Below, piece after piece: positions 1 through 64,000 of a DNA stretch of 64,000 nucleotides; within the stretch, counting starts at the first letter, position 1; each line of letters begins with the position of its first letter. The translations under genes were made by a program, and so were the position numbers. Origin of the DNA: Flavobacteriaceae bacterium (GTDB taxonomy: Bacteria > Bacteroidota > Bacteroidia > Flavobacteriales > Flavobacteriaceae); assembly GCA_014075215.1 (NCBI GenBank), contig CP046177.1, forward strand, positions 183,291 to 247,290, written 5' to 3'. The notes under the pieces are model-generated. The model was not told the DNA's origin, searched no databases, and saw only the letters and a list, made by a program, of their open reading frames with translations.

Positions 1-1790
1 TGTACGGTTCTGTTATAGATACCTGCAAAATCCGGACGGTAAGAATAGGATATGGAGGGCCTGATAGTATGGCGAATAGATTTTAAACGGCCTTTGCTTT
101 TTTTAAAGTTAAACGTACCGTAAATATTTGTAGATAAGCTTAGCCCCGTAGTATATTCCCTAAAACTTTTAAAACCCCTGATAGTATCTGTCACAGTGCC
201 TCCTACGGTATTGTCAGCATTTACGAGATTCGGATCGTATGTTCTGTTGATATAATCAAAGTTCCACACCTCTTTATAATTGATATTTGGAGAGAGTGTA
301 AAATATTTGAAGACTTTTATATTAGTGCTTGTATTGGTCGTATGCTGCATTCCGGCTTTTGCATTTCTAAACATTTCAGGTTTCAAAAATAAGCTGTCAA
401 CGGTATTGATCCTATACTCCCCCTGCATCGTATAATTAAACCCCATTTTTTGAATCGGATTCTTTTTTACCCCTCCTTTTCCGGTAAAAGGATAGATTCT
501 GTCCATCGTTAATTGTAGTGATGGCAACGTCATGGAAATACGTCGAGTATTGGTATTTTGAGAATGTGTTGCCGTAATATTTAAATTGAAAGGGCTTCCT
601 ACAAATCTTTTTTGGTAAGAAACAGATGAGTTAAAAGTATTTGTTAAAAATTGCGAATTATTGAATTCATTTAATGATTGCCTGAAATACTGGCTACTCC
701 CTAAGTTTACCGAAGCGGAAAATCTGGAATTAGGGCTTGCTTTTGAATCTTGGTTATGCGCCCATCGGATATTAAAATTAGTAGCTTCGGAAAAATCATC
801 AAATCCTCTGAGGCTTTGAATGATATTTTCAAAACGCACACTAAAATTACCATTAAACTTATATCTGACGACATAATTGGAGTCTCCTCTCAACCCCCAG
901 CTCCCGTTTGTATACAAATCACCGGTAACAGTAAAATCAAAATAATCGTTGATAGCAAAATAATATCCTCCATTCTGTAAAAAAAAACCTTGTTGGCTAT
1001 TCTCTCCCCAGGAAGGAATAATAAAACCTGAACTCCGTCGTTCTCCTATGGGGAAATAAGCAAATGGTAAAAACAGCGGAGTAGGCACATCGGCAATCAC
1101 CAAATTACTCATTCCGACAATGATTTTCTTTTTAGGAACCAATTTAGCTCTATCTGTTGAAATATAATAGTCGGGCTTTTCTTTTTCCGAGGTAGTGAAT
1201 CGAATTTTTCTAATATATATGGTAGAATCATTCACTCTTTTGGTCACTTCTCCGTATGTAGTAATCCCCGGATCTTGTATGGTTTTTAAATTGTAAATCA
1301 AAGCCTGTTTAGTCTTAAAATTGTACACTAGTGAGTCTTGCTCAGACTCCTGATCTCCCTGCCTAAATACGGGCCTTTGTAAATAGCCTAAACTATCTTT
1401 AATACCTTTTGCATATAGTGTATTTTTTTTATAATCAACAATGATAATACCGGCTTTTAAATCAATATCACCATATACAACATGAGCTTCGTTGTATAAA
1501 GTTACTGTTTTCTCTTTTGCATTTTGTACCGTATAATCTTTAGCAGTATGTGTAATAATACTCTGAATAGCTTCTTTGGGTTTGACAGAATCCAAAGCAA
1601 CGGTGTCTTTCTTTTTTAAAAGCAAACTGTTATTTTTCTGAACCCGGGCAGTATCTTTTTTACCCGGTTTTAGCGTGTCTTTAGTTACTCTGGGAATTGC
1701 AACTCCTTGAGGCCTTATATCCTGTGCACTTATTTGCAATCCTACAAAAAGAAATATGATATAAAGTATGTAAGATGGGTTTGATCGCAA
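1..1790 (-). CDS. LptD/OstA-like LPS-assembly outer-membrane protein, 3'-partial (runs off the window start)
   Basis: Absent from the ORF track because there is no stop in the window. My translation of the minus strand from TTG at 1790 stays open to base 1. It starts with a signal-like LRSNPSYILYIIFLFVGLQISAQD, then VTLYNEAHVVYGDIDLKAGIIIVDYKKNTLYAKGIKDS (OstA-N-like), then a long Y/F/N/S-rich beta-barrel-like region. The family name is from recall of Bacteroidota LptD homologues. Confidence 0.6.
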   Translation of the reverse strand, partial: MRSNPSYILYIIFLFVGLQISAQDIRPQGVAIPRVTKDTLKPGKKDTARVQKNNSLLLKKKDTVALDSVKPKEAIQSIITHTAKDYTVQNAKEKTVTLYNEAHVVYGDIDLKAGIIIVDYKKNTLYAKGIKDSLGYLQRPVFRQGDQESEQDSLVYNFKTKQALIYNLKTIQDPGITTYGEVTKRVNDSTIYIRKIRFTTSEKEKPDYYISTDRAKLVPKKKIIVGMSNLVIADVPTPLFLPFAYFPIGERRSSGFIIPSWGENSQQGFFLQNGGYYFAINDYFDFTVTGDLYTNGSWGLRGDSNYVVRYKFNGNFSVRFENIIQSLRGFDDFSEATNFNIRWAHNQDSKASPNSRFSASVNLGSSQYFRQSLNEFNNSQFLTNTFNSSVSYQKRFVGSPFNLNITATHSQNTNTRRISMTLPSLQLTMDRIYPFTGKGGVKKNPIQKMGFNYTMQGEYRINTVDSLFLKPEMFRNAKAGMQHTTNTSTNIKVFKYFTLSPNINYKEVWNFDYINRTYDPNLVNADNTVGGTVTDTIRGFKSFREYTTGLSLSTNIYGTFNFKKSKGRLKSIRHTIRPSISYSYRPDFAGIYNRTV

Positions 1791-1913
1791 TATTTTAAAT
1801 ACTATTTTTGTTTACAGGTAAAAATATGGTTCAATAATTGAGCCACCAAATTTGAAAACCTCAAAATTAGTTAAATTTTGTTGATAGCATTTGTACAAAA
1901 TCATAAATTCCAG

Positions 1914-2999
1914 ATGAATCGCCTTTTTAAAGCCTATGTGTTTTTAGCCTTTTTGAATGCTGGTATTTTACCTGTAATACACACTCAAAATAAGCAATAT
2001 GTAGTGGTGTTGGATGCCGGCCACGGAGGCAAGGACCCCGGTACTTTAGGCAATGGGTATAAAGAAAAAAATATCGCGCTAGAAGTTACCTTACTTACCA
2101 GAAAACTACTGGCAAAATACAAAGACATTAAAGTTATTTATACCAGGAACAAAGATGTGTTTGTAGAATTGCATGACAGAGCCAAAATTGCTAATAAAAC
2201 AGCAGCAGACCTATTTGTTTCATTACATTGTGATTCACATGCTTCAAATGCTTACGGAGCCGGCACTTTTGTATTGGGTTTGAGGGGTAATAAAGAAAAC
2301 CTGGAGATTGCTAAAAGAGAAAACAGCGTTATTTTTCTTGAAAAAGATTACGAAAAGAACTACGATTATGACCTGGATTCACCGGAATCCATGATTGGAT
2401 TATCACTTTTACAAGAAGAAAACTTAGATAAAAGCCTGGAGATTGCCAGCCTGATCCAGAATAATTTAGTACACAATTTAAAGCGCCATGACAGAAAAGT
2501 AAGACAAGATAATTTCTTAGTACTGAGAAATACGGTAATGCCCAGTGTGCTAATAGAATTGGGGTTTTTAAGCAATAAAAAAGAAGCACGCTACTTAAAC
2601 TCCAAAAAAGGACAGGCAGCATTAGCAAACACCATAACCTTGGCAATTCGCAAATACATCGACCGGCTAAAGTTAAACACCATTCAAAATACAACTACAG
2701 TAGTAAATGACAACACAGAGATCCCTAAAAAAGGAACTTTAGAGTTTAAGGTTCAGATTGCCTCCGGGAAAAGAAAAATAAGCCCAAAGCCGTATAACTT
2801 CAAAGGACTAAAAAATGTAGAACGGGTAAAGGTAGGAAACTACTACAAGTATTATTACGGTACTTTTAAAGGCTACCGGGAAGCTCTGAAATACCATAAA
2901 AAAGCAAAAAGAAAGGGCTATACTTCAGCATTTATTACCGCTTTTAAAAATGGTAAAAAAATATCAATAGCAGAAGCTATGAAATTAGCTCTAAATTAA
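1914..2999 (+). CDS. N-acetylmuramoyl-L-alanine amidase (Amidase_3) with C-terminal SPOR-like domain
   Basis: Track ORF 1878..2999. I prefer the ATG at 1914 (MNRLFKAYVFLAFL, signal-like). VVVLDAGHGGKDPG and LFVSLHCDS are Amidase_3 signatures. The C-terminal FKVQIASGK...GTFKGYREALKYHKKAKRKGYTSAFITAF looks SPOR-like. Confidence 0.85.
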   Translation: MNRLFKAYVFLAFLNAGILPVIHTQNKQYVVVLDAGHGGKDPGTLGNGYKEKNIALEVTLLTRKLLAKYKDIKVIYTRNKDVFVELHDRAKIANKTAADLFVSLHCDSHASNAYGAGTFVLGLRGNKENLEIAKRENSVIFLEKDYEKNYDYDLDSPESMIGLSLLQEENLDKSLEIASLIQNNLVHNLKRHDRKVRQDNFLVLRNTVMPSVLIELGFLSNKKEARYLNSKKGQAALANTITLAIRKYIDRLKLNTIQNTTTVVNDNTEIPKKGTLEFKVQIASGKRKISPKPYNFKGLKNVERVKVGNYYKYYYGTFKGYREALKYHKKAKRKGYTSAFITAFKNGKKISIAEAMKLALN

Positions 3000-3047
3000 G
3001 GTAGAACTACCAAAAATTATTAGTAATATTGTAACAAAACCATCAAA

Positions 3048-4013
3048 ATGTCTAAAGAATTTAAAACAGGCATCGCAGCTATTATCATTATTGGGATGTT
3101 TATCTGGGGATTCAATTTTTTAAAAGGACAAAATATTTTTGATGGGAATGCCCGACATTTTTTTGTAGAATATAACAATATACAAGGCCTCGATAAATCC
3201 AGCACAGTAACTATTAACGGCCTTCAGGTAGGTAAGGTAACGGACATCAGATTTCACAAAGACATTGCTAAAAAAGGACAATTGGTTGTAAAAATCAGTT
3301 TGGATAATGATTTTCAATTTGCTAAAAACAGTATTGCTAAAATACATGCTTCAAGCCTTTTAGGAGGCCAGTCTCTGGCAATCATACCCTCTTATGAAGG
3401 AGAAATGGCCGTTTCGGGCGATTATTTACAAGGAACAGTGGAGGCAAATATCTTTTCTTCGGTAGGAGAAAAATTAACACCTTTGCAAGCAAAACTTGAG
3501 CACGCAATTGTAAGTACAGATTCCTTGTTTCAGGGAATCAATCAGGTGCTAAAAAAGAAAACAAAAGAGAGTTTAAGTAACAGTATCATAGAATTAGGGC
3601 ATATTATCACAAGTTTTAGAAAAACAATCAAATCTGTGAATCAGTTGCTGGACTCAAGTAGTGCCAATATTAAAGGAACATTAAAAAACACCGAATTACT
3701 CACTGCAAAAATTGTCAAAATTTCAGATACTTTACTGAATGCTAACTTAGGTGTCAGCATCAAAAAAATGGACACTACTTTAACGAATATAAACCTGTTA
3801 ATAAGTGAATTAAAAAACGGAAAAGGAACCTTAGGAAAGTTGATGACAGATGAGCAAATGTATACCAACCTCACTAAAGCTTCCAAAGAGTTAGAGGAAT
3901 TATTAAGAGAAATAAAATTAAACCCGAAACGCTTTGTGCATTTTTCATTATTCGGAAAAAAAGCTAGGCCTTATAACGGGAATAATAATAAAAAGAATAT
4001 AAACAATAAATAA
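3048..4013 (+). CDS. MlaD/MCE-family protein
   Basis: 321-aa ORF with an N-terminal TM helix (GIAAIIIIGMFIWGF). This is followed by an MCE-like core (FFVEYNNIQGLDKSSTVTINGLQVGKVTDIRF) and a coiled-coil tail. Confidence 0.75.
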   Translation: MSKEFKTGIAAIIIIGMFIWGFNFLKGQNIFDGNARHFFVEYNNIQGLDKSSTVTINGLQVGKVTDIRFHKDIAKKGQLVVKISLDNDFQFAKNSIAKIHASSLLGGQSLAIIPSYEGEMAVSGDYLQGTVEANIFSSVGEKLTPLQAKLEHAIVSTDSLFQGINQVLKKKTKESLSNSIIELGHIITSFRKTIKSVNQLLDSSSANIKGTLKNTELLTAKIVKISDTLLNANLGVSIKKMDTTLTNINLLISELKNGKGTLGKLMTDEQMYTNLTKASKELEELLREIKLNPKRFVHFSLFGKKARPYNGNNNKKNINNK

Positions 4014-4212
4014 CGAGTTGTGGTTGATATTCAACGGCATTTGGATAAAAATTTACAATTTTTCATTAAAGACGTATCGTTAACCCTAAATCTGTCAGGG
4101 TAAAAATAATAAAGAACAAATTAACTACTTAAAAACAATATTCAAACTGTATATGATCTATAAAAAGCCGTTAGCTAAAATTGAAGATATCTACTTACTA
4201 AAATAAGATACT

Positions 4213-4938
4213 ATGGACAGAGATAAAATAGCAAAATTGATATCGAATAGACTAACCAGAGGCAAAGAATTACTCAAACAACAATATGATAAGTCAAAAA
4301 ATAAAATAGGTTATTTTTATATTGATAATCTCTTACCTGCAGAAATTGTTAATGAAATTGATAATCAGTTTCCATATCAAAATATAGAAGTGGTTAATTG
4401 TATTAAACATATTTGTGGAATAGAAAACCTTCAACCCGATGAGTATCTATATGCCGGTGGAATATCTTCCATGAAGAAAAATCAATTCTTGAACCCTCAT
4501 TTGGACAATTCTCATGATAAGGATAGAAATAGATGGAGGGTTTTAAATTTACTTTATTATGTTACCCCAAATTGGAATGATGAAAACGGAGGGCATTTAG
4601 AATTATGGCCTAACGGTCTAAAGAAAAAGCAAATCACCCTATATTCTAAGTTTAATAGATTAGTTGTTATGGCTACACACCAATTGTCATGGCATTCTGT
4701 AAGTCCTGTCTTAGTCGATTCTTATAGAAATTGTGTATCTAATTATTATTTCTCGAATAGTCCATTACGATTGAATGATAAATTCCATGTTACAACTTTT
4801 AGAGGGCGACCGGAACAAATAATTACAAATCAAATTTTAAAAACGGACTCATTTTTAAGAATGAGTATCCGAAGACTTTTAAGAAAGGGATTAAGGAAAA
4901 TCTACATGTATACAAAAAGAAGAATTAACTTTTGCTAA
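4213..4938 (+). CDS. 2OG-Fe(II) oxygenase family protein
   Basis: 241-aa ORF. An HxD...H facial triad is plausible (NPHLDNSHD, GGHLELW, LSWHSVSPV). Confidence 0.55.
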   Translation: MDRDKIAKLISNRLTRGKELLKQQYDKSKNKIGYFYIDNLLPAEIVNEIDNQFPYQNIEVVNCIKHICGIENLQPDEYLYAGGISSMKKNQFLNPHLDNSHDKDRNRWRVLNLLYYVTPNWNDENGGHLELWPNGLKKKQITLYSKFNRLVVMATHQLSWHSVSPVLVDSYRNCVSNYYFSNSPLRLNDKFHVTTFRGRPEQIITNQILKTDSFLRMSIRRLLRKGLRKIYMYTKRRINFC

Positions 4939-5131
4939 CAATGTATCAGTAATAGCAGTTTAGGTGATAAAATAAAAGTATAAAACAAATATCCGTGTAA
5001 ATCTGAAAAATTAGTGAGTAGAAATCTGTTACTAATCATGTACAAGCCCATTTTGAATATGATATTTACCGGAAGCATACAACTTTATAAAAAATGAGTT
5101 CAAGTGTATAATTAACCAAACAAAACGATAT

Positions 5132-6445
5132 ATGGGGTATATATCAAATATACTTTTTGCCATACTATTGGTTGCAGGTATAGGCCTTTTTATCATACGT
5201 ATTCGAAAGCTTATCAGAAATATCAAATTGGGTAAACACACAGGTCCTTTTGATCATACATCTGCTCGATGGAGAAATATGATAATGGTTGCATTGGGGC
5301 AGTCTAAAATGGTAAGCCGTCCTGTTGCCGGATTTTTGCATATGATGGTCTACATAGGATTTATCATTATCAATATTGAAGTACTGGAAATTATTGTTGA
5401 CGGTTTATTGGGAACTCATAGAATATTTCTTCCGTTACTGGGCAAATCGTTTTACGGTTTTCTAATAGGAAACTTTGAAGTGTTGGCGATACTGGTGTTT
5501 ATTTCAGTTGTTTTCTTTTGGCTAAGGAGAAACGTTGTCAATATAAAGAGGTTTGTGAATAAGGAAATGAAAGGGTGGCCCAAAAATGACGGAAACCTTA
5601 TTTTGTATTTTGAAATGGTATTGATGCTGTTGTTTATTCTCATGAATGCTACAGACCCCGATTTTCAAAAAATGGCCGGTGGAAACCCCATTAGTCAGTT
5701 TGTAGCGCCTTGGTTTTCAGGCCTGCCGTTAGCATCAGTACATCTGATAGAAAGGACTGCTTGGTGGATGCATATTACAGGAATTTTCATCTTTTTAAAT
5801 TATTTATACTATTCCAAGCACCTGCATATTCTCCTGGCCTTTCCCAATACCTATTACGCAAACTTAAATCCAAAAGGACAATTTACCAATTTGGAATCCG
5901 TTACCAAAGAGGTAAAAATGATGATGGATCCGGGTGCAGACCCCTATGCTATGCCTGAAGGAGAAACAGAAAACGAAGTACCGGAAAAATTCGGGGCTAG
6001 TGATGTTACTGATTTAAGCAGAGTACAATTACTAAATGCCTATACGTGTACCGAATGTGGGCGATGTACATCTGCCTGCCCTGCCCACCTTACGGGAAAA
6101 GCATTATCTCCCAGGTCGATTATGATGAAAACACGCGATCGGCTGGAGGAAGTAGGAAGAAATTTAGATAAAAATAAAGGAGTCTTCAAAGATGACGGTA
6201 AACAACTATTGAATGATTATATCACTCCGGAAGAATTGTGGGCTTGTACCAGTTGCAATGCCTGTGTAGAAGAATGCCCGGTAAATATAGATCCGTTATC
6301 AATTATTACAGATATGCGCAGATATCTGGTGATGGAACAATCCGCTGCTCCACAGGAATTAAATATGATGATGACAAATATTGAAAATAACGGTGCACCG
6401 TGGCAATATAGCCAGCAAGACAGGTTGAACTGGAAAGATGAATAA
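5132..6445 (+). CDS. Membrane-anchored (Fe-S)-binding protein with two 4Fe-4S ferredoxin motifs
   Basis: 437-aa ORF with multiple N-terminal TM helices. It carries CTECGRCTSACP and CTSCNACVEECP (CxxCxxCxxxCP x2). I expect the partner to be the CCG-domain protein at 14320..15099. Confidence 0.8.
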   Translation: MGYISNILFAILLVAGIGLFIIRIRKLIRNIKLGKHTGPFDHTSARWRNMIMVALGQSKMVSRPVAGFLHMMVYIGFIIINIEVLEIIVDGLLGTHRIFLPLLGKSFYGFLIGNFEVLAILVFISVVFFWLRRNVVNIKRFVNKEMKGWPKNDGNLILYFEMVLMLLFILMNATDPDFQKMAGGNPISQFVAPWFSGLPLASVHLIERTAWWMHITGIFIFLNYLYYSKHLHILLAFPNTYYANLNPKGQFTNLESVTKEVKMMMDPGADPYAMPEGETENEVPEKFGASDVTDLSRVQLLNAYTCTECGRCTSACPAHLTGKALSPRSIMMKTRDRLEEVGRNLDKNKGVFKDDGKQLLNDYITPEELWACTSCNACVEECPVNIDPLSIITDMRRYLVMEQSAAPQELNMMMTNIENNGAPWQYSQQDRLNWKDE

Positions 6446-6768
6446 TTGAACCAAACAGGTAAACAAGGCCATCATCAACCTAAATATACTGTAGAGGCCT
6501 TTGCAAAATTGATTTGGCAAAAAAGTTCGATGCCCGAAGAACATTTTCAACCGGAGTAACCTGTTGGCTTTGAGGATTTAAAATTTTCGAGAAGGAAGAA
6601 ATTTGAAGCCAAATCAATTTCAATATAGAATATATCACTATTTTGCAAAGGTTTCTTATATTCGAAATGTTCTCTGTAACTTTTGGAAGCATAAAATTAA
6701 GAAGAAATTAAAATAAGTAATTAATAAATAAGTTTATATTTGTATTAAACTATAATGATTAGTTAAAT

Positions 6769-7098
6769 ATGGACATCAAAATGCATAATTCTATAAAATT
6801 TAATAATCAAAAAATAGAAAATTTAAAAGAAGCTAAGTTGATATTTTTTAGAGCAATTGAAAAATTCTTAAAAAATAACCCTGAAATGTCTACAGAGATA
6901 GAAGAATTAAAAAGGGAACTTGAAAAAATCTATTTGACAAAGAAAGCTAATTACGTTCTAGAAAACAAGATACAAGTTTTAAATCAATATCTGGAAAACG
7001 CTTTCCATTTTGCATTATCAAAAGACAATGAATTGGGAAAAGGATCTTCTAGTCTCTATTATTTAAAACATTCTAAAAGATTTACATTAAGTGAGTAA
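6769..7098 (+). CDS. hypothetical protein (109 aa, helical/charged)
   Basis: The ORF has an AT-rich upstream region and overlaps the next ORF by 8 nt. I recognise no family. Confidence 0.4.
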   Translation: MDIKMHNSIKFNNQKIENLKEAKLIFFRAIEKFLKNNPEMSTEIEELKRELEKIYLTKKANYVLENKIQVLNQYLENAFHFALSKDNELGKGSSSLYYLKHSKRFTLSE

Positions 7099-7578
7099 AG
7101 GTACATCAGAAAGCAACGATACCTCTGAAGAATTGAGCAATATCATTCCAAGTCAACCTCAAAGTAAGATTAAAAATATGCTTGAGGAGATTGAGTTATT
7201 AGCACTACATAAAGAACGAGGAAGTGGAATTGACATATCTTCATTTAATGAATCTCAAAAAGATAAGTTGTTAGATATCATGGCTAAAAATGAAGAGAAT
7301 GCTTTTTCTTTTTATTCAAAGCGTTTAGAAACTGAAAAAGATATTGAAATAAAAAGGTTAGATACTTCAATTGTCAACCAAAAAACATTAAAAATAATTG
7401 TGTAATTGGAGGTATAATAGCAATCCCATTAGTTACAGTTCTAATTATGTTCTACAAAGATACTTACTTTGTTCCTTGGCTAACATTTTTAGCTGGTTTA
7501 GCTGGTGGAACAGGAATCAGCAAATTATCTAAACATATTTTGCAAGCACCTGAAAAAACTAACTTCGGGGAAGAATAG
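7091..7578 (+). pseudogene. hypothetical membrane protein, frameshifted as sequenced
   Basis: ORF 7091..7405 stops at TAA. Adding one A to the A6 run at 7380-7385 would continue the frame as ...VNQKNIKNNCVIGGIIAIPLVTVLIMFYKDTYFVPWLTFLAGLAGGTGISKLSKHILQAPEKTNFGEE*, giving two TM helices and a stop at 7576-7578. The layout (charged N-terminus plus a C-terminal TM pair) loosely recalls DUF2335, but this is weak. Confidence 0.4.
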
Positions 7579-7700
7579 TAAGTCAGGCTACAGAGAACAC
7601 AGTATAAACTTAATAAGGTCAAAGATTTAAATCAAAGTTATTTATGTGTTTGTGAAAGTAGTTGTTAAACCGAAAATCATAACACATAAATCCCTTACTA
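7579..7700. repeat. Cassette-end repeat, copy 1 (hairpin 7642-7650/7681-7689 with conserved 30-nt loop)
   Basis: It starts directly after a stop codon and shares ordered blocks with 14184..14295: GGCTACA, GTATAA, AATAAGG, TTTAAAT, TGT(G/A)AAAGTAGTT and TAAACCGAAAAT. Stem TTATGTGTT pairs with AACACATAA. Confidence 0.6.
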
Positions 7701-8285
7701 AGTTTATATGAGACCGTTGTAGGCAATATTCACTGACTAACAAACTGAATTATAAACTAAAAATACAACGGAAAAAATTATGAAAACAAGAATTAATCAA
7801 CTAATCAAAATTGGAATTCTAACTTTCGGCATTTCATTATTCTTTTTTACAGCATGTCAAACTGAAAATGAAGTCATCGAGGAAAATTTGACAGCTGAAA
7901 AACAAGATTATTCTGTCAACAAAGTCAGGTTTTCAGAATTTGAAAGTAATACTAAACTTGTAGAGGTACTATCTAAATTAAATAGGATCAAGACTAATTG
8001 TTGTGTTTATGCAAAAATTGTAGTTAATCTATAGAGGAAGAATTCTGTGTTTTTGACCCCTCTAAATTGTAATCTAAAGGCTTTGATTTTGGCATTGAAA
8101 GATTCTGCCGCTGCATTAGTACTTCTATTAATGAAGTAATTCAATATTGATCTATAGTTAAGCCTGATAGAGTTTGCTATGGTATTAAAAGCCTTGTATG
8201 CTGTTTGTTCTACATCTTTATACCAATGCGCTAGTTTTGTATAAGCGACTTGTATTGGATATGCAACAAAAAATGGTACAAAAAG

Positions 8286-9155
8286 TTAAGCTACATTTTT
8301 GATTTGATATAATTTTTCAAATTCGATGATATTTTTGTAACCAAGAGCAGAATGTCTTCTGTATCTGTTGTACCAAGTTTCTATGTATTCAAAGACTTTA
8401 ATTTGAAGACTTTTGTTGGATATAAACTTATTGTCTATCATTAGTTCTGTTTTGATTGTTTTAAAAAAAGATTCAGCTACTGCATTATCCCAACAGTTTC
8501 CTTTTCTACTCATACTGGGTGTTACATGATAACTTTTAAGGATATTAACAAACGCATGAGATGCGTATTGTACACCTCGATCAGAATGAAAAATCATACC
8601 TTCACAAGGCATTCTGTTGTTTACAGCCATTCTCCATGCAGCAATGATAGTTTGTCTTGCTTTGAGTCCATTGCTCAAAGACCAACCAATGACTTTACGA
8701 TCAAACAGGTCAATAATTACCGTTAAGTACAGCCATCCTTGTGCAGGCTTTAAATAGGTAATATCAGAAACCCATTTCTGTGCAGCAGCGGTAGCTTTAA
8801 AATCTCTATCCAATACATTATCAGCTACTGGATATTGATGCTTAGAATCTGTCGTGACAACAAATTTCTTTTTACGAACTGCTTTAATCCCGTGTTTTTT
8901 CATCAATCGTGCTACCCTAGACCTAGATACTTTAAACCCTTTAGCTTTGAGTTCCTCTGTAATTCTAGGACTTCCATAAGTAGATTTACTTCGCTCACAG
9001 ATACGGTGAATCTCAGAGAGTAGCATACGATTTTTTCCATCTCTATCTGATGGAACATAATTCTTACTCCTGTAATAACTGTTTCTACTAATTTTAAAAA
9101 TTTTACACATCTTCCCAACCGGATATTCTCTACTGTAATCTTTGATAAATTTCAA
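8286..9155 (-). CDS. IS3-family transposase OrfB (DDE/rve integrase core)
   Basis: 289-aa ORF with WVSDITY, FHSDRGVQY and NCWDNAVAESFF (DD35E-type motifs). It is probably expressed as an OrfAB fusion by -1 frameshifting. Confidence 0.9.
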   Translation of the reverse strand: MKFIKDYSREYPVGKMCKIFKISRNSYYRSKNYVPSDRDGKNRMLLSEIHRICERSKSTYGSPRITEELKAKGFKVSRSRVARLMKKHGIKAVRKKKFVVTTDSKHQYPVADNVLDRDFKATAAAQKWVSDITYLKPAQGWLYLTVIIDLFDRKVIGWSLSNGLKARQTIIAAWRMAVNNRMPCEGMIFHSDRGVQYASHAFVNILKSYHVTPSMSRKGNCWDNAVAESFFKTIKTELMIDNKFISNKSLQIKVFEYIETWYNRYRRHSALGYKNIIEFEKLYQIKNVA

Positions 9156-9451
9156 TACTTCCGATCGCTCTTGGAGAAGATGCTCACGGCCTTTTTTAAG
9201 ATATCCCGCTCCATGGTAACATCCTTGAGCTGTTTACGTAATCGCTCTAACTCTTTCTGATCTTCTGTGAGTTGTTTGACGCCATTACCGCTAAAAGCTA
9301 AATCAGGACGCTGTTCTAATTCTCTACGCCATCTGTAAATAAGATCTGCACTGATTCCCAATTCCATGGCAATCTGCTTTGTGTTACCTCGTACATTGCT
9401 TAATTCTACTGCTTTAATTTTAAACTCTTTACTGTATTTTCTTCGTTTCAT
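9152..9451 (-). CDS. IS3-family transposase OrfA (HTH)
   Basis: 99-aa ORF (MKRRKYSKEFKIKAVEL...). The slippery heptamer A_AAA_AAG sits in the zero frame TTA AAA AAG near 9190-9197. A -1 shift there runs into OrfB. Confidence 0.9.
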   Translation of the reverse strand: MKRRKYSKEFKIKAVELSNVRGNTKQIAMELGISADLIYRWRRELEQRPDLAFSGNGVKQLTEDQKELERLRKQLKDVTMERDILKKAVSIFSKSDRKY

Positions 9452-9590
9452 ATGGTTAAGTTATTTTAGATAAAATTAGCTTAACTCTTTGTCACTCTAA
9501 ATGTAGCAAGTCCATATTGAGTTTGCTGTGTTGAAGATATTTCTAAGTCCTTGTACGAGCTTAAAAGGGATCAAGACTAATTGTTGTGTT

Positions 9591-10583
9591 TTAGGCAAAA
9601 ATTTGTGTTAATCTGAACAGGAAGAATTCTACATTTTTAACACCTCTAAACTGCGCTCTAAAGGCTTTAATCTTAGCATTAAAAGATTCAGCAGAAGCAT
9701 TTGTACTCCGATTGATAAAATAATTGAGTATTGACCGATAATTTATAGAAATTGTATTTGCTATTGTATTAAAAGCTTTAAAACCAGATTTTTCTACATC
9801 ATTATACCAATGTGCTAGTTTTGTATATGCAATTTGTATTGATTTAGCTGTATTGAATATATTTCTAAGGCTCTGATTTAAGTTAAAAGCCTTTTGAATA
9901 TCAGGATATTTTTCAAAAAGTATTTTGCTTCTTAGATATTGATTTTGTGTCCATTTTTCAGGAGATTTATAGAGTAAATATCTACTTCTAGCTAAGAGTT
10001 GTTTTCTAGTGTCCCCATTGTCAAATATCTCAGGTTGATACTCTTTACCTTTTGTTTTTGCTAACTTGATTAGGTCATTTTCTAGGTCTATTGCATTCCA
10101 TCGATGTTTTATTCTAATATCTTGTAGCGCTTCTAGAGCTAGTTTTTGCACATGGAATCTATCAGTTACTTGTATGGCCTTAGGGAAACATGTTTTGGCT
10201 ATATTTTTCATAGAGTTCGCCATATCTAGTGTAATTTCTTTGACTTTGTTTCTTTTTTTAGAGGATATTTTAAGTAACTGTTCTATAATGGGTTCTATCT
10301 TAGTGCCTGCAAAAACCCCTACAATAGCTCCTTTTTTACCTTTGGCTTTTTTATTGGTAATAATGGTGTAGAGTTCTCCTTTAGACAATGCTGTTTCATC
10401 AATAGATAAATAAGCACCTATATTTTCAGGAAAAACATGCCACTCTTTAGCATGTTTTTTTTGTTTCCATTGTTTAAACTCACTTAAATAATCACGATAT
10501 TGACGTCCAAGTTTTTTACCATCAACTCCGTAAAATCTACCTATAGTTCTACAATCACTGGTTTCTCTATCTACTAATTTCTT
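9591..10583 (-). CDS. ISL3-like/ISAon1-type DDE transposase (orfB, +1 frame relative to orfA)
   Basis: The track ORF starts at TTG 10388. The frame is open and conserved from about 10583 (VDRETSDCRTIGRFYGVDGKKLGRQYRDYLSEFKQW...). ITLDMANSM and VTDRFHV are DDE_Tnp_ISL3-like motifs. No start codon lies near the orfA stop. Confidence 0.7.
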   Translation of the reverse strand, partial: KKLVDRETSDCRTIGRFYGVDGKKLGRQYRDYLSEFKQWKQKKHAKEWHVFPENIGAYLSIDETALSKGELYTIITNKKAKGKKGAIVGVFAGTKIEPIIEQLLKISSKKRNKVKEITLDMANSMKNIAKTCFPKAIQVTDRFHVQKLALEALQDIRIKHRWNAIDLENDLIKLAKTKGKEYQPEIFDNGDTRKQLLARSRYLLYKSPEKWTQNQYLRSKILFEKYPDIQKAFNLNQSLRNIFNTAKSIQIAYTKLAHWYNDVEKSGFKAFNTIANTISINYRSILNYFINRSTNASAESFNAKIKAFRAQFRGVKNVEFFLFRLTQIFA

Positions 10584-10917
10584 TTAAAAAAGCAGCGAAC
10601 TGCTCTGTCATTCGAGTCCCCTGTGCTACTAAATTCCAATCTCTTTGTACAATTTGTTTGGTCTTCCTATCTAACCATCTACGACGTTTAATGTGAAGAT
10701 ATACTGTGTTGCCTCGTAATGGAAAGTCTTGAATGGTAAGCTCTTTATGAAATCCGTGAGCTATCAAGATACGTTCTGATTCTTCTTTGGGAACTATGTT
10801 ACGTTCTTCAAAATACAAATGCATCACTTCATTTTCAACACTATGTTTTGACAAATCAAAATGTTCAACTAACAACTCTGGTAAAATTAATTTTAGTAAA
10901 TCTATATAAGTATCCAA
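10567..10917 (-). CDS. ISL3-like/ISAon1-type transposase N-terminal-region protein (orfA)
   Basis: 116-aa ORF. LLKLILPELLVEHFDL...RRRRWLDRKTKQIVQRDWNLVAQGTRMTEQFAAFLKEISR* is paralogous to 11664..12017 and 19010..19357. Confidence 0.8.
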   Translation of the reverse strand: MDTYIDLLKLILPELLVEHFDLSKHSVENEVMHLYFEERNIVPKEESERILIAHGFHKELTIQDFPLRGNTVYLHIKRRRWLDRKTKQIVQRDWNLVAQGTRMTEQFAAFLKEISR

Positions 10918-11663
10918 CCTCCTTTTTTTACAAAGATCACAATACTATTTTAAATTCACACACAACTTTTGAGATTGATCCCTTAAAAGCTGTTTTGATA
11001 TCAGGATATCTTTTAAAGAGGATGTTAGCTCTTACTCTTTGATCTTCTGTCCAATTACTTGGTGCTTTGTAGAGTAAGTATCTGCTTCTAGCCAAGAGTT
11101 GCTTTATGGTATCTCCATTTTCTAATATTTCAGGGTAATATTCTTTGTTATTGGTTTTGGCAAGTTTGATCCGTTCATTTTCTGTATCTATGGCTTCCCA
11201 TCGATGTTTGATCCTAATTTCTTGAAGTGCTTCTAGAGCTAGTTTCTGTACATGGAATCTATCGGTTACTTGTATGGCTTTGGGGAAACACCGTTTGGCA
11301 ATCAGCTTCATGGAGTTCGCCATATCTAGGGTAATTTCTCTGACCTTGTTTCTTTTCGCAGATGAGATTTTAAATAGGTGTTTGATAATAGGTTCTGCTT
11401 TGGTAGTAGCTATGATCGCCACAATACTTCCTTTCTTTCCTTTAGCTTTTTTATTGGTAACGATGGTGTAGAGTTCTCCTTTTGATAAGGCTACTTCGTC
11501 GATAGATAATCGAGTTCCTATATTCTCAGGGAAGATCAACCACTCTTTGGCATGAGACTTTTCCTTCCACTGTTTAAACTCACTCAAATAATCTCGATAC
11601 TGCCTTTGGAACTTCTTCCCATTCACGCCATAGATTCTTGCAATGGTTTTGCAATCACTCTTC

Positions 11664-12017
11664 TCAGTATCGACTAATCTCTTTTAAAAAAGCAGCAAAC
11701 TCACCTGTCATGCGAGTTCCCTGAGCTACTAGATTCCAATCTCTTTGAATGATTTGCCTAGTCTCTTTATCTAACCATCTACGTCGCCTTACGTGAAGAT
11801 ACACAGTGTTTCCACGCAAAGGAAAGTCTTCAATAGTAATCTCTTTGTGGAAACCATGAGCAATTACATTAGGATTTATGACTTCTTTAGGAACAACATT
11901 ACGCTCTTCAAAATACAAATGAAGTTCCTCATTTCGATGAGTGTGTCTTACCAAATCAAAATGTTCTACGAGCATCTCAGGTAAGATGAATTTTAAAAGG
12001 TCTAAGGATAATTCCAA
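11664..12017 (-). CDS. ISL3-like/ISAon1-type transposase N-terminal-region protein (orfA, outer copy)
   Basis: 117-aa paralogue of 10567..10917. Confidence 0.8.
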   Translation of the reverse strand: MELSLDLLKFILPEMLVEHFDLVRHTHRNEELHLYFEERNVVPKEVINPNVIAHGFHKEITIEDFPLRGNTVYLHVRRRRWLDKETRQIIQRDWNLVAQGTRMTGEFAAFLKEISRY

Positions 12018-13016
12018 TCTCTGTTTTTTTTTACAAAGATCAAAACTTTAATTCAATCCACACAAAACTTTTGACCCTGATCCCTAATTGCTTCGTTTCA
12101 CTCGCAAAGACACACTTCATTCAATCTTCAATTAACAATTAATCTTCATCTGAACTCACACACAACTTTTGTGACTGATCCATTAAATACTTCTTTTAAA
12201 AAGAAAAGGAGCGGTTTGACCAGTCGTTCAAATTCATCTGAACAAATTTATGACTTAAATACTGATGAAGCTATATATATTGAAAATAATGATGGTACTC
12301 ATCATTCATACACATTTTCCATTGAAACAGAAGATGGGAGTTTTAATATTGAAAACATTGTTTTATCTTCCCGAGAAGATGGAAGTTATAAGGCTTATGA
12401 TTTTGTTTCAGGTTTGGCAAATCATATTAGGGATTTAATTACTAATAATCCGACTTTAAACTCTGGTCAAATAGCAGATTTAATCAGTTTTCCATAAAAT
12501 ATGAAATATTATAAATTAACTTTTAGTAGTAATGTTAAAGAGGTTGGAAAAATACCTCAGAGTGAAGAATGCTTGATGGGAGATATCCAACAAGACTTTA
12601 TTCCCTGGGAAGGAAAAATAGATTTTGATTTTAAACTTCCTGAACCCAATCTTGAAAAAAAACAAAACAGACTTCTTATATTAATGTTGTTGCCATACCT
12701 TCATTCTTTATAGTAATAGATGATGAATTTTTAAACTTTCTTAGAATTTTTAATATTGGAAATTATCAGGATTGGAAAATAAATACTTGGCTTAATAAAA
12801 AAGAGGTAATAGAAAATTACAATTTATTTCTTATAAATGATACAAAACAAGCTGAATATATTGATTTCAAAAAGTCTGAATTCTATTCAAAAAAACTAGG
12901 AGATTGGAACAATTCAAGCATTCAAAAACCTGTATTAGTAAAAGATTATGAAGAATATGTTTTTGAAAAAGAAAAATTAAGAAAAGATAAATTAATGCTA
13001 CTTCATAAAAAAGTTA

Positions 13017-14008
13017 ATTGATTACACTTAATTATGCCACTAATTTAAAAATTCGTATCTTAATATAAAGTTTAGAATTATGAATTTACTACATTTTATT
13101 GAACAATTTCCAGATGAGTTTTCCTGTAAATCACATATGAAGTTGGCTCGTTCAAAAGAAGGAGTCATTTGCAAAAAATGTCAATCAAAAAAGCACTATT
13201 GGTTAAAGTCTAAATGGATGTGGCAATGTTCTTATTGTGGTTTTAGAACTACTCTACGCAGCGGTACTATGATGGAGAACTCCAATTTACCTATTCGTAC
13301 TTGGTATCTCGCTATGGCATTTATGACTTTTAGTAAAAAAGGTATTTCTGCTGCCGAATTACAACGTCAGCTCAACCATACACGTTATACCACTATATGG
13401 TCTCTTATGCACAGAATACGTTCGGCTATGGGAAAACGAGATAATTTATACGACCTTGAAGATATGATTGAGTTTGATCAAGCTTACTTTACTGTGGCAA
13501 CAAAAGAATCCGACAGACAAAAGCTTAAAATAGGCAGAGGCAGTCAAAAACAATCTAACGTAGCGGTAATGGCAGAGTCTGTACCTTTAGAAGATTTAAA
13601 GACTGGGAAACAATCCAAACAATGTCGTTATTTTAAAATGAAAGTTTTGGATACTCATAAAAAAGAAGAAGTCAACACGCTTATTGATAGTAATTTTGAT
13701 GATACATGCATTGTTTTTAGCGACAAAAGCACGTCTTATGTAGACATAGGTGATTATGTGGAAGTACACATTACTGAAAAATCAAATAAAGAAACCACTA
13801 TTACCACACTAAAATCGGTGCATATAGCCATAAGTAATGCAAAACGCACTCTGTTAGGTATTTACCATAAAATTAAAGGAAAATATTTGCAGAATTATCT
13901 TGACGAGTTCTGCTATAAACTCAACAGACGCTATTTCGCTGAAAGACTATTTGATAGACTGGTAGTAGCTGTCACTCATCAATACTGGTATAAAAGTGGG
14001 TAATCAAT
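13017..14008 (+). mobile_element. IS1595-family element (992 bp)
   Basis: Inverted ends ATTGATTAC(A)C... and ...GGGTAATCAAT. The 8-bp duplication AAAAGTTA lies at 13009-13016 and 14009-14016. Confidence 0.85.
13080..14003 (+). CDS. IS1595-family transposase
   Basis: 307-aa ORF with an N-terminal zinc-ribbon (CKSH...CKKCQ...CSYCGF). The remainder is an ISXO2-like DDE region. The stop codon lies inside the right inverted repeat. Confidence 0.8.
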   Translation: MNLLHFIEQFPDEFSCKSHMKLARSKEGVICKKCQSKKHYWLKSKWMWQCSYCGFRTTLRSGTMMENSNLPIRTWYLAMAFMTFSKKGISAAELQRQLNHTRYTTIWSLMHRIRSAMGKRDNLYDLEDMIEFDQAYFTVATKESDRQKLKIGRGSQKQSNVAVMAESVPLEDLKTGKQSKQCRYFKMKVLDTHKKEEVNTLIDSNFDDTCIVFSDKSTSYVDIGDYVEVHITEKSNKETTITTLKSVHIAISNAKRTLLGIYHKIKGKYLQNYLDEFCYKLNRRYFAERLFDRLVVAVTHQYWYKSG

Positions 14009-14183
14009 AAAAGTTATTTTAGATTTAAGAAAAACAAGTGAAGATATGTTTAGAATAATCAATGCTCCACCCGGAGGTTATTTTGTGTCTGAAAAACTTA
14101 AAAATGCAATTGAAGAACATGACTTTACTGGAATGGAATTTAAAAAAATAAGTAACTTAGATAAAGTTGAAGTGATTTATTAA

Positions 14184-14295
14184 TACTGGCTACAACAACG
14201 TATAAGCATAATAAGGGTTTAAATAAAAAACTAAATGCAGTTTTGTTACTTGTAAAAGTAGTTTCTAAACCGAAAATAGTAGAGTACAAAACCGA
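14184..14295. repeat. Cassette-end repeat, copy 2 (hairpin 14241-14250/14283-14291 with conserved ~32-nt loop)
   Basis: It starts directly after the Imm11-like stop codon. It has the same block order as 7579..7700. The stem TTTTGT(T)ACT/AGTACAAAA differs from copy 1 at three positions, each compensated. Confidence 0.6.
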
Positions 14296-14319
14296 AGTAT
14301 ACCATTAAATAAGAATCAT

Positions 14320-15099
14320 ATGAAGGTACTGACAATGGCAGAAATGAAAGCTCAGGGAAAACAACCGGAAGTATTGTTTTGGGTAGGTTCTGCAGGTAGT
14401 TATGATGATAGAGCAAAGAAAATTACAAGAGCTTTTGTAAAAGTGTTGCATACGGCCCGTGTAGATTTTGCAGTTTTGGGAACCGAAGAAAGCTCAACAG
14501 GGGATGCGGCAAAGAGAGCAGGAAATGAGTTTTTATTTCAAATGCAGGCAATGGCAAATATAGAGGTTTTAAATGCTTATGGGGTGAAAACGATAGTAAC
14601 TGCAGACCCTCATTCATTTAATACCTTAAAAAATGAATATCCGGGTTTGGGAGGAAAATATAAAGTATATCATCATACACAGTATATTAAAAAATTAATA
14701 GATGAAGGTAGACTTTCTCCGGATAGTGTTACCCTAAAAGGAAAAAGAGTGACGTTTCACGATCCCTGCTATTTGGGAAGAGGAAACGGAGAATATGAAT
14801 CTCCTCGGGACATTATTAAAAAACTGGGAGTGAATTTAATTGAAATGAAACGTACTAAAAGTAAGGCGCTATGCTGTGGTGCCGGAGGAGCACAAATGTT
14901 TAAAGAGCCCGAAAAAGGGATTATGGATATCAATATCTTAAGAACTCAGGACGCATTGGAAACAACCCCTGATATTATTGCTACAGGATGCCCCTACTGT
15001 AATACAATGATGACAGACGGAGTTAAATTCAATGAGAAAGAGAATCACATCTTAGTAAAAGATGTTGCAGAGCTAATTGCCGAAGCTAATCATTTATAA
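14320..15099 (+). CDS. (Fe-S)-binding protein with cysteine-rich CCG domains (partner of 5132..6445)
   Basis: 259-aa ORF with VTADPHSFNTL, FHDPCYLGRGNG, LCCGAGG and GCPYCNTM (CCG-type motifs). Confidence 0.8.
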   Translation: MKVLTMAEMKAQGKQPEVLFWVGSAGSYDDRAKKITRAFVKVLHTARVDFAVLGTEESSTGDAAKRAGNEFLFQMQAMANIEVLNAYGVKTIVTADPHSFNTLKNEYPGLGGKYKVYHHTQYIKKLIDEGRLSPDSVTLKGKRVTFHDPCYLGRGNGEYESPRDIIKKLGVNLIEMKRTKSKALCCGAGGAQMFKEPEKGIMDINILRTQDALETTPDIIATGCPYCNTMMTDGVKFNEKENHILVKDVAELIAEANHL

Positions 15100-15109
15100 T
15101 CGTTATAAA

Positions 15110-15697
15110 ATGCCATACATTAAAGAAGAGGACTTAGTAAAGTTACATTCAGAATTAGACCAGTCAGAAAAGGAGAGAAAAAAATTAAAAAAGGGGTTTA
15201 TCGACTTAAAATTAAAGTCTAATAAAGCGTTCAAGCAAAACAAAAATGAAAAATGGATACTTCTTTTAGTGTTCATTGCATTTATTATTGCTATCGTGTT
15301 CTTGTATATGAATCATACGGAAACAAAAAAGCAAGCTAAAAAAGCTAGCCATCAAACTACTCTTTTATTAGATAGTATTCAGAAATTATCTGCTCAAGAT
15401 CCCGAGGAAATAGATTCGGATGTGATTTATTTTGTTCAGTTGGGAGTTTATAGAAATTTAGATTTGGAATTTGATCCCGAGCAAGTTACCAATTTTAAAG
15501 AACTGGAAAAAGACGGCTTGAAAACGTATTTAATAGGCTCGTTTTTAACATATAACACCGCTCGTAAATTTAAAAACGAAATAAAAAAAATAGGGCTAAA
15601 AGATGCTTTTCTGGTAGCATATAATAAAAATAAAGACAGGATACACATTAAGGAAGCACTGGTACTCAGTAATGAAGAAGAATATATTAAAGATTAA
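15110..15697 (+). CDS. SPOR-domain membrane protein
   Basis: Track ORF 15077..15697. I prefer the ATG at 15110, after the upstream stop. It has one TM helix (WILLLVFIAFIIAIVFLY) and a C-terminal YFVQLGVYRN...ARKFKNEIKKIGLKDAFLVAY (SPOR-like). Confidence 0.6.
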   Translation: MPYIKEEDLVKLHSELDQSEKERKKLKKGFIDLKLKSNKAFKQNKNEKWILLLVFIAFIIAIVFLYMNHTETKKQAKKASHQTTLLLDSIQKLSAQDPEEIDSDVIYFVQLGVYRNLDLEFDPEQVTNFKELEKDGLKTYLIGSFLTYNTARKFKNEIKKIGLKDAFLVAYNKNKDRIHIKEALVLSNEEEYIKD

Positions 15698-15717
15698 TGC
15701 CTTAACAATAAAAGGCC

Positions 15718-16644
15718 ATGCTAAAAAACTATCTCAAAGCTGCCAGATTAAGAACCCTGCCATTGTCAATAGCCGGAATTATAGTCGGATCTATACTTGG
15801 GAATCACGATATATATGCCCCGTCTCATACAAGTGTTAAAACACCTGTTTGGGAATCGTTACTTTTTTGGCTAGCTATACTAACCACGATTGGTTTTCAG
15901 ATACTTTCCAATTTTGCAAATGACTATGGTGATGGTATTAAAGGAACAGACAATCATAGAGAGGGAGAAGAACGTCTGGTAGCTTCGGGAACCGTCACAC
16001 CCAAACAAATGAAACGGGCAATAATAGTAACCGCTATTCTTACCATAAGTATTGCTTTATGGCTAATTTATACAGCTTTTGGTAAAAATAATTTTGAGCA
16101 TTTCATGCTCTTTTTCTTACTGGGAATAGCAGCTATGGTAGCAGCCATTAAATATACGATAGGAAAATCTGCCTATGGATACAGTGGTTACGGAGACTTG
16201 TTTGTTTTTTTATTTTTTGGTTTGTTAAGTGTAGCAGGAAGCTATTTCTTATTTGCAAAGGAATTAACGTACACTATTTTTTTGCCTGCGTTTTCTGTCG
16301 GACTGTTAAGTGTGGCAGTATTAAACTTAAATAATATGCGAGACAGAAACAACGATCAATTAGCAGGAAAAAATACACTGGTGGTAAAGATGGGACCGGA
16401 ATTAGCAAAATACTATCACTATTACCTGCTTATAGCCTCCCTGCTATTTGCTTTATTATATACGGCTATTCAATATCAAAATCCAAAACAGTTTTTATTT
16501 TTAATTGCTTATATTCCATTAACTGTACATTTCATATTTGTAATAAGAAATAAAGAAGAAAAACGATTAGACGGAGAATTAAAAAAAGTGGCTTTGAGTA
16601 CTTTTTTATTTGCAATCCTTTTTGGATTAGGCCAGGTTTTGTAA
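15718..16644 (+). CDS. menA: 1,4-dihydroxy-2-naphthoate polyprenyltransferase
   Basis: 308-aa polytopic UbiA-family ORF with NDYGDGIKGTD and NNMRDRNNDQLAGKNT motifs. Confidence 0.85.
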   Translation: MLKNYLKAARLRTLPLSIAGIIVGSILGNHDIYAPSHTSVKTPVWESLLFWLAILTTIGFQILSNFANDYGDGIKGTDNHREGEERLVASGTVTPKQMKRAIIVTAILTISIALWLIYTAFGKNNFEHFMLFFLLGIAAMVAAIKYTIGKSAYGYSGYGDLFVFLFFGLLSVAGSYFLFAKELTYTIFLPAFSVGLLSVAVLNLNNMRDRNNDQLAGKNTLVVKMGPELAKYYHYYLLIASLLFALLYTAIQYQNPKQFLFLIAYIPLTVHFIFVIRNKEEKRLDGELKKVALSTFLFAILFGLGQVL

Positions 16645-16668
16645 CTTTAGAATGCTAAAAATGAGTCC

Positions 16669-17188
16669 ATGAAGACAATAAAAATAATCTTAGGGGTTAT
16701 TATTTTCTTATCAATCGTTTTTTTTTGCAACGGGTCTGATAGTCAAAGAGATTCATTATACGACACAAATAGCAGTCAACAAGCCATTGAATGAGACCTT
16801 TACCATGTTTAACGATACATCTGCTTTGAAAGCGTGGATACCGGAATTGAAAAGCATAGAAATACTAGAAGAAAAACCGGGAAAAACCGGTAGTCGATAT
16901 AAAGTAGTTGTATTAGATGGAAACGGAAATGACATTACTATGGAAGAAAAAGTTCTTGCCTATATAGCAAATGGGAAAGTTACGTTTCAATTCGATTCCC
17001 GGGGAATGTTAAAAACAGACGATTATACATTTACATCCGAAGAAAATAAAACGGTCATTAAAAAAAATACTACTTGCAGGAGTACTTCCTATATTTTTAG
17101 TTGTATGATGCCCTATTTTAAAGGAGTATTTAAAAACATAGATCAAGAATATTTAACTAATTTTAAGGCATATGCCGAAAAACAATAG
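16669..17188 (+). pseudogene. SRPBCC/START-like family protein, frameshifted in a T9 run as sequenced
   Basis: ATG at 16669 gives MKTIKIILGVIIFLSIVFF, then a stop after the T9 run at 16718-16726. With T8 the frame reads ...IVFFATGLIVKEIHYTTQIAVNKPLNETFTMFND and merges with track ORF 16787..17188. Confidence 0.6.
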
Positions 17189-17190
17189 AT

Positions 17191-17580
17191 ATGGACATTA
17201 ATATGGTGAGTTGGTTCGAAATTCCGGTGAATGATATGGATCGCGCAAAAAAATTCTATGAATCAGTATTTCAGGTGGAGCTATCCATAAACGATTTCGG
17301 AGGCATTTTAATGGGTTGGTTTCCTCCGGCAGAAGACATTACGGTGTTGGGAATCAGTGGTTCCTTAGTAAAACATGAAACCGAATACATCCCCTCTGCA
17401 ACACATGGGGCGCTAGTATACTTTAATTCGCAATCCGGAGATATAGACAATGAATTAAGCAGAGTAGAATCGGCAGGAGGACGTATTTTAAAACCGAAAA
17501 CATTGATTTCCAATGAAATTGGTTATATGGCTGTCATCCTGGATACCGAAGGAAACAGAATAGCATTGTACAATAAATAA
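17191..17580 (+). CDS. VOC (glyoxalase/bleomycin-resistance) family protein
   Basis: 129-aa ORF with WFEIPVNDMDRAKKFYESVF and a C-terminal GYMAVILDTEGNRIAL. Confidence 0.75.
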   Translation: MDINMVSWFEIPVNDMDRAKKFYESVFQVELSINDFGGILMGWFPPAEDITVLGISGSLVKHETEYIPSATHGALVYFNSQSGDIDNELSRVESAGGRILKPKTLISNEIGYMAVILDTEGNRIALYNK

Positions 17581-18641
17581 TGTTGATTGCTGCCAGTTAT
17601 AAAAAATATACACTGCACTTCAAAATTCCCGGTGGCACTTCAAGAGGAGTACTCACCACCAAAGAAACCTGGTTTATCATCTTGGAGAAACAAGGTAAAA
17701 AAGGAATTGGCGAATGTGGAATCCTCAGAACATTAAGTATAGATGACAGACCTGACTATGAAGCTACATTACAATGGGTTTGTAACAACATCCATATCGG
17801 ATTGGAAGAGTTATTGGAAGAAACCACAGCATTTCCCAGCATCCAGTTTGGTTTGGAACAAGCTTTTTTATCGTTACAAAGCCACCCTACACCCTTTACA
17901 CTGTTCCCTTCTGATTTTACAAGAGGGAAAGATACCATCCCTACCAACGGATTGATCTGGATGGGAGACAAAGCCTATATGAAATCTCAAATAAAAGAAA
18001 AATTAAATGCGGGATTCTCATGTATTAAGATGAAAATAGGAGCTATTGATTTTGATACGGAGTTGTCATTGCTGACATCCATAAGAAAAGAATACACATC
18101 TGGCGACATAGAATTGCGGGTAGATGCTAACGGAGCATTTCAACCGAAAAACGCTTTGGAAAAATTAAAAAAACTCTCGGAATTTGACTTGCATTCCATA
18201 GAACAACCTATTGCGGCAAACCAATTGGAAGAAATGGCGCTACTATGTGAAAAATCGCCGTTAGCCATTGCTTTAGATGAAGAATTAATAGGCGTTTTTT
18301 CCGTAACAAAAAAGAAAAAAATACTACAAACCATAAGACCACAATATATTATTTTAAAACCTAGTTTAATAGGGGGATATAAAGGAAGCATCGAATGGAT
18401 CACATGGGCTGAAAAGCAGCAAATCAAATGGTGGGTTACAAGTGCCCTGGAAAGCAATGTAGGGCTAAACGCCATTGCGCAATGGACCTATACTCTAAAA
18501 ACAAATATGCCACAAGGACTGGGAACAGGCAACTTATTTACTAATAATATAGAAAGCCCGTTAGAAGTAAAAAACGGAGTACTAAGGCACCATATAACAC
18601 GAAGTTGGAATTTTAATATAGGATGTTATGTTTCATACTGA
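17580..18641 (+). CDS. menC: o-succinylbenzoate synthase (enolase superfamily)
   Basis: 353-aa ORF with KMKIG, LRVDANGAF, IEQP and ALDEEL (enolase-superfamily metal-ligand pattern). The menA neighbourhood supports the call. Confidence 0.65.
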   Translation: MLIAASYKKYTLHFKIPGGTSRGVLTTKETWFIILEKQGKKGIGECGILRTLSIDDRPDYEATLQWVCNNIHIGLEELLEETTAFPSIQFGLEQAFLSLQSHPTPFTLFPSDFTRGKDTIPTNGLIWMGDKAYMKSQIKEKLNAGFSCIKMKIGAIDFDTELSLLTSIRKEYTSGDIELRVDANGAFQPKNALEKLKKLSEFDLHSIEQPIAANQLEEMALLCEKSPLAIALDEELIGVFSVTKKKKILQTIRPQYIILKPSLIGGYKGSIEWITWAEKQQIKWWVTSALESNVGLNAIAQWTYTLKTNMPQGLGTGNLFTNNIESPLEVKNGVLRHHITRSWNFNIGCYVSY

Positions 18642-19009
18642 CCTACCACACAAACAGCACATTTGGTTTTTCTCCGGTGCTAAATGACAATTAATCCGAT
18701 AATATTTTTATTTTTGACAAAAATTGACAAAATATGTTGGACACATTTGTTTCAATTGGTGACACTCTAAAAGAAATAAGAGAAACCAAAGGTTTTCATC
18801 TTCAAGAAGTTGCTAAAAAAACGGCTATAAATTATACGATATTGAGTCGAATTGAAACAGGAAAGCGACTTCCGACCAAACCCCAAGTTCAAAATTTAGC
18901 CACTTTTTATAACTACAGTGAAGGGGAGCTAATAAAACATCTAATTAGGGATCAAGCAAAAAGTTTGTGGAGTAGGTTAATTTTTTAGAGTTTTGGTTTA
19001 AAAACTCAA

Positions 19010-19357
19010 ATGCATACACAAGAGCTCCTGAAGCATTTTTTACCCGAAGGTATTTTAGATTACTTTGAACTTAAAGAGGTAAAAGATTCAACGAACAAAC
19101 TTACTTTGGTTTTAGAAGAAAAACCTATACAACCAGATGAGTTATCTCATCGTAAATTACATTCCAAAGGATTTTACCCAGTAGTAGATATTCAAGATTT
19201 TCCAGTACGTAACAAGGCTTGTTTTTTACAAGTAAAACGTAGACGATGGTTAGATGTTGATACCTCAGAAGTATTCTCAAGAGATTGGAATTTGGTAGCA
19301 AAGGGAACTCGAATGACAGAAGAGTTCTCTCTTTTTTTAAAGAGGCTTGTTAGATAG
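19010..19357 (+). CDS. ISL3-like/ISAon1-type transposase N-terminal-region protein (orfA)
   Basis: 115-aa paralogue (LLKHFLPEGILDYFEL...RRRWLDVDTSEVFSRDWNLVAKGTRMTEEFSLFLKRLVR*). Confidence 0.75.
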   Translation: MHTQELLKHFLPEGILDYFELKEVKDSTNKLTLVLEEKPIQPDELSHRKLHSKGFYPVVDIQDFPVRNKACFLQVKRRRWLDVDTSEVFSRDWNLVAKGTRMTEEFSLFLKRLVR

Positions 19358-20334
19358 TATTCCAGTAAGTTGTAAAAGTTTATCTACCTACTATCACCTT
19401 AACGGCAAGCGATTAGAAGAACAATATCGCAATCATTTAAGTAACTTTTTGACTTGGGATCAATTAGCTCATGCCGACCAATGGCTGCTTTTTAAGAAGA
19501 ATATAGGAACTCATTTAAGTATTGATGAAGTAGCATACTCAAGGCGAGCTCTATACAGTGATTACCAACAAAGCAGGTAAAGGAAAACGAGGCAGTTTAG
19601 TAGCCATAGTAGCTACCACACAAAGTGAACGAGTCATAGAAGTGTTAAGGAAAATTCCAAGTAAAGACCGATATTTAGTAGAAGAAATCACTTTGGATAT
19701 GGCACCTACTATGGAAAAGATTGCTAAAAAAGCCTTTCCTAAAGCTACTCAGGTCACAGACCGATTTCATGTACAAAAACGAGCTTATGATGCCTTGCAA
19801 GAAATTCGAATACAGTATAGATGGAAAACCATAGAACAAGAAAATAATGAAATAGCATTGGCTAAAGAAACAGGAAAAAACTTTAAACCGAATATCCTTG
19901 ACAATGGAGATACTCCCAAACAACTACTAGCTAGAAGTAGGTATTTACTCTTTAAAGCCCCTAACAAATGGACAGCCAAACAAAAATTTAGAGCAGAATT
20001 ACTCTTTGAAAGATACCCCAACTTGGAACGAGCTTATGAGCTTACTAGAGAACTGGCAACGATTTATCAAAAGACAAAAGACAAGGCGGTAGCATATACA
20101 AAACTAGCTAGATGGTATGATAAGGTAGAAAAATCAGAGTTCAGTAAAAGTTTTGGAACAGTAGCTAGATCAATACAAAGTCATTATCGAAGCATCTTAA
20201 ATTTCTTTGATAATAGAAGTACCAATGCTTCTGCTGAATCTTTTAATGCTAAAATAAAAACTTTTAGACTACAATTTAGAGGCGTAAGATCTGTTCCTTT
20301 CTTCCTATTCAGACTATCTAAAATTTATGCGTAA
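19347..20334 (+). pseudogene. ISL3-like orfB with an internal frameshift near 19540-19546
   Basis: Track ORFs 19347..19580 and 19558..20334. The expected ...LSIDEVAYSxGELYTVITNKAGKGKRGS needs a 1-nt correction around GCATACTCAAGGCGAG. Confidence 0.7.
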
Positions 20335-20620
20335 AAATCTAAATCCCACAACTTTTTTGCTTGACCCCTAATTAGCGACAAAATACTGTATGAAGTTCAA
20401 AATGAAGATTTTGGACTTGAAGGTTTTCATCTTGCTGAACAAAAAATAAAATACGGACTATCTCTTTTCAATGACTATGACCATCTTGAAAAGTTTGAAT
20501 TGCACAGTCGAAGATACATAGGAAATAAAGCAAAATTGACTAACTGGATAATGAAAATTATTCAGAATGAAACTTCGGGAACCGACACTTTGGATATGCA
20601 ACAAAAAATGGTACAAAAAG

Positions 20621-21490
20621 TTAAGCTACATTTTTGATTTGATATAATTTTTCAAATTCGATGATATTTTTGTAACCAAGAGCAGAATGTCTTCTGTATC
20701 TGTTGTACCAAGTTTCTATGTATTCAAAGACTTTAATTTGAAGACTTTTGTTGGATATAAACTTATTGTCTATCATTAGTTCTGTTTTGATTGTTTTAAA
20801 AAAAGATTCAGCTACTGCATTATCCCAACAGTTTCCTTTTCTACTCATACTGGGTGTTACATGATAACTTTTAAGGATATTAACAAACGCATGAGATGCG
20901 TATTGTACACCTCGATCAGAATGAAAAATCATACCTTCACAAGGCATTCTGTTGTTTACAGCCATTCTCCATGCAGCAATGATAGTTTGTCTTGCTTTGA
21001 GTCCATTGCTCAAAGACCAACCAATGACTTTACGATCAAACAGGTCAATAATTACCGTTAAGTACAGCCATCCTTGTGCAGGCTTTAAATAGGTAATATC
21101 AGAAACCCATTTCTGTGCAGCAGCGGTAGCTTTAAAATCTCTATCCAATACATTATCAGCTACCGGATATTGATGCTTAGAATCTGTCGTGACAACAAAT
21201 TTCTTTTTACGAACTGCTTTAATCCCGTGTTTTTTCATCAATCGTGCTACCCTAGACCTAGATACTTTAAACCCTTTAGCTTTGAGTTCCTCTGTAATTC
21301 TAGGACTTCCATAAGTAGATTTACTTCGCTCACAGATACGGTGAATCTCAGAGAGTAGCATACGATTTTTTCCATCTCTATCTGATGGAACATAATTCTT
21401 ACTCCTGTAATAACTGTTTCTACTAATTTTAAAAATTTTACACATCTTCCCAACCGGATATTCTCTACTGTAATCTTTGATAAATTTCAA
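20621..21490 (-). CDS. IS3-family transposase OrfB
   Basis: Protein identical to 8286..9155. Confidence 0.9.
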   Translation of the reverse strand: MKFIKDYSREYPVGKMCKIFKISRNSYYRSKNYVPSDRDGKNRMLLSEIHRICERSKSTYGSPRITEELKAKGFKVSRSRVARLMKKHGIKAVRKKKFVVTTDSKHQYPVADNVLDRDFKATAAAQKWVSDITYLKPAQGWLYLTVIIDLFDRKVIGWSLSNGLKARQTIIAAWRMAVNNRMPCEGMIFHSDRGVQYASHAFVNILKSYHVTPSMSRKGNCWDNAVAESFFKTIKTELMIDNKFISNKSLQIKVFEYIETWYNRYRRHSALGYKNIIEFEKLYQIKNVA

Positions 21491-21786
21491 TACTTCCGAT
21501 CGCTCTTGGAGAAGATGCTCACGGCATTTTTTAAGATATCCCGCTCCATGGTAACATCCTTGAGCTGTTTACGTAATCGCTCTAACTCTTTCTGATCTTC
21601 TGTGAGTTGTTTGACGCCATTACCGCTAAAAGCTAAATCAGGACGCTGTTCTAATTCTCTACGCCATCTGTAAATAAGATCTGCACTGATTCCCAATTCC
21701 ATGGCAATCTGCTTTGTGTTACCTCGTACATTGCTTAATTCTACTGCTTTAATTTTAAACTCTTTACTGTATTTTCTTCGTTTCAT
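21487..21786 (-). CDS. IS3-family transposase OrfA
   Basis: Identical to 9152..9451 except K->N, because the heptamer reads A_AAA_AAT here. Confidence 0.9.
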   Translation of the reverse strand: MKRRKYSKEFKIKAVELSNVRGNTKQIAMELGISADLIYRWRRELEQRPDLAFSGNGVKQLTEDQKELERLRKQLKDVTMERDILKNAVSIFSKSDRKY

Positions 21787-21849
21787 ATGGTTAAGTTATT
21801 TTAGATAAAATTAGCTTAACTCTTTGTCACTCTAAATGTAGCAAGTCCA

Positions 21850-22129
21850 AAAAATGTAAAGTAAAAGCCAAACAACGATTTGAACATTGGTTTGAGGATA
21901 CAGAAAAATTGGAATTTAAAAATTTCAATACAGCAATGAACAGTATTAAACATCATTTTAATACCATCTTAAACTTTTTTGACAATAGGAATACAAATGC
22001 AAATGCAGAGTCTTTTAATTCAAAAATAAAACTCTTTAGAGCCAATCAAAGAGGCGTAAGAGATACACAATTTTTCCTCTTTAGACTTGAAAAATTATTC
22101 GCTTAATACCCATAAAATTTACTTGAGCC
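21850..22129 (+). pseudogene. 3' fragment of a fourth ISL3-like element (transposase C-terminus plus terminal repeat)
   Basis: ...FNTAMNSIKHHFNTILNFFDNRNTNANAESFNSKIKLFRANQRGVRDTQFFLFRLEKLFA* is followed by ...TTTACTTGAGCC, which resembles the other copies' ends. It begins directly at the IS3 end. Confidence 0.7.
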
Positions 22130-22303
22130 ATTTTTTGATTGAATCGAAAAATAGTAACTTTATTTTTGAGTGCCTGTTTAGATATTCGGGAAAAATGGAT
22201 AGAACATTTTTTAAATCTTTTAATTCTTGAACCTTTTGATTCATGAAACACCAAATTCAGTTAAAAATATCCAGATATCCTAACGGCCATTTAATTTTAT
22301 CTT

Positions 22304-23638
22304 TTGAAAATAGACATTAGTTTTAAGCGAATTAACACTCTTGCCGTACCTGCATTAATTGCCGGTATTGCCGAACCAATTATATCCATTACCGATACTG
22401 CCATTGTAGGGAATATAGCGTTTCATGCCACGGAAAGCCTGGGAGCTGTTGCTATTGTGGGTACGTTTATCTCCATGTTGGTATGGGTTTTCGGACAAAT
22501 CCGAAGTGCCATATCATCTATTATTTCTCAGTATTTGGGTGCTCATAAATTGGATGAGGTAAAAACATTACCCGCCCAGGCTATCATTCTTGTTGTGAGT
22601 GCAAGTATTATTTTGGTGGTGTTTACCTATCCTTTTGCAAGAAACATTTTTTCGCTTTACGGTGCTTCGGATCAGGTTTTGGAATATACTACTGATTACT
22701 ATAAGATCAGAATCCTTGGTTTTCCTTTTTCTCTGTTTGTATTTGCCGTTTTTGGAACTTTCAGAGGTTTACAAAATACATACTACCCGATGGTGGTTGG
22801 AATTTTTGGCGCTTGTATGAATGTAGTATTGGACTGGGTGTTGGTTTATGGTATAGAGGGGTTTATTCCTGCTATGAATATCAAAGGAGCCGCCTATGCC
22901 AGTTTTATATCTCAGGTATTAATGGCTGTAGCTTCCGGATATTACTTACTTAAAAAGACAAACATCACACTTACCATTGTATTTCCTTTTAATAAAGAAA
23001 TAAAACGACTGATCGGAATGGTACTCAACTTATTTGTAAGAACGATTGCTTTGAATGTTGCATTGCTTTTTGCCGTATATAAGGCTACCGGTTATGGAAA
23101 AGAATCATTAGCTGCGTATGGTATCGGGATACAATTGTGGTTTTTAGGTGCTTTTATTATTGACGGATATTCCAGTGCCGGAAATATATTATCGGGAAGG
23201 ATCTTAGGAGCAAAAAAATATAATACTCTTATTGCGCTGAGTAAAAAACTGACAGTGTATGCATTGTATACGGGAATTATCTTAATCATCATTGGATTTT
23301 TGTTATATACGCCAATAGGTGCTGTTTTTACAAAAGATCCGCTGGTATTAACTCAGTTTTATGATGTATTTTGGATCATCATCATCATGCAACCTTTTTG
23401 TGCTGTCACATTTATTTTTGACGCTATATTTAAAGGAATGGGAAAAATGAGGTTTTTAAGAAACGTATTACTCTTTTCAACTTTTTTTGTTTTTATACCT
23501 TCTTTAGTAGTATTAGACAAGTTGGGCTATAAACTCCATGCTGTCTGGTTTACATTTTTTTTATGGGTTTTGGCAAGGGGAATCCCCTTGATTATAAAAT
23601 TTAGAAGAACGTTTTTACCCCTGATTCAAAAAAGTTAA
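22304..23638 (+). CDS. MATE-family efflux transporter
   Basis: 444-aa ORF with about 12 TM helices and a MATE-like N-terminus (INTLAVPALIAGIAEPIISITDTAIVG). Confidence 0.8.
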   Translation: MKIDISFKRINTLAVPALIAGIAEPIISITDTAIVGNIAFHATESLGAVAIVGTFISMLVWVFGQIRSAISSIISQYLGAHKLDEVKTLPAQAIILVVSASIILVVFTYPFARNIFSLYGASDQVLEYTTDYYKIRILGFPFSLFVFAVFGTFRGLQNTYYPMVVGIFGACMNVVLDWVLVYGIEGFIPAMNIKGAAYASFISQVLMAVASGYYLLKKTNITLTIVFPFNKEIKRLIGMVLNLFVRTIALNVALLFAVYKATGYGKESLAAYGIGIQLWFLGAFIIDGYSSAGNILSGRILGAKKYNTLIALSKKLTVYALYTGIILIIIGFLLYTPIGAVFTKDPLVLTQFYDVFWIIIIMQPFCAVTFIFDAIFKGMGKMRFLRNVLLFSTFFVFIPSLVVLDKLGYKLHAVWFTFFLWVLARGIPLIIKFRRTFLPLIQKS

Positions 23639-23647
23639 CTTTGGTAC
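23531..23647 (+). repeat. Direct repeat copy 1 (functional 3' end of the MATE gene)
   Basis: About 116 bp, repeated at 26167..26281 with a few mismatches and one T-run length difference. Confidence 0.85.
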
Positions 23648-23649
23648 AC

Positions 23650-23746
23650 CTTGGCAGCTAATAGGACCAAAGATTGTTCAAATACAGAAATATGGGCAAG
23701 GGTTGAGCACGTCTTTGGGTTTATGGAAAAATCATGGACAGTATAA
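23650..23746 (+). pseudogene. IS5-family transposase C-terminal relic
   Basis: It reads ...ARVEHVFGFMEKSWTV*. RVEHxFGxM is a motif I recall from IS5-family transposase C-termini. There is no intact ORF. Confidence 0.45.
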
Positions 23747-23788
23747 AACCTACGCCAGTATTAAAATAAAACCAGCGTAGGTTTTTTA
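23747..23788. terminator. Bidirectional Rho-independent terminator-like hairpin
   Basis: AACCTACGC (23747-23755) pairs with GCGTAGGTT (23775-23783). It is followed by T5 on the + strand and preceded by an A-rich tract. It sits between convergent genes. Confidence 0.6.
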
Positions 23789-23842
23789 TGTTTTTATGGG
23801 CAAAAATTAAATAATAGCCATAAATTTAGTGCGAAGTTCTAC

Positions 23843-26031
23843 TTAAAATAGAAGGTGCACATCAATACTGGCTAGTCCACCATCATTAAAAGCTTTACCA
23901 AAATCATCTTTCCCGTCACCGTTAAAATTACCGGATAACCATTTCTGTGTGTCCCAAAATCCGCCTTGCCTGGTAACCAATCTGTTGAAACCAAATCCTG
24001 ATCCACTGGATAGATGTACGTCGATACTGGCTAGCCCGCTGTCATAAAATACTTTAGCAAAATCATCTTTCCCATCACCGTTAAAATCACCGGATAACCA
24101 TTTTTGTGCGTCCCAGAATCCGCCTTGCCTGGTAGCCCACCTGCTGAAACTAAAACCTGATCCACCGGATAGGTGTACATCAATACTGGCTAGCCCACCG
24201 TCATTAAATACTTTAGCAAAATCATCTTTCCCATCACCGTTAAAATCACCGGACAACCATTGCTGTGTGTTCCAAAATCCGCCTTGCCTGGTAGCCCATC
24301 TGCTGAAACTAAAACCTGATCCACTGGATAGGTGTACATCAATACTGGCTAGCCCACCGTCATTAAATACTTTAGCAAAATCATCTTTCCCATCACCGTT
24401 AAAATCACCGGACAACCATTGCTGTGTGTTCCAAAATCCGCCTTGCCTGGTAGCCCATCTGCTGAAACTAAAACCTGATCCACTGGATAGGTGTACATCA
24501 ATACTGGCTAGCCCACCGTCATTAAATACTTTAGCAAAATCATCTTTCCCATCACCGTTAAAATCACCGGACAACCATTGCTGTGTGTTCCAAAATCCGC
24601 CTTGCCTGGTAGCCCATCTGCTGAAACTAAAACCTGATCCACTGGATAGGTGTACATCAATACTGGCTAGCCCACCGTCATTAAATACTTTAGCAAAATC
24701 ATCTTTCCCATCACCGTTAAAATCACCGGACAACCATTGCTGTGTGTTCCAAAATTCCAAAATCCTGATCCTTGGTGTACATGGTAGCCCATCTGCTGAA
24801 ACTAAAACCTGATCCTGAAACTGGATAGGTGTACGTCAATACTGGCTAGTCCACCGTCATTAAATACTTTAGCAAAATCATCTTTCCCATCACCGTTAAA
24901 ATCACCGGATAACCATTTTTGTGCATCCCAGAATCCGCCTTGCCTGGTAGCCCATCTGCTGAAACTAAAACCTGATCCGCTGGATAGGTGTACATCAATA
25001 CTGGCTAGCCCGCCATCATTAAATACTTTAGCAAAATCATCTTTCCCATCACCGTTAAAATCACCGGATAACCATTGCTGTGTATTCCAAAATCCGCCTT
25101 GCCTGGTAGCCCATCTATAGTGCATAACTGATGGGTATATAGTTTCTAAAGCTATTTTATCATTGTTATTGAAATTGCCGCTCACCCCACTATGAAAACA
25201 CGCTAACATAAGAGATGTGCTATCATAACCTGTTGGTGTTCCGGAAATATGGTTAGCACCATCATAACCAACACCCTCACTGGCATTTTGACCACAACTC
25301 TGTCGGGAGAACCAATCGGTGTGTCGCAAACCGACACTATGACCAATCTCGTGAGTAATCACATGTTCTATCACATTAACACTAGAGTTCCTTAGACCAA
25401 AAATTTGATTCCATTTGTGTGGAGCCCCATTACTACTAGGAAATCCTGCTATTCCACCAGGAGAAGATACAGAGGGATTGTTGTACACTACGATATCTGC
25501 ATTGGTTGAACTACTAAAAGATAATGTAAATGTGATATTAATGTCAAGAGCATTATAATTTTGCACAGCTAATCCCAAAGCTGTACGTTCTTTAGAAGAC
25601 AACCCGAAGAAACCACCAGTATAGCCAATAACGGAGATCGTTTTTCCTGCAGTGACTAAATTGTTTGTACTATATTGACGGCCATTCTGCTGTCCTAATT
25701 CAAATAAGTGTTTCTCAGAAATTGCGATGTCATTCTCAATAAGTAGTAACTCCTCGGAAGTCCCATCAGGATAGTTAAATACTTTATATTCTACAAAATC
25801 AGCGTTGAGATTTAATGAAGTTAACTTGTCCTTGATTTCTTGAGAAACTTATTTTGTCGCCTCTACCTGATTAGATAAGTTCTCTATATTCTCATCTTTA
25901 GAACAAGAGATGGCTATAAAAATGATGAATAATAAGGTCAGAAATGTAAATGATAATTTCTTCATAATAAAAAATTTAGGGTTAAGTATATTAACAAAGC
26001 TAGAACAAATTATCAAAGAAAGAAATCCCAA
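23843..26031 (-). pseudogene. Secreted M57-like HExxH metallopeptidase with about 8 FG-GAP-type repeats, disrupted as sequenced
   Basis: There are three track ORFs. 25849..26031 carries a lipoprotein signal (MKKLSFTFLTLLFIIFIAISC). 24802..25602 carries HVITHEIGHSVGLRHTDW plus two repeats. 23843..24760 carries six repeats. The first two share a frame, separated by a single TAA at 25849-25851. The last two are separated by a scrambled repeat junction at about 24755-24835. Confidence 0.7.
23846..25110 (-). repeat. Tandem 159-bp (53-aa) coding repeats, about 8 units, three of them identical
   Basis: The unit is WNTQQWLSGDFNGDGKDDFAKVFNDGGLASIDVHLSSGSGFSFSRWATRQGGF. The same 10-mer TCCAAAATCC recurs at 24271 and 24430, and units between about 24190 and 24760 are identical. 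GDFNGDGKDD is a calcium-binding FG-GAP/VCBS-type motif. Confidence 0.9.
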
Positions 26032-26166
26032 TTTACAATGAAATTTTTACATCACCATAAGTGGTGAATGGTATTAAAAAACGGATATAAAAATTCTTAT
26101 GGGTTTCCGTAACGCTTTCATTTTAAATTGATTTTGTATAGCACTGCGGACCTGAACACCAATGAA

Positions 26167-26281
26167 AACTCCGTGCTGTCCGGGTTACATTTTTTTATGG
26201 GTTTTGGCAAGGGGAATCCCCTTGGTTATAAAATTCAGAAGAACGTTTTTACCCCTGATTCAAAAAAGTTAACTTTGGTAC
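26167..26281 (+). repeat. Direct repeat copy 2 (decayed duplicate of the MATE gene 3' end)
   Basis: It reads KTPCCPGYIFLWVLARGIPLVIKFRRTFLPLIQKS*, against KLHAVWFTFFLWVLARGIPLIIKFRRTFLPLIQKS* in the intact gene. Both copies end ...AAGTTAACTTTGGTAC. Confidence 0.85.
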
Positions 26282-26314
26282 GTTCTTAATTCTTGATAAG
26301 AATATCACAATAAT

Positions 26315-27067
26315 ATGAACGGAAATCTATATACACATATTCAAAATAATGTTGGGATCATTAAATTTGGCCATCCGGCAGGGAATTCTTTTCCAAAAGC
26401 ACTTTTGGAGAGCTTGACAAATGAGCTTGACAAACTTTCGGATAATGATGCCGTATCCGTTATTATTTTAAAATCCGAAGGAGATAGAACCTTTTGTGCA
26501 GGTGCTTCTTTTGACGAGCTTATGGCCATTGAAACTCCCGAACAGGGAATCGCTTTTTTCTCCGGTTTTGCCAATGTCATTAATGCGATGAGGAGCAGTA
26601 CAAAAATGATGATAGGATGTGTGCAGGGAAAAGCCGTTGGCGGAGGGGTGGGTTTGATAGCCGCATGTGATTATGTGTTTGCTACAAAAGATGCAGCAAT
26701 TAAACTTTCCGAATTTACAATAGGCATTGGTCCTTTTGTAATTGCTCCTGCCGTAGAACGAAAAATAGGCATTGCAGGCTTATCGGAATTAACTGTTGCC
26801 GGGCACGAATGGAAAAGTGCCTATTGGGCAAAAGAAAAAGGATTGTATGCAGCAGTATTTGAAACTCAAAAAGAAATGGAATCCGAAGCAGAAGCCTTGA
26901 GTATGAAGCTAGCGTCATATAATCCTGCCTCCTTAGAAGAAATGAAAAAAGTTTTTTGGAAAGGAACCGATAATTGGAACAGCCTGTTGAAAGAAAGAGC
27001 GGCAATATCAGGTTCTTTGGTCTTGTCAGACTTTACTAAAAAAGCATTGCAAAAATTTAAAAAATAA
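26315..27067 (+). CDS. enoyl-CoA hydratase/isomerase (crotonase) family protein
   Basis: 250-aa ORF with ILKSEGDRTFCAGASFDEL and GKAVGGGVGLIAACD (oxyanion-hole motifs). Confidence 0.8.
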   Translation: MNGNLYTHIQNNVGIIKFGHPAGNSFPKALLESLTNELDKLSDNDAVSVIILKSEGDRTFCAGASFDELMAIETPEQGIAFFSGFANVINAMRSSTKMMIGCVQGKAVGGGVGLIAACDYVFATKDAAIKLSEFTIGIGPFVIAPAVERKIGIAGLSELTVAGHEWKSAYWAKEKGLYAAVFETQKEMESEAEALSMKLASYNPASLEEMKKVFWKGTDNWNSLLKERAAISGSLVLSDFTKKALQKFKK

Positions 27068-27069
27068 CC

Positions 27070-27525
27070 ATGAGTACCATACGAATTACCAAACAATTTA
27101 ATTTCGAAACGGGGCATGCTTTATACGGATATGATGGAAAGTGTAAAAATGTACATGGGCATAGTTATAAATTAGATGTTACTGTTATCGGCACTCCTAT
27201 AGAGGATACCCACCATGTAAAATATGGAATGGTGATTGACTTCTCCGATTTAAAAAAAATAGTGAAAGAAGAAATTGTCAATGTATTTGATCATGCGACG
27301 ATTTTCAACAAAAATACGCCACATATAGAACTGGCCAAAGAATTAAAAGATCGCGGTCACCATGTAATTTTAGTTGATTATCAGCCTACCAGTGAAATGA
27401 TGGTTCTTGATTTTGCTGCAAAAATCAAGAAACGACTTCCGGAAAACATTCAATTGTTTAGTTTAAAACTCCGGGAAACCGAAACTTCATTTGCAGAATG
27501 GTTTGCTTCGGACAATAATATATAG
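27070..27525 (+). CDS. queD: 6-carboxy-5,6,7,8-tetrahydropterin synthase / 6-pyruvoyl-tetrahydropterin synthase family
   Basis: 151-aa ORF with FNFETGHAL and CKNVHGHSYKLDVTV motifs. Confidence 0.8.
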   Translation: MSTIRITKQFNFETGHALYGYDGKCKNVHGHSYKLDVTVIGTPIEDTHHVKYGMVIDFSDLKKIVKEEIVNVFDHATIFNKNTPHIELAKELKDRGHHVILVDYQPTSEMMVLDFAAKIKKRLPENIQLFSLKLRETETSFAEWFASDNNI

Positions 27526-27533
27526 TTGTTTGG

Positions 27534-28865
27534 TTAATCCAAACGAAGTTCTCCGTAGTAGAATTGCAGCACTTTTGTTTTAAAAACAAAATCGTATTTT
27601 GATCTGATCAAAGCAGACTCTGCACTTACTAACCTGTTTCTGACCAAATCAAAATCAAATAGAGACATGGCTCCCAAACGATAGCTTTCCTGAGCATTTT
27701 TAAATGCTTCCCTTTGTGATTCCAAAGATATTGTAGCTGCTTCATATACTTTTGAAGCAGCTTTGGAATCCAGATAGGCCTGCTCTATGGTTTGCTGTAA
27801 ATTCAATTTTTGACTCTCCAGGTTTAGCTCGGCAGTACTTTTATTAATAATAGATTTTGCTACTGTATTCTTATTTTGAAATCCGCTAAAAATAGGTATG
27901 TTAACAGAAACTCCTACTCCATATTGAAGCCTGTCATTTAATTGATCAAAGAAATTAGCATTCCGTTGCCCCGGGAGTAAATTGTTGAATTGATTAAAAT
28001 AAGAAGTGCTGGTTGCCAAGTTATAAGAAACAGAAGGTAAAAAGGCCGCTTTTGAAATTTCAATGGATAAATCCGCATTTTCTATAGCTAAAGTCGCATT
28101 TTTTATTTGAGGTTGTATTTCCAGTGCCTTTTCATAAACTATATTTGAGTTTTCATATGGTAAATTTGCTGACGGAAATCCGACATTAATCTCTAAAACA
28201 TCAAAATTTTCATAGGGTACCTGAAGTAACTGAGCTAAATTTAATAACGCCAGGTTTAATGCATTTTGCTGAGTAACAACATTCTGAGCATCATTTGCAG
28301 CAGTAGATTGTACATTCAGCAAATCTCCTTTCGGTATTACTCCCGCATCAAACCTGTCTTGGGCGGCATCCACTTGTTTTTTGCTTATTTCTGCCTGTAC
28401 TTCGGCAACAGCAAGATTTTCTTTTGCAAAAAGAACATTCAGATAACCATTCACTACAAATAGAGAAATGTCATTTTGAATTTTTTCTAAGGTCAATTTA
28501 CTGGCTTCAACCCCTAATTTTGCCTGTTTATAGGTGTTTAGGTTTCTAAATCCGTTAAAAATAGTACCTCTTGCAGATACACTAAAATTAGTATTGAAGT
28601 TATCCGTTGTTGTTAAAATTCCGTTTTGATCCGGAGATAAGCCCGACCTGAAATCGACGTTGTTCGAACCGCTTATATTAGGCAAAAAATTCCCTTTGGC
28701 AATCTCAACATCTCTTTCGGCCAGTAAAATATTCAACTGGTTCTGCTGAACCGTGATATTTTTTTTCAATGCTTCATCTACACATTCTTTTAAATTCCAT
28801 TTTTTTTGTGAGTATCCAAAACTGGCCAGAATTAGTAATGCTATGATTAGAAACTTTTTTTTCAT
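27534..28865 (-). CDS. TolC-family outer-membrane efflux protein
   Basis: Track ORF 27534..28907. I prefer the start at MKKKFLIIALLILASFGYSQ (28865). The two-repeat helical/beta architecture is typical of the OEP family. Confidence 0.8.
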   Translation of the reverse strand: MKKKFLIIALLILASFGYSQKKWNLKECVDEALKKNITVQQNQLNILLAERDVEIAKGNFLPNISGSNNVDFRSGLSPDQNGILTTTDNFNTNFSVSARGTIFNGFRNLNTYKQAKLGVEASKLTLEKIQNDISLFVVNGYLNVLFAKENLAVAEVQAEISKKQVDAAQDRFDAGVIPKGDLLNVQSTAANDAQNVVTQQNALNLALLNLAQLLQVPYENFDVLEINVGFPSANLPYENSNIVYEKALEIQPQIKNATLAIENADLSIEISKAAFLPSVSYNLATSTSYFNQFNNLLPGQRNANFFDQLNDRLQYGVGVSVNIPIFSGFQNKNTVAKSIINKSTAELNLESQKLNLQQTIEQAYLDSKAASKVYEAATISLESQREAFKNAQESYRLGAMSLFDFDLVRNRLVSAESALIRSKYDFVFKTKVLQFYYGELRLD

Positions 28866-29084
28866 GTTGGTTAGGTGCTTTATACTATTCACTATTATTT
28901 TTCTCAAAAAACTAAGCCGATTTTCCGGGCGTTTAGAGTTTGTTTATTCAGTTCTTAACTAGGAATTTTTTAAACCCGAAACTATATGAATCGGTATATA
29001 GTTAATACATTATCTTTTAAAGTGGTATGGTTTTAAGACGAGTAAAATTAAAATATGTTACAGATTTGAGCTCTTATTAAAATG

Positions 29085-29306
29085 TTAATTTTTGATTTTT
29101 TTGCGATATTTGTAAAGAAAATAAAAAAGAACTCCAACTAAAACATACGGAAAAGCCATTAAATAGGTAATACCCAGATTGATTCCTTCTGCCATAGGTT
29201 GGTCTCCGTTTTCTACCACAGCTTTACACATAGCACACTGGGAATAGGAATCATTAGTGATGAATAAGCAGCTACTAATAAAAAAAACATACTTGTATTT
29301 ATCCAT
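29085..29306 (-). CDS. small membrane protein (73 aa)
   Basis: The ORF overlaps the upstream DUF420 gene by 8 nt. It has a CAMC motif and one C-terminal TM helix. Family unknown. Confidence 0.45.
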   Translation of the reverse strand: MDKYKYVFFISSCLFITNDSYSQCAMCKAVVENGDQPMAEGINLGITYLMAFPYVLVGVLFYFLYKYRKKIKN

Positions 29307-29823
29307 AATATGGCGATATCATTAGATATACAACCACTCCGGTAATGGCAACATATAACCAGAGCGGAAATGTGATTTTTGCTATTTTTTTATGCTTGGT
29401 AAATTGTCCCAATTTTGCTCTCATAAATGTAATTAATACAAAAGGAATGACGACAATTGAGAGTAAAATATGAGAGAGTAGCACAAAATAATAGATGTAC
29501 TTTACAACACTTTTTCCGCCAAATTCTGTCGGGTCCGAAGTCATATGGTAGGCAACATACATGACTAAAAATACTGTGGAGCATACCAAAGCAGTCATAT
29601 TGAGCCTTTCATGTATTTTTCTGTTTCCTTTTTTGATTGCTATGACAGCCATGATTAAAAGAATAGCAGTAATTCCATTAATGGTAGCGTAAATAGGAGG
29701 TAGAAAATGCAAAGGTGCAACATTAGGAATTTTTACTCTGAACAATATCGCAACAACTATTGGAATTAAAACGGACAACATTATAATTCCTCTTTTATAT
29801 TGCTTTTCTTGTAATTTATTCAT
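29299..29823 (-). CDS. DUF420-family membrane protein (cytochrome-oxidase associated)
   Basis: 174-aa ORF with 4 TM helices. Its position between SCO and the cox genes matches the recalled Flavobacteriia arrangement. Confidence 0.6.
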   Translation of the reverse strand: MNKLQEKQYKRGIIMLSVLIPIVVAILFRVKIPNVAPLHFLPPIYATINGITAILLIMAVIAIKKGNRKIHERLNMTALVCSTVFLVMYVAYHMTSDPTEFGGKSVVKYIYYFVLLSHILLSIVVIPFVLITFMRAKLGQFTKHKKIAKITFPLWLYVAITGVVVYLMISPYYG

Positions 29824-30520
29824 TTAATAATGCTTTAATATCTGTTTTTAATTCTTCTATTTGATCAGCAAAACCACCTTCTTCTATTGCTCTGTAATAC
29901 AATATGGGGTTTCCATAGGCATCTTTCCTCGATCTTATATATCCTTTTTTATCTATCAAAGCAAATAACCCGGAATGTTCAAACCCTCCGTGACTTTCTT
30001 CTCCTTTGCCTGCATATAATTTAAACCCTTTGTTGGACAAAGCATATACAACAGTATCCGGTTTCCCCGTTAACAAATGCCAGTTTTTATAAGTAATTTG
30101 ATTTCTTGCTGCATATTCTTTTAGTATTGCCGGAGTGTCAATACCCGGAGTAATGGAAATAGAAGCTATTCCAAAAGCATCATTGTTGGCAAATGTGCTT
30201 TGTATGGTAACCATCTTACCCTTCATAATAGGACAAATTGTCGGGCAAGTAGAGAAAAAAAACTCCACAACATATACCTTACCCGCAAATGTTTTGTTGG
30301 TGATGGTATCTCCATGCTGATTGATAAACTCAAAATCGGGCACTTTATTAAATGTATATAAATCCGAAAGAGCTGCCTTTTTATTTTTTTTAACTTTATT
30401 TAATCGATTTTCTTTAACAATATCATTATTCTGATATCTGGTAACTATTTTAGGGATAGCATATATCCCAAATATTAAAATGATAAAAGCCACTCCTACA
30501 TAAGAATATTTATTCTTCAT
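29816..30520 (-). CDS. SCO1/SenC-family copper chaperone
   Basis: 234-aa ORF with an N-terminal TM helix, the FFFSTCPTICPIM (CxxxC) motif and a conserved H in FEHSG. Confidence 0.8.
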   Translation of the reverse strand: MKNKYSYVGVAFIILIFGIYAIPKIVTRYQNNDIVKENRLNKVKKNKKAALSDLYTFNKVPDFEFINQHGDTITNKTFAGKVYVVEFFFSTCPTICPIMKGKMVTIQSTFANNDAFGIASISITPGIDTPAILKEYAARNQITYKNWHLLTGKPDTVVYALSNKGFKLYAGKGEESHGGFEHSGLFALIDKKGYIRSRKDAYGNPILYYRAIEEGGFADQIEELKTDIKALLNE

Positions 30521-30531
30521 CTTTATAAAGA

Positions 30532-31188
30532 TTAAATTTCTCTGTTTCTTTTATTCTTTTTCAATGCCAATCTATATTCTGCCAAAACCACTTTCACATC
30601 GTCTTTCATTTTGTTGTTTAGTTCAGCAACGGATTGCATGTTGTATCCGAATAACAACCCATATTTAGAATCCTTATCATTCGTTCTTCCTCTTAAGTTC
30701 AGATCTTTATCTACAATAAATGCTCTTGAAGAATACTTTGTCGGTGGCAGGGAGGATTTCGTTTGTAAGCTGTTGTACAAAGTATCTATTTGAGCATCTG
30801 AAGCCGGGATAAAATTCCACTTTATCATATCGGTAAAATTACCTAAATCTGATTTCAAGGTATGTACAGCAGGCGCACTTTCTTTTGGGTAAATGGCTAC
30901 GATTTGAAAATCTTTAAAATCATAAAACGGTTTGTATATTTTCTGATTTAAGTTAAAAAAACTCCCTTTTACTTTATCTATATCGTATCCTAAAAAGCAA
31001 AGAATACTAATTTTATCTTTCAACCGGATGACATTTGCGGTATCAATATTTGAAATATCGTATATTTTGGGAGTTATCACAGGCAATCTTGTAAAGTTAT
31101 TTATTCCCGTGGAAAGGAGTAGAAAAAAAACTAACGGAAAGATAAATAGTGTAAATAAAACCGCTTTTTTCTTGGATATTTTTTTCAT
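30532..31188 (-). CDS. hypothetical membrane-anchored protein
   Basis: 218-aa ORF with an N-terminal TM helix, located in the cox accessory cluster. Confidence 0.45.
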   Translation of the reverse strand: MKKISKKKAVLFTLFIFPLVFFLLLSTGINNFTRLPVITPKIYDISNIDTANVIRLKDKISILCFLGYDIDKVKGSFFNLNQKIYKPFYDFKDFQIVAIYPKESAPAVHTLKSDLGNFTDMIKWNFIPASDAQIDTLYNSLQTKSSLPPTKYSSRAFIVDKDLNLRGRTNDKDSKYGLLFGYNMQSVAELNNKMKDDVKVVLAEYRLALKKNKRNREI

Positions 31189-31196
31189 TATGAAAG

Positions 31197-31221
31197 CTAA
31201 AAAAAGGTGGTAAAACCACCT
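31197..31221 (-). terminator. Rho-independent terminator after the cox subunit IV gene
   Basis: On the minus strand it reads GGTGG TTTTA CCACC followed by a T-run (plus-strand GGTGG 31206-31210 and CCACC 31216-31220, A-run upstream). Confidence 0.55.
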
Positions 31222-31237
31222 GAATATTAAAAATATG

Positions 31238-31579
31238 TTACCACTTTACTAATGGTGCTAAGGTGTCATATAAATAATCTCCCTCGATCAATAACAAGGT
31301 TATAAGGTAAATAATTAAAAAAACAGCCGTCCATACCACTGCTCTTCGAAGCCATTTTTTCTCACCTTCCATATGCATAAAAGTCCACGTAATTCCGTAT
31401 GCTTTTGCCAAAGTAAGAATAATAAATATCCAGTTTAGCCAGCTTGTCCCTAAAAAAATACCTAAGTGTAACCCTTTGGGTTTATAAATCCCAAAAGCTA
31501 CTTCTACAATTGTAATTATTGACAGAATGCCAAATACAACCCATATTCTTTTTGCATTTGATTCGTGTGCGTGTGCCAT
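31238..31579 (-). CDS. cytochrome c oxidase subunit IV-family small membrane protein
   Basis: 113-aa ORF with 3 TM helices, immediately downstream of the subunit III genes. Confidence 0.6.
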   Translation of the reverse strand: MAHAHESNAKRIWVVFGILSIITIVEVAFGIYKPKGLHLGIFLGTSWLNWIFIILTLAKAYGITWTFMHMEGEKKWLRRAVVWTAVFLIIYLITLLLIEGDYLYDTLAPLVKW

Positions 31580-31604
31580 CGTCCTATTTTTCTTAATTTT
31601 TAAA

Positions 31605-32585
31605 TTATACTAAGTAGAAGAAGGTAAAAACGAATACCCATACTAAATCTACAAAGTGCCAATATAAACCTACTTTTTCTACCATTTCATAGTGTCCTCT
31701 TTTTTCATAAGTGCCTAGAATAATATTGAAGAAAATAATGATATTGAAGACGATCCCTGAAAAAACGTGAAACCCGTGAAATCCGGTAATGAAGAAGAAG
31801 AAATTAGCAAAAATAGTATTTCCGTATTCATTTACTTCCAAATTCGCCCCTTCTGCCACCAACTTGGCTTTTGCGAGTTCGGATGCTCCTGCTTCTCTTG
31901 ATAAAATGGTTTTTTGTTTTGTATCTAAATTTATTAATTCCGTTCTGATTTGGACATCGGAATCTGCATTATATGCATTTACAATTTGATCAATGGAATA
32001 GTTAGGTATGGTACCTTCCGATTCAAACCACAATCCGTTTTTTCGGGTGTGCTGTACCCTGTGGGCTGTTCTTTCTCCAATGACAAAATCAGACAATGCT
32101 ATTTGATGCCCATCCTTTACAAATTGTAAGATTTTACCATCAGTAGTTTTTACGGCTCCATAAGAACCTTTGATAAACGTATTCCACTCCCATGCTTGAG
32201 AACCCACAAATATTAACCCTCCTATGATAGTAGCAAACATATACCAGGCTACTTTGTTTTTCTTCATCTGATGCCCTGCATCAACAGCTAGTACCATCGT
32301 AACCGAAGAAAAGATGAGGATAAATGTCATGAAAGCAACATAGATCATCGGAAAACTGCCATGCGTAAAAGGGACATGAGTAAATACTTCATCAGCAATG
32401 GGCCAGGAGTCAATAAACTTATAGCGGGTTAACCCGTAAGCAGCTAAAAAACCCGAAAAAGTCAATGCATCCGATACGATAAAAAACCACATCATCATTT
32501 TACCATAACTAGCTCCAAACGGCTTTACGCCACCACCATTCCATGTTTGCTTTTTTTCCGAGTGTACAGCAATGTTTGCTTCCAT
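31605..32585 (-). CDS. cytochrome c oxidase subunit III-family protein (long form)
   Basis: Track ORF 31605..32633. I prefer the start at MEANIAVHS (32585). The C-terminal FHGFHVFSGI...YWHFVDLVWVFVF is a subunit III signature. Confidence 0.75.
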   Translation of the reverse strand: MEANIAVHSEKKQTWNGGGVKPFGASYGKMMMWFFIVSDALTFSGFLAAYGLTRYKFIDSWPIADEVFTHVPFTHGSFPMIYVAFMTFILIFSSVTMVLAVDAGHQMKKNKVAWYMFATIIGGLIFVGSQAWEWNTFIKGSYGAVKTTDGKILQFVKDGHQIALSDFVIGERTAHRVQHTRKNGLWFESEGTIPNYSIDQIVNAYNADSDVQIRTELINLDTKQKTILSREAGASELAKAKLVAEGANLEVNEYGNTIFANFFFFITGFHGFHVFSGIVFNIIIFFNIILGTYEKRGHYEMVEKVGLYWHFVDLVWVFVFTFFYLV

Positions 32586-32636
32586 AAAATTTACGTTAAA
32601 TATATTTTTAAAATACCTGCCAAAATTAATCAATTT

Positions 32637-33227
32637 TTATTTCCTGATAAAATAGAAAAAGAGAAATAGAAAAGTCCATAAAGCACCTACAAAATGCCAA
32701 AATATTGCCCCAAGCTGAAACCCGAGAAAATCAGCAGCCGTATATTTATGTCTGAAATGATTAAACAATATAACCAACAACACTATGATACCTGCCATTA
32801 CGTGTAGTGCATGCATTAGACTGATACCAATAAGAAATGAAGCTGAGACGGTGCTCCCTTCCCCTGTAAAATACAAGCCCGCTTCTTTTAACTGATGAAA
32901 CCCTTCATATTGTTGCCAGATAAACAACAGACCCAGCATAAAAGTAATCGCCAGTAGTATAATAGATTCGGGCCTTTTATTTCTCTTTATAAATAGTTGA
33001 GATAGGAATAAAGTAGTACTACTTACGATGATGAGTAGGGTGCTTGTAAAAAATGCTTGGGGCAAATCAAAAGTAACCCAGTCGTCCCGTTTCATACTTA
33101 TAAGGTATGCACTGGTTAATCCTGCAAAAAACATCACCATACTAATCATGGAAACCCACAGCATCGGTTTTGCGGTTTTTCTTTTTGCTACAGTTAATTC
33201 TTCTTCAAGTGTTTCTTTGTTCGCCAT
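32637..33227 (-). CDS. cytochrome c oxidase subunit III-family protein (short form)
   Basis: 196-aa ORF with MHALHVMAGI and FWHFVGALWTFLF motifs. Confidence 0.75.
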   Translation of the reverse strand: MANKETLEEELTVAKRKTAKPMLWVSMISMVMFFAGLTSAYLISMKRDDWVTFDLPQAFFTSTLLIIVSSTTLFLSQLFIKRNKRPESIILLAITFMLGLLFIWQQYEGFHQLKEAGLYFTGEGSTVSASFLIGISLMHALHVMAGIIVLLVILFNHFRHKYTAADFLGFQLGAIFWHFVGALWTFLFLFFYFIRK

Positions 33228-33229
33228 AA

Positions 33230-34132
33230 TTAATGTAAAAATTTATCTATCACATATACCACCTGCACCATTGTTATGTAAAAGATACTTGACAGCATCA
33301 GTTTTCGGGCTTCCTTATCATGACGAGTTTTGTATAATCGATAGGCATAATACAACATAACTCCTCCAAGTAAGGCAATTATGAATGCGGTCACCGGATA
33401 TATATAGAATTTTCCTGTTACCTTAAATACGGGCGATACGGATACTACTATCATAATAAACGTGTAGAAAATAATTTGTCTGATAGAACCGGCATCTTTT
33501 TTGTTCATTGGCAGCATATTGAATCCGGCTTTTTTATATTCTTCGTATTGTAGCCATCCAATGGCCCAAAAATGTGGAAATTGCCAGAAAAACTGTATCA
33601 TAAATAAGAAACCTGCTTCAATCCCGAATTGATTTGTGGCAGCTACCCACCCTAGCATGAATGGAATAGCACCCGGAAAGGCGCCTACAAAAACCGTTAA
33701 TGGCGTTACCGATTTTAAAGGAGTGTAAGCGCAAGTGTATAAAAAAATGGAAATAGCACCAAATAACGCGCTTTTCGGGTTGATTCCATATAAGATAGCT
33801 AATCCGACAAGTGTAAAACTTATGGCTATGAAAAAAGCCGTATGAACACTTACCCTGCCGGTGGGCAATGGCCTGTTCATGGTGCGTTTCATCAGCGCAT
33901 CCGTATCTTTTTCAATAATCTGATTAAAAATATTAGAAGCACCCACCATTAAAAATCCGCCTGTAGCCAATAGAAACAAAACAGAATAATCTATAAAATC
34001 TACAGCGAGTAAATACCCTGCCACAGAAGAAAAAACTACACTTAAAGAAAGCCCGACTTTGGTTAGCTGTTTTAAATCTGATAAAAAACTTTTTACGGAT
34101 GATTTATGTTCGATTCCGGTAATAGAATTCAT
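33230..34132 (-). CDS. cyoE: protoheme IX farnesyltransferase (heme O synthase)
   Basis: 300-aa UbiA-family ORF with NQIIEKDTDALMKRTMNRPLPTGR. Confidence 0.85.
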   Translation of the reverse strand: MNSITGIEHKSSVKSFLSDLKQLTKVGLSLSVVFSSVAGYLLAVDFIDYSVLFLLATGGFLMVGASNIFNQIIEKDTDALMKRTMNRPLPTGRVSVHTAFFIAISFTLVGLAILYGINPKSALFGAISIFLYTCAYTPLKSVTPLTVFVGAFPGAIPFMLGWVAATNQFGIEAGFLFMIQFFWQFPHFWAIGWLQYEEYKKAGFNMLPMNKKDAGSIRQIIFYTFIMIVVSVSPVFKVTGKFYIYPVTAFIIALLGGVMLYYAYRLYKTRHDKEARKLMLSSIFYITMVQVVYVIDKFLH

Positions 34133-34530
34133 TTATATAACATTCTTTGCAAAGGTATTTCATAATTATGAAAATACCAATGAACTTATCTTAACTTTTC
34201 GTTTTAACCGAAAGTGAACTGAAATTTAACTAGATGAGACACTTTTTGAAAGCGATAGCAGCGCTATAGGTAAGAAGAGTAACAAAATATAGGTGAACTT
34301 CAGTCATTTTTTAGGAAATAGAAAAAGTAAAGATGATTTCCATATAGAACCATATGAAAGTTTGTTATCGGAATTATTTCATAAAAGTTGGATCATATGT
34401 ATTTCAACGTATGAGTTAGAATGGTTTATCTAAACGATATACCTATACTATAAACAATACATTTTATTCATGATTCCTTTATTTTCAGGTTTTTTTCTTA
34501 ATTTAGTAACCAAGCAAATTTGAATTTACG

Positions 34531-37432
34531 ATGCTACATGTTGTTTTAGTAGTAAGGTCCATATGGACTCTGATAACTGTTTTAGTTACGGCGGTTTCAA
34601 AAATACATATACACTCATTGCATAACGATTTTTTATTGCTGAATTATTTTAAATATGGTATACATATAGTATTGTTTATTCCTTTTTTTCTTAACAGTCA
34701 GGAATTGCCACCTGTTAATATATATGCTTCCAAAGATTATGGAGCCGGAAATCAAAACTGGTCTATTTCTCAATCGAAAGAAAAATTTATTTATATAGGA
34801 AACAATAAAGGATTATTGGAATTTAATGGTGAGATTTGGCGGTTATACACATCACCTAATAAAACTATTATTAGATCCGTAAAAGTAGTGGGCGATAAAA
34901 TCTTTACCGGATTTTATATGAATTTCGGATATTGGGAAAAAGATGATTTGGGGTCTTTAAATTATACTTCTTTAAGTGAGGAATCCAATATACCACTTAT
35001 AGAGGATGAACATTTTTGGAATATTATTGAAATGGATGGATGGGTGCTGTTTCAGTCGCTTCAGAGAATTTATTTATATCATTTGGATACCCGGGAATTT
35101 AGAATCATTGACGCTGAAAGCACTATCTTAAAGATGATGAAAGTTGACAATACCATTTATTTTTGTAAGCAAGGCAAGGGGATTTATAAAATAGAAAATG
35201 GCAGATCGGTATTAATATCCGATCATACTGTTTTTAAAAACAATCCGGTAGTGAATATTTTTAAAAAGCAAGAAGATTTATTGGTATTGACTCAGGATGA
35301 TGGTTTTTTTATCTTGCAACATAATCAGGCCCTTAAATGGAATACCGATGCTGATCTTATCATTTCAGGCAAAAGTGTTTATAGCAGTATCCAACTGTCT
35401 AATGGAGATTTTGTCGTAGGCACGATATCCGATGGTTTTTTTTACCTTGAAAAAAATGGTACTGTTAAATATCATATGAATCAGGCTTCCGGCTTGGGCA
35501 ATAATACCGTATTGGCTGTTTTTGAAGATGAAGATAACAATATATGGTTGGGTCTGGATAATGGGATAAACAGCATTAATATAACATCTCCTTTTAAAAT
35601 TTTTAGCAATAAAGACGGGAAGCTAGGTACTATTTACGCCTCAAAAGTATATAAGGGATACTTATATTTAGGGACGAACCAAGGGTTGTTTTATAAAAAG
35701 AGTATGTCTGACGATGCTTTTACATTTGTCAAAAATACACAAGGACAGGTTTGGAATTTGACCATCATAGACAATCAGTTATTCTGTGGCCATAACAGAG
35801 GTACTTATTTAATAGAAAACAGGAAAGCTATAAAAATTGCAGCTATTGAAGGAACCTGGGGAATTAAAAAAACCTCAAGAGAGACTTTTTTGCAAGGCAA
35901 CTATAACGGCCTTCATATTTTAGAAAAAAAATCCGGAAAGTGGAGATATAGAAATAAGTTAACCGGATTTGATAATTCCAGTAAACATTTTGAAATGATA
36001 GGCAATACGATTTTTGTTGATCATGAGTACAAAGGCGTTTTTAAACTTACAGCAAATGATAGTCTCACAAAAATTCTCAGTGTAGAAAAAGACACTACTG
36101 TTGAAAAAGGCATACATTCCAGTCTTATACAGTATCAAAATAAACTTTTATATGCTAATGAAAAAGGCGTTTATGAATACGATTTTTTAAATAATCAGTT
36201 TAAAAAAGATGCTCTTTTTAGCTCTTTATATGACGAAAAGAGTTATGATTCGGGAAAATTAATTTTCAATAAAAATAGCCTTTGGGTTTTATCCAAAGAA
36301 AATATTTCATATGTTTCTCCCGATCCGTTAAGCAATCATCTCAAAGCACATAAAATTCCTTTAACCGTTAAATCAAAGGAAAGGGGTTACTGGCTATGAG
36401 AGTATATCATTGATAGAAGACAACAAATATATTATTGGCAAAACAGACGGGTATATTATGATGGACTTAGATAAATTTACGCCTCCTAAAGAATTTGAGG
36501 TTTTTGTGAATCAAATAAAGAACAGCGAACATAATAGTAATGTAAAAACGTATATAGATAAGTCAAAAACATCGACATTTGAAAATCGTCAAAACACCCT
36601 CGAAGTTGATTTTAGCGTTCCAAACTATACAAAATTCTCAAAAACAAAGTATTCGTACCGGCTACAAGGAGATTCCGAGCAGTGGAGTCATTGGTCTCAC
36701 CATTCATATGTACTGTTTGAAAACTTAGCCAGCGGAACATATACGTTTTATGTCAAGGCCAAAATAGGAGATAATCTGAGCTCAAACGTAGCATCATATA
36801 CATTTGAAATATCAAAAAAATGGTATGCATCCAACCCGATGATGCTGTTTTATGCGTTTTGTATTTTGGTTTTTTCCTTTTCTATGCATACGAGTTATAA
36901 AAAATACTACAAAAAGCAGGAAGCTAAATTATTGAGTAAAAAACAAAAAGAAATTGAACTAAAAGAACTTGAGGCAACACAAGAAATTATGAAATTGAAA
37001 AATGAAAAGCTTTTGACAGATATCGAAAATAAAAACAAAGAACTGGCAAGTTCTACGATGAGCATGATTAAGAAAAACGAATTTTTGAATGATATAAAGA
37101 AAGAGTTACAAAAAGAAGAAGGACGAAATATTAGCAATGTTGTAAGAATAATTGATAAAAACTTAAACAATACAAATGATTGGAAAATGTTTCAGGAAGC
37201 ATTCAACAACGCTGATAAAGATTTCTTAAAAAAGATGAAATCCAAACATGCCAATTTAACCCCTAATGACTTGCGGTTATGCGCATACCTTAGATTAAAT
37301 CTATCTTCAAAAGAAATAGCACCGCTACTCAATATATCGCCCAGAAGTGTTGAAGTGAAACGATATCGATTACGTAAAAAGATGAATTTAGGTCATGGCT
37401 CCGGCCTAACTAGCTATATCTTAGAAATATAG
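34531..37432 (+). pseudogene. PUL regulator: two-component-regulator propeller / Y_Y_Y / LuxR-type HTH protein, frameshifted as sequenced
   Basis: Track ORFs 34531..36399 and 36410..37432. The second frame is open back to 36368, and a 1-nt gain in AAAGGGG (36380-36386) would fuse them (...KSKEKGVTGYESISLIEDNKY...). The C-terminal LTPNDLRLCAYLRLNLSSKEIAPLLNISPRSVEVKRYRLRKKM is a LuxR/GerE HTH. The true start is probably internal, e.g. a TTG near 34636. Confidence 0.7.
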
Positions 37433-37642
37433 AGGCACAACATGCGTTTGTCATACCTATACAAAAACACAACAATAAAGTTCTTGATGTCTTTTAAAAT
37501 ATCGTAAAACCCAGTAATAAAGGGGTTTTTCCGTGTTTTTTTGTGTTTTTAGGACTGTATGTTTTTTGTAAAGCACTTATTTAACAATTTGATATTGAAG
37601 ATATTTATATTTTTATGGAAATGATAAAACTAAAATTTAAAT

Positions 37643-40600
37643 ATGAGAGGCCTCATTCTATCAACCTTGTTTACATTGAGTTCATTTTTTGTCTCAGCGC
37701 AAAATATAACGGTGAAAGGTGTAGTTAAAGATGCAAAAACAGGAGAACCACTTCCCGGAGTAAATATTGCTGTTAAGAATACTTCAAAAGGGGATATTAC
37801 CGACCTTGACGGAAATTATACCATTGCTAATGTTCCCAGAGGTGCTGTTTTAGTATTTAGCTATTTGGGATACGTAACCAAAGAAGTAACTGTGGATAGT
37901 ACTACAATTAACGTATCTCTGGAAGAAAGTGCGGAAAAATTGGATGAAATAGTTGTCATCGGGTATGGAACACAGCGAAAAAAAGAAGTGACAGGAGCTG
38001 TTTCCGTGGTTTCCAGTGAAACGATTGAAGATTTAAAGCCGGTAAGAATAGAGCAAGCACTGCAAGGGCAGGTGGCTGGTGTCAATATTACCTCAGCTTC
38101 CGGTGCTCCGGGAGCGGCTTCCAACATTAGAATCCGGGGAATTTCTACGAATGGAAATAACAATCCTCTGATATTAGTAGATGGGAATCCGATTGAAGAC
38201 TTAAGTGTGCTAAACCCTGCGGATATAGCATCTATCAGTGTATTAAAAGATGCAACAGCAGGTATTTATGGTGTTAGAGGAGCGAACGGTGTGATATTGA
38301 TTACTACAAAATCAGGAAGAAAAAATACCGATTATAAAATTATATTCAATTCTTACATAGGATTCCAACAAACCACAAGGGAGATACCACTGTTAAATGC
38401 AACGGAATATGCATTATTGGCAAACGAAGCCTATGCGGCAAACGGACAGGCACTGCCTTTTACGGATGTAACCTCACTTGGACAGGGAACAGACTGGCAA
38501 AAAGAAGTGTTTAAAACAGCACCCATTTCCAGTGCAGATGTAACTATTAATAAAGGAACCAAAAAATCTACCTATTCTTTGGGAGTATCATTTTTAACAC
38601 AAGATGGTATTGTTGGGGAAACAAAAGCAAATTTTAACAGGAGAAACGTAAAATTCAATTTCAGTACTGACATTTTAGATAATTTAAAATTTACATCTTC
38701 CTCTCTATATATTAACACCAATAGTAAAGGTATTATCCAAAACACAATAGGCTCCATATTGTACAACGCATTAAACATGCCTCCAACCACTCCGGTTAGA
38801 AATGATACCGGTGAATTTTCCACGCCTCCCCCCATAGGAGTGGGTATAGAAGTGGCAAATCCGCTTGCGCAAATAGATGATGCACATAACAGAGTCTGGG
38901 TAGATAAATTTTCAGGAAGCCATGCTCTAAATTATCAGTTTTCAGATCATTTGAGCGCAGAATCCAGAATTCAATTTAACTATGCAACCGTTCAGGGAAA
39001 TACATTTACTCCTATCATTAATTACGGAGCAGGAAATGTATTCAATAATGAAAGGCCATCTTTTAATGTTTTTAAGACTGTGTTTAAAGACTATACATTT
39101 GATGCTTTTGTGAAGTATGAAAGAACTTTTAATGATATTCATGAAATCAAAGTATTATTGGGAACTTCGGTTTTTAGATCACAAGGAATTAATAAAAGGA
39201 ATATAACGAGTTTGGATGTTACGGGAACGGATTTAAACTCATCCGGCCTGAATGGGAGTATCATTGACAATCTAGCGTTAAGTAATCAACCCAGGGAATT
39301 TTTTGATAGTAGGTTACTTTCCTACTTTTCAAGATTTCAATATAGCTATGACAATAAATATTTGTTTTCTGCTGTGATAAGGAGGGATGGTTCGTCAAAT
39401 TTTGCCCCTCGAAACAAGTTTGGTTATTTCCCATCAGGATCAATTGGGTGGATAGCCTCTAATGAAGACTTTTTAAAAGGTTCCAATACGATTAACTTTT
39501 TAAAACTAAGAGCTAGTTACGGTATTATAGGAAATGACAGGATTCCCAGTTTTAGGTTCGTATCATTAGTATCCGGTGAAGGTGTATATGTATTCAATGA
39601 CCAAATAACATTTGGTACGGCTCTGGGGGCCATATCAAACCCGGAAATTAAATGGGAAAAAAACAAACCTTTGGATATCGGGTTAGATATAGGGCTGTTT
39701 AATAAGGTTGATATTACCTTAGACTACTTCAATAAAAAAACGGAAGATCTTTTGGTGGAACCCCAGGTTTCCGGAATTTTAGGATCTACTGCACCCGGTT
39801 CCGGTCTACCTACTATTAATGCCGGTACTGTGGAGAATAAAGGTTTTGAGTTTTCTATCAGCTATAAAGACCATATAGGAGAAGATTTTAACTTTAATAT
39901 GAACTACAATTTTACTACATTGGAAAACAACGTTTTGTTTGTAGGCAGTGATTCCGGTTTTCTGGCCGGAGGTTCTTTTGGCATTGGCCAGGATCCGCCT
40001 TCGAGAATGGAAGCAGGGTTTCCTATAGGGTACTTTTATGGGTATCGAACAAACGGAATATTCCAAAATCAAACAGAAGTAGATGCCCATGCTACACAAA
40101 TGAATGCAACTCCGGGAGATTTACGCTTTGTAGATGTTAACGGAGACGGTGTTATTAATACGGATGACAGAACATATATTGGCGATCCCATACCTGATAT
40201 CACTATGGGACTAAATTTTTCTTTCGATTATAAAAATTTTGATTTTAATATGTATGCCTTTGCATCTGTTGGCAATGAGATTGTAAGGAATTACGAAAGA
40301 AACCAGCCGCTCACAAACAGGACTGTATATTATCTGGACAGATGGAGAGGGCAAGGGACAAGTACTACTTTTCCCAGAGTAACTACCGGAGCAACAGGAA
40401 ACACCTTATTCTCGGATTTTTATGTGGAGGACGGCTCTTTTGTCAGATTACAAAATATTCAGGTAGGATACACACTGAATGAAGAAAGTACTCAAAAAGT
40501 AGGTTTTGATAAAGTTAGATTTTATCTGTCAAGTAATAATCTCTTTACCTTAACCAAATACAGAGGTTATGACCCAACCACATCTAATGGAGCTCCCATA

Positions 40601-40672
40601 GGTGGTGGTATAGATCAAGGGTTTTATCCAAACCCTAAGACATTTTTATTAGGCTTAAATGTTAATTTTTAA
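37643..40672 (+). CDS. susC: SusC/RagA-family TonB-dependent outer-membrane transporter
   Basis: 1009-aa ORF with a signal peptide and a carboxypeptidase-regulatory-like N-domain (ITVKGVVKDAKTGEPLPGVNI). It also has a TonB box/plug (DEIVVIGYGTQRKKEVTGAV) and a C-terminal barrel ending ...LGLNVNF. Confidence 0.9.
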   Translation: MRGLILSTLFTLSSFFVSAQNITVKGVVKDAKTGEPLPGVNIAVKNTSKGDITDLDGNYTIANVPRGAVLVFSYLGYVTKEVTVDSTTINVSLEESAEKLDEIVVIGYGTQRKKEVTGAVSVVSSETIEDLKPVRIEQALQGQVAGVNITSASGAPGAASNIRIRGISTNGNNNPLILVDGNPIEDLSVLNPADIASISVLKDATAGIYGVRGANGVILITTKSGRKNTDYKIIFNSYIGFQQTTREIPLLNATEYALLANEAYAANGQALPFTDVTSLGQGTDWQKEVFKTAPISSADVTINKGTKKSTYSLGVSFLTQDGIVGETKANFNRRNVKFNFSTDILDNLKFTSSSLYINTNSKGIIQNTIGSILYNALNMPPTTPVRNDTGEFSTPPPIGVGIEVANPLAQIDDAHNRVWVDKFSGSHALNYQFSDHLSAESRIQFNYATVQGNTFTPIINYGAGNVFNNERPSFNVFKTVFKDYTFDAFVKYERTFNDIHEIKVLLGTSVFRSQGINKRNITSLDVTGTDLNSSGLNGSIIDNLALSNQPREFFDSRLLSYFSRFQYSYDNKYLFSAVIRRDGSSNFAPRNKFGYFPSGSIGWIASNEDFLKGSNTINFLKLRASYGIIGNDRIPSFRFVSLVSGEGVYVFNDQITFGTALGAISNPEIKWEKNKPLDIGLDIGLFNKVDITLDYFNKKTEDLLVEPQVSGILGSTAPGSGLPTINAGTVENKGFEFSISYKDHIGEDFNFNMNYNFTTLENNVLFVGSDSGFLAGGSFGIGQDPPSRMEAGFPIGYFYGYRTNGIFQNQTEVDAHATQMNATPGDLRFVDVNGDGVINTDDRTYIGDPIPDITMGLNFSFDYKNFDFNMYAFASVGNEIVRNYERNQPLTNRTVYYLDRWRGQGTSTTFPRVTTGATGNTLFSDFYVEDGSFVRLQNIQVGYTLNEESTQKVGFDKVRFYLSSNNLFTLTKYRGYDPTTSNGAPIGGGIDQGFYPNPKTFLLGLNVNF

Positions 40673-40682
40673 TAGCAGAACA

Positions 40683-42179
40683 ATGAAAAAATTAAACTTA
40701 AAGTTTTTAATTACTTTAATAGTGTTAGTAACAGCTACTACTTCATGTAATGATGATTTTGTTGATGTGCCTTCAACTGCAGAAAATTCCGAAGATTATT
40801 TTAACTCGGAAGCAGACTACCGGAATGCGCTCATAGGCGCATACGATTTATTGCAAGCTACTTATGTAAATGTACTATTAGGAGAAATAGCTTCTGACAA
40901 TACGCTGTGTGGAGGGGAAAATGCAACGGATGTTATTGGTTTTCAGGAGATTGATGACATGATACACACCCCTCAAAACAGTAATTTAAGAGATTTATGG
41001 AGTTGGATGTTTGCAGGGGTAAACAGAGCAAATTATATCCTGGAGTTCCAAAATAAAACAGACTTTACAGGTAAGGAACAGGTGCTGGCACAAGCTCGCT
41101 TCCTAAGAGCTTATTACTATTTTGAATTGGTTAAATGGTTTGGAGATGTCCCTTTAGTAGTAGACAGAAGGTTCTTATTCGGAGATCAATTTACAGTTGA
41201 CAGAACTCCCAGGACGCAAGTATATGCACAAATAGAGGCAGATTTAATATATGCCGCAGACAACCTACCTTACACACAAGCAGAAACAGGTAGAATTACC
41301 AAGGGTGCAGCTCAGGCACTATTAGGTAAAGCTTATTTATACCAAAATAAGTTTATCGAAGCAGCTACCGTTTTAGAAAACTTAATTCAAAATGGCCCTC
41401 ATGATTTGGTGGCTACTCCAAACGATATTTTTGAATTGGATGATGAAAATAATATAGAGTCCGTTTTTGAAGTACAATACTCGGAATTAGAAGGAGCCGG
41501 CTTTGGTTGTTTGCAATGTAGTGAAGGTAATGTTGCTGTCGGATTCAGTGGGGTTAGAAACTATGTTGCCGAACCTAATACTCCGGGAGATATTTACTCT
41601 TCAGGGTTTAGCTTTAATGTACCTGTACAGGAAGTGGTAGATGAATTTGAAGCAGGAGATCTGAGAAAAGATGTAGCTATATTAGATATAGATGCCTGGG
41701 CTGCACAAACGGGAATTACTTTTGGTACAGGTTACGAACATACAGGGTATTTTAATAGAAAGTATATTCCAAGAAAAAGATCAGCAAATGCATCGGGAGA
41801 TAGAAATTTAACAAACCCTAACAACTACAGATCCATTCGTTTTGCGGATGTACTTTTAATGGCTGCCGAAGCCTTCAATAGAAGAAGTACTCCGGACGAT
41901 GCAAAAGCACAAACATACTTAAACAGAGTACGAAGACGTGCATTTGGAGATATGGCACATGACATTTCGAGTACTGGATCTACCTTAACAAATGCTATTT
42001 ATCATGAAAGAAGAGTAGAACTAATGGGAGAAGGACACCGGTTTTTCGATTTGGTAAGAACAGGTAGGGCTGCACAGGAGATAGATGGTTTTGTCTCCGG
42101 TAAACATGAATTATTCCCCATTCCGGCAATTGAAATCCAATTGGCAGGAAACAGATGGGCGCAAAATCCTAATTATTAA
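40683..42179 (+). CDS. susD: SusD/RagB-family nutrient-binding lipoprotein
   Basis: Track ORF 40659..42179. I prefer the start at MKKLNLKFLITLIVLVTATTSC (lipobox). The C-terminal ERRVELMGEGHRFFDLVR is a SusD signature. Confidence 0.9.
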   Translation: MKKLNLKFLITLIVLVTATTSCNDDFVDVPSTAENSEDYFNSEADYRNALIGAYDLLQATYVNVLLGEIASDNTLCGGENATDVIGFQEIDDMIHTPQNSNLRDLWSWMFAGVNRANYILEFQNKTDFTGKEQVLAQARFLRAYYYFELVKWFGDVPLVVDRRFLFGDQFTVDRTPRTQVYAQIEADLIYAADNLPYTQAETGRITKGAAQALLGKAYLYQNKFIEAATVLENLIQNGPHDLVATPNDIFELDDENNIESVFEVQYSELEGAGFGCLQCSEGNVAVGFSGVRNYVAEPNTPGDIYSSGFSFNVPVQEVVDEFEAGDLRKDVAILDIDAWAAQTGITFGTGYEHTGYFNRKYIPRKRSANASGDRNLTNPNNYRSIRFADVLLMAAEAFNRRSTPDDAKAQTYLNRVRRRAFGDMAHDISSTGSTLTNAIYHERRVELMGEGHRFFDLVRTGRAAQEIDGFVSGKHELFPIPAIEIQLAGNRWAQNPNY

Positions 42180-42189
42180 AAATGAAATC

Positions 42190-44223
42190 ATGAAAAGTTT
42201 AAAAAATATTTATGTTATTCTTTTATTATTACTAACAGCTATAAGCTGTACCGATGATATAAGAGATACTTCATTTGCCAGTACTATTGAAGCGCCGGGT
42301 AATGTAAGTGCTTTATACGATATTACTCAGGATAATACAGGAACAGTGACCATTACGCCAAGTGCAAACGGAGCTACTCAATTTGATATCTATTATGGTG
42401 ATAGTACAGTAGATCCTGTCAGAATTGCAAATGGTCAAAGCACAAATCATGTATATGCGGAAGGGACGTATGACGTGAGAATTGTAGCATATAACTCAAA
42501 CAATATTACTACGGAAGCTACTCAGCAATTGGTAGTTTCTTTTAGAGCCCCGGAAAATTTAGTGGTAGTTATAGAAAATGATGCTGCGGTTTCTAAAAAA
42601 GTCAACATAACAGCCAATGCGGATTTTGCTGCTATGTTTGATTTTTACTCAGGAGAATCTGCAAGTACCACACCTGATGTTTCAGGAAATATCGGGACAA
42701 CCATATCATATACATATACAAATGCAGGCACCTATGCTGTTAGAGTGGTAGCTAAAGGTGGAGCCATAGCAACTACGGAATACACAGAAAATTTTGTTGT
42801 AACAGAAATTTTACAACCGATAGCTTCCGCAGCTACACCACCTGGAAGAAATGAAACAGATGTCATTTCTATTTTTAGCGGTCCATATACAGATGCCTCT
42901 GGCACAGATTACAACCCAAATTGGGGACAAGCTACTGTATATAATGCATTTGATTTAAGTGGTGATGCCATACTTCAGTATAGTAATCTAAATTACCAGG
43001 GGATACAGTTTGGCAGTGCCCAAGATGTTTCCAATATGGAATTTTTACATGTAGATGTTTGGACAACAGATGTAACAAGAATAGAAACTTCTTTAATTAG
43101 TTTAACAAATGGCGAAAAACCTGTTTGGACAAACCTAACTGCTGATACATGGACAAGTGTAGACATTCCGATTTCAGCATTTACAGATCAGGGATTAACC
43201 GTTGCAGATATTCATCAATTGAAATTTGTTGGAGATCCTTCCGGAGGAACCGTCTTTATTGATAATATTTATTTTTGGAAAGCACCTTCAAGTGTATCCA
43301 CACAATCAGTTGAGGATTTTGAAGGCACACCACCTACATTTACTGTTTTCGGAGGTATTGCAGCTACGGAGGTAGTGGCAAACCCGGATGCTACGGGCAC
43401 TAATACAACAGCAAATGTTGCGAAACTTACTAAAACAAATGGTGGTGAAGTTTGGGCAGGTACATTTTTTGAAATAGCCTCTCCTTTGGATTTGGTAAAC
43501 TACAGTAAAATAAGCGTCAAAACCTGGTCGCCGAAAACAGGAGCGCAAGTGAAGCTTAAACTGGAAAATGCAGATGCAAGTATCACTCATGAAGTAGATA
43601 TCAATACAACAGTATCAAATTCATGGGAAGAACTGATATATGATTTTAGCGCGGCACCAACAGCTGATTATACAAGAGTAGTGATATTCTTTGATTTTGG
43701 AAACGCAGGTGATGATTCCGTATATTACTATGACGAAATTAATCTGGTAAACGATTCGGGACCTTCACCCTTGCTGTTTCAGGATTTTGAAGGCTCATCA
43801 CCTACATTTACTGTTTTCGGAGGTATTGCAGCTACGGAGGTAGTGGCAAATCCGGATGCTACGGGAGCTAATACGACAGCTAATGTAGCAAAACTCACTA
43901 AAACCAGTGGTAGTGAGGTTTGGGCAGGTACATTTTTTGAGGTAACTTCTCCTCTGGATTTTACAAACTACAGTAAAATAAGTGTCAAAACCTGGTCGCC
44001 GAAAACAGGAGCGCAAGTGAAGCTTAAACTGGAAAATGCAGATGCAAGTATCACTCATGAAGTAGATATCAATACAACAGTATCAAATTCATGGGAAGAA
44101 CTGATATATGATTTTAGCGCGGCACCAACAGCTGATTATACAAGAGTAGTGATATTCTTTGATTTTGGAAACGCAGGTGATGATTCCGTATATTACTATG
44201 ACGAGCTAACGCTTACAAATTAA
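42190..44223 (+). CDS. Surface glycan-binding-type lipoprotein (PKD-like repeats plus two tandem CBM-like domains)
   Basis: Track ORF 42085..44223. I prefer the start at MKSLKNIYVILLLLLTAISC (42190, lipobox). It sits directly downstream of susD. The two C-terminal 156-aa domains are nearly identical. Confidence 0.75.
   Translation: MKSLKNIYVILLLLLTAISCTDDIRDTSFASTIEAPGNVSALYDITQDNTGTVTITPSANGATQFDIYYGDSTVDPVRIANGQSTNHVYAEGTYDVRIVAYNSNNITTEATQQLVVSFRAPENLVVVIENDAAVSKKVNITANADFAAMFDFYSGESASTTPDVSGNIGTTISYTYTNAGTYAVRVVAKGGAIATTEYTENFVVTEILQPIASAATPPGRNETDVISIFSGPYTDASGTDYNPNWGQATVYNAFDLSGDAILQYSNLNYQGIQFGSAQDVSNMEFLHVDVWTTDVTRIETSLISLTNGEKPVWTNLTADTWTSVDIPISAFTDQGLTVADIHQLKFVGDPSGGTVFIDNIYFWKAPSSVSTQSVEDFEGTPPTFTVFGGIAATEVVANPDATGTNTTANVAKLTKTNGGEVWAGTFFEIASPLDLVNYSKISVKTWSPKTGAQVKLKLENADASITHEVDINTTVSNSWEELIYDFSAAPTADYTRVVIFFDFGNAGDDSVYYYDEINLVNDSGPSPLLFQDFEGSSPTFTVFGGIAATEVVANPDATGANTTANVAKLTKTSGSEVWAGTFFEVTSPLDFTNYSKISVKTWSPKTGAQVKLKLENADASITHEVDINTTVSNSWEELIYDFSAAPTADYTRVVIFFDFGNAGDDSVYYYDELTLTN
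43309..44220 (+). repeat. Intragenic tandem duplication, period 468 bp
   Basis: CACCTACATT recurs at 43331 and 43799. About 220 bp (roughly 43520-43740 versus 43988-44208) appear identical, while the N-terminal parts of the units differ at scattered sites. Confidence 0.85.
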
Positions 44224-44247
44224 GGATAAGAATTTTAAAATACAATT

Positions 44248-45192
44248 ATGAAAAAATTAAAAAATATAATACGTTTGATTGCTGCAGTTCCGATCTTATT
44301 CATGGGCTGTCAGGACAATAATTTTACATTTGGCGATATTGTAACACCGTCTAATATTCAAATAACGGCTACTATTGTAGGAGCGGACGCAGCGAATCCT
44401 AATGGAGATGGTTCGGGAACTGTTCATTTTTCGGCAACGGCGGACAATGCAGTATCTTTTAAATATGTATACAATGGAATAGAACAAGTTGCACCGTCGG
44501 GAAGAATAACCTATAATTTTAGCGTTTTGGGGCTAAACACACACACGGTAACGGTAGTTGCTTCCGGAACAGCAGGCGTAACTTCAAGTGCATCTATACA
44601 GGTACAGGTATTAGCAACTTACGAGCCTCCGGCAGACTTAAAAACAAAATTATATGATTTTGATCCGGCGAATCCTACGGCAGCTTCTTCAAGAACATGG
44701 AGAATAAAATCTGAAAAAGCCGGGCATTTTGGATTAGGGCCTGTGGGAGGAACTACACCTTCGGAATGGTACGGTGCCGGTCCGAATGAAAAAGTAGGAG
44801 TTGGGATGTATGATGATCGCTTTGTTTTTAATTCCGATGGAACATATATGCATATTACAAACAATACAAATGATGCATCCGGAACGGATACTTCTGGAAC
44901 AATTTTTGGTCGTAACCCACATATAGTTAACGATTTAGGATCAAACACAGGCGTTATAAATGGTGCCGATATAGAAAACTATGTATATAGCGATTATTCA
45001 GAAACGTGGTCATTAACAGCTCCTGGAGGTGTTGAAACATTAAGTCTTACGGGACTAGGTTTTATTGGATATTATACTGGAGGAAATCATACATATCAAA
45101 TTTTTGATCGAAGTGTAGCTAATGAATTACTGTTACGAACTACCGATGCTGCTGGTGAATTTGACTGGTGGTTTATTATTACATCGGATTAG
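44248..45192 (+). CDS. PUL-associated lipoprotein (PKD-like N-domain plus beta-rich C-domain)
   Basis: 314-aa ORF starting MKKLKNIIRLIAAVPILFMGC (lipobox). Its function is unknown; a glycan-binding role is inferred only from context. Confidence 0.6.
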   Translation: MKKLKNIIRLIAAVPILFMGCQDNNFTFGDIVTPSNIQITATIVGADAANPNGDGSGTVHFSATADNAVSFKYVYNGIEQVAPSGRITYNFSVLGLNTHTVTVVASGTAGVTSSASIQVQVLATYEPPADLKTKLYDFDPANPTAASSRTWRIKSEKAGHFGLGPVGGTTPSEWYGAGPNEKVGVGMYDDRFVFNSDGTYMHITNNTNDASGTDTSGTIFGRNPHIVNDLGSNTGVINGADIENYVYSDYSETWSLTAPGGVETLSLTGLGFIGYYTGGNHTYQIFDRSVANELLLRTTDAAGEFDWWFIITSD

Positions 45193-45244
45193 TGAAATCT
45201 CTTAAATACTATACTTATAGAAAATCACATTTTAAGTCGAGACC

Positions 45245-47530
45245 ATGAAAAAAAGTAATTTACTACCCCTAACTTTCCTTATATTACTATTTGTAGTTTC
45301 ATGCGCTACGAAGATAGACCCGGAAACATACAAAAACCCAAACGCTCCTGTTGAAGATCGGGTAAATTCACTCCTGTCTGTAATGACATTAGAAGAAAAA
45401 GTGGGGCAAATGAACCAATACAATGGTTTTTGGGATTTAACAGGCCCGGCTCCCGGTAGTGGTGATGCAGCTAAAAAATATGAGCACCTGAAAAAAGGCC
45501 GGGTAGGATCAATGCTAAATGTAAGAGGGGTTCAAAATGTAAGAAAAGTACAAAAGATCGCGGTCGAAGAATCCGGGTTAGGCATTCCTTTGATCATAGG
45601 CTTTGATGTAATTCACGGGTATAAAACACAATCACCCATACCCTTGGCAGAATCTGCCAGTTGGGATTTGGAAGCTATTAAGAGATCTGCCAGGATGGCT
45701 GCTGTGGAGGCCTCTGCAGCAGGAATTAACTGGACATTTGCACCTATGATCGATATTTCCAGAGATGCCCGATGGGGGAGAGTCATGGAAGGAGCAGGGG
45801 AAGACACCTATTTGGGAAGTAAAATAGCTGCGGCCAGAGTACGAGGATTTCAGGGCAGTGACCTGAGTCGGCATAATACTATTGCAGCTTGTGCAAAACA
45901 TTTTGCAGCATACGGCTTTGCAGCATCAGGAAAAGATTATAATACTGCAGATATAGGAACTTCCACGCTGTACAACACTGTTTTCCCTCCGTTTCAGGCG
46001 GCTGTAAAGGCAGACGTAAAAACAGTTATGAACTCTTTTAATGAGATAAATGGAATTCCGGCTACCGGTGATTCGTTCCTGCAAAGAGATATTCTGAAAG
46101 GCAAATGGGGATTTGAAGGATTTGTTATTTCAGACTGGGGATCCTTGGCGGAAATGATAGCACATGGATATGCGGAAGACAAAGAACACGCTGCGGAACT
46201 GGCTGCTAAAGCAGGATCTGATATGGATATGGAATCTTATGCTTATGTAAATCATTTGGCAGGCCTTGTAAAAGAAGGAAAAGTAAAAGAACCTCTAATA
46301 GATGATGCAGTAAAAAGGATTTTGAAGGTTAAATTTGAATTAGGGCTTTTTGAAGACCCTTATAAGTACTGTGATGAAGCCAGGGAAAAGGAAGTTATCG
46401 GTAGTAAGCAAATACATGATGCTGCTTTGGATATGGCAAAAAAATCGATTGTTTTGCTTAAAAATGAAGGAAATATATTACCACTTAAAAAGAACGGACA
46501 GAAAATTGCACTTATAGGTGCGCTAGCTTCAGATAAGAACAGCCCTTTAGGAAATTGGCGATTGGCTGCAAAAGATGATTCTGCCGTTTCTGTCTTGGAA
46601 GGAATGCAATCCTATAAAGGAAATACTTTACTATATGCAGAAGGCGCTAAAGTATCTGTCGGTACTACCAATTTTTTTACTGAAGTAACCATTAATACTA
46701 CAGATACATCCGGATTTAAAAAGGCTATTTCTGTCGCTAAAAAAGCGGACGTAGTAGTGATGGTTTTAGGAGAAGTAGGTTTCCAGAGCGGAGAAGGAAG
46801 AAGCAGAGCCAATTTAGGATTACCAGGTGTTCAGCAAAAATTATTGGAAGTGGTTTATAAGGCAAATAAAAACATCGTGTTAGTATTAAATAACGGAAGA
46901 CCTTTGGCAATTAATTGGGCAGATGAAAATATTCCTGCTATTCTGGAAGCCTGGCAATTAGGTTCGCAAAGCGGTAATGCTATAGCTCAGGTACTATATG
47001 GCGACTATAACCCCAGTGGTAAATTGCCCATGAGTTTTCCAAGAGATGTAGGCCAGATGCCTCTTTATTATAATTATAAAAATACCGGAAGACCGGGACC
47101 TAAAAAAGAAGTTTTCTGGACACATTATCAAGATATGGAGAACACTCCTCTGTATCCTTTTGGATATGGCTTGAGTTATACTTCTTTTGAATATTCGAAT
47201 ATCAGTGTACAAAATAATTACACCTCTGATAAGACTGTTAAAATAACAGTTGATATAAAAAATACCGGTAAAACGGATGGTAAAGAGGTAGCTCAATTAT
47301 ATATTCGGGATCTTTTTGCAAGTGTTACAAGGCCGGTAAGAGAATTAAAAGGATTTGAGTTAATCCCTTTAAAAACAGGTGAAACAAAAAAAATCTCTTT
47401 TACCTTAACAGATGAAGAGCTTGGTTTTTATGATAATGAAGGTGTGTTTTTAGTAGAACCGGGAACATTTAAAGTATTTGTCGGAGGCAGCTCCTATGCA
47501 AGTTTAACATCTGAATTTGAATTAGAATGA
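45245..47530 (+). CDS. bglX: GH3 beta-glucosidase
   Basis: 761-aa ORF with a lipoprotein signal. Motifs are GQMNQ, GFDVIHG, SRDARWGR and GFVISDWG (nucleophile Asp), followed by a C-terminal Fn3-like domain. Confidence 0.85.
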   Translation: MKKSNLLPLTFLILLFVVSCATKIDPETYKNPNAPVEDRVNSLLSVMTLEEKVGQMNQYNGFWDLTGPAPGSGDAAKKYEHLKKGRVGSMLNVRGVQNVRKVQKIAVEESGLGIPLIIGFDVIHGYKTQSPIPLAESASWDLEAIKRSARMAAVEASAAGINWTFAPMIDISRDARWGRVMEGAGEDTYLGSKIAAARVRGFQGSDLSRHNTIAACAKHFAAYGFAASGKDYNTADIGTSTLYNTVFPPFQAAVKADVKTVMNSFNEINGIPATGDSFLQRDILKGKWGFEGFVISDWGSLAEMIAHGYAEDKEHAAELAAKAGSDMDMESYAYVNHLAGLVKEGKVKEPLIDDAVKRILKVKFELGLFEDPYKYCDEAREKEVIGSKQIHDAALDMAKKSIVLLKNEGNILPLKKNGQKIALIGALASDKNSPLGNWRLAAKDDSAVSVLEGMQSYKGNTLLYAEGAKVSVGTTNFFTEVTINTTDTSGFKKAISVAKKADVVVMVLGEVGFQSGEGRSRANLGLPGVQQKLLEVVYKANKNIVLVLNNGRPLAINWADENIPAILEAWQLGSQSGNAIAQVLYGDYNPSGKLPMSFPRDVGQMPLYYNYKNTGRPGPKKEVFWTHYQDMENTPLYPFGYGLSYTSFEYSNISVQNNYTSDKTVKITVDIKNTGKTDGKEVAQLYIRDLFASVTRPVRELKGFELIPLKTGETKKISFTLTDEELGFYDNEGVFLVEPGTFKVFVGGSSYASLTSEFELE

Positions 47531-48288
47531 AAAAATTAACTTCATTTATTACTATACTATTACCTTTCATTATTTCATGTAGTGAAAAAGAAGTAATTTT
47601 TGAAGATCATTTTTCTTCTCAAACTTTAGATGAATCTTCTTGGAACTACGATATAGGAGACGGCTGTCCAAATCTTTGTGGTTGGGGAAACAACGAACGT
47701 CAGTTATATACCAAAGAGAATGTATCAGTAAAAAATGGAAATTTGGTGATTACTGCAACTAAAAAAGATACAGCGTATTATTCAGGAAAGATTCACACAA
47801 AACAAAAAGTAGCATTTCAATATGGTATCGTAGAAGTAAGAGCAAAACTTCCCTTGGGAAGCGGTTTATGGCCGGCAATTTGGATGCTTGGAAACGATAT
47901 TGATGAGAACGGGTGGCCAAATTGCGGAGAAATTGATATTATGGAATACGTAGGTAAAGAGCCACATACCTTATATACTTCCTTACATACTCCGGATAGC
48001 TTTGGAAATACGATTAACTCCAAAAAGACAATAAAAGAAAATTTAGAAGAAGGATTTCACATATATAAAACAAATTGGACAAAAGATGAAATCTCATTTT
48101 ACTTGGATGACGAGCTAGTATATACCTTTTCTCCTGAAATAAAGAATATCAAAAATTGGCCTTTTAACAAACCTTTCTATATAGTTCTTAATTTAGCTGT
48201 TGGAGGGAATTTTGGAGGCCCGGAGGTAGATGATTCTATTTTTCCTCAAAAATTTATAATTGATTATGTAAAAGTGTATAAAAATTAA
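47527..48288 (+). CDS. GH16 endo-1,3-beta-glucanase (laminarinase-type)
   Basis: 253-aa ORF with a lipobox (LLPFIISC). It has the catalytic ExDxxE motif in GEIDIMEY and WPAIWMLG. Confidence 0.85.
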   Translation: MKKLTSFITILLPFIISCSEKEVIFEDHFSSQTLDESSWNYDIGDGCPNLCGWGNNERQLYTKENVSVKNGNLVITATKKDTAYYSGKIHTKQKVAFQYGIVEVRAKLPLGSGLWPAIWMLGNDIDENGWPNCGEIDIMEYVGKEPHTLYTSLHTPDSFGNTINSKKTIKENLEEGFHIYKTNWTKDEISFYLDDELVYTFSPEIKNIKNWPFNKPFYIVLNLAVGGNFGGPEVDDSIFPQKFIIDYVKVYKN

Positions 48289-48313
48289 TTCTAAAAACCA
48301 TTAAATTTAAATT

Positions 48314-49126
48314 ATGAAGAAAATTACTTATTTATTAATGTTATTAACGGTTGTAGGTTACGCACAGACAACACTTATTGATTTTGAGACAGCGACTACG
48401 TGGACCGATTTCGACGGAGGCGTTATGACAACCGAGACAAATCCTTACAATAATTCGGACAATAATTCGGCGAATGTGGGGAAGATGGTAAAAAATGCCG
48501 GTCAACCATGGGGAGGAAGTTGGACAGATTTAGGTTCACCTATAGATTTTTCAAGTAATAATGCAGTATCCGTAAAGGTGTATTCACCAAGAGTAGGAGC
48601 TAAATTATTATTTAAAGTAGAGAATGAAACAGACGGAGGAGTATTTTTCCAGCAAGAAGCTACTACTACTATGGCAAATGCCTGGGAAACATTGACATAT
48701 GATTTTTCGTCAGTTAATACTGCCAATAGCTATCAGAAAGTAGTGCTTATTTTTGATAATGGAACTGTCGGAGATGGAAGTGCCAATTTTACATTCTATG
48801 TTGATGATATTACCCTATACCTAGATAGTAGTGCACTTAGTCAGATAGATTTGCCAGTAAATTTTGAAGGAAGCACTACAAATTATACGGTAACTGATTT
48901 TGGAGGTAATGCATCTATGTTAGTAACGGATCCGGCTAATAGTTCAAATAATGTGATACAATCTGTTAAAACAACCGGAGCTGAGATTTGGGCAGGTACC
49001 ACAATAGGTACGCCTTCAGGTTTTGCTACGGCAATTCCTTTTACAGCTACAAGTACTAAAATGTCCGTAAAAGTGCGATCACCGTTAGCCTTTAGATTAG
49101 CAAATAGAAATAATTACTTAAAATAA
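48314..49126 (+). pseudogene. Secreted CBM-like two-domain protein, C-terminally truncated
   Basis: The domains are related to those of 42190..44223 (VSVKVYSPRVGAKLLFKVEN). The second domain breaks after MSVKVRSP at about 49084 and runs into unrelated sequence (LAFRLANRNNYLK*). Confidence 0.6.
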
Positions 49127-49211
49127 AAACATAATAGTTATGATGAAATTTCTTTTTTTGCTTCTTTTTTTCTTTGTTAATAACTCTTATTTTGTTGATA
49201 ACCAAAAACAC

Positions 49212-49283
49212 AAAAGAACGGAGTGAACTTTAGCGGCCAGCTAGCTTTTTAGAGCCATCCCCCGTATTAGTCTCCGTTCTTTT
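49212..49283 (+). ncRNA. Candidate IS110 5' non-coding (bridge-RNA-like) stem-loop
   Basis: A perfect 12-bp stem, AAAAGAACGGAG (49212-49223) with CTCCGTTCTTTT (49272-49283), encloses 48 nt. It lies about 95 nt upstream of the recombinase ATG. Confidence 0.4.
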
Positions 49284-49376
49284 TAAAAGTTACTTAGAAC
49301 CATATAGAATTTCAGTTTCTGCCCTTATTAAAGGTCTTAGTTTAAGTAACTATTATTAATATCTAATTACAAAATT

Positions 49377-50372
49377 ATGAAAACAAATGAAATTATCGGA
49401 ATCGATGTCAGTAAATTATTAATTGATGTTTGTATCTATTCTAAACAAATTGTTCAACAGTTTGAGAACAGTAAATCTGGATTTAAATTAATGCTAAAGT
49501 GGAGTTTTAAAAATTCGTCTTTCTCTAAAGAAGAAACCATGTTTGTATTTGAACATACAGGAATGTACTCTCATTTATTATCTGTGTCTTTAACTGAACA
49601 AAAATTATCTTTTTTCATAGCTTCTGGTTTAGAAATTAAAAGATCTATTGGTATTGCTCGTGGAAAGGATGACCAAATTGATGCCAAACGCATTGCTCTA
49701 TATGGGTATCGATTAAAAGAAGAACTTAAACCCAGTAAGCTACCTAAAAGAAGTATATTACAACTAAAAAGTCTCTTATCTTTAAGGACAAAACTTAACA
49801 AACAAAGAGCTGGTTTTAAAGTTACTTTGAAAGAACAAAAAAGAATTTATAAAGCAAAAGAGTATAAAATAATCTTTGACGTTCAACAAAAAATGATTGC
49901 AGAACTAACCAAACAAATACACAAGATTAATACTCAAATGCAAGCTATTATTGACCAAAATATAATGTTAAAAGAAACCTATAAACTTGTTACTAGTGTT
50001 AAAGGTATAGGAATGCAAACTGCTATAATGATGATTGTGTTTACTGACAATTTTTCAAAATTTGAAAACTGGAGAAAGTTTGCCTCTTATTGTGGTGTTG
50101 CTCCTTTTCCTTACCAATCTGGAACTAGTATTAAAGGACGTACAAAAGTCTCTCATTTGGCTAATAAAAAATTGAAAGCAATTATTAATATGTGCGCTAT
50201 TTCTGCTATACAACATAACCCAGAAATGAAATTATACTATCATAAAAGAATAAAACAAGGCAAAAGTAAAATGAGTACCGTTAACATTATTAGAAACAAA
50301 TTAATAGCAAGAGTGTTTGCCGTTGTCAAACGACAAACACCCTATGTAGATACTTTTAAATTTGCTGCATAA
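49377..50372 (+). CDS. IS110-family transposase (DEDD recombinase)
   Basis: 331-aa ORF with the N-terminal IGIDVSK motif. The C-terminal VKGIGMQTAIMMIVFT...FASYCGVAPFPYQSGTSIKGRTKVSHLANKKLK is the IS116/IS110/IS902 domain. Confidence 0.85.
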   Translation: MKTNEIIGIDVSKLLIDVCIYSKQIVQQFENSKSGFKLMLKWSFKNSSFSKEETMFVFEHTGMYSHLLSVSLTEQKLSFFIASGLEIKRSIGIARGKDDQIDAKRIALYGYRLKEELKPSKLPKRSILQLKSLLSLRTKLNKQRAGFKVTLKEQKRIYKAKEYKIIFDVQQKMIAELTKQIHKINTQMQAIIDQNIMLKETYKLVTSVKGIGMQTAIMMIVFTDNFSKFENWRKFASYCGVAPFPYQSGTSIKGRTKVSHLANKKLKAIINMCAISAIQHNPEMKLYYHKRIKQGKSKMSTVNIIRNKLIARVFAVVKRQTPYVDTFKFAA

Positions 50373-50493
50373 ATTAGTAAAAATAATATCTCAACTTTTA
50401 CTTGTTTTTATCATAGAATACCTTTAAGATCTCCGTATTGTACTGTTGTATGTTTTTCTAAATATTTCATACTACAAAAGTAAGTTTATTCTT

Positions 50494-51108
50494 TTAGTCT
50501 ACAAATTTCTGTTTTACTACTTCAAAATTCCACTTATTAAAACCTTGATAATATGCCTCAACCCAAAAGTAAGTAGGATTATTATAATCCTGTTGACAAT
50601 CAAACTCGCAATAGGTTTTTACCAAGAACCCAAAATTGCCTAAATACCGAAGTAAATATGGCTGATAGTTACCCTGACGAGTTACTTTACAATTTGGCTT
50701 TTGGTTAATCTCGTATTGAATAAATTTTTTAGTAGCCCTATATGCTGTTTGTCTCCAATAATTTGAGTATTCAAATTCTTCTAATGTAGGTTCTTTGTGC
50801 TTCTTATTATATGCCTTTGGGTCTTTCCATAATTCCAGTAAATCTAATTGAGGTTCTGTATTATTTTGAAAAGCTGAATTATCTGTAACATCTAATTCTT
50901 CACCTTCTTTCATTTGCTGTAATTGTTTAATTTTTTTTATCCAATCTTCATTGCTTTGATTTTGTGTTTTAGGTGTTTCAGTTATTGTGTTTTGTTCCTT
51001 TTCTAGTATTTGGTTGTGTTGTTGTTTAGGTTTATCATTACAACTTATAAGAAGTAATACTAGAGTAGTTGCTATTGATGTTATTTTAAGTGTTTTCACT
51101 AAGTACAT
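50494..51108 (-). CDS. Lipoprotein whose start region was rebuilt by an IS4 insertion
   Basis: 204-aa ORF: MYLV|KTLKITSIATTLVLLLISC. The first codons come from the IS4 terminal repeat. The original start is reconstructible as MKTLKIT.... Confidence 0.6.
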   Translation of the reverse strand: MYLVKTLKITSIATTLVLLLISCNDKPKQQHNQILEKEQNTITETPKTQNQSNEDWIKKIKQLQQMKEGEELDVTDNSAFQNNTEPQLDLLELWKDPKAYNKKHKEPTLEEFEYSNYWRQTAYRATKKFIQYEINQKPNCKVTRQGNYQPYLLRYLGNFGFLVKTYCEFDCQQDYNNPTYFWVEAYYQGFNKWNFEVVKQKFVD

Positions 51109-52193
51109 GACAAAAATTTAGTCAAGTTCATATTGTTTTGATTTACAGGGTTTAATAGCACAGAAGCGATATAATCTAATCCATATTTGAATATGCTTTT
51201 AGCCATTCTTCCATGCTTTTTTATTTTGATAGGCTTAATCTGATGTAAATATATACCAACTTTGTAACACCATACGAAAGCCATCATTACAAACAGTACT
51301 AATTTTTCAATACGCTTAATATCTTGCAGGTGTGTGTTTTCAATATCAAAGCCACTGGCTTTCATTGCTTTAAAACACATCTCTATCTGCCATCGTTCTT
51401 TGTATTGTTCAAAGGCCTTATCAGGAGCGTTGAACGATACAATGATTAAGAAATCAGGCTTTCCATTTTTTGGGTACAACTTGCATCCGGAAAGGAAACA
51501 AAGCTGACCATTAACACGTACAATTTTAGGATAATACACAAACTCATTGATCTTATGTGGATTAAACAAGTGAAATACTTTGATGGTTTTGTTCTTATCA
51601 GGAAGCTCTACCTTAAAGTTGTTTCGAATGCGGATATAATATTTGATTCCATTTGTATTCAAGAAATCCAACCAATGATTACCTACAAACTCTCTATCGG
51701 CTACAATGGATTTAATAACATCTTTGCCAAAAAGTCTTATGAAACGATTCACAAGATCAATACGCTCCTGACTGTTAGAGTTCCCTGGCTTATCTAACAT
51801 AGTAAATAACAATGGGAAGGCAACACCTTTATAGACAACTCCCAACTTAAAAATGTTGATGTTGGTCTGACCAAACTTCCAATTGGTCCTATCAATACTC
51901 AAGATCAATCCCTCTTGCTTAGGAAGGAGACTAAATATAAGACGAGCGATCAAATCTCCATCCAACGAATAATCAGCAATAAATCTTTGAATACGTCTGA
52001 GTGATGACTTCGAATCTACTGAGGTCTCAAAAGCGTTGGCTACCTTTTCAAAGGTAACTGTCTGTACCTTACAGAGGGCGATAATGAAATGTGATATGAG
52101 TTTGATTCTTGCCAAATTGATCTTACCTTGGAAATGAGAACTTAAAACTGAATTTAATTCACTACTTTTAGTGGAAGCATTGGTTTTTTTCAT
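51099..52193 (-). CDS. IS4-family DDE transposase
   Basis: 364-aa ORF with SIDRTNWKFG, VADREFVG and YKERWQIEMCFKAMK (YREK-type). The stop codon lies in the terminal repeat. Confidence 0.85.
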   Translation of the reverse strand: MKKTNASTKSSELNSVLSSHFQGKINLARIKLISHFIIALCKVQTVTFEKVANAFETSVDSKSSLRRIQRFIADYSLDGDLIARLIFSLLPKQEGLILSIDRTNWKFGQTNINIFKLGVVYKGVAFPLLFTMLDKPGNSNSQERIDLVNRFIRLFGKDVIKSIVADREFVGNHWLDFLNTNGIKYYIRIRNNFKVELPDKNKTIKVFHLFNPHKINEFVYYPKIVRVNGQLCFLSGCKLYPKNGKPDFLIIVSFNAPDKAFEQYKERWQIEMCFKAMKASGFDIENTHLQDIKRIEKLVLFVMMAFVWCYKVGIYLHQIKPIKIKKHGRMAKSIFKYGLDYIASVLLNPVNQNNMNLTKFLSCT

Positions 52194-52306
52194 TAGAAAA
52201 ATGAGTGATGTTATTCTTCTAATATACTGAAAATCAATGCTTTATTTTAATTATTTAACATTTAATTTACTGATAATCAATTAATTATATTTTTTGTCAT
52301 GTACTA
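51099..52306 (-). mobile_element. IS4-family element (about 1208 bp)
   Basis: Inverted ends CTAAGTACATGACAAAAA... and ...TTTTTGTCATGTACTA. The 10-11 bp duplication AAGTGTTTTCA lies at 51088-51098 and 52307-52317. Confidence 0.8.
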
Positions 52307-52317
52307 AAGTGTTTTCA

Positions 52318-52770
52318 TTATTCTAATTCTTGTATTCCGTAAAAAACTAATGTTTGCCCATTTTTAAACTCATAACCAATACTACCAACAGTATCAACCC
52401 ATATCTGAAAACAGATAGAATTATCGATGTCAAATTCCATTCCTTTTAACCCTAATAAACTTTCCGTTATTTTGGACTTCTTTATTTTAAATTCAAAGGT
52501 ATTCCAACTCCTATTTTTAGTTTTGGATTTATAAGAAATCAGGTTTTTGTTGAAGTCGAATGTATGATAACTTACTTCATCATTTGTCTGTAATATATCA
52601 ACCCCTTTTTCGAGGTCATTACTATTACTAACAAATTTAAAAATAGGTTTCTCATTACTTCCCGTCTTGTTTTTTGACGATGAGGTCTTATTGGTTTGAG
52701 TGCATCCAATTAGTGTAGTAAGGATAATAATACCAAAGACTATAATCTTTTTTGTATTAGTGTGGTTCAT
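52318..52770 (-). CDS. Lipoprotein (150 aa), originally stop/start-overlapped (TAATG) with the downstream lipoprotein gene
   Basis: MNHTNTKKIIVFGIIILTTLIGC has a lipobox. I recognise no family. Confidence 0.6.
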   Translation of the reverse strand: MNHTNTKKIIVFGIIILTTLIGCTQTNKTSSSKNKTGSNEKPIFKFVSNSNDLEKGVDILQTNDEVSYHTFDFNKNLISYKSKTKNRSWNTFEFKIKKSKITESLLGLKGMEFDIDNSICFQIWVDTVGSIGYEFKNGQTLVFYGIQELE

Positions 52771-52789
52771 TTGCTTTTCTCATTAATTT

Positions 52790-52990
52790 CAACCCAGTAC
52801 CTAAGTTGAGTGATTAACAAAAAATAAGGCATGGTACTAAAGTCCACTCCTTGGACGAGGTACTGGTATACCTATCAAGTAAAGCGAACTAAGCCCATGC
52901 CCATAAGGAACACGGGCATTAGTTCATCCTTTCTACTTGATTGATTGAAAATTATCAGTTTTCGTCCAAGTTATTAGATGACTAATGCCT
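52790..52990. ncRNA. Candidate structured non-coding element (strand unresolved)
   Basis: There is no ORF here. Several 8-13 bp complementary pairs are present: 52794-52801/52859-52866, 52849-52857/52962-52970, 52874-52881/52934-52941 and 52915-52928/52977-52989. There are also local hairpins at 52842-52856 and 52897-52919, some mutually exclusive with the long-range pairs. Confidence 0.4.
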
Positions 52991-53076
52991 ATCTGCGTAT
53001 TTTATGTAAAGAACGTTTATATCGTTATTCTATATCTTTTGTTTTCTGATTGTATTCCAAATATAATGGATTTCGA

Positions 53077-53622
53077 TTAATCTAAATCTGTATTAAGTAA
53101 TTTTAATAGTTCCTTTTTTTCATCATCAGTAAAATTATTTCTTATGTATGTGCTAAATGAACTTGGAGTTTTTTCAAGTTTTATTCGTTGCCGTTTAAAC
53201 CCTCCTTCAATCATTGCTTTGTACACAGATAATTCTTTAGACATGACTTTTTCAAATAAATCTAATCGATGTTTTTCTAACACTTCTAGACTTCTTTGTT
53301 TATCCGTCTTTCTTACCCTTTTTATGTCTATATCTAATTCTAATTGTACACTTTTTTGTCTTCCAAGTTCTAATTCTACTTCTGTAAACCCTGAACAAAT
53401 TTCTTCTATATCTTTAAAATCCATTTGCAAGCCCCAAGGTCTTACTGTTTCTACAAAGTCAGGAAAATAATTAAACTCTTTAGGTTCTAATTCATTTGGA
53501 GCAGGGTCTCTATTTTTCCAGTCTTCTGATTTAATAATATTTAATATCAATCTTGGTATATGGGTTTCCCTAAATTTGTGTTCCTTTAATTCTTCTTGAA
53601 CTTGTTCTATTAAATTTTCCAT
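53077..53622 (-). CDS. hypothetical protein (181 aa, acidic/helical), coupled to the HNH-helicase gene
   Basis: Its ATG at 53622 lies 1 nt after the helicase TAA (CAA TAA A ATG). The C-terminal half (LEVLEKHRLDLFEKVMSKELSVYKAMIEGGFKRQR) recalls HTH tails of ParB/phage DNA-binding proteins (weak recall). Confidence 0.6.
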   Translation of the reverse strand: MENLIEQVQEELKEHKFRETHIPRLILNIIKSEDWKNRDPAPNELEPKEFNYFPDFVETVRPWGLQMDFKDIEEICSGFTEVELELGRQKSVQLELDIDIKRVRKTDKQRSLEVLEKHRLDLFEKVMSKELSVYKAMIEGGFKRQRIKLEKTPSSFSTYIRNNFTDDEKKELLKLLNTDLD

Positions 53623-53623
53623 T

Positions 53624-55507
53624 TTATTGGCTTTTTAATTTCTCGTATAACTCTTTAGATAGTTCTAATTTTTTCTTGTATTCATCTAAAGTAAAAATAA
53701 GGCTATTTTTTTTACCTACAGATTTATTTAATTTTGAATGTATGTCTCTATACTCTAAACCAAAATCAAAATGAATACGCCCAACCATTTTATGGACTAA
53801 TTTTTTATATCTGTCTTTTTCATCCGTTATTGTTTCTATTTTATGAGGTCGTCTTTCCTCTAATGAAGGTTGCTGACCTGCAATATTTAAAATATCTTTC
53901 CACATGCTTAATACCTTATCTTTTGTAACATCGTATTTAGTAGCTAATATTGTAGCTTCTACATCTTCAGTTTGAGAGAAAAGTGCACCTCCATATACAT
54001 TTCCACTATTTTCACTTGTAGAGCTTAAAACTATATCTTCTATGCTAATTTGAGTTGGCTTTCCACCAATACCCCCTATATGCTCTTCTTCAACGGAATC
54101 TATTTCATATCGAATATGTCTTAATTCTTCTTCAATAAATGTAGCATTGTCAATCAATGGTTTATATTCTGGAATGTACATATAACATACATCTGAATTA
54201 TTTTTAAAATGTACTGGATTTCTAACACCTCGCCCCATAACTTGAACAAACCTAACTCTTGTAGTAACATTTGAAGCATAAACAATAGCCCTTATTCTAG
54301 AAATATCTACTCCCTCAGAAACCATATTAATTGAAATAATCCACGTTTTATAACTTTCTTTAAAACGCTCTATTTTTCTATTGGAATCTTTATCATCACT
54401 TGTAACCAATTCAGCAAAATCAACCCCGTATTTATTATATATTCTCTCGTATAATGCTTTAGCATCTGCTATGGAATTACAAACAATCAAACCTGCATAG
54501 TTTTCATTGCGGTTGGTATTAATCTCATTTAACTGTTGATTAGCCTTTTCAAATGTTTGATATACATAACAATCTCCCTCTGGGCGTACTTTAATTGCAT
54601 TATTATAAATATTTTTTATTTCAGATGCAGGGTCTTCATTTTTTAATCTTTCATAACCATTTACAGTTTCAACTGTTGACGAATTTCGTTGAAATATTAC
54701 AGGACAGCAGACTTTATCTTTAACACTTTCAGCATATCCATAAGAATAATCATATTGTAATTCGTATTTTCTATCGCCAATTTTTTTATATGTAACAAAA
54801 GGTATTTCTGCATTATCATTTCTGTCTGGAGTACCACTCAATAGTAACACAAAACCTGCTTCGTCTCCAATTTCTCTAATTGCATTGCCCCAAGATTTAT
54901 CGTCACCTGCATGATGAACCTCATCAACTATTAGAACAACTCTTTGATTTACATATTTTTTTAGAATTTCTAGGTTTAATGGGTTAAGACTTTGAAAGGT
55001 AATACTAATGCCATTACAATCTCTTGGCCACGCGTACTTAAATTGATAACCATGGTCTACTCTGATGTTAAAAAATTTCTGAAAAGTAACACTCCAATTC
55101 TTTTTAATATTTTCTGTAGGACTAATAACAATTACAGAGTCAAACTCCCCAGATTTTAATAGATAATTAAAAGTATAGCTTGAAAACATAGTCTTTCCCG
55201 AGCCAACTCCAGCAACTGCTAAAAAAGAATTTCCGCCTCCTTTTCGTACCTTAATTAATTTTGCAAAACAATCTTGTTGCCATTTTCTTAATTCAATTTC
55301 TTTTTGATTTCTCATTTTATTTGATTTTAATAAATTACACTTTGGGCATAAGGCTTGTCCATTAGAAATGTGTGTAATACCGTATTTAGAAAATGGAGTA
55401 ATGTGATCAGCATGCCAATTTGTTGGTAAAGAAGTACCACAATTTTGACATAAACCCTCAGAAAGAACAAAGAGAGCTTTTTTTTGCTTTGAATTAAAAT
55501 ATCTCAT
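53624..55507 (-). CDS. HNH endonuclease::SF2 (DEAD/DEAH, ResIII-like) helicase fusion protein
   Basis: 627-aa ORF. The HNH is CQNCG...HADHITPFSKYG...NGQALCPKCNLLKSN. Helicase motifs are I AGVGSGKT, II LIVDEVHH, III LLSGTP, V SINMVSEGVDISRI and VI QVMGRGVR. A C-terminal region of about 170 aa is of unknown function. Confidence 0.8.
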   Translation of the reverse strand: MRYFNSKQKKALFVLSEGLCQNCGTSLPTNWHADHITPFSKYGITHISNGQALCPKCNLLKSNKMRNQKEIELRKWQQDCFAKLIKVRKGGGNSFLAVAGVGSGKTMFSSYTFNYLLKSGEFDSVIVISPTENIKKNWSVTFQKFFNIRVDHGYQFKYAWPRDCNGISITFQSLNPLNLEILKKYVNQRVVLIVDEVHHAGDDKSWGNAIREIGDEAGFVLLLSGTPDRNDNAEIPFVTYKKIGDRKYELQYDYSYGYAESVKDKVCCPVIFQRNSSTVETVNGYERLKNEDPASEIKNIYNNAIKVRPEGDCYVYQTFEKANQQLNEINTNRNENYAGLIVCNSIADAKALYERIYNKYGVDFAELVTSDDKDSNRKIERFKESYKTWIISINMVSEGVDISRIRAIVYASNVTTRVRFVQVMGRGVRNPVHFKNNSDVCYMYIPEYKPLIDNATFIEEELRHIRYEIDSVEEEHIGGIGGKPTQISIEDIVLSSTSENSGNVYGGALFSQTEDVEATILATKYDVTKDKVLSMWKDILNIAGQQPSLEERRPHKIETITDEKDRYKKLVHKMVGRIHFDFGLEYRDIHSKLNKSVGKKNSLIFTLDEYKKKLELSKELYEKLKSQ

Positions 55508-55595
55508 ATTTACTAACCGCCTTTCACTTTTTTAGTGACCATCAGCCTTATGGGCTAAAGATAGTAAAAATTATTGAATATCAGATGATTCGTTT

Positions 55596-55787
55596 TATCG
55601 CATACCAGGGCAGAATCATACTTTGTGATACAAAGTAAGTTTTCCAACAAAATCCGCTAATTTTTGTAAATTTTCAAAAATCTCAAAGATTTTTATTAGT
55701 GAAATAGCATGTTTTAGACATTTAGAAGAGAAAAATTTGTGTATTTGTAGTAAAAATAAAAGTATGATTTTGCCCTGTATCGCATAC
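55596..55787. promoter_or_regulatory. Candidate replication origin / regulatory region
   Basis: A 19-bp inverted repeat (18/19) joins CAGGGCAGAATCATACTTT (55606-55624) and AAAGTATGATTTTGCCCTG (55759-55777). Each arm is abutted by the direct 10-mer TATCGCATAC (55596-55605 and 55778-55787). The repeats enclose about 134 bp of AT-rich DNA and an adjacent hairpin, CTTTGT GAT ACAAAG. Confidence 0.4.
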
Positions 55788-55868
55788 GTAAAAATTATCG
55801 TATTTAAAAAGGCACTTAGTGTATATAGTAAAACACAACTCTCAAAAATTACTGGGGGACAGATAAAT

Positions 55869-56822
55869 CTAAAAAATTAAATCTTTTACAGACCTAATTT
55901 TAATATCTAATTCCCTTACTAGATTCTTTTCTAGTGTATTTTTACTGACTTCTTTTAATAATTCCTTTACGACAGATTTCATTTTACTACGTTTACTTCT
56001 AGGGTTTATAACATCAAAATCTAAATCGGATATAATATTTATTACCTTATCAAATCCCAGTTTATCTATACCATGATATGAAAGGTACTGATACAGTCCA
56101 CTATGTCTATACAATAAATGAACTGGGTCTTTACCTATTGATAATTTATTAACCTTATGATAATCTTTTAACCAAAGTTCCTTCAACTTATTTTGAACAG
56201 TATCGTCAAATAAAGATTTTAAATATACTTGCTCTAAATTAAATCGCTGCTTTAAATTCTTTTTAAGCCTTATTTCGTAGCGTAGAATGTTTTTATTATG
56301 ATATTCGATAGGTATTGAGTAAAACACCTCTTTATTCCCATTTTTTAACTCTTTTATTTTATCATAAAAAATTAATGATTTTGAAGCCCATTTTGTAAAA
56401 AATGTGACAGAATCTTTATAACGATTAGTTTCAAGTCGAGGAAAAGAAATTAAAGAACTAATATATTCATGAACTGAATAATCTACCTCAATATTATATC
56501 CATAATCAACTCTAGTCAATATTGCCTTTTTCATGTTCACATTAATATTGTCTGAAAGCATATTAACAGCTTCTTTAATTGTCTTTCTGTTTAAATGAAG
56601 AAGATTATTACCAAAGTGAAATTTAGACAAAGAACCATTAAAATAAAGTTTATAAGGTTTGTAGTTTTCATTAAGTATAAAAGTAATCTTCATATTTGAA
56701 AGATTTAGTGAAGCTGTATAACCACTATCAGATGTAGATATCTTGGCTTCGCTAATTAACTCCTTAAAATTTGAGTTCTCTTTTGGTTTTATGTCTAAAT
56801 ACCCCTTTATTGTATCAATCAT
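55869..56822 (-). CDS. Putative rolling-circle replication initiator (phage/plasmid gene II/X-like)
   Basis: 317-aa ORF. The N-terminal MIDTIKGYL and the central FYDKIKEL...NILRYEIRLKK pattern match my recall of the Phage_CRI (gene II/X) family. This is not verified by a search. Confidence 0.5.
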   Translation of the reverse strand: MIDTIKGYLDIKPKENSNFKELISEAKISTSDSGYTASLNLSNMKITFILNENYKPYKLYFNGSLSKFHFGNNLLHLNRKTIKEAVNMLSDNINVNMKKAILTRVDYGYNIEVDYSVHEYISSLISFPRLETNRYKDSVTFFTKWASKSLIFYDKIKELKNGNKEVFYSIPIEYHNKNILRYEIRLKKNLKQRFNLEQVYLKSLFDDTVQNKLKELWLKDYHKVNKLSIGKDPVHLLYRHSGLYQYLSYHGIDKLGFDKVINIISDLDFDVINPRSKRSKMKSVVKELLKEVSKNTLEKNLVRELDIKIRSVKDLIF

Positions 56823-56885
56823 AAGTGTTTCCTTTTTATGGAAATTAGTATAGCTTATTATACCGAGTTATATATTCAATAATTT

Positions 56886-57194
56886 TCATAACGATTTGTT
56901 TTTAAGGTTCAACAAATTGTTAGCCACCATTGTTTCAATATCGTCTGTAGATTGAATACGGTTTTTCAAAATGAAATTCTCTAAATCTCTACGCTTAATA
57001 AAAATGAGTTTTCCTGAAGGTTTGGAATAAGGAATTTGATTAGAAGTAATCAATTTTTGCATATAAGAGTAACTTACTCCTATTACAAAAGATGCTTCTT
57101 TAATTGTATAGATGCGTTTACGATAGAGATGACTTTTTTTGATTTCTCTTTTGAGGCTTCTTATCTCACGAACTAGTTGTGCAATTCTTGCCAT
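56886..57194 (-). CDS. Excisionase-type helix-turn-helix DNA-binding protein
   Basis: 102-aa ORF. YTIKEASFVIGVSYSYMQKLITSNQIPYSKPSGKLIFIKRRDLENF is MerR/Xis-like. It lies directly downstream of the integrase gene. Confidence 0.65.
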   Translation of the reverse strand: MARIAQLVREIRSLKREIKKSHLYRKRIYTIKEASFVIGVSYSYMQKLITSNQIPYSKPSGKLIFIKRRDLENFILKNRIQSTDDIETMVANNLLNLKNKSL

Positions 57195-57259
57195 AATGAA
57201 TAATTTAAAAGCTATTATGGCACAAATCTCTTACATAATAGAAGTTTAATTGATAAGTA

Positions 57260-59047
57260 TTAAGGTAGTGGGATAGTAGTACTTATTTCATCTATTATGT
57301 CATTTGTAATGTATTCAAATGCTTTGTGCTTATCTTCACTTAAAGCTTTACTCAGTTGGTTATTTTTAAATGGTTCTCCATTTTTATTGATAAAATGATG
57401 AATTACTAATTGATGTCTAAATCGTTTAGTTTCATTATTTAGATAGTTGTTTTCAATCAATAAATCGATTAAATTCGTTATCTGAAACTCAGTTCCGAGC
57501 CATTGAATTTTTTTATCCCATTGGTTCTCAAAATGAAATTTAAAATCATCATTTTTTTCATCAATTAGTTTGTTTTTAATTAACACTTTGTATAGGAAAT
57601 TGATAAATTCTTTTTTGTTTAAATCAGGGTTAAGTAAAAAGGATTTTTTTCTATTTATTCTTAATGGATTAGTGGTATCATTATTATTTTCAATTTTTGA
57701 AAGTTTTGTATCAATAATTCTTTTCAACTTAATTAACCTCAACTGAAAATCATAATACTTTTCATCTTTATGTTCGATTTTAAGCAGGAGTTCAATTATA
57801 TCATTTTCATATTGTTCGAAATACTCATCATAAAACCATTCACCAGAAATTCTATCTCTATGACCACCACCATAGAAATCATCTAACACCAAATAACTAA
57901 AATGAGTTTCAAAATTGTGTAGTATTCTATCCTCAAAATATTCAACCTTTTTCTTTACTTCTTGTAGTTCTATAATATAAAATTCTAAATTTACCATACT
58001 ATTAACGGCTTTTTGTTTTTCCTCGTCAATAACTTTTGCATACACTAAAGTACTTTTTATATCTTTATGCCCCATAAGTTTTGAGATAGTAAAAATATTA
58101 ACTCCAGCAGTAACTAGTAATGTTGCAAAAGTGTGCCTTGCACAATGAAAATGTACTTTTTTATCAATCCCAGTCAGTTTAATAAGTTTCTTAACTGTCC
58201 TATTCATTGAACTAATATGGTCTGAAAGATTGAATACAAATTCTTCATTGTGAGTTTGTTTGTTTAAAATATTCCGAGCGTTATTATTTAAAGGTATATA
58301 AACCGTATTCTTAGTTTTATTTTGTATTAATTGTATTCTGTTATCCTTAATGTTAGACCATTTCAAATTTTTAATATCCGATGCCCTAAGCCCACTATAA
58401 CAACTAAATAAAAAAGCATTCTTTGAATCGTTGTCCCAAAAATCGGTAGAAATTATTTTTTGTATTTCATCCTTTGTTAAAAATACAATTTCGGTTTCTT
58501 TCTTTTTAGGTCTTTCAATAAATCTAATAGGATTTTCAACAATGATTTTTTCTTTAATAGCTTGATTAAGTGTTGCATTGATTTTATTGGTATAAGTAAC
58601 AATAGAGTTATTTGCCAACTCTTTACTTTTAAGGTATTCAATGAAATTTTCAATCCAACTAACCGAAATGTTTTCAAAAGTCAATTTTTTGCCTTGAAAT
58701 TTAATAAGGTGTTTTAAGGTGTTATCCCAAGCTGTTTTTGTCTTTTCACTTTTCTTGTTTCCTAACTTTTCAAAATAGAGTATGAAATTTGCCTTTTGTA
58801 ATTGCCTTGATACTAAACCATTTTTTGCATTACCCAATTCAATTTCCAATTTTGCTCTTATATTTTCAACTAACCGTTCTTTTTGTTTTCTAACCTCTTT
58901 GGTGTCGGTTGTATTAAAGGTTACTTCTTTTATGGTTTCCCTTACTCGTTTTCCGTTTAAGGTATAATCTAATTGTTTTCTATAAGGTCTATTCTTACGA
59001 GAGTTATTTTTATTCCCAATATACTTTGTTCTTAAATTTACTGACAT
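57260..59047 (-). CDS. Tyrosine site-specific integrase with a 243-aa C-terminal extension
   Basis: 595-aa ORF. The catalytic set is readable: R221 (GLRASD), H301-x-x-R304 (HCARH), H327 (MGHKD) and Y336 (LVYAKV). The core ends at about residue 352. Residues 353-595 (57260..57991) form an additional domain of unknown family. Confidence 0.8.
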   Translation of the reverse strand: MSVNLRTKYIGNKNNSRKNRPYRKQLDYTLNGKRVRETIKEVTFNTTDTKEVRKQKERLVENIRAKLEIELGNAKNGLVSRQLQKANFILYFEKLGNKKSEKTKTAWDNTLKHLIKFQGKKLTFENISVSWIENFIEYLKSKELANNSIVTYTNKINATLNQAIKEKIIVENPIRFIERPKKKETEIVFLTKDEIQKIISTDFWDNDSKNAFLFSCYSGLRASDIKNLKWSNIKDNRIQLIQNKTKNTVYIPLNNNARNILNKQTHNEEFVFNLSDHISSMNRTVKKLIKLTGIDKKVHFHCARHTFATLLVTAGVNIFTISKLMGHKDIKSTLVYAKVIDEEKQKAVNSMVNLEFYIIELQEVKKKVEYFEDRILHNFETHFSYLVLDDFYGGGHRDRISGEWFYDEYFEQYENDIIELLLKIEHKDEKYYDFQLRLIKLKRIIDTKLSKIENNNDTTNPLRINRKKSFLLNPDLNKKEFINFLYKVLIKNKLIDEKNDDFKFHFENQWDKKIQWLGTEFQITNLIDLLIENNYLNNETKRFRHQLVIHHFINKNGEPFKNNQLSKALSEDKHKAFEYITNDIIDEISTTIPLP

Positions 59048-59141
59048 ATCATTAGGTTTAGTTTTCTAAATTTAAAAGATAAATTCTACTCAAGTGACAG
59101 ATACGTGACACTTTTTTGTAACAATCTGCTATAATATGCAA

Positions 59142-59168
59142 CAAAAATAGGTTGCCGAATGACAACCT
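59142..59168 (-). terminator. Rho-independent terminator downstream of lysS
   Basis: On the minus strand it reads AGGTTG TCATTCGG CAACCT followed by ATTTTTG (plus-strand stems 59149-59154 and 59163-59168). Confidence 0.5.
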
Positions 59169-59230
59169 ATAGTAAGTATGAAGTGAGTACTTATTTAATA
59201 CTCATCTTTAAAGTTTATAATATTAAAACA

Positions 59231-60919
59231 CTAAATAACCTCTACAATTAAGCCATTTTCTGTTTTGGAAACTTTAGCTAAGTTATTTTTAGTCAGTTCT
59301 TTAATTGCTTTATCCCATTTCTTATTAGATAATTCAGCTTTAACTTTAATGTCACTTAAAGCACTGCCAGAATGTTCTTTTAAAATGCCTAATATCACTT
59401 TTGCTTCATCACTAATTGCCACTTGTTTTTTCTCTGGTCTCATTTGCGGAAAAAAAAGCACTTCCTGAATAGACTGATTATTCGTTAAAAACATCACCAA
59501 CCGATCCATACCAATTCCCATTCCGGAAGTTGGCGGCATTCCATATTCCAAAGCCCGTAGAAAATCATCGTCAATAAATTTGGTAGCCTCATTATCGCCT
59601 TTAGCAGCCAGTTGCAGTTGAGCTTCAAAACGTTCTCTCTGATCTATAGGATCATTTAACTCGGAATAAGCATTGGCAATTTCTTTTCCGCATACCATCA
59701 GCTCAAAACGCTCTGTTAACTCGGGATGATCTCTATGCTCTTTACATAAAGGGCTCATTTCTTTTGGGTAATCTATAATAAAAGTGGGTTGGATATAATT
59801 TTTTTCACATTTTTCACCAAAAATCTCATCAATTAATTTCCCTTTGCCCATCGTATCATCTACCTCGATGTTCATAGATTTTGTAGCTTCGCGGATTTCA
59901 TCTTCCGTTTTTCCGTTAATATCAAAACCGGTGAAATCCTTAATGGCATCTGCCATCGTAACCCTAGCGTAAGGCGCTTTAAAATCTATTTCATGTGCTC
60001 CATAAGTAGCTTTTGAAGTTCCATTTACTGCAATTGCACAATGCTCTAATAATTGCTCGGCAAAATTCATCATCCAGTTATAATCCTTATACGCCACGTA
60101 AATTTCCATTGCCGTAAACTCAGGATTATGTGTCTTATCCATTCCTTCATTTCTAAAGTTTTTAGAAAATTCATACACGCCATCAAATCCACCGACAATT
60201 AACCTTTTCAAATAGAGCTCATTGGCAATTCTCATATACAGCGGGATTCCTAAAGCGTTGTGATGTGTTACAAAAGGTTTTGCTGCTGCACCACCTGCAA
60301 TAGGTTGTAAAACAGGAGTTTCTACCTCAAAATAACCGGCATTATTGAAAAAAGTACGCATTGCATTAAACAGCTTGGTTCTTTTAATAAAAACCTCTTT
60401 TACATGTGGGTTCACTACCAAATCCGCATACCGTTGCCTGTAACGAAGTTCGGTATCTGTAAAAGCATCAAATACAACACCGTCTTTTTCTTTTGGAAAA
60501 GGCAATGGTTTTAATGCTTTACTTAATAAGGTAAAATTTTTAACCAGTACTGTTTTCTCTCCGACTTTAGTGGTAAACAATTCTCCTTCAATACCCACAA
60601 AATCCCCTAGGTCTAATAGTTTTTTAAAAACTTCATTGTATTTGGATTTATCTTCCCCCGGACAAATTTCATCACGATTAAAATAAACCTGAATCCTGCC
60701 TTTACTGTCCTGCAACTGTGCAAAAGAAGCTTTTCCCTGAATATTAATAGCCATTAACCTTCCTGCAATTACAACGGAGTTTCCTTCTTTAAAAGTTGTT
60801 TTTATGGCTTCGGAATTTGTAGTTACCGGGTAAATGCCTGCCGGATACGGATTAATTCCTAAAGCTCTAAGCCTGGAAAGTTTTTTTCTTCTGACAATTT
60901 CTTGCTCCGATAACTGCAT
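59231..60919 (-). CDS. lysS: lysine--tRNA ligase (class II)
   Basis: 562-aa ORF with an OB anticodon-binding domain. It has class II motifs (FRNEGMDKTHNPEFTAME, GIGMDRLVMFLT) and a C-terminal extension of about 60 aa. Confidence 0.95.
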   Translation of the reverse strand: MQLSEQEIVRRKKLSRLRALGINPYPAGIYPVTTNSEAIKTTFKEGNSVVIAGRLMAINIQGKASFAQLQDSKGRIQVYFNRDEICPGEDKSKYNEVFKKLLDLGDFVGIEGELFTTKVGEKTVLVKNFTLLSKALKPLPFPKEKDGVVFDAFTDTELRYRQRYADLVVNPHVKEVFIKRTKLFNAMRTFFNNAGYFEVETPVLQPIAGGAAAKPFVTHHNALGIPLYMRIANELYLKRLIVGGFDGVYEFSKNFRNEGMDKTHNPEFTAMEIYVAYKDYNWMMNFAEQLLEHCAIAVNGTSKATYGAHEIDFKAPYARVTMADAIKDFTGFDINGKTEDEIREATKSMNIEVDDTMGKGKLIDEIFGEKCEKNYIQPTFIIDYPKEMSPLCKEHRDHPELTERFELMVCGKEIANAYSELNDPIDQRERFEAQLQLAAKGDNEATKFIDDDFLRALEYGMPPTSGMGIGMDRLVMFLTNNQSIQEVLFFPQMRPEKKQVAISDEAKVILGILKEHSGSALSDIKVKAELSNKKWDKAIKELTKNNLAKVSKTENGLIVEVI

Positions 60920-61001
60920 ATCTAATCTGAATATCTTGATAAAGAAACGGCAAAGTTAATCAATTGTAAGAATTGAAGAAGCAAGTAAGATCGGAAAAAA
61001 A

Positions 61002-61031
61002 GTTGCTTTAATTAAAAAAAAGCGTATATTT
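61002..61031 (+). promoter_or_regulatory. Bacteroidota-type promoter (TTG -33 / TAnnTTTG -7) with no downstream ORF
   Basis: TTG (61002-61004), a 19-nt spacer, then TATATTTG (61024-31). This matches the published Bacteroides/Flavobacterium sigma-A consensus. The next + strand gene is 800 bp away, behind a minus-strand gene. Confidence 0.4.
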
Positions 61032-61173
61032 GCGGGCTACTTATTTTTAACAAGTAGTATTTAGTAGTATTTAGTTGTGTTTAGTGCTTTTCTAAAGTAC
61101 TGTTGTTTGTTAATCAATAGAAAGCTTCCCTAAAACGGGTTGCTTTTTTATTTTGGATGGGATTAAACGTCAT

Positions 61174-61674
61174 TTAAAAGAAAAGTGTTTTGTGGTCCCA
61201 GAATTTTGAGATATACAAGCCGGCAAAAATAAGGCTGACTAAAAATTTTAAGCCTGTAGAAAACAAAAAACCGACAAATGCACCAAAAGCTGCTTTGAAA
61301 GCTCTATTTGAATTAGTACTGTCAAACATCATTTCTCCGACAAAAGCCCCGGCGAAAGGTCCGATTATAATTCCCAAAGGCCCGAAAAAGAGTAATCCTA
61401 TCAGCAAACCTATAGAAGTTCCATAAATTCCATATTTACTTCCGCCAAATTTTTTGGTTCCCAAAGCAGGAATTACATAATCGATAAGCCATATAAAAAT
61501 GGCAATACCCAAGGTAATTCCCAGGAATACCCAGTTCATTTCTATTACAGAAATCATATGAAAAATTAAAAGTCCGAACCAACTTGTAAGCGGCCCCGGG
61601 AGAACAGGTAAAAATGAGCCAATAATTCCTGAAATAATGAGTATAAAGCCTAATAATAGTAGAAAAATATCCAT
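61174..61674 (-). CDS. DUF456-family membrane protein
   Basis: 166-aa ORF with 4 TM helices and Gly-rich segments (GPLGIIIGPFAGAFVGE). Confidence 0.6.
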   Translation of the reverse strand: MDIFLLLLGFILIISGIIGSFLPVLPGPLTSWFGLLIFHMISVIEMNWVFLGITLGIAIFIWLIDYVIPALGTKKFGGSKYGIYGTSIGLLIGLLFFGPLGIIIGPFAGAFVGEMMFDSTNSNRAFKAAFGAFVGFLFSTGLKFLVSLIFAGLYISKFWDHKTLFF

Positions 61675-61834
61675 GAAGATTGCTAGTTGTACCTTATATT
61701 AACGCAAAAGCAGAAATTTTGTTATCAAAGATTTTAAAAATGTTCTAAATGATTTCTTTTTTTACAGGTTGCTAGCGATTTTATATAACTTTGTTTTTAA
61801 GGAATGAATCTGAGGTTATTGACTGCTTACAGCG

Positions 61835-62794
61835 ATGGATAAAAAAATAAAAAAAGTAACCGTACAAAGACGGAGTTATAGTAACGGAAAACTATTGCTG
61901 ACAGGAGAATATGTTGTTTTAGACGGTGCGGTAGCATTAGCTGTGCCTACTACTTTCGGGCAAGATTTGGTTGTAGAAACAATTGAAAACAAACAGTTGA
62001 TATGGAGTAGTTTTACCAATAAAGGAGTATGTTGGTTTGAAGCAGTATTTGATGTACCAAAATTGCGATTGGCTACTGCTACATTTAGCTCAAGCCGGGA
62101 AGGAAATACTGATTTTATTGCTGAAACATTGCAACATATTTTACAGGAAGCTCAAAAATTAAACCCCTGTTTTTTAAGTTCGGAATACGGGTTTTCAGTA
62201 AAAACAACTCTGACGTTTCCGAGAAATTGGGGTCTGGGAAGCTCTTCCACACTCATCAATAATATTGCTCATTGGGCAGAGATAGATGCATATCAATTAC
62301 TATGGAGTGCATTTTCGGGAAGTGGATACGATATTGCCTGTGCTCAAAACAGTAATCCTCTTTTTTATCAGTTAAAACATCAAAAGCCTGTTGTAAAAAA
62401 AGTGAATTTTAATCCGGACTTTAAAGACCAATTGTTTTTTATCCATTTGAATCAGAAGCAAAATAGTAGAGACGGAATTATCCGATATAAAAAAAATGCT
62501 GGAAATATTGAAAAAGAAATTCGGAATATTTCGGCAATTTCTTCTGAAATAATTAATACTAAGTCACTTATCGCTTTTTCACAATTAATGGAAGAACACG
62601 AACAAATGATCAGTTCTATCGTGAATATAAAACCTGTTAAAGAAAGATTATTTTCCGATTATTTTGGAACCATTAAAAGCCTCGGTGCCTGGGGAGGTGA
62701 TTTTATATTAGTGACCGGAAATGAAGAGACTCCGGAATATTTTAGAAAAAAAGGCTATAAAACGATTCTTCCTTACAGGGAGATGGTTTTATAA
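61835..62794 (+). CDS. GHMP-family kinase, probable mevalonate or phosphomevalonate kinase
   Basis: 319-aa ORF with LLLTGEYVVLDGAVALAVP and the GHMP motif PRNWGLGSSSTL. It is adjacent to mvaD. Confidence 0.65.
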   Translation: MDKKIKKVTVQRRSYSNGKLLLTGEYVVLDGAVALAVPTTFGQDLVVETIENKQLIWSSFTNKGVCWFEAVFDVPKLRLATATFSSSREGNTDFIAETLQHILQEAQKLNPCFLSSEYGFSVKTTLTFPRNWGLGSSSTLINNIAHWAEIDAYQLLWSAFSGSGYDIACAQNSNPLFYQLKHQKPVVKKVNFNPDFKDQLFFIHLNQKQNSRDGIIRYKKNAGNIEKEIRNISAISSEIINTKSLIAFSQLMEEHEQMISSIVNIKPVKERLFSDYFGTIKSLGAWGGDFILVTGNEETPEYFRKKGYKTILPYREMVL

Positions 62795-62887
62795 TTACTT
62801 CGGTAAATTTTAAAGTTGTTTCCGGGGACAACGGTTAGGATAAATATGAATGCGAATAGTCTTATCTTTGTTCAAAAATAAGGACTT

Positions 62888-63970
62888 TTGAATACGGACC
62901 AATTTATTCCAAAAACACTTTCGGAAAGTATTTCCGGATTTAATGTAACTTGGCAGACTCCTAGCAATATTGCATTGGTAAAGTATTGGGGGAAAACAGA
63001 ACCTCAGATACCAAAAAATGCATCTGTAAGTTTCACTTTGAATAATTGCCATACGATCACAAGTATTGATTTTGTCAAGAAAAAAAAATCGGATTTGGTT
63101 CATTTTGAGTTGTACTTTGAAGGGAAGAAAAAAGATGATTTTAAACCAAAAATTGCCACTTTTTTTAAACGAATAACTACCTATTGCCCCTATATCTTTG
63201 ATTACGAAATGGTCATTCGATCTGAAAACTCATTTCCGCACAGTAGCGGAATTGCCTCTTCGGCAAGTGGTTTAAGTGCTATTGCCATGTGCCTGATGAG
63301 CTTGGAAAAGTTACTGACCGGAGAGGGAGCAAGCGAAGATTTTATAAAACGGAAAGCATCATTTTTAGCACGTTTGGGATCGGGAAGTGCCAGCAGAAGT
63401 ATAGAAGGCCCTGTAGTGGTATGGGGAGAACACCCGGAAATTGAAGGGAGCTCCAATTTGTTTGGAACAAAATTTAATAATGAGGTACATCCTGTTTTTG
63501 GCAATTATCAAGATACCATTCTATTGGTAGACACAGGAGAAAAACAGGTAAGCAGTACATTAGGACATAATCTCATGCACAATCATCCTTTTGCCAGGCA
63601 GCGTTTTCAGCAGGCAAATGAAAACCTCTCTCAATTAAAACAAATTCTCATACAAGGGAATACAGATGATTTTATTACTCTGGTAGAGAGTGAAGCATTG
63701 GCATTGCATGCAATGATGCTAACAAGTGATCCGTATTTTATTTTGATGAAACCCAATACGTTGAAGATTATTAACGAAATATGGGAATACAGAAAAAAAC
63801 AGGATAGTACCGTTTGTTTTACACTGGATGCAGGAGCTAATGTTCATGTACTATACCCGGAAAATGAAAAAGAGAATATTTTGCAGTTTATTGAAAATCA
63901 ACTTTCTAAATACTGTAAAAAAAATCAGTATATTTGCGATCATGTAGGTTTAGGTGCTTTGAAAAAATAA
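62888..63970 (+). CDS. mvaD: diphosphomevalonate decarboxylase
   Basis: 360-aa ORF (TTG start in the track) with PSNIALVKYWGK, NSFPHSSGIASSASG and ARLGSGSASRS motifs. Confidence 0.85.
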   Translation: MNTDQFIPKTLSESISGFNVTWQTPSNIALVKYWGKTEPQIPKNASVSFTLNNCHTITSIDFVKKKKSDLVHFELYFEGKKKDDFKPKIATFFKRITTYCPYIFDYEMVIRSENSFPHSSGIASSASGLSAIAMCLMSLEKLLTGEGASEDFIKRKASFLARLGSGSASRSIEGPVVVWGEHPEIEGSSNLFGTKFNNEVHPVFGNYQDTILLVDTGEKQVSSTLGHNLMHNHPFARQRFQQANENLSQLKQILIQGNTDDFITLVESEALALHAMMLTSDPYFILMKPNTLKIINEIWEYRKKQDSTVCFTLDAGANVHVLYPENEKENILQFIENQLSKYCKKNQYICDHVGLGALKK

Positions 63971-64000
63971 TTTTTTTGGTTTTAATGAAATTAAAAACAA

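Follow-up and report, generated by a model that had tools for sequence, protein, structure and literature searches.

Actinomycete integrative and conjugative elements (AICEs) such as pSAM2 are roughly 9–24 kb in size, have a unit of int, xis and rep that encodes a rolling-circle initiator, and replicate like plasmids once excised (PMC3218068). Like the lysS elements described here, they integrate site-specifically in the 3′-end of a conserved gene and have direct-repeat att sites. Their RepSA is an initiator of the HUH (φX174/pC194) type, whereas the Rep of the lysS elements belongs to Rep_trans/Phage_CRI, and AICEs carry an FtsK/SpoIIIE Tra protein for double-stranded DNA transfer, which the lysS elements are without (no PF01580 match). 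Additionally, tRNA genes are common targets of AICEs and their hosts are Actinomycetales, whereas the lysS elements target lysS in Flavobacteriales. The lack of a PF01580 match and the different class of Rep led us to reject AICE membership for the element in the window (the whole 64-kb stretch of DNA that was analysed).

The Firmicute ICEs and IMEs with Rep_trans (MOBT) relaxases (Tn916, ICEBs1 and ICESt3-related elements) likewise combine a tyrosine integrase with an excisionase, and their Rep_trans-superfamily nickase, comparable to the Rep of the lysS elements, can serve both transfer and rolling-circle replication. Some streptococcal ICEs also target the 3′-end of lysS (PMC4701971). The att repeats of the Firmicute lysS ICEs are the last 13–17 bp of lysS, whereas the core of the lysS elements lies ~76 codons upstream and a new tail is supplied. 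The lysS elements further differ from the Firmicute ICEs and IMEs in having no conjugation module or coupling protein, a Rep of the Phage_CRI branch and hosts in the phylum Bacteroidota.

P4-like, PICI and PICMI phage satellites are, like the lysS elements, small islands that integrate, encode int, an AlpA/Xis-like HTH and a replication initiator of their own, and have a defined variable locus for anti-phage systems. What defines them is induction by a helper phage and packaging functions, none of which was detectable in the lysS elements, and their replication proteins are primase-helicases or Rep-helicases, not a nickase of the gene II type. The gene II proteins of filamentous phages and the pT181-family RepC-RepD initiators share with the Rep of the lysS elements the PF05144 match, the RxD, YxKxxE and xRxE motifs, the TBP-like (pseudo-dimer) Rep_trans fold and an origin in the non-coding DNA adjoining rep. 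The Rep of the lysS elements differs in that the element carrying it is integrated in the chromosome, encodes an integrase and has no genes for phage morphogenesis or plasmid copy control.

Flavobacteriia, which include fish pathogens, are major oceanic degraders of algal polysaccharide, and their small mobile elements are poorly catalogued. We consider the locus in the window, with a probability of about 0.7, to be a truncated, probably immobilised member of a family of small site-specific integrative elements of Flavobacteriales (5.7–13.4 kb) that target the 3′-end of lysS and carry a Rep, an ori-like block and one cargo slot. The proposal of the first-pass annotation that the element integrates site-specifically and has an origin-like sequence and a rolling-circle-type Rep of its own was supported. 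The first-pass annotation had also regarded the architecture as outside the element classes established in Flavobacteriia, and this held: the family had no match in PLSDB (plasmid), INPHARED (phage) or IMG/VR at tblastn sensitivity and no description of it was found in the literature search. It appears to be undescribed.

Family and boundaries of the lysS elements

The window copy was compared with eight complete related elements from eight other genomes, giving a set of nine; the genera of the eight include Flavobacterium, Winogradskyella, Flavicella, Olleya, Zobellia and Chryseobacterium. All eight complete relatives, which range from 5.7 to 13.4 kb, lie directly 3′ of lysS and are flanked by two copies of a 29-bp direct repeat, TTYTTYCCNCAAATGMGNCCNGARAARAA, that lies within lysS; all eight bring a substitute lysS tail and a terminator. 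The gene order lysS → Int → ORF235 → Xis → Rep was kept in 9/9 elements (nine genomes or metagenomes). Clustering of all ORFs of the nine elements separated core genes from cargo: the core set consists of Int, a 235-aa protein without assigned function, Xis, Rep and a Cys-rich lipoprotein, rep being followed by a conserved ori-like block of ~85 bp. The stretch from the ori-like block to the lipoprotein contained different genes, often of defence type, in every element. The same gene set stays intact across at least eight genera. The window copy and its surroundings were found to contain the following features.

59427–59455, minus strand: attL crossover core TTTTTTCCGCAAATGAGACCAGAGAAAAA, inside lysS and encoding FFPQMRPEKK; the same core occurs twice in 8/8 complete relatives
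59231–59426, minus strand: replacement lysS 3′-end carried by the element, ~65 codons after the core plus stop
59147–59170, minus strand: element-borne intrinsic terminator for lysS, the sole terminator-like site in 52700–59500
59094–59110, minus strand: tandem TGTCAC–N5–TGTCAC in the int-proximal arm, candidate arm-type integrase sites or operator; invariant in 8/8 aligned elements
57980–59047, minus strand: tyrosine integrase proper, codons 1–356 of a 595-aa ORF (PF00589 9e-26, PF13102 5e-20, phrog_1 integrase 7e-61)
57260–57979, minus strand: ORF235, conserved core gene fused in frame to int (codon-by-codon reading of the window and six relatives)
56886–57194, minus strand: Xis, excisionase-type HTH_17, Xis/AlpA-like (PF12728 4e-8, TIGR01764 excisionase 1e-8), in 9/9 elements
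55869–56822, minus strand: Rep, rolling-circle initiator of the Phage_CRI/Rep_trans superfamily (PF05144 1.5e-13)
55775–55860, minus strand: conserved non-coding block just past the rep stop, candidate nick site/double-strand origin (or oriT)
55508–55774, no strand assigned: remainder of the Rep–cargo spacer, with an inverted partial copy of the ori block
53624–55507, minus strand: cargo gene 1, HNH endonuclease fused to an SF2 (ResIII/DEAD) helicase (HNH 1.7e-9, ResIII 7e-19, Helicase_C)
53077–53622, minus strand: cargo gene 2, orf181 (181 aa), partner of the HNH-helicase, which it follows in three unrelated contexts
52318–52770, minus strand: lipo150, core lipoprotein domain A, 66% identical to a 149-aa protein of the Olleya element; family in 9/9 elements
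51099–52306, minus strand: IS4-family insertion sequence (DDE_Tnp_1 transposase 51099–52193, PF01609)
50494–51108, minus strand: lipo204, core lipoprotein Cys-rich domain B, 41–64% identity to distal genes of L003–L006
49127–50426 (left end tentative), plus strand: IS110-family element (transposase 49377–50372; PF01548, PF02371)

The first-pass annotation had bounded the element by the lysS terminator and by position 52771, with an extent of ~6.3 kb. None of these limits was correct. The actual lysS-side edge is the 29-bp core inside lysS, the lipoprotein genes at 52318–52770 and 50494–51108 are core genes that 9/9 elements have, and the element, which is truncated, spans 59455 to at least 50427. 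The core is present as a single copy in the 64-kb window (0 expected by chance). That att repeats had earlier escaped notice is accounted for by their position: one lies inside lysS and the second is missing from the segment.

As the lysS-side boundary is the core within lysS, the last ~76 codons of lysS in the window and the terminator are element DNA of foreign origin, a point of relevance to the annotation of this organism's genome. GC content dropped from 0.37–0.39 to 0.28 across the replacement tail, and that of the island was 7–10 points under its flanks. In seven complete relatives, those with a full lysS in the fetched locus, the native lysS tail is displaced to the distal end, and in the four relatives measured its DNA identity to the element-borne tail was 70–88%. 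Proximal tails of Winogradskyella and Olleya were 75% identical, compared with 55% for their native tails, and proximal and distal tails showed no global separation into two groups. The hairpin of the lysS terminator was maintained in the relatives through compensatory or wholesale changes of the stem. The TGTCAC tandem and an upstream block, GCA..AT.ATAGCAGAT, were repeated 66–78 bp before the distal core in 8/8 relatives. Because the element brings a substitute lysS tail and terminator, the host lysS stays intact.

All five minus-strand ORFs of the first-pass annotation were confirmed at their coordinates, and profile matches upheld its Int, Xis, Rep and HNH–SF2 helicase, with orf181 in no family. 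Its integrase of 57260–59047 stood in so far as a tyrosine integrase is present, with both the catalytic domain (PF00589) and the core-binding SAM-like domain (PF13102), but the 595-aa ORF is a 356-aa integrase, 61–67% identical to the 356-aa integrases of L003–L006, fused to a separate conserved 235-aa gene. At the junction the old int stop is now TAT (57977–57979) and the old ATG is now ATA (57971–57973). Homologues of ORF235 formed 30 clusters, all of stand-alone proteins of 226–244 aa; no Pfam domain was found in any of these clusters, and the ORF235 AF2 model (pLDDT 85) had no PDB or BFVD match.

Rep, the ori-like block and the cargo slot

Homology of Rep to gene II, whose absence the first-pass annotation would have counted against its proposal, was borne out by the profile search: Rep scored 51.4 bits against PF05144 (cut-off 21.7) and covered profile positions 1–225 of 232. 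The published motifs of the Rep_trans family are RxD (I), YxKxxE (III) and W/LxRxE (IV), which correspond in Rep to R104-x-D106, Y153-x-K155-x-x-E158 and R181-x-E183 (PMC5714925); motifs N′ and II had no confident placement. In an alignment of 16 sequences R104, D106, Y153, K155, R181 and E183 were invariant and E158 was at least 90% conserved. The best Foldseek matches of the Rep AF2 model (pLDDT 81.9, pTM 0.73) were RepDE (4CWE/4CWC) and Geobacillus Rep (4CIJ) with a probability of 0.99–1.00, followed by TBP folds; TM-scores were low at 0.36–0.46 and sequence identity to the solved structures was about 10–14%. Rep had 349 close homologue clusters, and a Rep_trans/gene II-type initiator is tied to an integrase across a much wider range of Bacteroidota elements, a distant member of which carries this module at another target gene.

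The spacer between Rep and the helicase, described earlier as AT-rich and flanked by inverted repeats, was confirmed as such. It is 361 bp long (55508–55868), contains long imperfect inverted repeats (55571–55624 versus 55758–55810 and 55506–55524 versus 55808–55826) and folded as single-stranded DNA with z = −4.0. The core of the ori-like block, AGTGCCTTTTT, is at 55806–55816. The block could be aligned across five elements of different genera, the sequence downstream being unrelated, and the AGTGCCTTTTT motif lies directly after rep in 7/9 elements; the exact motif was absent from two divergent elements, L009 and L027. No hairpin of the block was common to the relatives, and the inverted copy of the ori block was not seen in them. 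From its position and conservation, the block may be the site at which Rep nicks.

The first-pass annotation had joined Rep, helicase and origin into one replication module. This does not hold, as the slot occupied by the helicase and orf181 differs in every relative and the pair recurs without Rep. The HNH-helicase was a singleton among the nine elements, with more than 2,500 homologues of the same ~620-aa architecture across phyla. The helicase and orf181 also occur on their own, as a two-gene cassette away from any Rep or lysS, in three unrelated contexts; across these, orf181 shared 38–48% identity and 42 invariant columns. No Pfam, PHROG, PADLOC, NCBIfam or PDB match was found for orf181. 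In PADLOC 2.0 the HNH-helicase gave only partial matches of its helicase domain (PbeA, 4e-20, residues 61–231; type IV REase; Cas3), and no full-length defence-system model matched the pair. Defence-type cargo of the relatives included PDC-M36A/B, a STAND NTPase and ABC-3C CTD9/MC5 domains, and in another relative an EcoRI-type methylase with GmrSD_N/HNH. The pair is a portable two-gene cargo outside replication and is most likely a nuclease-helicase defence module. The lysS elements have precise ends, marked by the 29-bp core, arm-type sites and a substitute tail for an essential gene; their core is compact (five genes) and their single slot swaps defence-type cargo between genera, so the family is a handy marker for new defence systems of Bacteroidota.

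Truncation of the window copy

The first-pass annotation had recorded IS-disrupted lipoprotein genes as neighbours outside the element. An IS4 element does split lipo150 and lipo204, at their stop–start overlap, but both are core genes of the element. It has perfect 15-bp terminal inverted repeats (51102–51116 and 52291–52305) and an 11-bp target duplication (51088–51098 and 52307–52317). Homologues of lipo150 and lipo204 are side by side in the Olleya element; lipo204 was 52% identical to the Olleya 160-aa protein, with conserved NCK…YCEFDC motifs.

The IS110 element, whose right end was taken from contig-end arithmetic, occupies the place where the distal genes and arm sites, the attR core and the native lysS tail would be expected. 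The window copy ends at it and is without attR and the distal ~1.3 kb: no second core, lysS tail or homologue of the 268-aa or 87-aa distal genes was found in the 64-kb window. A direct-repeat attL/attR pair was thus present in 8/8 complete relatives and absent from the window copy. Because all core ORFs of the window copy are still open (no gene decay), its loss of function is judged from the missing attR. Excision as set out below is unlikely in the absence of attR and the distal arm sites, and with it the current mobility that had been suggested for the element. The window copy, which has attL only, IS110 at its distal end, the IS4 insertion and the int–orf235 fusion, can most likely no longer excise and is probably immobile. 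No excised circle or attP junction was observed and no empty site was found in a conspecific strain; the metagenome contigs of the window population all break at IS edges, and every contig of that population has the same arrangement.

Proposed life cycle and alternative readings

Int, aided by Xis, would recombine the two cores, excising a circle and restoring the native lysS. Rep, a putative tyrosine nickase of the Rep_trans/gene II type, would nick the conserved AGTGCCTTTTT block, and the nick would prime rolling-circle replication of the circle with host polymerase and helicase. A single-stranded or multimeric product may then be passed on by a helper encoded outside the element, which would re-integrate at lysS of the new host, its cargo slot carrying accessory genes, often of defence type. 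The int/att and rep/ori parts are a candidate chassis for genetic tools in poorly tractable hosts.

A possible though doubtful alternative is an integrative mobilizable element in which Rep is chiefly a relaxase (MOBT-like, as in Tn916 and ICEBs1), the block is oriT, the nicked strand is delivered by the T4SS of a co-resident Bacteroidota conjugative element and the lipoprotein acts in surface or entry exclusion. The window element does have a Rep_trans-type nickase and a conserved cis site, proteins of this family are conjugative relaxases that also drive rolling-circle replication of ICEs (PMC5714925), and the best structural matches of the Rep model are Rep_trans proteins. An exported lipoprotein is conserved as a core gene, packaging and capsid genes are absent from all nine elements, and streptococcal ICEs also use the lysS 3′-end (PMC4701971). 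However, none of the nine elements or their surroundings showed a coupling protein, accessory relaxosome or T4SS gene, no canonical MOB relaxase was detected in the window, and the literature search gave no published Bacteroidota relaxase of the Phage_CRI or Rep_trans kind. The exclusion role is a guess, as the lipoprotein has no homologue of known function. Mobilization and the life cycle proposed above are compatible and do not exclude each other, as one nick may serve both replication and transfer.

It is unlikely, if conceivable, that the lysS elements represent a type of 'hitcher' element, new for Bacteroidota and dependent on a helper, in which the gene II-type Rep makes single-stranded or concatemeric copies that are exported in helper phage capsids or vesicles and a swappable defence slot is combined with a superinfection-blocking surface lipoprotein. 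If true, they would be the first phage-satellite-like family described in Flavobacteriia, and the HNH-helicase/orf181 pair would be a new two-gene anti-phage system.

A phage satellite of the PICI, P4 or PICMI kind, the logic favoured by the first-pass annotation, would be excised on a trigger from a helper phage, amplified by Rep and packaged in helper capsids, its cargo slot being the counterpart of the satellite defence hotspot. The small size, the int–alpA-like–rep layout, the single variable slot rich in defence-type genes and the insertion in the 3′-end of a conserved gene agree with this quite improbable reading. Against it, no terminase small subunit, capsid-size redirection, head-completion, cos/pac-associated, helper-sensing or anti-repressor-type gene was found in the nine elements. 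The window element had no packaging or capsid-hijack match in Pfam, PHROG or NCBIfam, and there was none among the conserved families of the nine elements; the absence of capsid, tail, conjugation and relaxase genes noted earlier was confirmed by profile searches, which gave no such match and no MOB relaxase. Relatives of Rep were not found among IMG/VR viral contigs or GenBank phages, and a PHROGs scan of Rep, orf181 and lipo150 (lipo204 left out) gave no match. The minimum size of 5.7 kb is far under typical tailed-phage headfuls, for which concatemers could compensate.

It is very unlikely that the element is what remains of an integrated ssDNA phage, filamentous (inovirus-like) or other, with Rep and the origin as the leftover replication module and the small exported proteins as former virion or assembly parts. 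Rep does match a Pfam family that was built on the gene II proteins of filamentous phages, small exported proteins are conserved, and the usual size range of filamentous phage genomes overlaps the 5.7–13 kb of the elements. However, no Zot/pI-type morphogenesis ATPase, major coat-like short TM protein set or secretin was conserved in the nine elements or present in the window, the conserved non-Rep genes had no PHROG or BFVD match, and a gene set intact across at least eight genera points to a functional element and not to parallel decay. Finally, the view that the block is chromosomal, domesticated and inherited vertically, with no member of the family being mobile, for which the missing attR and the single arrangement in the window population would speak, is scarcely credible: vertical conservation without an empty site, which the first-pass annotation had set against its own proposal, is contradicted at the family level by clean direct repeats and displaced native lysS tails in different genera, unrelated cargo, differing sizes, the lower GC content of the island and the greater identity of the proximal than of the native tails of Winogradskyella and Olleya.

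Insertion into the 3′-end of lysS

The locus beside lysS belongs to a real mobile-element family, the ends and modules of which are now well defined. Close homologues of Rep formed 57 clusters (39–59% identity), and those that carried a name were all from Flavobacteriales. Eight further loci were recovered with their flanks, and the gene order lysS, int, a 235-aa ORF (orf235), HTH_17 and rep was kept in 8/8 of them.

Relatives of the window element, with the cargo identified between rep and the lipoprotein genes
L003: Flavobacterium macrobrachii; PADLOC candidate system PDC-M36A/B
L004: Winogradskyella; STAND NTPase of 1406 aa
L005: Flavobacteriales MAG
L006: Flavicella sediminum
L009: metagenome contig; DUF8370 and Peptidase_M78
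L012: Olleya; proteins with ABC-3C CTD9/MC5 domains
L026: Chryseobacterium
L027: Zobellia; EcoRI-type methylase and GmrSD_N/HNH
Window copy: HNH-helicase and a 181-aa ORF (orf181)

A second, partial LysS C-terminus (from approximately residue 487) was found 5.7–13.4 kb downstream in seven relatives. The DNA duplication begins abruptly at an identical or nearly identical block of 27–30 bp, TTCTTCCCNCAAATGNGACCNGAGAAAAAA, which encodes FFPQMRPEKK. This core (TTYTTYCCNCAAATGMGNCCNGARAARAA) was present in exactly two copies in 8/8 relatives, including L009, in which the contig stops just beyond the second copy. Strains with both cores include Olleya sp. Hel_I_94, Zobellia russellii, Flavicella sediminum and Flavobacterium macrobrachii. 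Two cores and a duplicated LysS tail are the standard signature of a 3′-end insertion: a substitute lysS tail comes with the element and the native tail is pushed to the far end. The proximal LysS tails of the Winogradskyella (L004, 6360–6587) and Olleya (L012, 7407–7634) elements were 75% identical whereas their native tails were 55% identical, which indicates that the substitute tail travels with the element. Across all elements the proximal and distal tails did not form separate groups (means of 44% and 48%), L004 and L012 being the only informative pair. The two lysS tails of Flavicella were 88% identical to each other.

The arm between the lysS stop codon and int was highly conserved across genera. 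Its terminator hairpin was preserved via compensatory changes or complete replacement of the stem, and it carried an invariant TGTCAC–N5–TGTCAC tandem. This tandem, together with the GCA..AT.ATAGCAGAT block that precedes it, recurred in 8/8 relatives, 66–78 bp ahead of the distal core. A tyrosine integrase that binds arm sites would require such sites on both attP arms, and the window Int gave a weak match to Arm-DNA-bind_2. The attL arm of the window (59078–59206, minus strand) also gave a full-length but weak match to the Rfam family cow-rumen-3 (RF03083; 24.5 bits, E = 0.04, gathering score 86.7). This was rejected: the equivalent arms of six relatives had no match, and the terminator hairpin was judged to have produced the window match by chance. 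In Flavobacterium macrobrachii (L003), a Flavo-1 RNA (RF01705) closely precedes lysS (5721–5804); its score of 77.7 bits exceeds the gathering score.

In the window, a single core was found inside lysS (59427–59455; 0 expected by chance). Element DNA therefore includes the last ~76 codons of lysS as well as its terminator (59147–59170) and the TGTCAC tandem (59094–59110). Neither a second core nor a second lysS tail was found in the 64 kb by pattern search with 3 mismatches, tblastn or short-word blastn, and homologues of the 268-aa and 87-aa distal genes of the relatives were also absent from the whole 64 kb. The first-pass annotation had seen no att repeats within its own interval; a generic repeat search of 47500–59400 likewise gave only chance-level AT-rich pairs, and the real core was located only by way of the relatives. 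The comparison with relatives proposed at that stage defined attL but gave no empty site or intact distal junction from the same population. When LysS, Rep, the product of the GH16 flank gene and the lipoprotein Lipo204 were looked up as exact proteins, all contigs returned ended at IS edges, so that no alternative arrangement is on record for this population. No tRNA gene, considered as a possible target, was found in the window. The GC content was 0.24–0.34 across approximately 49000–59450, compared to 0.35–0.39 in the flanks.

The decayed copy in the window

The window copy of the lysS element is decayed. The five co-oriented minus-strand ORFs described previously, including a Rep of gene II/X type and an HNH::SF2 helicase, were all present.

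Features of the window copy
57260–59047, minus: 595-aa ORF with Phage_integrase (9e-26) and Phage_int_SAM_5 (5e-20) domains
56886–57194, minus: 102-aa HTH_17 / TIGR01764 excisionase-type protein
55869–56822, minus: rep, 317 aa, matching PF05144 Phage_CRI (1.5e-13)
53624–55507, minus: 627-aa ORF with HNH and ResIII/DEAD/Helicase_C domains
53077–53622, minus: orf181, 181 aa, zero family matches
52318–52770, minus: lipo150, lipoprotein gene
51099–52306: IS4-family insertion with 15-bp perfect terminal inverted repeats and an 11-bp target duplication (TGAAAACACTT; whole span 51088–52317)
50494–51108, minus: lipo204, lipoprotein gene
49127–50426 (left end provisional): IS110-family element

The 595-aa ORF annotated as an integrase is a fusion of int and orf235 that resulted from two point changes, TAA to TAT at the int stop codon and ATG to ATA at the orf235 start codon (57971–57979). 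The two genes were separate in 6/6 relatives examined, with a stop–NNN–ATG spacing in all of these except L009. For ORF235, Pfam gave just a sub-threshold YfzA match, and structure searches of PDB and BFVD returned no match.

The lipoprotein genes had been described as IS-disrupted and as lying outside the element. An IS does lie between them, but they are core element genes. Lipo150 and Lipo204 were 66% and 52% identical, respectively, to a 149-aa and a 160-aa protein of the Olleya element, where the two partner genes are adjacent, and the family was represented in 9/9 elements by one two-domain protein or by two genes. The IS4-type insertion is at the TAATG stop/start overlap of lipo150 and lipo204, and the ORF downstream of it, as called, begins at an ATG within the IS end.

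The IS110-family element lies where one would expect the distal genes, the distal arm and attR. It has a non-coding leader of ~250 bp upstream of the transposase gene, the location in which some IS110 elements carry bridge/guide RNAs; the leader had no Rfam match. The host flank on this side (37643–49126) is a polysaccharide utilisation locus with SusC/SusD-like genes, GH3 and GH16. It also encodes two secreted paralogues that contain repeated ~150-aa modules, a 270-aa ORF (48314–49126), of which the last ~13 codons may be IS-derived, and a 712-aa ORF (42085–44223).

Rep, the candidate origin and the cargo slot

Residues R104-x-D106, Y153-x-K155-x-x-E158 and R181-x-E183 of Rep were invariant, or nearly so in the case of E158, and correspond to the published motifs I, III and IV of this class, the Rep_trans/Phage_CRI initiators (PMC5714925). 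The Rep profile had no match in PDB by sequence. The AlphaFold model (pLDDT 82) had as its best structural matches RepDE and a Geobacillus Rep, both Rep_trans initiators (probability 1.00 each). The predicted replication mechanism is well supported by homology.

Directly after the rep stop codon, a non-coding block of ~85 bp (55775–55860; core AGTGCCTTTTT) was conserved in five elements, with unrelated DNA beyond it, and its motif was present just after rep in 7/9 elements. This block, which spans AGTGCCTTTTTAAATAC, is a candidate nick site and origin. RNAalifold predicted no conserved pairs within it. The Rep–helicase spacer was confirmed as inverted-repeat-bearing; it is 361 bp long, its repeats are long and imperfect, and its single-stranded DNA fold was unusually good (z = −4.0). 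The cargo-side edge of the spacer carries an inverted repeat of part of the ori block (55571–55624 with 55758–55810, and 55506–55524 with 55808–55826). A second, inverted copy of the motif was found only in the window and L006, and the inverted partial repeat (55506–55826) was not shown by the relatives. It may be the scar of a cargo exchange or a single-strand origin.

Clustering of the ORFs of the nine elements showed that Int, ORF235, Xis, Rep, the lipoprotein and the lysS tail are shared, and that the interval from the ori block to the lipoprotein is element-specific in essentially all its content. The family of the window HNH-helicase comprises >2,500 proteins, and their ~620-aa architecture is constant. 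An orf181 homologue (38–48% identity) followed an HNH-helicase gene in three unrelated contexts with no Rep or lysS nearby (L020, 10001–12463; L023, 9829–12253; L024, 10001–12464): one between housekeeping genes, one in an HTH/transposase-rich region and one beside a serine recombinase. The earlier proposal that the helicase replicates the element with Rep is therefore not upheld, as the two genes form a portable cassette. A role in defence is plausible, and the two-gene cassette is a candidate new defence system. PADLOC has no defence model for the pair; searches against PDB profiles gave no match for orf181 and only a generic helicase match (7CLG) for the helicase.

Comparison with known systems

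The lysS element family appears to be undescribed so far. No literature linking lysS, integrase and Flavobacteria was found in the paper library searched, and relatives of Rep were absent from PLSDB plasmids, INPHARED phages and IMG/VR contigs at tblastn sensitivity. The integrative replicating element proposed in the first-pass annotation was borne out in its site-specific integration and its Rep/origin-like block; its extent, the helicase as a replication gene and its status as a satellite were not. Phage satellites are similar in size and also have a defence slot, but they need packaging functions, which were not found in the elements. With AICEs, of which pSAM2 is an example, the elements have the int–xis–rep logic in common, but AICE Reps are of the HUH class and AICEs carry an FtsK-like Tra. 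Firmicute ICEs and IMEs share Rep_trans-type nickases, and some streptococcal ones also target lysS.

An exhaustive profile search returned 349 Rep clusters at E ≤ 1e-30. In L025 (4800–8930), a distant Rep that scored 163 bits against the profile was encoded in the order Int, 261-aa ORF, HTH_17, 166-aa ORF and Rep, and the integrase carried Arm-DNA-bind_5. As this module adjoins a SpoU methylase gene, the module is wider than the lysS clade, and sister element families appear to use other target genes.

Follow-up and report, generated by a model that had tools for sequence, protein, structure and literature searches.

The window analysed here, a stretch of 64,000 nucleotides from the genome of a Flavobacteriaceae bacterium, carries at 52771-53076 an intergenic gap of 306 nt between two genes that are both encoded on the minus strand. 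Upstream lies a co-oriented ORF of 181 aa (53077-53622) with no Pfam or PADLOC family, and downstream a gene for a predicted 150-aa lipoprotein (MNHTNTKKIIVFGIIILTTLIGC..., 52318-52770), also without a Pfam family, whose signal peptide and Cys can be read straight from the sequence and whose ATG is at 52770; these ORF coordinates bear out a preliminary description of this DNA, which had placed a densely paired site between the 181-aa ORF stop and the lipoprotein gene start. The gap holds a cassette of about 52819-53065 (minus strand), with a conserved core at 52819-52989. The cassette lies within an island that encodes, beyond the 181-aa ORF, a protein combining HNH and SF2 helicase (53624-55507), a Phage_CRI Rep-like protein (55869-56822), an HTH_17 protein (56886-57194) and a tyrosine integrase (57260-59047), and that on the other side of the cassette has a DDE transposase gene (51099-52193) and an IS110-family transposase gene (49377-50372). 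The preliminary description located the site at the island edge, which is not upheld, since an att search revealed no convincing direct repeat joining 48000-53100 to the integrase end (59048-59230), and since a co-oriented cargo gene comes after the cassette. The nearest HTH gene is that of the HTH_17 protein, 3.9 kb away; no divergent XRE-type hth neighbour and no sigmaE gene can be found beside the cassette, and no susCD operon directly downstream. With the protein of the related locus L117 as query, dCas12f was not found in the genome of the window, which consists of one contig and is 99% complete.

All the complementary segments listed beforehand are present in the sequence, namely CCAGTACC (52794-52801) with GGTACTGG (52859-52866), TCGTCCAAG (52962-52970) with CTTGGACGA (52850-52858; first given as 52849-52857, off by one base), ATCAAGTA (52874-52881) with TACTTGAT (52934-52941), and GGCATTAGTTCATC (52915-52928) with GATGACTAATGCC (52977-52989), as are both local hairpins, at 52842-52856 and 52897-52919. 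On the minus strand, the 306-nt intergenic stretch has a minimum free energy (MFE) of -82.9 kcal/mol vs -57.0 ± 4.9 for dinucleotide shuffles (z = -5.3; 0/100 shuffles as good), and the plus strand of the same stretch has a z of -3.0 against its shuffles. The dense pairing thus exceeds chance on both strands, the minus strand more so. The second, third and fourth of these long-range helices are hereafter called P2, P4, and P1, and the ATGCCC/GGGCAT hairpin P5. Three elements absent from the initial list have to be added: P3, which pairs ACUGAUA (52953-52959) with UACCAGU and is an invariant helix in the family described below; PL, which pairs GGCAUGG (in 52886-52901) with CCAUGCC (in 52828-52845); and a U-tract at 52819-52827. 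The pairings are mutually exclusive, as had been proposed: for the minus strand of the window, the MFE structure consists of P1 and a terminator fold while the centroid is a rod fold, and the single-sequence MFEs of 113 relatives contain P3 in 105 cases, PL in 7 and both in none.

Read in the RNA sense, the cassette is composed of a -7 box, a 5' hairpin in most copies, segment a, P2a, box 1 with P3a, P4a, and segment e, followed by the P5 loop, segment e', P4b, box 2 with P3b, P2b, segment a', and the U-tract; every element located below lies on the minus strand of the window. The candidate Bacteroidota -7 promoter box TATATTTG (TAnnTTTG), a box found family-wide, is at 53058-53065, and the RNA would start near 53050. 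Segment a (GGCAUUAGUCAUC, 52977-52989) is the 5' strand of P1, and fold-A helices 1-4, to which it belongs, change on both sides. The 5' strand of P2 (CUUGGACGA, 52962-52970) is backed by covariation and by a partner-swap test, and that of P4 (AUCAAGUA, 52934-52941) by partner swap. The conserved box 1 (GAAAACUGAUAAUUUUC, 52947-52963) includes the 5' strand of the invariant P3; here the window has A (at 52955) and 123/124 relatives have G, the sole unpaired P3 cell being that of the window, which is alone among 124 copies in being mismatched in P3 (G to A, giving A.C). Segment e (GAUGAACUAAUGCC, 52915-52928), backed by covariation and partner swap, can take as partner either a (P1) or e' (extended P5). 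The P5 hairpin (GCCCGUG...CAUGGGC, 52893-52917) is paired in 95-97% of cells and shows both-sided changes.

Further 3', segment e' (GGCAUGGGCUUAGUUC, 52886-52901) forms the 5' strand of PL (fold-A helices 6-9), and is followed by the 3' strand of P4 (UACUUGAU, 52874-52881), also backed by partner swap. Box 2 (GGUAUACCAGUACC, 52859-52872), the 3' strand of P3, is invariant in 124/124 sequences, an invariance that partly reflects how the sequences were selected, 116 of them having been found with box 2 itself; alternatively, it folds on itself into a GGUAU/GUACC hairpin that caps PL. The 3' strand of P2 (UCGUCCAAG, 52850-52858) corresponds to fold-B helix 1, and segment a' (GGACUUUAGUACCAUGCC, 52828-52845), the 3' strand of PL, to fold-A helix 6 (95% paired), where a G-C to A-U change is common to the window and its closest relatives. 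The U-tract UUAUUUUUU (52819-52827), again a family-wide feature, is directly 3' of PL and is the predicted 3' end of a short RNA. Beyond it, box 3 (GGUACUGG, 52794-52801), which is complementary to CCAGUACC of box 2 and would form the first helix of the initial list, sits 24-31 nt before the ATG at 52770. It is kept as GGRACUG only in the subfamily of the window, mostly with one mismatch, the partner box 2 being invariant.

Relatives of this cassette can be found well outside the island. A BLAST search of 300 genomes from the same family as the window returned relatives at 70-78% identity, and an alignment of ten of these displays invariant blocks between helices that change on both sides. 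With a two-block search pattern (ACTGRTAAT N{55,85} GGTATACCAGTACC), at least 120 Bacteroidota loci were recovered, spanning Flavobacterium, Chryseobacterium, Elizabethkingia, Mucilaginibacter, and Pedobacter as well as Chitinophaga, Niabella, Bacteroides, Draconibacterium, and others. When the phylum was sampled evenly, 19/400 genomes were found to carry the strict pattern, vs 0 for a reversed-pattern control, and the pattern is concentrated in the family of the window (12/28 genomes), with up to three copies per genome. In its own genome the window cassette is single-copy; a candidate second copy (G000:C1:3774562) was rejected, this one-mismatch match to box 2 being coding-like and having no other motif feature. 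An nhmmer profile of 41 main-family copies, built without the window copy or its close kin, gives a single match in the 64-kb window, at 52811-52964 on the minus strand (E 7e-13), and a profile of 7 copies of the sigmaE/dCas12f type matches 52817-52964 on the same strand (E 5.1e-10). Regarding transcription signals, a TAnnTTTG box is found 50-110 nt upstream of box 1 in 94/127 copies vs 6/127 shuffled ones, with a sharp peak at -58 to -65, the box of the window being further upstream than in most copies, and a U-rich tract follows a' in 115/125 family members. The 5' hairpin of the main family is missing from the window copy. As judged from these sequences, the cassette family is a conserved Bacteroidota RNA with a distribution far wider than dCas12f loci.

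The preliminary description had failed to match the site to known RNA classes, and this agrees with an Rfam 15 scan, in which neither the window nor any of six relatives matched a family at its gathering score, and with the lack of any tRNA or tmRNA within the window. The best of the weak matches is Pedo-repair (RF01715; 22.1 bits, E 0.011, minus strand; gathering score 150), other weak matches (MIR2655, SNORD62, petD) being at chance level. Pedo-repair is a Bacteroidota RNA found ahead of radC or mcrC operons; its multi-stem junction precedes a possible terminator, and its extra stems are maybe alternative structures (Weinberg et al., 2010; PMC2864571). Its logic is analogous to that of the window RNA, and one BLAST relative (L031) has radC directly upstream of the cassette. 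However, the score is far below gathering, and the Pedo-repair sequences compared contain none of the invariant boxes that mark this family.

Two competing folds are displayed by the family. Fold B is a nested rod made of P2, P3, P4, extended P5, and P5, and fold A consists of P1 (a:e) together with PL (e':a'), a long irregular hairpin that is capped by the invariant GGUAU-ACCA-GUACC hairpin and immediately followed by the U-tract. The folds were counted as RNAalifold structures on a structure-blind MAFFT alignment of 124 sequences, both structures having been derived from the same alignments as were used for the counting; on this basis, 94.2% of cells are paired in fold B and 90.0% in fold A, and the cells changed on both sides amount to 418 in fold B (vs a shuffled mean of 126) and to 232 in fold A (vs 66), values that are reached by 0/500 shuffles in either case. 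The covariation score is 0.334 for fold B and 0.258 for fold A, vs at most 0.068 and 0.093, respectively, when the partner is slid by 1-3 columns. In P2, all 10 pairs change on both sides (e.g., AU 46, UA 38, CG 26, and GC 11).

Independently of any alignment, the partner-swap test compares the duplex energy of a strand with its own partner vs partners taken from other family members. Own partners are favored in P2 (-11.8 vs -3.4 kcal/mol), P4 (-11.8 vs -5.3 kcal/mol, with 3% of swapped partners equalling the own one), P1 (-15.1 vs -10.7 kcal/mol), extended P5 (-19.0 vs -15.3 kcal/mol), and PL (-21.2 vs -18.1 kcal/mol), and negative-control pairs exhibit no advantage; for P4, which is unaligned in the MAFFT alignment, this test provides the support. 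An a:a' closing helix (P0) was dropped, as it has no advantage with its own partner (-8.3 vs -8.65 kcal/mol). Three of the four long-range helices noticed at the outset (P2, P4, and P1) and the ATGCCC...GGGCAT hairpin are therefore backed by covariation in relatives, and the suggestion of a structured RNA with functional alternative pairings is supported by covariation in both folds. The relevant strand is the minus strand, which is also the sense strand of the neighbouring genes. It is fixed as the folded strand by the frequent U.G and G.U pairs, which would be A.C mismatches on the opposite strand.

With regard to stability, RNAalifold gives -57.8 kcal/mol for fold B and -51.6 kcal/mol for fold A with P3a kept unpaired, fold B being about 6 kcal/mol more stable at equilibrium in most relatives. 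Since equilibrium favors fold B, efficient termination would need a kinetic or factor-dependent route. When P3a is forced to be unpaired, PL is found at the MFE in 26/113 single sequences. For the 7 nt that precede the U-tract, equilibrium pairing amounts to 0.55 in the full-length transcript, 0.51 when the start lies after a, and 0.41 when it lies at e' + 46, figures that rely on a crude detection of 3' ends and do not separate truncated from full-length transcripts. PL together with the U-tract on the transcribed strand is predicted to be an intrinsic terminator. The four-segment logic, in which a:e and e':a' compete with e:e' and both states covary, is like that of attenuators of the trp-leader type and of riboswitch platforms. 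Unlike classical attenuators, the window RNA comes without a leader peptide and without any ligand or protein known to act on it; about 60 nt, among them an invariant hairpin, are enclosed by the terminator helix, and the antiterminator is a rod of about 40 bp, the 3' strands of which are located in the loop of the terminator.

The transcription signals bear on the possibility, raised in the preliminary description, of a folded single-stranded DNA site or recombination site, which in this island could be a single-strand origin or nick site of the Phage_CRI-type Rep, or an integrase att site. The gene content of the island (tyrosine integrase, HTH_17, Phage_CRI Rep-like, and HNH-helicase proteins) would suit such a site, and folding is strand-specific. 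However, the promoter box and the U-tract are conserved, the strand-specific G.U pairs point to RNA, family members have been detected as RNA (PMC13472631), and the att search joined nothing to the integrase end of the island. The supposed link with the Rep gene also fails: across about 128 related loci, a Rep-like gene was found in only one of the eight neighbourhoods compared with the Rep of the window, the commonest neighbours among the pattern loci listed being hth, susCD, and sigmaE genes. The features that characterize a single-strand origin or attC, namely linkage to Rep or to an integron integrase and a lack of transcription signals, were not found, and a recombination or replication site of a rolling-circle or integron-like system is considered highly improbable.

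The genomic context of the relatives connects the family to a described RNA. In the commonest layout among the pattern loci, a small divergent XRE hth gene is followed by the cassette, a gene for a SusC-like TonB-dependent receptor, and a SusD gene, often with M16 peptidases further downstream. Among the 120 pattern loci listed, a divergent hth is found in 50, susC in 42, a downstream sigmaE-like gene in 10, upstream conjugative-transposon tra genes in 8, rteC in 7, and an integrase nearby in 9; 54 have none of hth, susC, and sigma. The sigmaE-like factor belongs to the ECF sigmas and carries a second region-4 domain, and in L117 and L136 the gene after it matches the nuclease-deactivated Cas12f of PDB 9n9c (E 3.5e-188 and 5.7e-187). 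Relatives of the window copy that lack hth are found near integrases, directly ahead of small, unrelated genes for exported proteins.

RNA-guided transcription by dCas12f-sigmaE has been described together with an abundant ncRNA that lies between hth and rpoE-dcas12f, and also by an hth homologue upstream of susCD (Hoffmann et al., Nature 2026; PMC13472631). In that study, rpoE and dcas12f expression is low, the guide-matching targets of dCas12f overlap the ncRNA on the same strand, and the guide seed is similar to the 5' end of the ncRNA, whose function, promoter, and fold are not given (PMC13472631). The relatives of the window copy occupy the same sites (hth / rpoE-dcas12f and hth / susCD) in like taxa (Flavobacteriia and relatives), and their e' box equals the dominant guide. 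The cassette family is thus identified with the hth-associated ncRNA, an identification that rests on genomic position and on the guide match. Because of this same gene arrangement, the window RNA is filed as a divergent member, homologous to the hth/rpoE-dcas12f ncRNAs by its profile match and by its common boxes and helices. It differs from them in lacking the usual partner genes (hth, susCD, and sigmaE), in that dCas12f was not found in its genome, in its location within an integrase/Rep/helicase island before a lipoprotein gene, and in its mismatched P3. New here are the terminator model with its two folds, the promoter box, and the occurrence of the cassette outside dCas12f loci, as with conjugative elements, rteC, and radC.

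The downstream genes also have to be considered with respect to a riboswitch, in which a small molecule or ion bound at the invariant P3 region and internal loops would pick the terminator or the antiterminator. Such a layout, with invariant boxes of 14 and 16 nt and covarying helices around them, would be in keeping with a ligand sensor, and the cassette is often upstream of genes for TonB-dependent transporters. Nonetheless, the coherent downstream gene functions expected of a riboswitch were not found, the genes (susCD, sigmaE-dcas12f, rteC, lipoproteins, and DHFR-like genes) being unrelated, and some copies lie downstream of conjugation (tra) genes. Moreover, fold A or fold B pairs almost every invariant base, so that no ligand is needed to account for the invariance, and there is no ligand candidate. 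A riboswitch is accordingly judged improbable.

As to the guides, the gRNAs found downstream of dcas12f in L117, L136, and L137 display a scaffold (GAGGGTGCTTGTACACCCGTAAGG...ATATACAAC) followed by the guide. A metagenome scan for the scaffold gave 62 loci, for a total of 67 gRNAs when L117, L136, and L137 are included. Among these guides, (G)GCGTGGGCTCTCTTAT dominates, and it is identical to the consensus that the family shows for e', i.e., for the 5' strand of PL. At least 16 loci have the cassette on the same strand as the gRNA, 2.1-2.5 kb upstream of it. The e' of the window (GGCATGGGCT...) resembles one guide of L136, GGCATGGGCTCTTTTTA. When two genomes were searched for guide targets, the L137 guide matched exactly only at the two gRNA genes, its next best match covering a' of another cassette on the antisense strand; the near-matches of guide 1 of L136 are at chance level, with none inside a cassette.

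An RNA-guided start is located 46 bp downstream of a 5'-G TAM (PMC13472631). With the TAM at the start of e', such a start would fall in P2b, which in the window would be at about 52855. Since this is after e' and before a', the transcript would carry only the 3' strand of the terminator and could not terminate there. By comparison, transcripts from the upstream promoter could form PL and stop, which would explain both the abundant short RNA and the low expression of rpoE-dcas12f. It can thus be hypothesized that RNA-guided transcription starts inside the terminator and escapes it, a mechanism that is not proposed in PMC13472631.

The same guide match can also be read as the mark of a trans-acting regulator, the short RNA being the product (e.g., a decoy or antagonist of dCas12f-sigmaE, or a transcript acting by pairing) and the terminator just its 3' end. 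The RNA is abundant and discrete, and it has been proposed to be a negative regulator comparable to an anti-sigma factor (PMC13472631); in addition, fold A shows the invariant boxes in hairpin loops, and guide and e' have common sequence. However, the ncRNA was dispensable for targeting and activation in assays (PMC13472631), and P1 and extended P5 covary though they are mutually exclusive, which fits a cis switch better. The downstream gene is co-oriented in 100 of the 111 listed loci with a called downstream gene, and the genome of the window has one copy and no dCas12f found. A role of this kind in trans is regarded as unlikely.

On balance, and with moderate confidence, the window is considered to encode a minus-strand RNA of about 200-225 nt (from about 53050 to about 52819) that is a divergent, orphan hth-associated ncRNA and would act as a bistable terminator gate. 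In this model, a promoter for the primary sigma factor, a bistable leader, and an intrinsic terminator would together make the cassette a self-contained transcription gate. In fold A, pairing of a with e (P1) would free e' for a' (PL) just before the U-tract, causing RNA polymerase to stop and a short stable RNA to accumulate. In fold B, e would pair with e', and P4, P3, and P2 would zip into the rod, leaving a' single-stranded and no terminator, so that RNA polymerase would read on into the downstream gene, here that of the 150-aa lipoprotein. The choice between the folds could be set by a ligand, by a protein, or by the kinetics of folding. Species that have dCas12f-sigmaE carry a guide matching e', and there a start between e' and a' would bypass the terminator.

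Regarding the fate of the window copy itself, the A.C mismatch in P3 should weaken fold B, in line with the MFE of the window being the terminator fold. This copy is probably mostly a terminator or insulator, or a gate, before the lipoprotein gene, and it may be decaying. That it is already a relic, i.e., a non-functional leftover carried into the island in which at most the terminator hairpin matters, is given little chance. The unique mismatch in the otherwise invariant P3, the absence of hth, susCD, and sigmaE partners and of the 5' hairpin of the main family, the failure to find dCas12f in the genome, the promoter box located further upstream than in most copies, and the adjoining IS110 and DDE transposase genes would all be expected of such a remnant. 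However, every helix of both folds is intact save for that single mismatch, and the whole subfamily lacking hth keeps the same layout directly before small exported-protein genes.

Beyond the window, it is tentatively suggested, as a possibility rather than a likely outcome, that the family constitutes a general "locked gate" of Bacteroidota, in which a housekeeping promoter runs into a terminator and e' serves as the landing pad of dCas12f-gRNA-sigmaE, a start 46 bp on opening the gate without removing it; an older, Cas-independent opening would proceed through sequestration of e' by the rod. If true, this would provide a mechanism for the unexplained ncRNA of RNA-guided transcription systems, would explain the spread of the cassette through genomes and mobile elements without dCas12f, such as this island, and would suggest that the guide evolved from, or towards, the e' box of the cassette. 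More generally, the two folds offer a concrete fold model for the dCas12f companion RNA, whose role was left open in 2026, together with a geometric prediction, namely that RNA-guided starts fall inside the terminator. For the present genome the meaning is modest, with one orphan copy probably insulating or gating a small lipoprotein gene. The cassette is missing from Rfam, and as it occurs upstream of numerous exported-protein genes as well as in integrative islands and conjugative elements, it may be a common, unannotated regulatory module of Bacteroidota.

A class II aminoacyl-tRNA synthetase gene (window 59231-60919) adjoins a compact minus-strand island (window 53077-59230). Along this stretch can be found, all on the minus strand, genes for a tyrosine integrase, an HTH_17 excisionase-like protein, a Phage_CRI (G2P) Rep-like protein and a protein combining HNH and SF2 helicase domains, for which the top PADLOC match is PbeA, together with a 181-aa ORF without known family. 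The ends of this integrase/Rep/helicase island were not found. The intergenic gap between the helicase and Rep genes harbors a 19-nt inverted repeat (window 55606-55624 and 55759-55777), the arms of which are 95% complementary and separated by 134 nt; this repeat may serve the island as an origin or operator. Between the island cargo and a polysaccharide-utilisation locus that includes GH3 and GH16 genes (45245-48288), a plus-strand IS110-family transposase gene, a 204-aa ORF and a gene for a DDE_Tnp_1 transposase are found (window 49377-52193).

Elsewhere in the same genome, at G000:C1:3774562-3774575 (locus L160), box 2, an invariant box of the cassette, recurs with one mismatch as GGTATCCCAGTACC. 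It was rejected as a second cassette, having none of the remaining features of the motif and resembling coding sequence.

At locus L136, three dCas12f gRNA genes with differing guides lie in tandem 3' of dcas12f (oriented coordinates ~5400-5800). One of these guides corresponds to the e' box, i.e., the 5' strand of the predicted terminator helix, in the GGCATGGG form, which is also the form carried by the window cassette. Another is similar to the 5' end of the cassette (CGATACT.CTTTAAG), and another to the ACATATAAAA box, located upstream of window-type cassette copies. Near-matches to the second L136 guide across the genome of that locus were at chance level. Regarding the guide at locus L137, its top match in its own genome outside gRNA genes is GGCGTGGGACTCT (12/13, L163 around 1500), which overlaps, in antisense orientation, the a' segment (3' strand of the predicted terminator helix) of a different cassette. 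Since e' and a' are complementary, either strand could in principle be matched by a guide.

The cassettes at L039, L043, L044, L085, L093, L115, L142, and L157 form a subfamily of their own, found downstream of conjugative-transposon genes (TraM, DUF4138/TraN-like, TraQ) and HTH_17 genes. At other loci, members of this subfamily immediately precede rteC, the excision regulator known from CTnDOT. Cassette copies can also be found on MAG contigs labelled Lentisphaerae, Sulfurimonas, and Verrucomicrobiae (L062, L066, and L084), which could reflect either mis-binning or transfer of the cassette beyond Bacteroidota.

Follow-up and report, generated by a model that had tools for sequence, protein, structure and literature searches.

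The window (the 64,000-nucleotide stretch of Flavobacteriaceae DNA analysed here) encompasses a small co-directional island encoding, in this order, a tyrosine integrase, an excisionase, a rolling-circle replication initiator (Rep), an SF2 helicase with an N-terminal HNH nuclease domain, and a small partner protein (Table 1); all of these genes are on the minus strand, which the initial annotation did not mention. The placement of the helicase-partner pair directly downstream of Rep recurs in a second assembly. The Pfam-scanned neighbours of the pair are Rep, the excisionase, the integrase and a lipoprotein. In agreement with the initial annotation, which had noted that no methyltransferase is adjacent, we found neither a methyltransferase nor the cognate methyltransferase and specificity module that define Type I, Type III and Type ISP systems among the genes scanned with Pfam, namely those across 42085-59047 and the one at 61835-62794. 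No direct repeat longer than 11 nt, as sought for att sites, connects the integrase-proximal end with the 49.1-53.1 kb region. An inverted repeat with 19-nt arms, flanked by a 10-bp direct repeat, lies between the Rep and helicase genes; we considered it as a replication origin and rejected it, given that its structure is that expected of a small transposable element and that the region shows no conservation alongside the pair, and it is not counted in the module.

Table 1. Features of the island and of the helicase-nuclease protein, in window coordinates
Feature	Coordinates	Strand	Description
Partner gene	53077..53622	minus	181 aa; start 1 nt past helicase stop; unnamed family
HNH + SF2 helicase gene	53624..55507	minus	627-aa ORF; ResIII-type helicase/translocase with ~190-aa C-terminal domain
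C-terminal domain	53627..54199	minus	aa ~437-627; small beta unit and helical bundle, without family assignment
SF2 helicase core	54218..55300	minus	aa 70-430; motifs GSGKT, DEVHH, SGTP, QxxGRGxR
HNH nuclease domain	55316..55450	minus	aa 20-64; PF01844, E 1.7e-9
42-nt leader	55510..55551	minus	directly 5' of helicase start; conserved with the gene (blastn)
Rolling-circle replication initiator (Rep)	55869..56822	minus	317 aa; Phage_CRI / G2P N-terminal family; PF05144, E 1.5e-13
Excisionase-type HTH_17 protein	56886..57194	minus	102 aa; PF12728; TIGR01764 excisionase family (NCBIfam)
Tyrosine integrase	57260..59047	minus	595 aa; Phage_integrase and SAM-like domains; phrog_1 integrase, E 7e-61
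lysS	59231..60919		integrase lies directly downstream

The initial annotation had credited the 627-aa protein with a complete N-terminal HNH motif set and all SF2 helicase motifs, and both descriptions hold. Besides the HNH domain, Pfam assigns ResIII to aa 70-229 (7e-19) and Helicase_C to aa 325-429 (2.5e-8), along with DEAD, and in PHROG the helicase core matches phrog_16 'DNA helicase' (E 1.2e-36), while the HNH domain matches HNH and endonuclease VII families. Residue conservation, read from a family alignment of 74 sequences, showed that the zinc-binding and catalytic residues of the HNH domain (C20, C23, D34, H35, C54, C57, N58 and K61) are invariant, as are G104/K105 in GSGKT, D195/E196/H198/H199 in DEVHH, G225/T226 in SGTP, and Q422/G425/R426/R429 in QxxGRGxR. 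This invariance indicates that the motifs are real and under purifying selection rather than products of chance. Public proteins of 566-574 aa (P0010-P0015) could be taken for close homologs lacking the HNH domain, implying that the nuclease is dispensable; we rejected this interpretation because the gene models are truncated, and translation of the L085 locus upstream of its called start yields an intact HNH domain.

The C-terminal region has no credible Pfam match and no PDB sequence match; the domain of unknown family proposed by the initial annotation stands, with its length corrected from about 170 to ~190 aa. The domain is kept across phyla to the C-terminus and is also retained in HNH-less sister clades, where the profile match extends to position ~620. 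In the AlphaFold2 model of the whole protein (pLDDT 86, pTM 0.74), it is predicted mostly with confidence, the last 70 residues exceeding pLDDT 90. A Foldseek search with the complete chain, dominated by the helicase core, retrieved generic dsDNA translocases (Snf2, RadD, LlaBIII, XPB, SauUSI and HsdR), and neither a modification-reading domain nor a methyltransferase domain is recognisable in the protein. The leader preceding the gene is found at the equivalent position beside other helicase genes: blastn aligns 42 nt at 90% identity in L177, and identity is 80% in L176.

At the helicase-partner junction, read directly as ...CAA TAA a ATG G..., exactly 1 nt separates stop from start, as initially annotated. 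A homologous gene encoding a protein of 180-230 aa lies directly downstream of the helicase in 60 of 65 related loci with an HNH-bearing helicase, and is present in only 4 of the 100 related loci in which the helicase has no HNH domain. Among relatives, which include Flavobacteriia, Actinomycetota, Anaerolineae and numerous viral contigs, the gap between the two genes ranges from -49 to +16 nt. The helicase and the partner are thus the genuine two-gene unit that the initial annotation had proposed; the unit is conserved and widespread across phyla, and the HNH domain and the partner are linked across the family. One decayed locus keeps a remnant of the partner alone.

The partner family comprises ~1,781 sequence clusters (E<=1e-3). 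The protein has no match in Pfam, PADLOC, NCBIfam, PHROG or PDB; a profile search against PDB produced nothing below E 0.07, and weak-threshold Pfam scans of 19 diverse partners yielded no consistent family. In its AlphaFold2 model (pLDDT 62), the N-terminal half falls below pLDDT 50 and confidence is confined to the C-terminal half (aa ~105-180), which is helical; Foldseek with this model against PDB returned nothing below E 3.8. The best-conserved motif, RL..R.PDL..V..GELS...A..AGF, is located in the C-terminal helical segment. Its suspected resemblance to ParB-type DNA-binding helices found no support from the tools used and is not claimed here.

To characterise the surroundings of the family, we surveyed 46 non-redundant loci, recording family tallies that rest on the smaller share of neighbours for which an annotation was obtained. 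Downstream, the neighbours with an annotation belong chiefly to replication initiation and the primosome, with PHROG tallies for DnaD-like helicase loader (5), primosomal protein (4+2), replication initiation protein (4+3+3+2+2+2), primase/helicase (3), DnaB-like (2+2), polymerase/primase (2) and O-like initiator (2+2), and with Pfam families including AAA_25, HTH_36, DnaB_C, DUF1376 and SSB. Upstream lie CI/Cro-type lysogeny regulators and SSB, RecE-like, Sak4-like, Cas4-type exonuclease, ERF and YqaJ genes. Defence-type neighbours amount to one DNA methylase upstream (Pfam) and one methyltransferase on each side (PHROG), and no other defence-type family is listed among the Pfam and PHROG matches of the neighbours. 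In the phage contig L099, the gene order is SSB ... HNH-helicase, partner, replication initiator ... RecT, exonuclease, ThyX, with the initiator start overlapping the partner stop, and such tight start/stop overlaps between the partner and replication initiators occur in several phage lineages; in L130, a DnaD-domain protein is encoded right after the pair. A viral sister clade without the HNH domain has a conserved gene 0-6 nt downstream of the helicase, and the single Pfam match among three scanned downstream proteins of this clade is to Lin1244_N (DnaD-like).

The clade with both HNH domain and partner is patchily distributed, mostly on viral contigs, plasmids and islands, without synteny between close relatives, and the flanks of the cassette differ even in a 91%-identical relative. 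When all neighbours within four genes were clustered across the 46 loci, no conserved third gene was detected outside three closely related phage contigs. The close relatives in L081/L082 and L090 are intact solitary insertions amid housekeeping genes, the surrounding 8-10 kb being free of mobile-element genes; L177 also has an intact solitary copy, but on a short contig. One relative adjoins a restriction-modification cluster with Eco57I, N6_Mtase and MrcB_N genes, and Uma2 nuclease genes occur near the pair in two loci. The neighbouring 341-aa and 506-aa proteins in L176 and the 681-aa protein in L084 have no Pfam or PDB matches. A family member was found in only 1 of 50,697 GenBank phage records.

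The initial annotation had left room for the pair being a replication module tied to the neighbouring Rep. A tblastn search detected no homolog of the window Rep in 180 related helicase-bearing loci, the sole co-occurrence being the same island in the second assembly. The pair therefore also occurs without this Rep, and with no member of the Rep family beside it in other loci, the two have no specific partnership. Neither of the two genomic patterns that the initial annotation had named as refuting its reading, constant company of the Rep and lack of the partner beside homologous helicases, is thus seen. We also sought relatives of the island Rep to see what fills the slot elsewhere, and found none in plasmid, phage or viral-contig collections. 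Nevertheless, in the window as well as in relatives, the pair is located in a co-directional block with replication genes, and the context seen across the family agrees better with a helper role in replication than with defence, the former being the more likely of the two, although the initiators concerned are of many unrelated types.

Our leading interpretation, held tentatively and at slightly less than an even chance, is that the cassette is a replication/recombination accessory of mobile elements, namely, temperate phages, plasmids and integrative elements, and that it forms the accessory part of the island in this window. Under this model, coupled translation would supply the helicase and the partner in fixed proportion. 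The partner, with its confidently modelled, helical C-terminal half and a putative DNA-binding role that no search tool supported, would bind DNA and/or the conserved C-terminal domain of the helicase, and thereby direct or license the enzyme. The SF2 motor would then travel on or remodel double-stranded or branched DNA, and the HNH domain would nick or cut it, so as either to furnish an unwindable primer end for the start or restart of element replication, or to process branched replication and recombination intermediates. Branch processing would fit the matches of the HNH domain to 'endonuclease VII' PHROGs and the weak PDB match to T4 UvsW. Against the replication reading, several pair-bearing phage contigs also encode DnaB or AAA_25 helicases, so that the HNH-helicase is not the main replicative helicase; the rolling-circle Rep already provides a nick, leaving the HNH domain without an obvious job in the island; the solitary chromosomal copies are odd for a pure replication accessory; and the family is nearly absent from GenBank phage records.

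The initial annotation had instead proposed that the pair is the defence cargo of the island, and we consider it possible, although less likely, that the cassette acts against phages or plasmids, with the nuclease-translocase as the effector and the partner and/or the C-terminal domain sensing foreign or modified DNA. It would then represent a methyltransferase-free, ATP-dependent restriction system, like SauUSI (Type IV) or Type ISP enzymes, travelling as cargo of phages, plasmids and islands. The order of N-terminal nuclease, SF2 translocase and C-terminal domain is indeed the same in SauUSI and Type ISP enzymes, and SauUSI is likewise a single polypeptide without a methyltransferase, joining a nuclease and an NTP-dependent SF2 motor in one protein, as predicted here from the HNH and ResIII/Helicase_C domains with their invariant catalytic residues. 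SauUSI (7clg) is the top PDB sequence match (E 1.8e-18), with LlaBIII and LlaGI also among the top matches; 4xqk, 7clg, HsdR and EcoP15I are among the best structure matches. The lack of an adjacent methyltransferase, the intact solitary copies of close relatives at unrelated chromosomal sites, the copy beside the restriction-modification cluster, the nearby Uma2 genes, the partner-only remnant and the rarity of the family in cultured phages all point in the same direction, as does the fact that, apart from integration and replication genes, the pair is the sole content of the island. However, the similarity to SauUSI spans the helicase core only: the SauUSI nuclease is of the phospholipase-D type rather than HNH, the C-terminal domain here has no detectable relation to a modified-base reader, and here there is an obligate small partner and a genomic context of replication genes. 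Type ISP enzymes (LlaBIII/LlaGI) likewise place the nuclease N-terminal to an SF2 dsDNA translocase, and the HMM match to them reaches from the second RecA lobe as far as profile position ~610, past motif VI (residues 422-429; E 1e-11), but they are of ~1,500 aa compared with 627 aa, carry an Mrr-type nuclease rather than HNH, and possess methyltransferase and target-recognition domains that are missing here. The PADLOC scan suggested by the initial annotation did return matches for the helicase, to 21 families at E<=0.1, with PbeA (3.8e-20), Type IV REase (mREase_IV, 4.8e-9) and Cas3 the best, but all of these are partial and confined to the generic helicase core, whereas no model matches the partner. 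A helicase is combined with a nuclease, often on mobile elements, also in Hachiman HamAB, Hna, Nhi, Hhe and the phosphorothioate-associated PbeABCD; yet the PbeA match covers only aa 61-231, against a 672-position model, and PbeB, PbeC and PbeD genes are absent among the neighbours, no Ham model appears among the PADLOC matches of either protein (E<=0.1) and the partner, which has no Pfam domain, does not show the DUF1837 type of HamA, and the names Hna, Nhi and Hhe are absent from the 21 matched families (PADLOC-DB 2.0.0, which may not hold a model for each). With NCBIfam scores far under the cut-offs and only partial core matches in Pfam, membership in any named defence family was rejected. 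Taken with the neighbourhoods, where a few methyltransferases are the only defence-type matches amid mainly replication and recombination genes, and with the replication initiators that overlap the partner in phage lineages, these results do not bear out the proposed defence function.

Two further explanations are each improbable. The partner could neutralise or gate the HNH nuclease in the manner of a colicin immunity protein, the two forming a toxin-immunity or addiction-like pair that mobile elements would retain as a selfish module for stabilisation or competition. Its strict linkage to HNH-bearing forms, its invariable position immediately downstream with translational coupling, the varying flanks, and the existence of solitary copies and a remnant are all consistent with this idea, but at 180-230 aa the partner is longer than colicin-type immunity proteins, its best-conserved motif may rather be read as DNA-binding-like, though no tool supported this, and a simple toxin would have no need of a 560-aa helicase whose C-terminal domain is conserved. 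There is a similarly small chance that the cassette serves the cell in DNA repair or fork restart, as a RadD-, XPB-Bax1- or ZRANB3-like factor that mobile elements happen to carry to the benefit of the host chromosome. RadD and XPB-Bax1 rank near the top in both the structure and the sequence searches, XPBII strongly matching the first helicase lobe (E 1.4e-17 in the PDB sequence search; also found by Foldseek), the HNH domain of ZRANB3 is a weak match, and a clade that shares the C-terminal domain but lacks the HNH domain is situated amid housekeeping genes in many actinobacterial chromosomes. Nonetheless, the matches to repair helicases are limited to the shared SF2 core, and the patchy, non-syntenic, mostly mobile distribution of the HNH-plus-partner clade argues against such a role. 

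Of the related helicase-nuclease systems, archaeal XPB-Bax1 likewise pairs an SF2 helicase with a nuclease, but from adjacent genes, whereas in the window both activities reside in one protein and the neighbouring partner has no nuclease motifs or similarity to Bax1. In T4 UvsW with endonuclease VII, and in human ZRANB3 (SNF2 motor plus HNH), a branch-remodelling SF2 motor operates with an HNH or endonuclease VII-type nuclease at forks and junctions. The location of the pair among phage replication and recombination genes fits this comparison, although the similarity is weak and extends over shared folds, the nuclease here is fused and N-terminal, and the partner has no counterpart in these systems.

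Full-text literature searching found no description of the HNH-helicase plus partner cassette. It is conceivable, if rather unlikely, that the cassette constitutes a previously unrecognised, widespread two-component machine (~1,800 partner clusters), either a methyltransferase-free restriction system against phages or plasmids with the orphan partner as its sensor, or a 'nick-and-unwind' replication starter; the latter, if true, would be used interchangeably with many different initiators by phages, plasmids and integrative islands. Nuclease-helicase fusions are familiar, but here the fusion comes with an obligate, wholly unannotated partner, in a family that spans several phyla, phage-like contigs and plasmids, and a nuclease-helicase architecture on an island is insufficient evidence for defence. 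Defining the function of the partner would give a role to thousands of 'hypothetical protein' genes and would clarify whether cassettes of this kind, when they lie in the early regions of temperate phages, act as tools of replication or as weapons, a recurrent ambiguity in the discovery of defence systems.

The 627-aa ORF that the initial annotation had described as an HNH nuclease fused to an SF2 helicase was borne out by the ORF call, by its Pfam domains (HNH, aa 20–64; ResIII/DEAD, aa 70–230; Helicase_C, aa 325–429) and by a 74-member alignment, in which the HNH cysteines and catalytic residues (C20, C23, D34, H35, C54, C57, N58, K61) and the helicase motif residues (G104/K105, D195/E196/H198/H199, G225/T226, Q422/G425/R426/R429) are invariant. 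The C-terminal domain, previously put at about 170 aa, comprises about 190 residues and, as had been suspected, has no credible Pfam match. Read directly from the DNA, the junction with the following 181-aa ORF (the partner) is TAA-a-ATG, confirming the 1-nt gap. The helicase model was good (pLDDT 86, pTM 0.74) and resembled general dsDNA translocases (Snf2 remodelers, RadD, Type ISP LlaBIII, XPB, SauUSI, HsdR, and EcoP15I Res), the same set recovered as PDB sequence matches; BFVD yielded two full-length homologs with generic names from uncultured phages. The partner, which had no match in Pfam, PADLOC, NCBIfam, or PHROGs, was modeled confidently solely at aa ~105–180, a helical region, and the model had no fold match.

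Our main positive finding is that the two genes form a conserved unit. More than 2,500 homologs of the helicase were found, and its full-length architecture is kept at 30–35% identity in Streptomyces, Micromonospora, and Anaerolineaceae as well as on many viral contigs. In all contexts examined, a 177–207-aa ORF lies directly downstream, often overlapping the helicase stop, and aligns to the 181-aa partner over its whole length, so that the ORF is indeed conserved beside homologous helicases, a point on which the initial annotation had staked its proposal. Conserved partner positions include W35, F56, a (W)GL motif at residue 64, and the C-terminal motif RL..(R/K)D.PDL..V..GELS...AM.EAGF. With a partner HMM, the partner was found adjoining the helicase in 66 loci; it was present in 60 and absent from 5 HNH-bearing helicase loci, versus 4 (a weak, 250-aa variant) and 96, respectively, among HNH-less loci, which links it to helicases that carry the nuclease. 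Searched exhaustively with a profile, the partner family comprised 1,781 clusters at E≤1e-3 (377 at E≤1e-10), and none of 240 word-indexed homologs carried a Pfam domain or name. One 158-aa protein (P0130), matching the C-terminal half of the partner alone, has the precomputed annotation PF13651. The pair consists of a nuclease-helicase, a known kind of protein, and an obligate orphan partner.

Public close homologs of 566–574 aa (P0010–P0015) that appeared to lack the HNH were rejected as HNH-less forms, their gene calls starting at an internal methionine; in the related locus L085 (9809–10060), the helicase ORF extends upstream of the called start and encodes an intact in-frame HNH. Because such short calls omit an intact HNH, database architectures under-report the nuclease in this family. 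Two HNH-less sister clades retain the C-terminal domain of the helicase. The actinobacterial clade (L003–L080) occurs in many genomes beside ordinary metabolic genes and without the partner, and the clade from viral contigs (L133–L164) has a conserved gene 0–6 nt 3' of the helicase, one of three scanned members of which matched Pfam, as Lin1244_N (DnaD-like).

In the window, all genes from lysS downward are co-directional on the minus strand, and G+C falls to 26–31% across 50–60 kb. Below the pair come a lipoprotein-like ORF of 150 aa, an IS4-type element whose end runs into the first part of a 204-aa ORF, and an IS110-type transposase. The recombinase domains of the integrase end near residue 350, followed by a ~240-aa C-terminal extension without a family match. 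The same integrase-excisionase-Rep-helicase-partner-lipoprotein block is found in a second assembly (L181; WLWF01006814.1, 6,154 nt), on a contig that stops at the site held by the IS4 element in the window, so that the lipoprotein-like gene, too, may be part of the island. Scans of the window for tRNAs and Rfam families were negative, as was a search for att repeats of the island.

Features of the island and its surroundings (window positions)
Feature	Position	Strand	Description
Glycoside hydrolase block	42085–49126	plus	GH3 and GH16 glycoside hydrolases, PKD-domain protein
IS110-family transposase	49377..50372		just beyond island
IS4-type DDE transposase	51099..52193		just beyond island
IS4-type element bounds	51102–51116 and 52291–52305		perfect 15-nt inverted repeats
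Folded spacer after partner	52790–53000	minus	MFE -69.3 kcal/mol, z-score -5.75 vs shuffles
Partner	53077..53622	minus	181 aa; ORF call
Helicase	53624..55507	minus	627 aa; ORF call
Rep-helicase spacer			360 nt
Direct repeats in spacer	55596–55605 and 55778–55787		perfect, 10 bp
Element in spacer	55606–55777		172 bp
Rep		minus	317 aa; rolling-circle initiator, Phage_CRI/G2P family
Excisionase-type HTH protein		minus	102 aa
Tyrosine integrase	57260–59047	minus	595 aa; Pfam, NCBIfam, PHROG scans
lysS	59231..60919	minus	

The element between Rep and the helicase has 19-nt terminal inverted repeats, CAGGGCA(A/G)AATCATACTTT, with 1 mismatch, and is flanked by the direct repeat GTATGCGATA; it resembles a miniature transposable element and its target-site duplication more than it does an origin hairpin, and has no second copy in the window. 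The strongly folded spacer after the partner, for which an Rfam search remained negative at E≤1, has no conserved counterpart next to related pairs; it could serve as a single-strand origin for the rolling-circle island, form an att region, or encode an unknown RNA. The glycoside hydrolase block looks like a beta-glucan (laminarin-type) utilization cluster typical of marine Flavobacteriaceae.

Across 46 non-redundant pair-bearing loci, we tallied PHROG and Pfam matches for up to three neighbors per side, aggregated over loci, annotated neighbors being a minority. On the downstream side, replication functions account for the commonest PHROG families, namely DnaD-like helicase loader, primosomal protein, several 'replication initiation protein' families, primase/helicase, DnaB-like helicase, polymerase/primase, and O-like initiator, to which Pfam added AAA_25, HTH_36, DnaB_C, DUF1376, and SSB. 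Upstream are CI/Cro-type regulators, SSB, RecE-like, Sak4-like, Cas4-type exonuclease, ERF, and YqaJ. In the phage contig L099, SSB, an HNH endonuclease, the HNH-helicase, the partner, and a replication initiator, the start of which overlaps the partner stop, are followed by RecT, exonuclease, and ThyX, with the large terminase on the other arm; in L130, a DnaD-domain protein gene follows the pair. There is no single conserved third gene: what recurs beside the pair is a function rather than a gene family, and the order Rep, helicase, partner in the window is a further instance of the pair beside a replication initiator. The family is nearly absent from cultured phages, with Saccharomonospora phage PIS 136 as the one carrier among 50,697 records.

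The initial annotation proposed a defense module, which would here be of the methyltransferase-free, SauUSI-like kind. Close relatives with 60–73% identity occupy unrelated sites: between thyX and DoxX genes, where none of the genes within 10 kb is of mobile-element type, adjoining pth, adjoining Eco57I/N6_Mtase/MrcB_N and prophage-like genes, and in the company of HTH repressors and an S24 peptidase. A more distant relative, with ~35% identity to the best BLAST segment, has only metabolic genes around it. A 91%-identical relative differs from the window in its downstream flank, and a 150-aa partner remnant (L179, 10001–10453) is not accompanied by a helicase on its 564-kb chromosomal contig. 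All this is compatible with a mobile accessory cassette, a defense system included. However, the best PADLOC matches of the helicase (PbeA, 3.8e-20; Type IV REase, 4.8e-9; several Cas3) are confined to the SF2 core, no PADLOC model matched the partner, and NCBIfam matches fall far below cut-offs, placing the cassette outside every named defense family that could be tested. The family-wide neighborhood also points elsewhere, the only defense-type neighbors listed being a DNA methylase upstream and one methyltransferase PHROG match per side, and we consider a defense role less likely than one in replication, although it is the strongest rival. A nuclease-inhibitor or addiction pair appears improbable, and a role in host repair equally so.

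As to the other role raised initially, that of a replication helicase for the neighboring Rep, none of 180 helicase-bearing loci contains a homolog of this Rep, so the pair is not its dedicated companion. DnaB-type helicases are additionally encoded on several of the phage contigs, which argues for an accessory rather than the main replicative helicase, and the HNH has no obvious role in the window island because a rolling-circle Rep already nicks DNA. That intact copies stand by themselves in chromosomes suggests a function independent of any resident element. What is new is the conserved partner and how widely it occurs; for the function, we tentatively infer, as the best-supported reading, a replication/recombination accessory cassette of mobile elements. 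The small partner might direct or license the nuclease-translocase, the presumed substrate of which would be origin-proximal or branched DNA, through either nicking and unwinding or the processing of forks and junctions.
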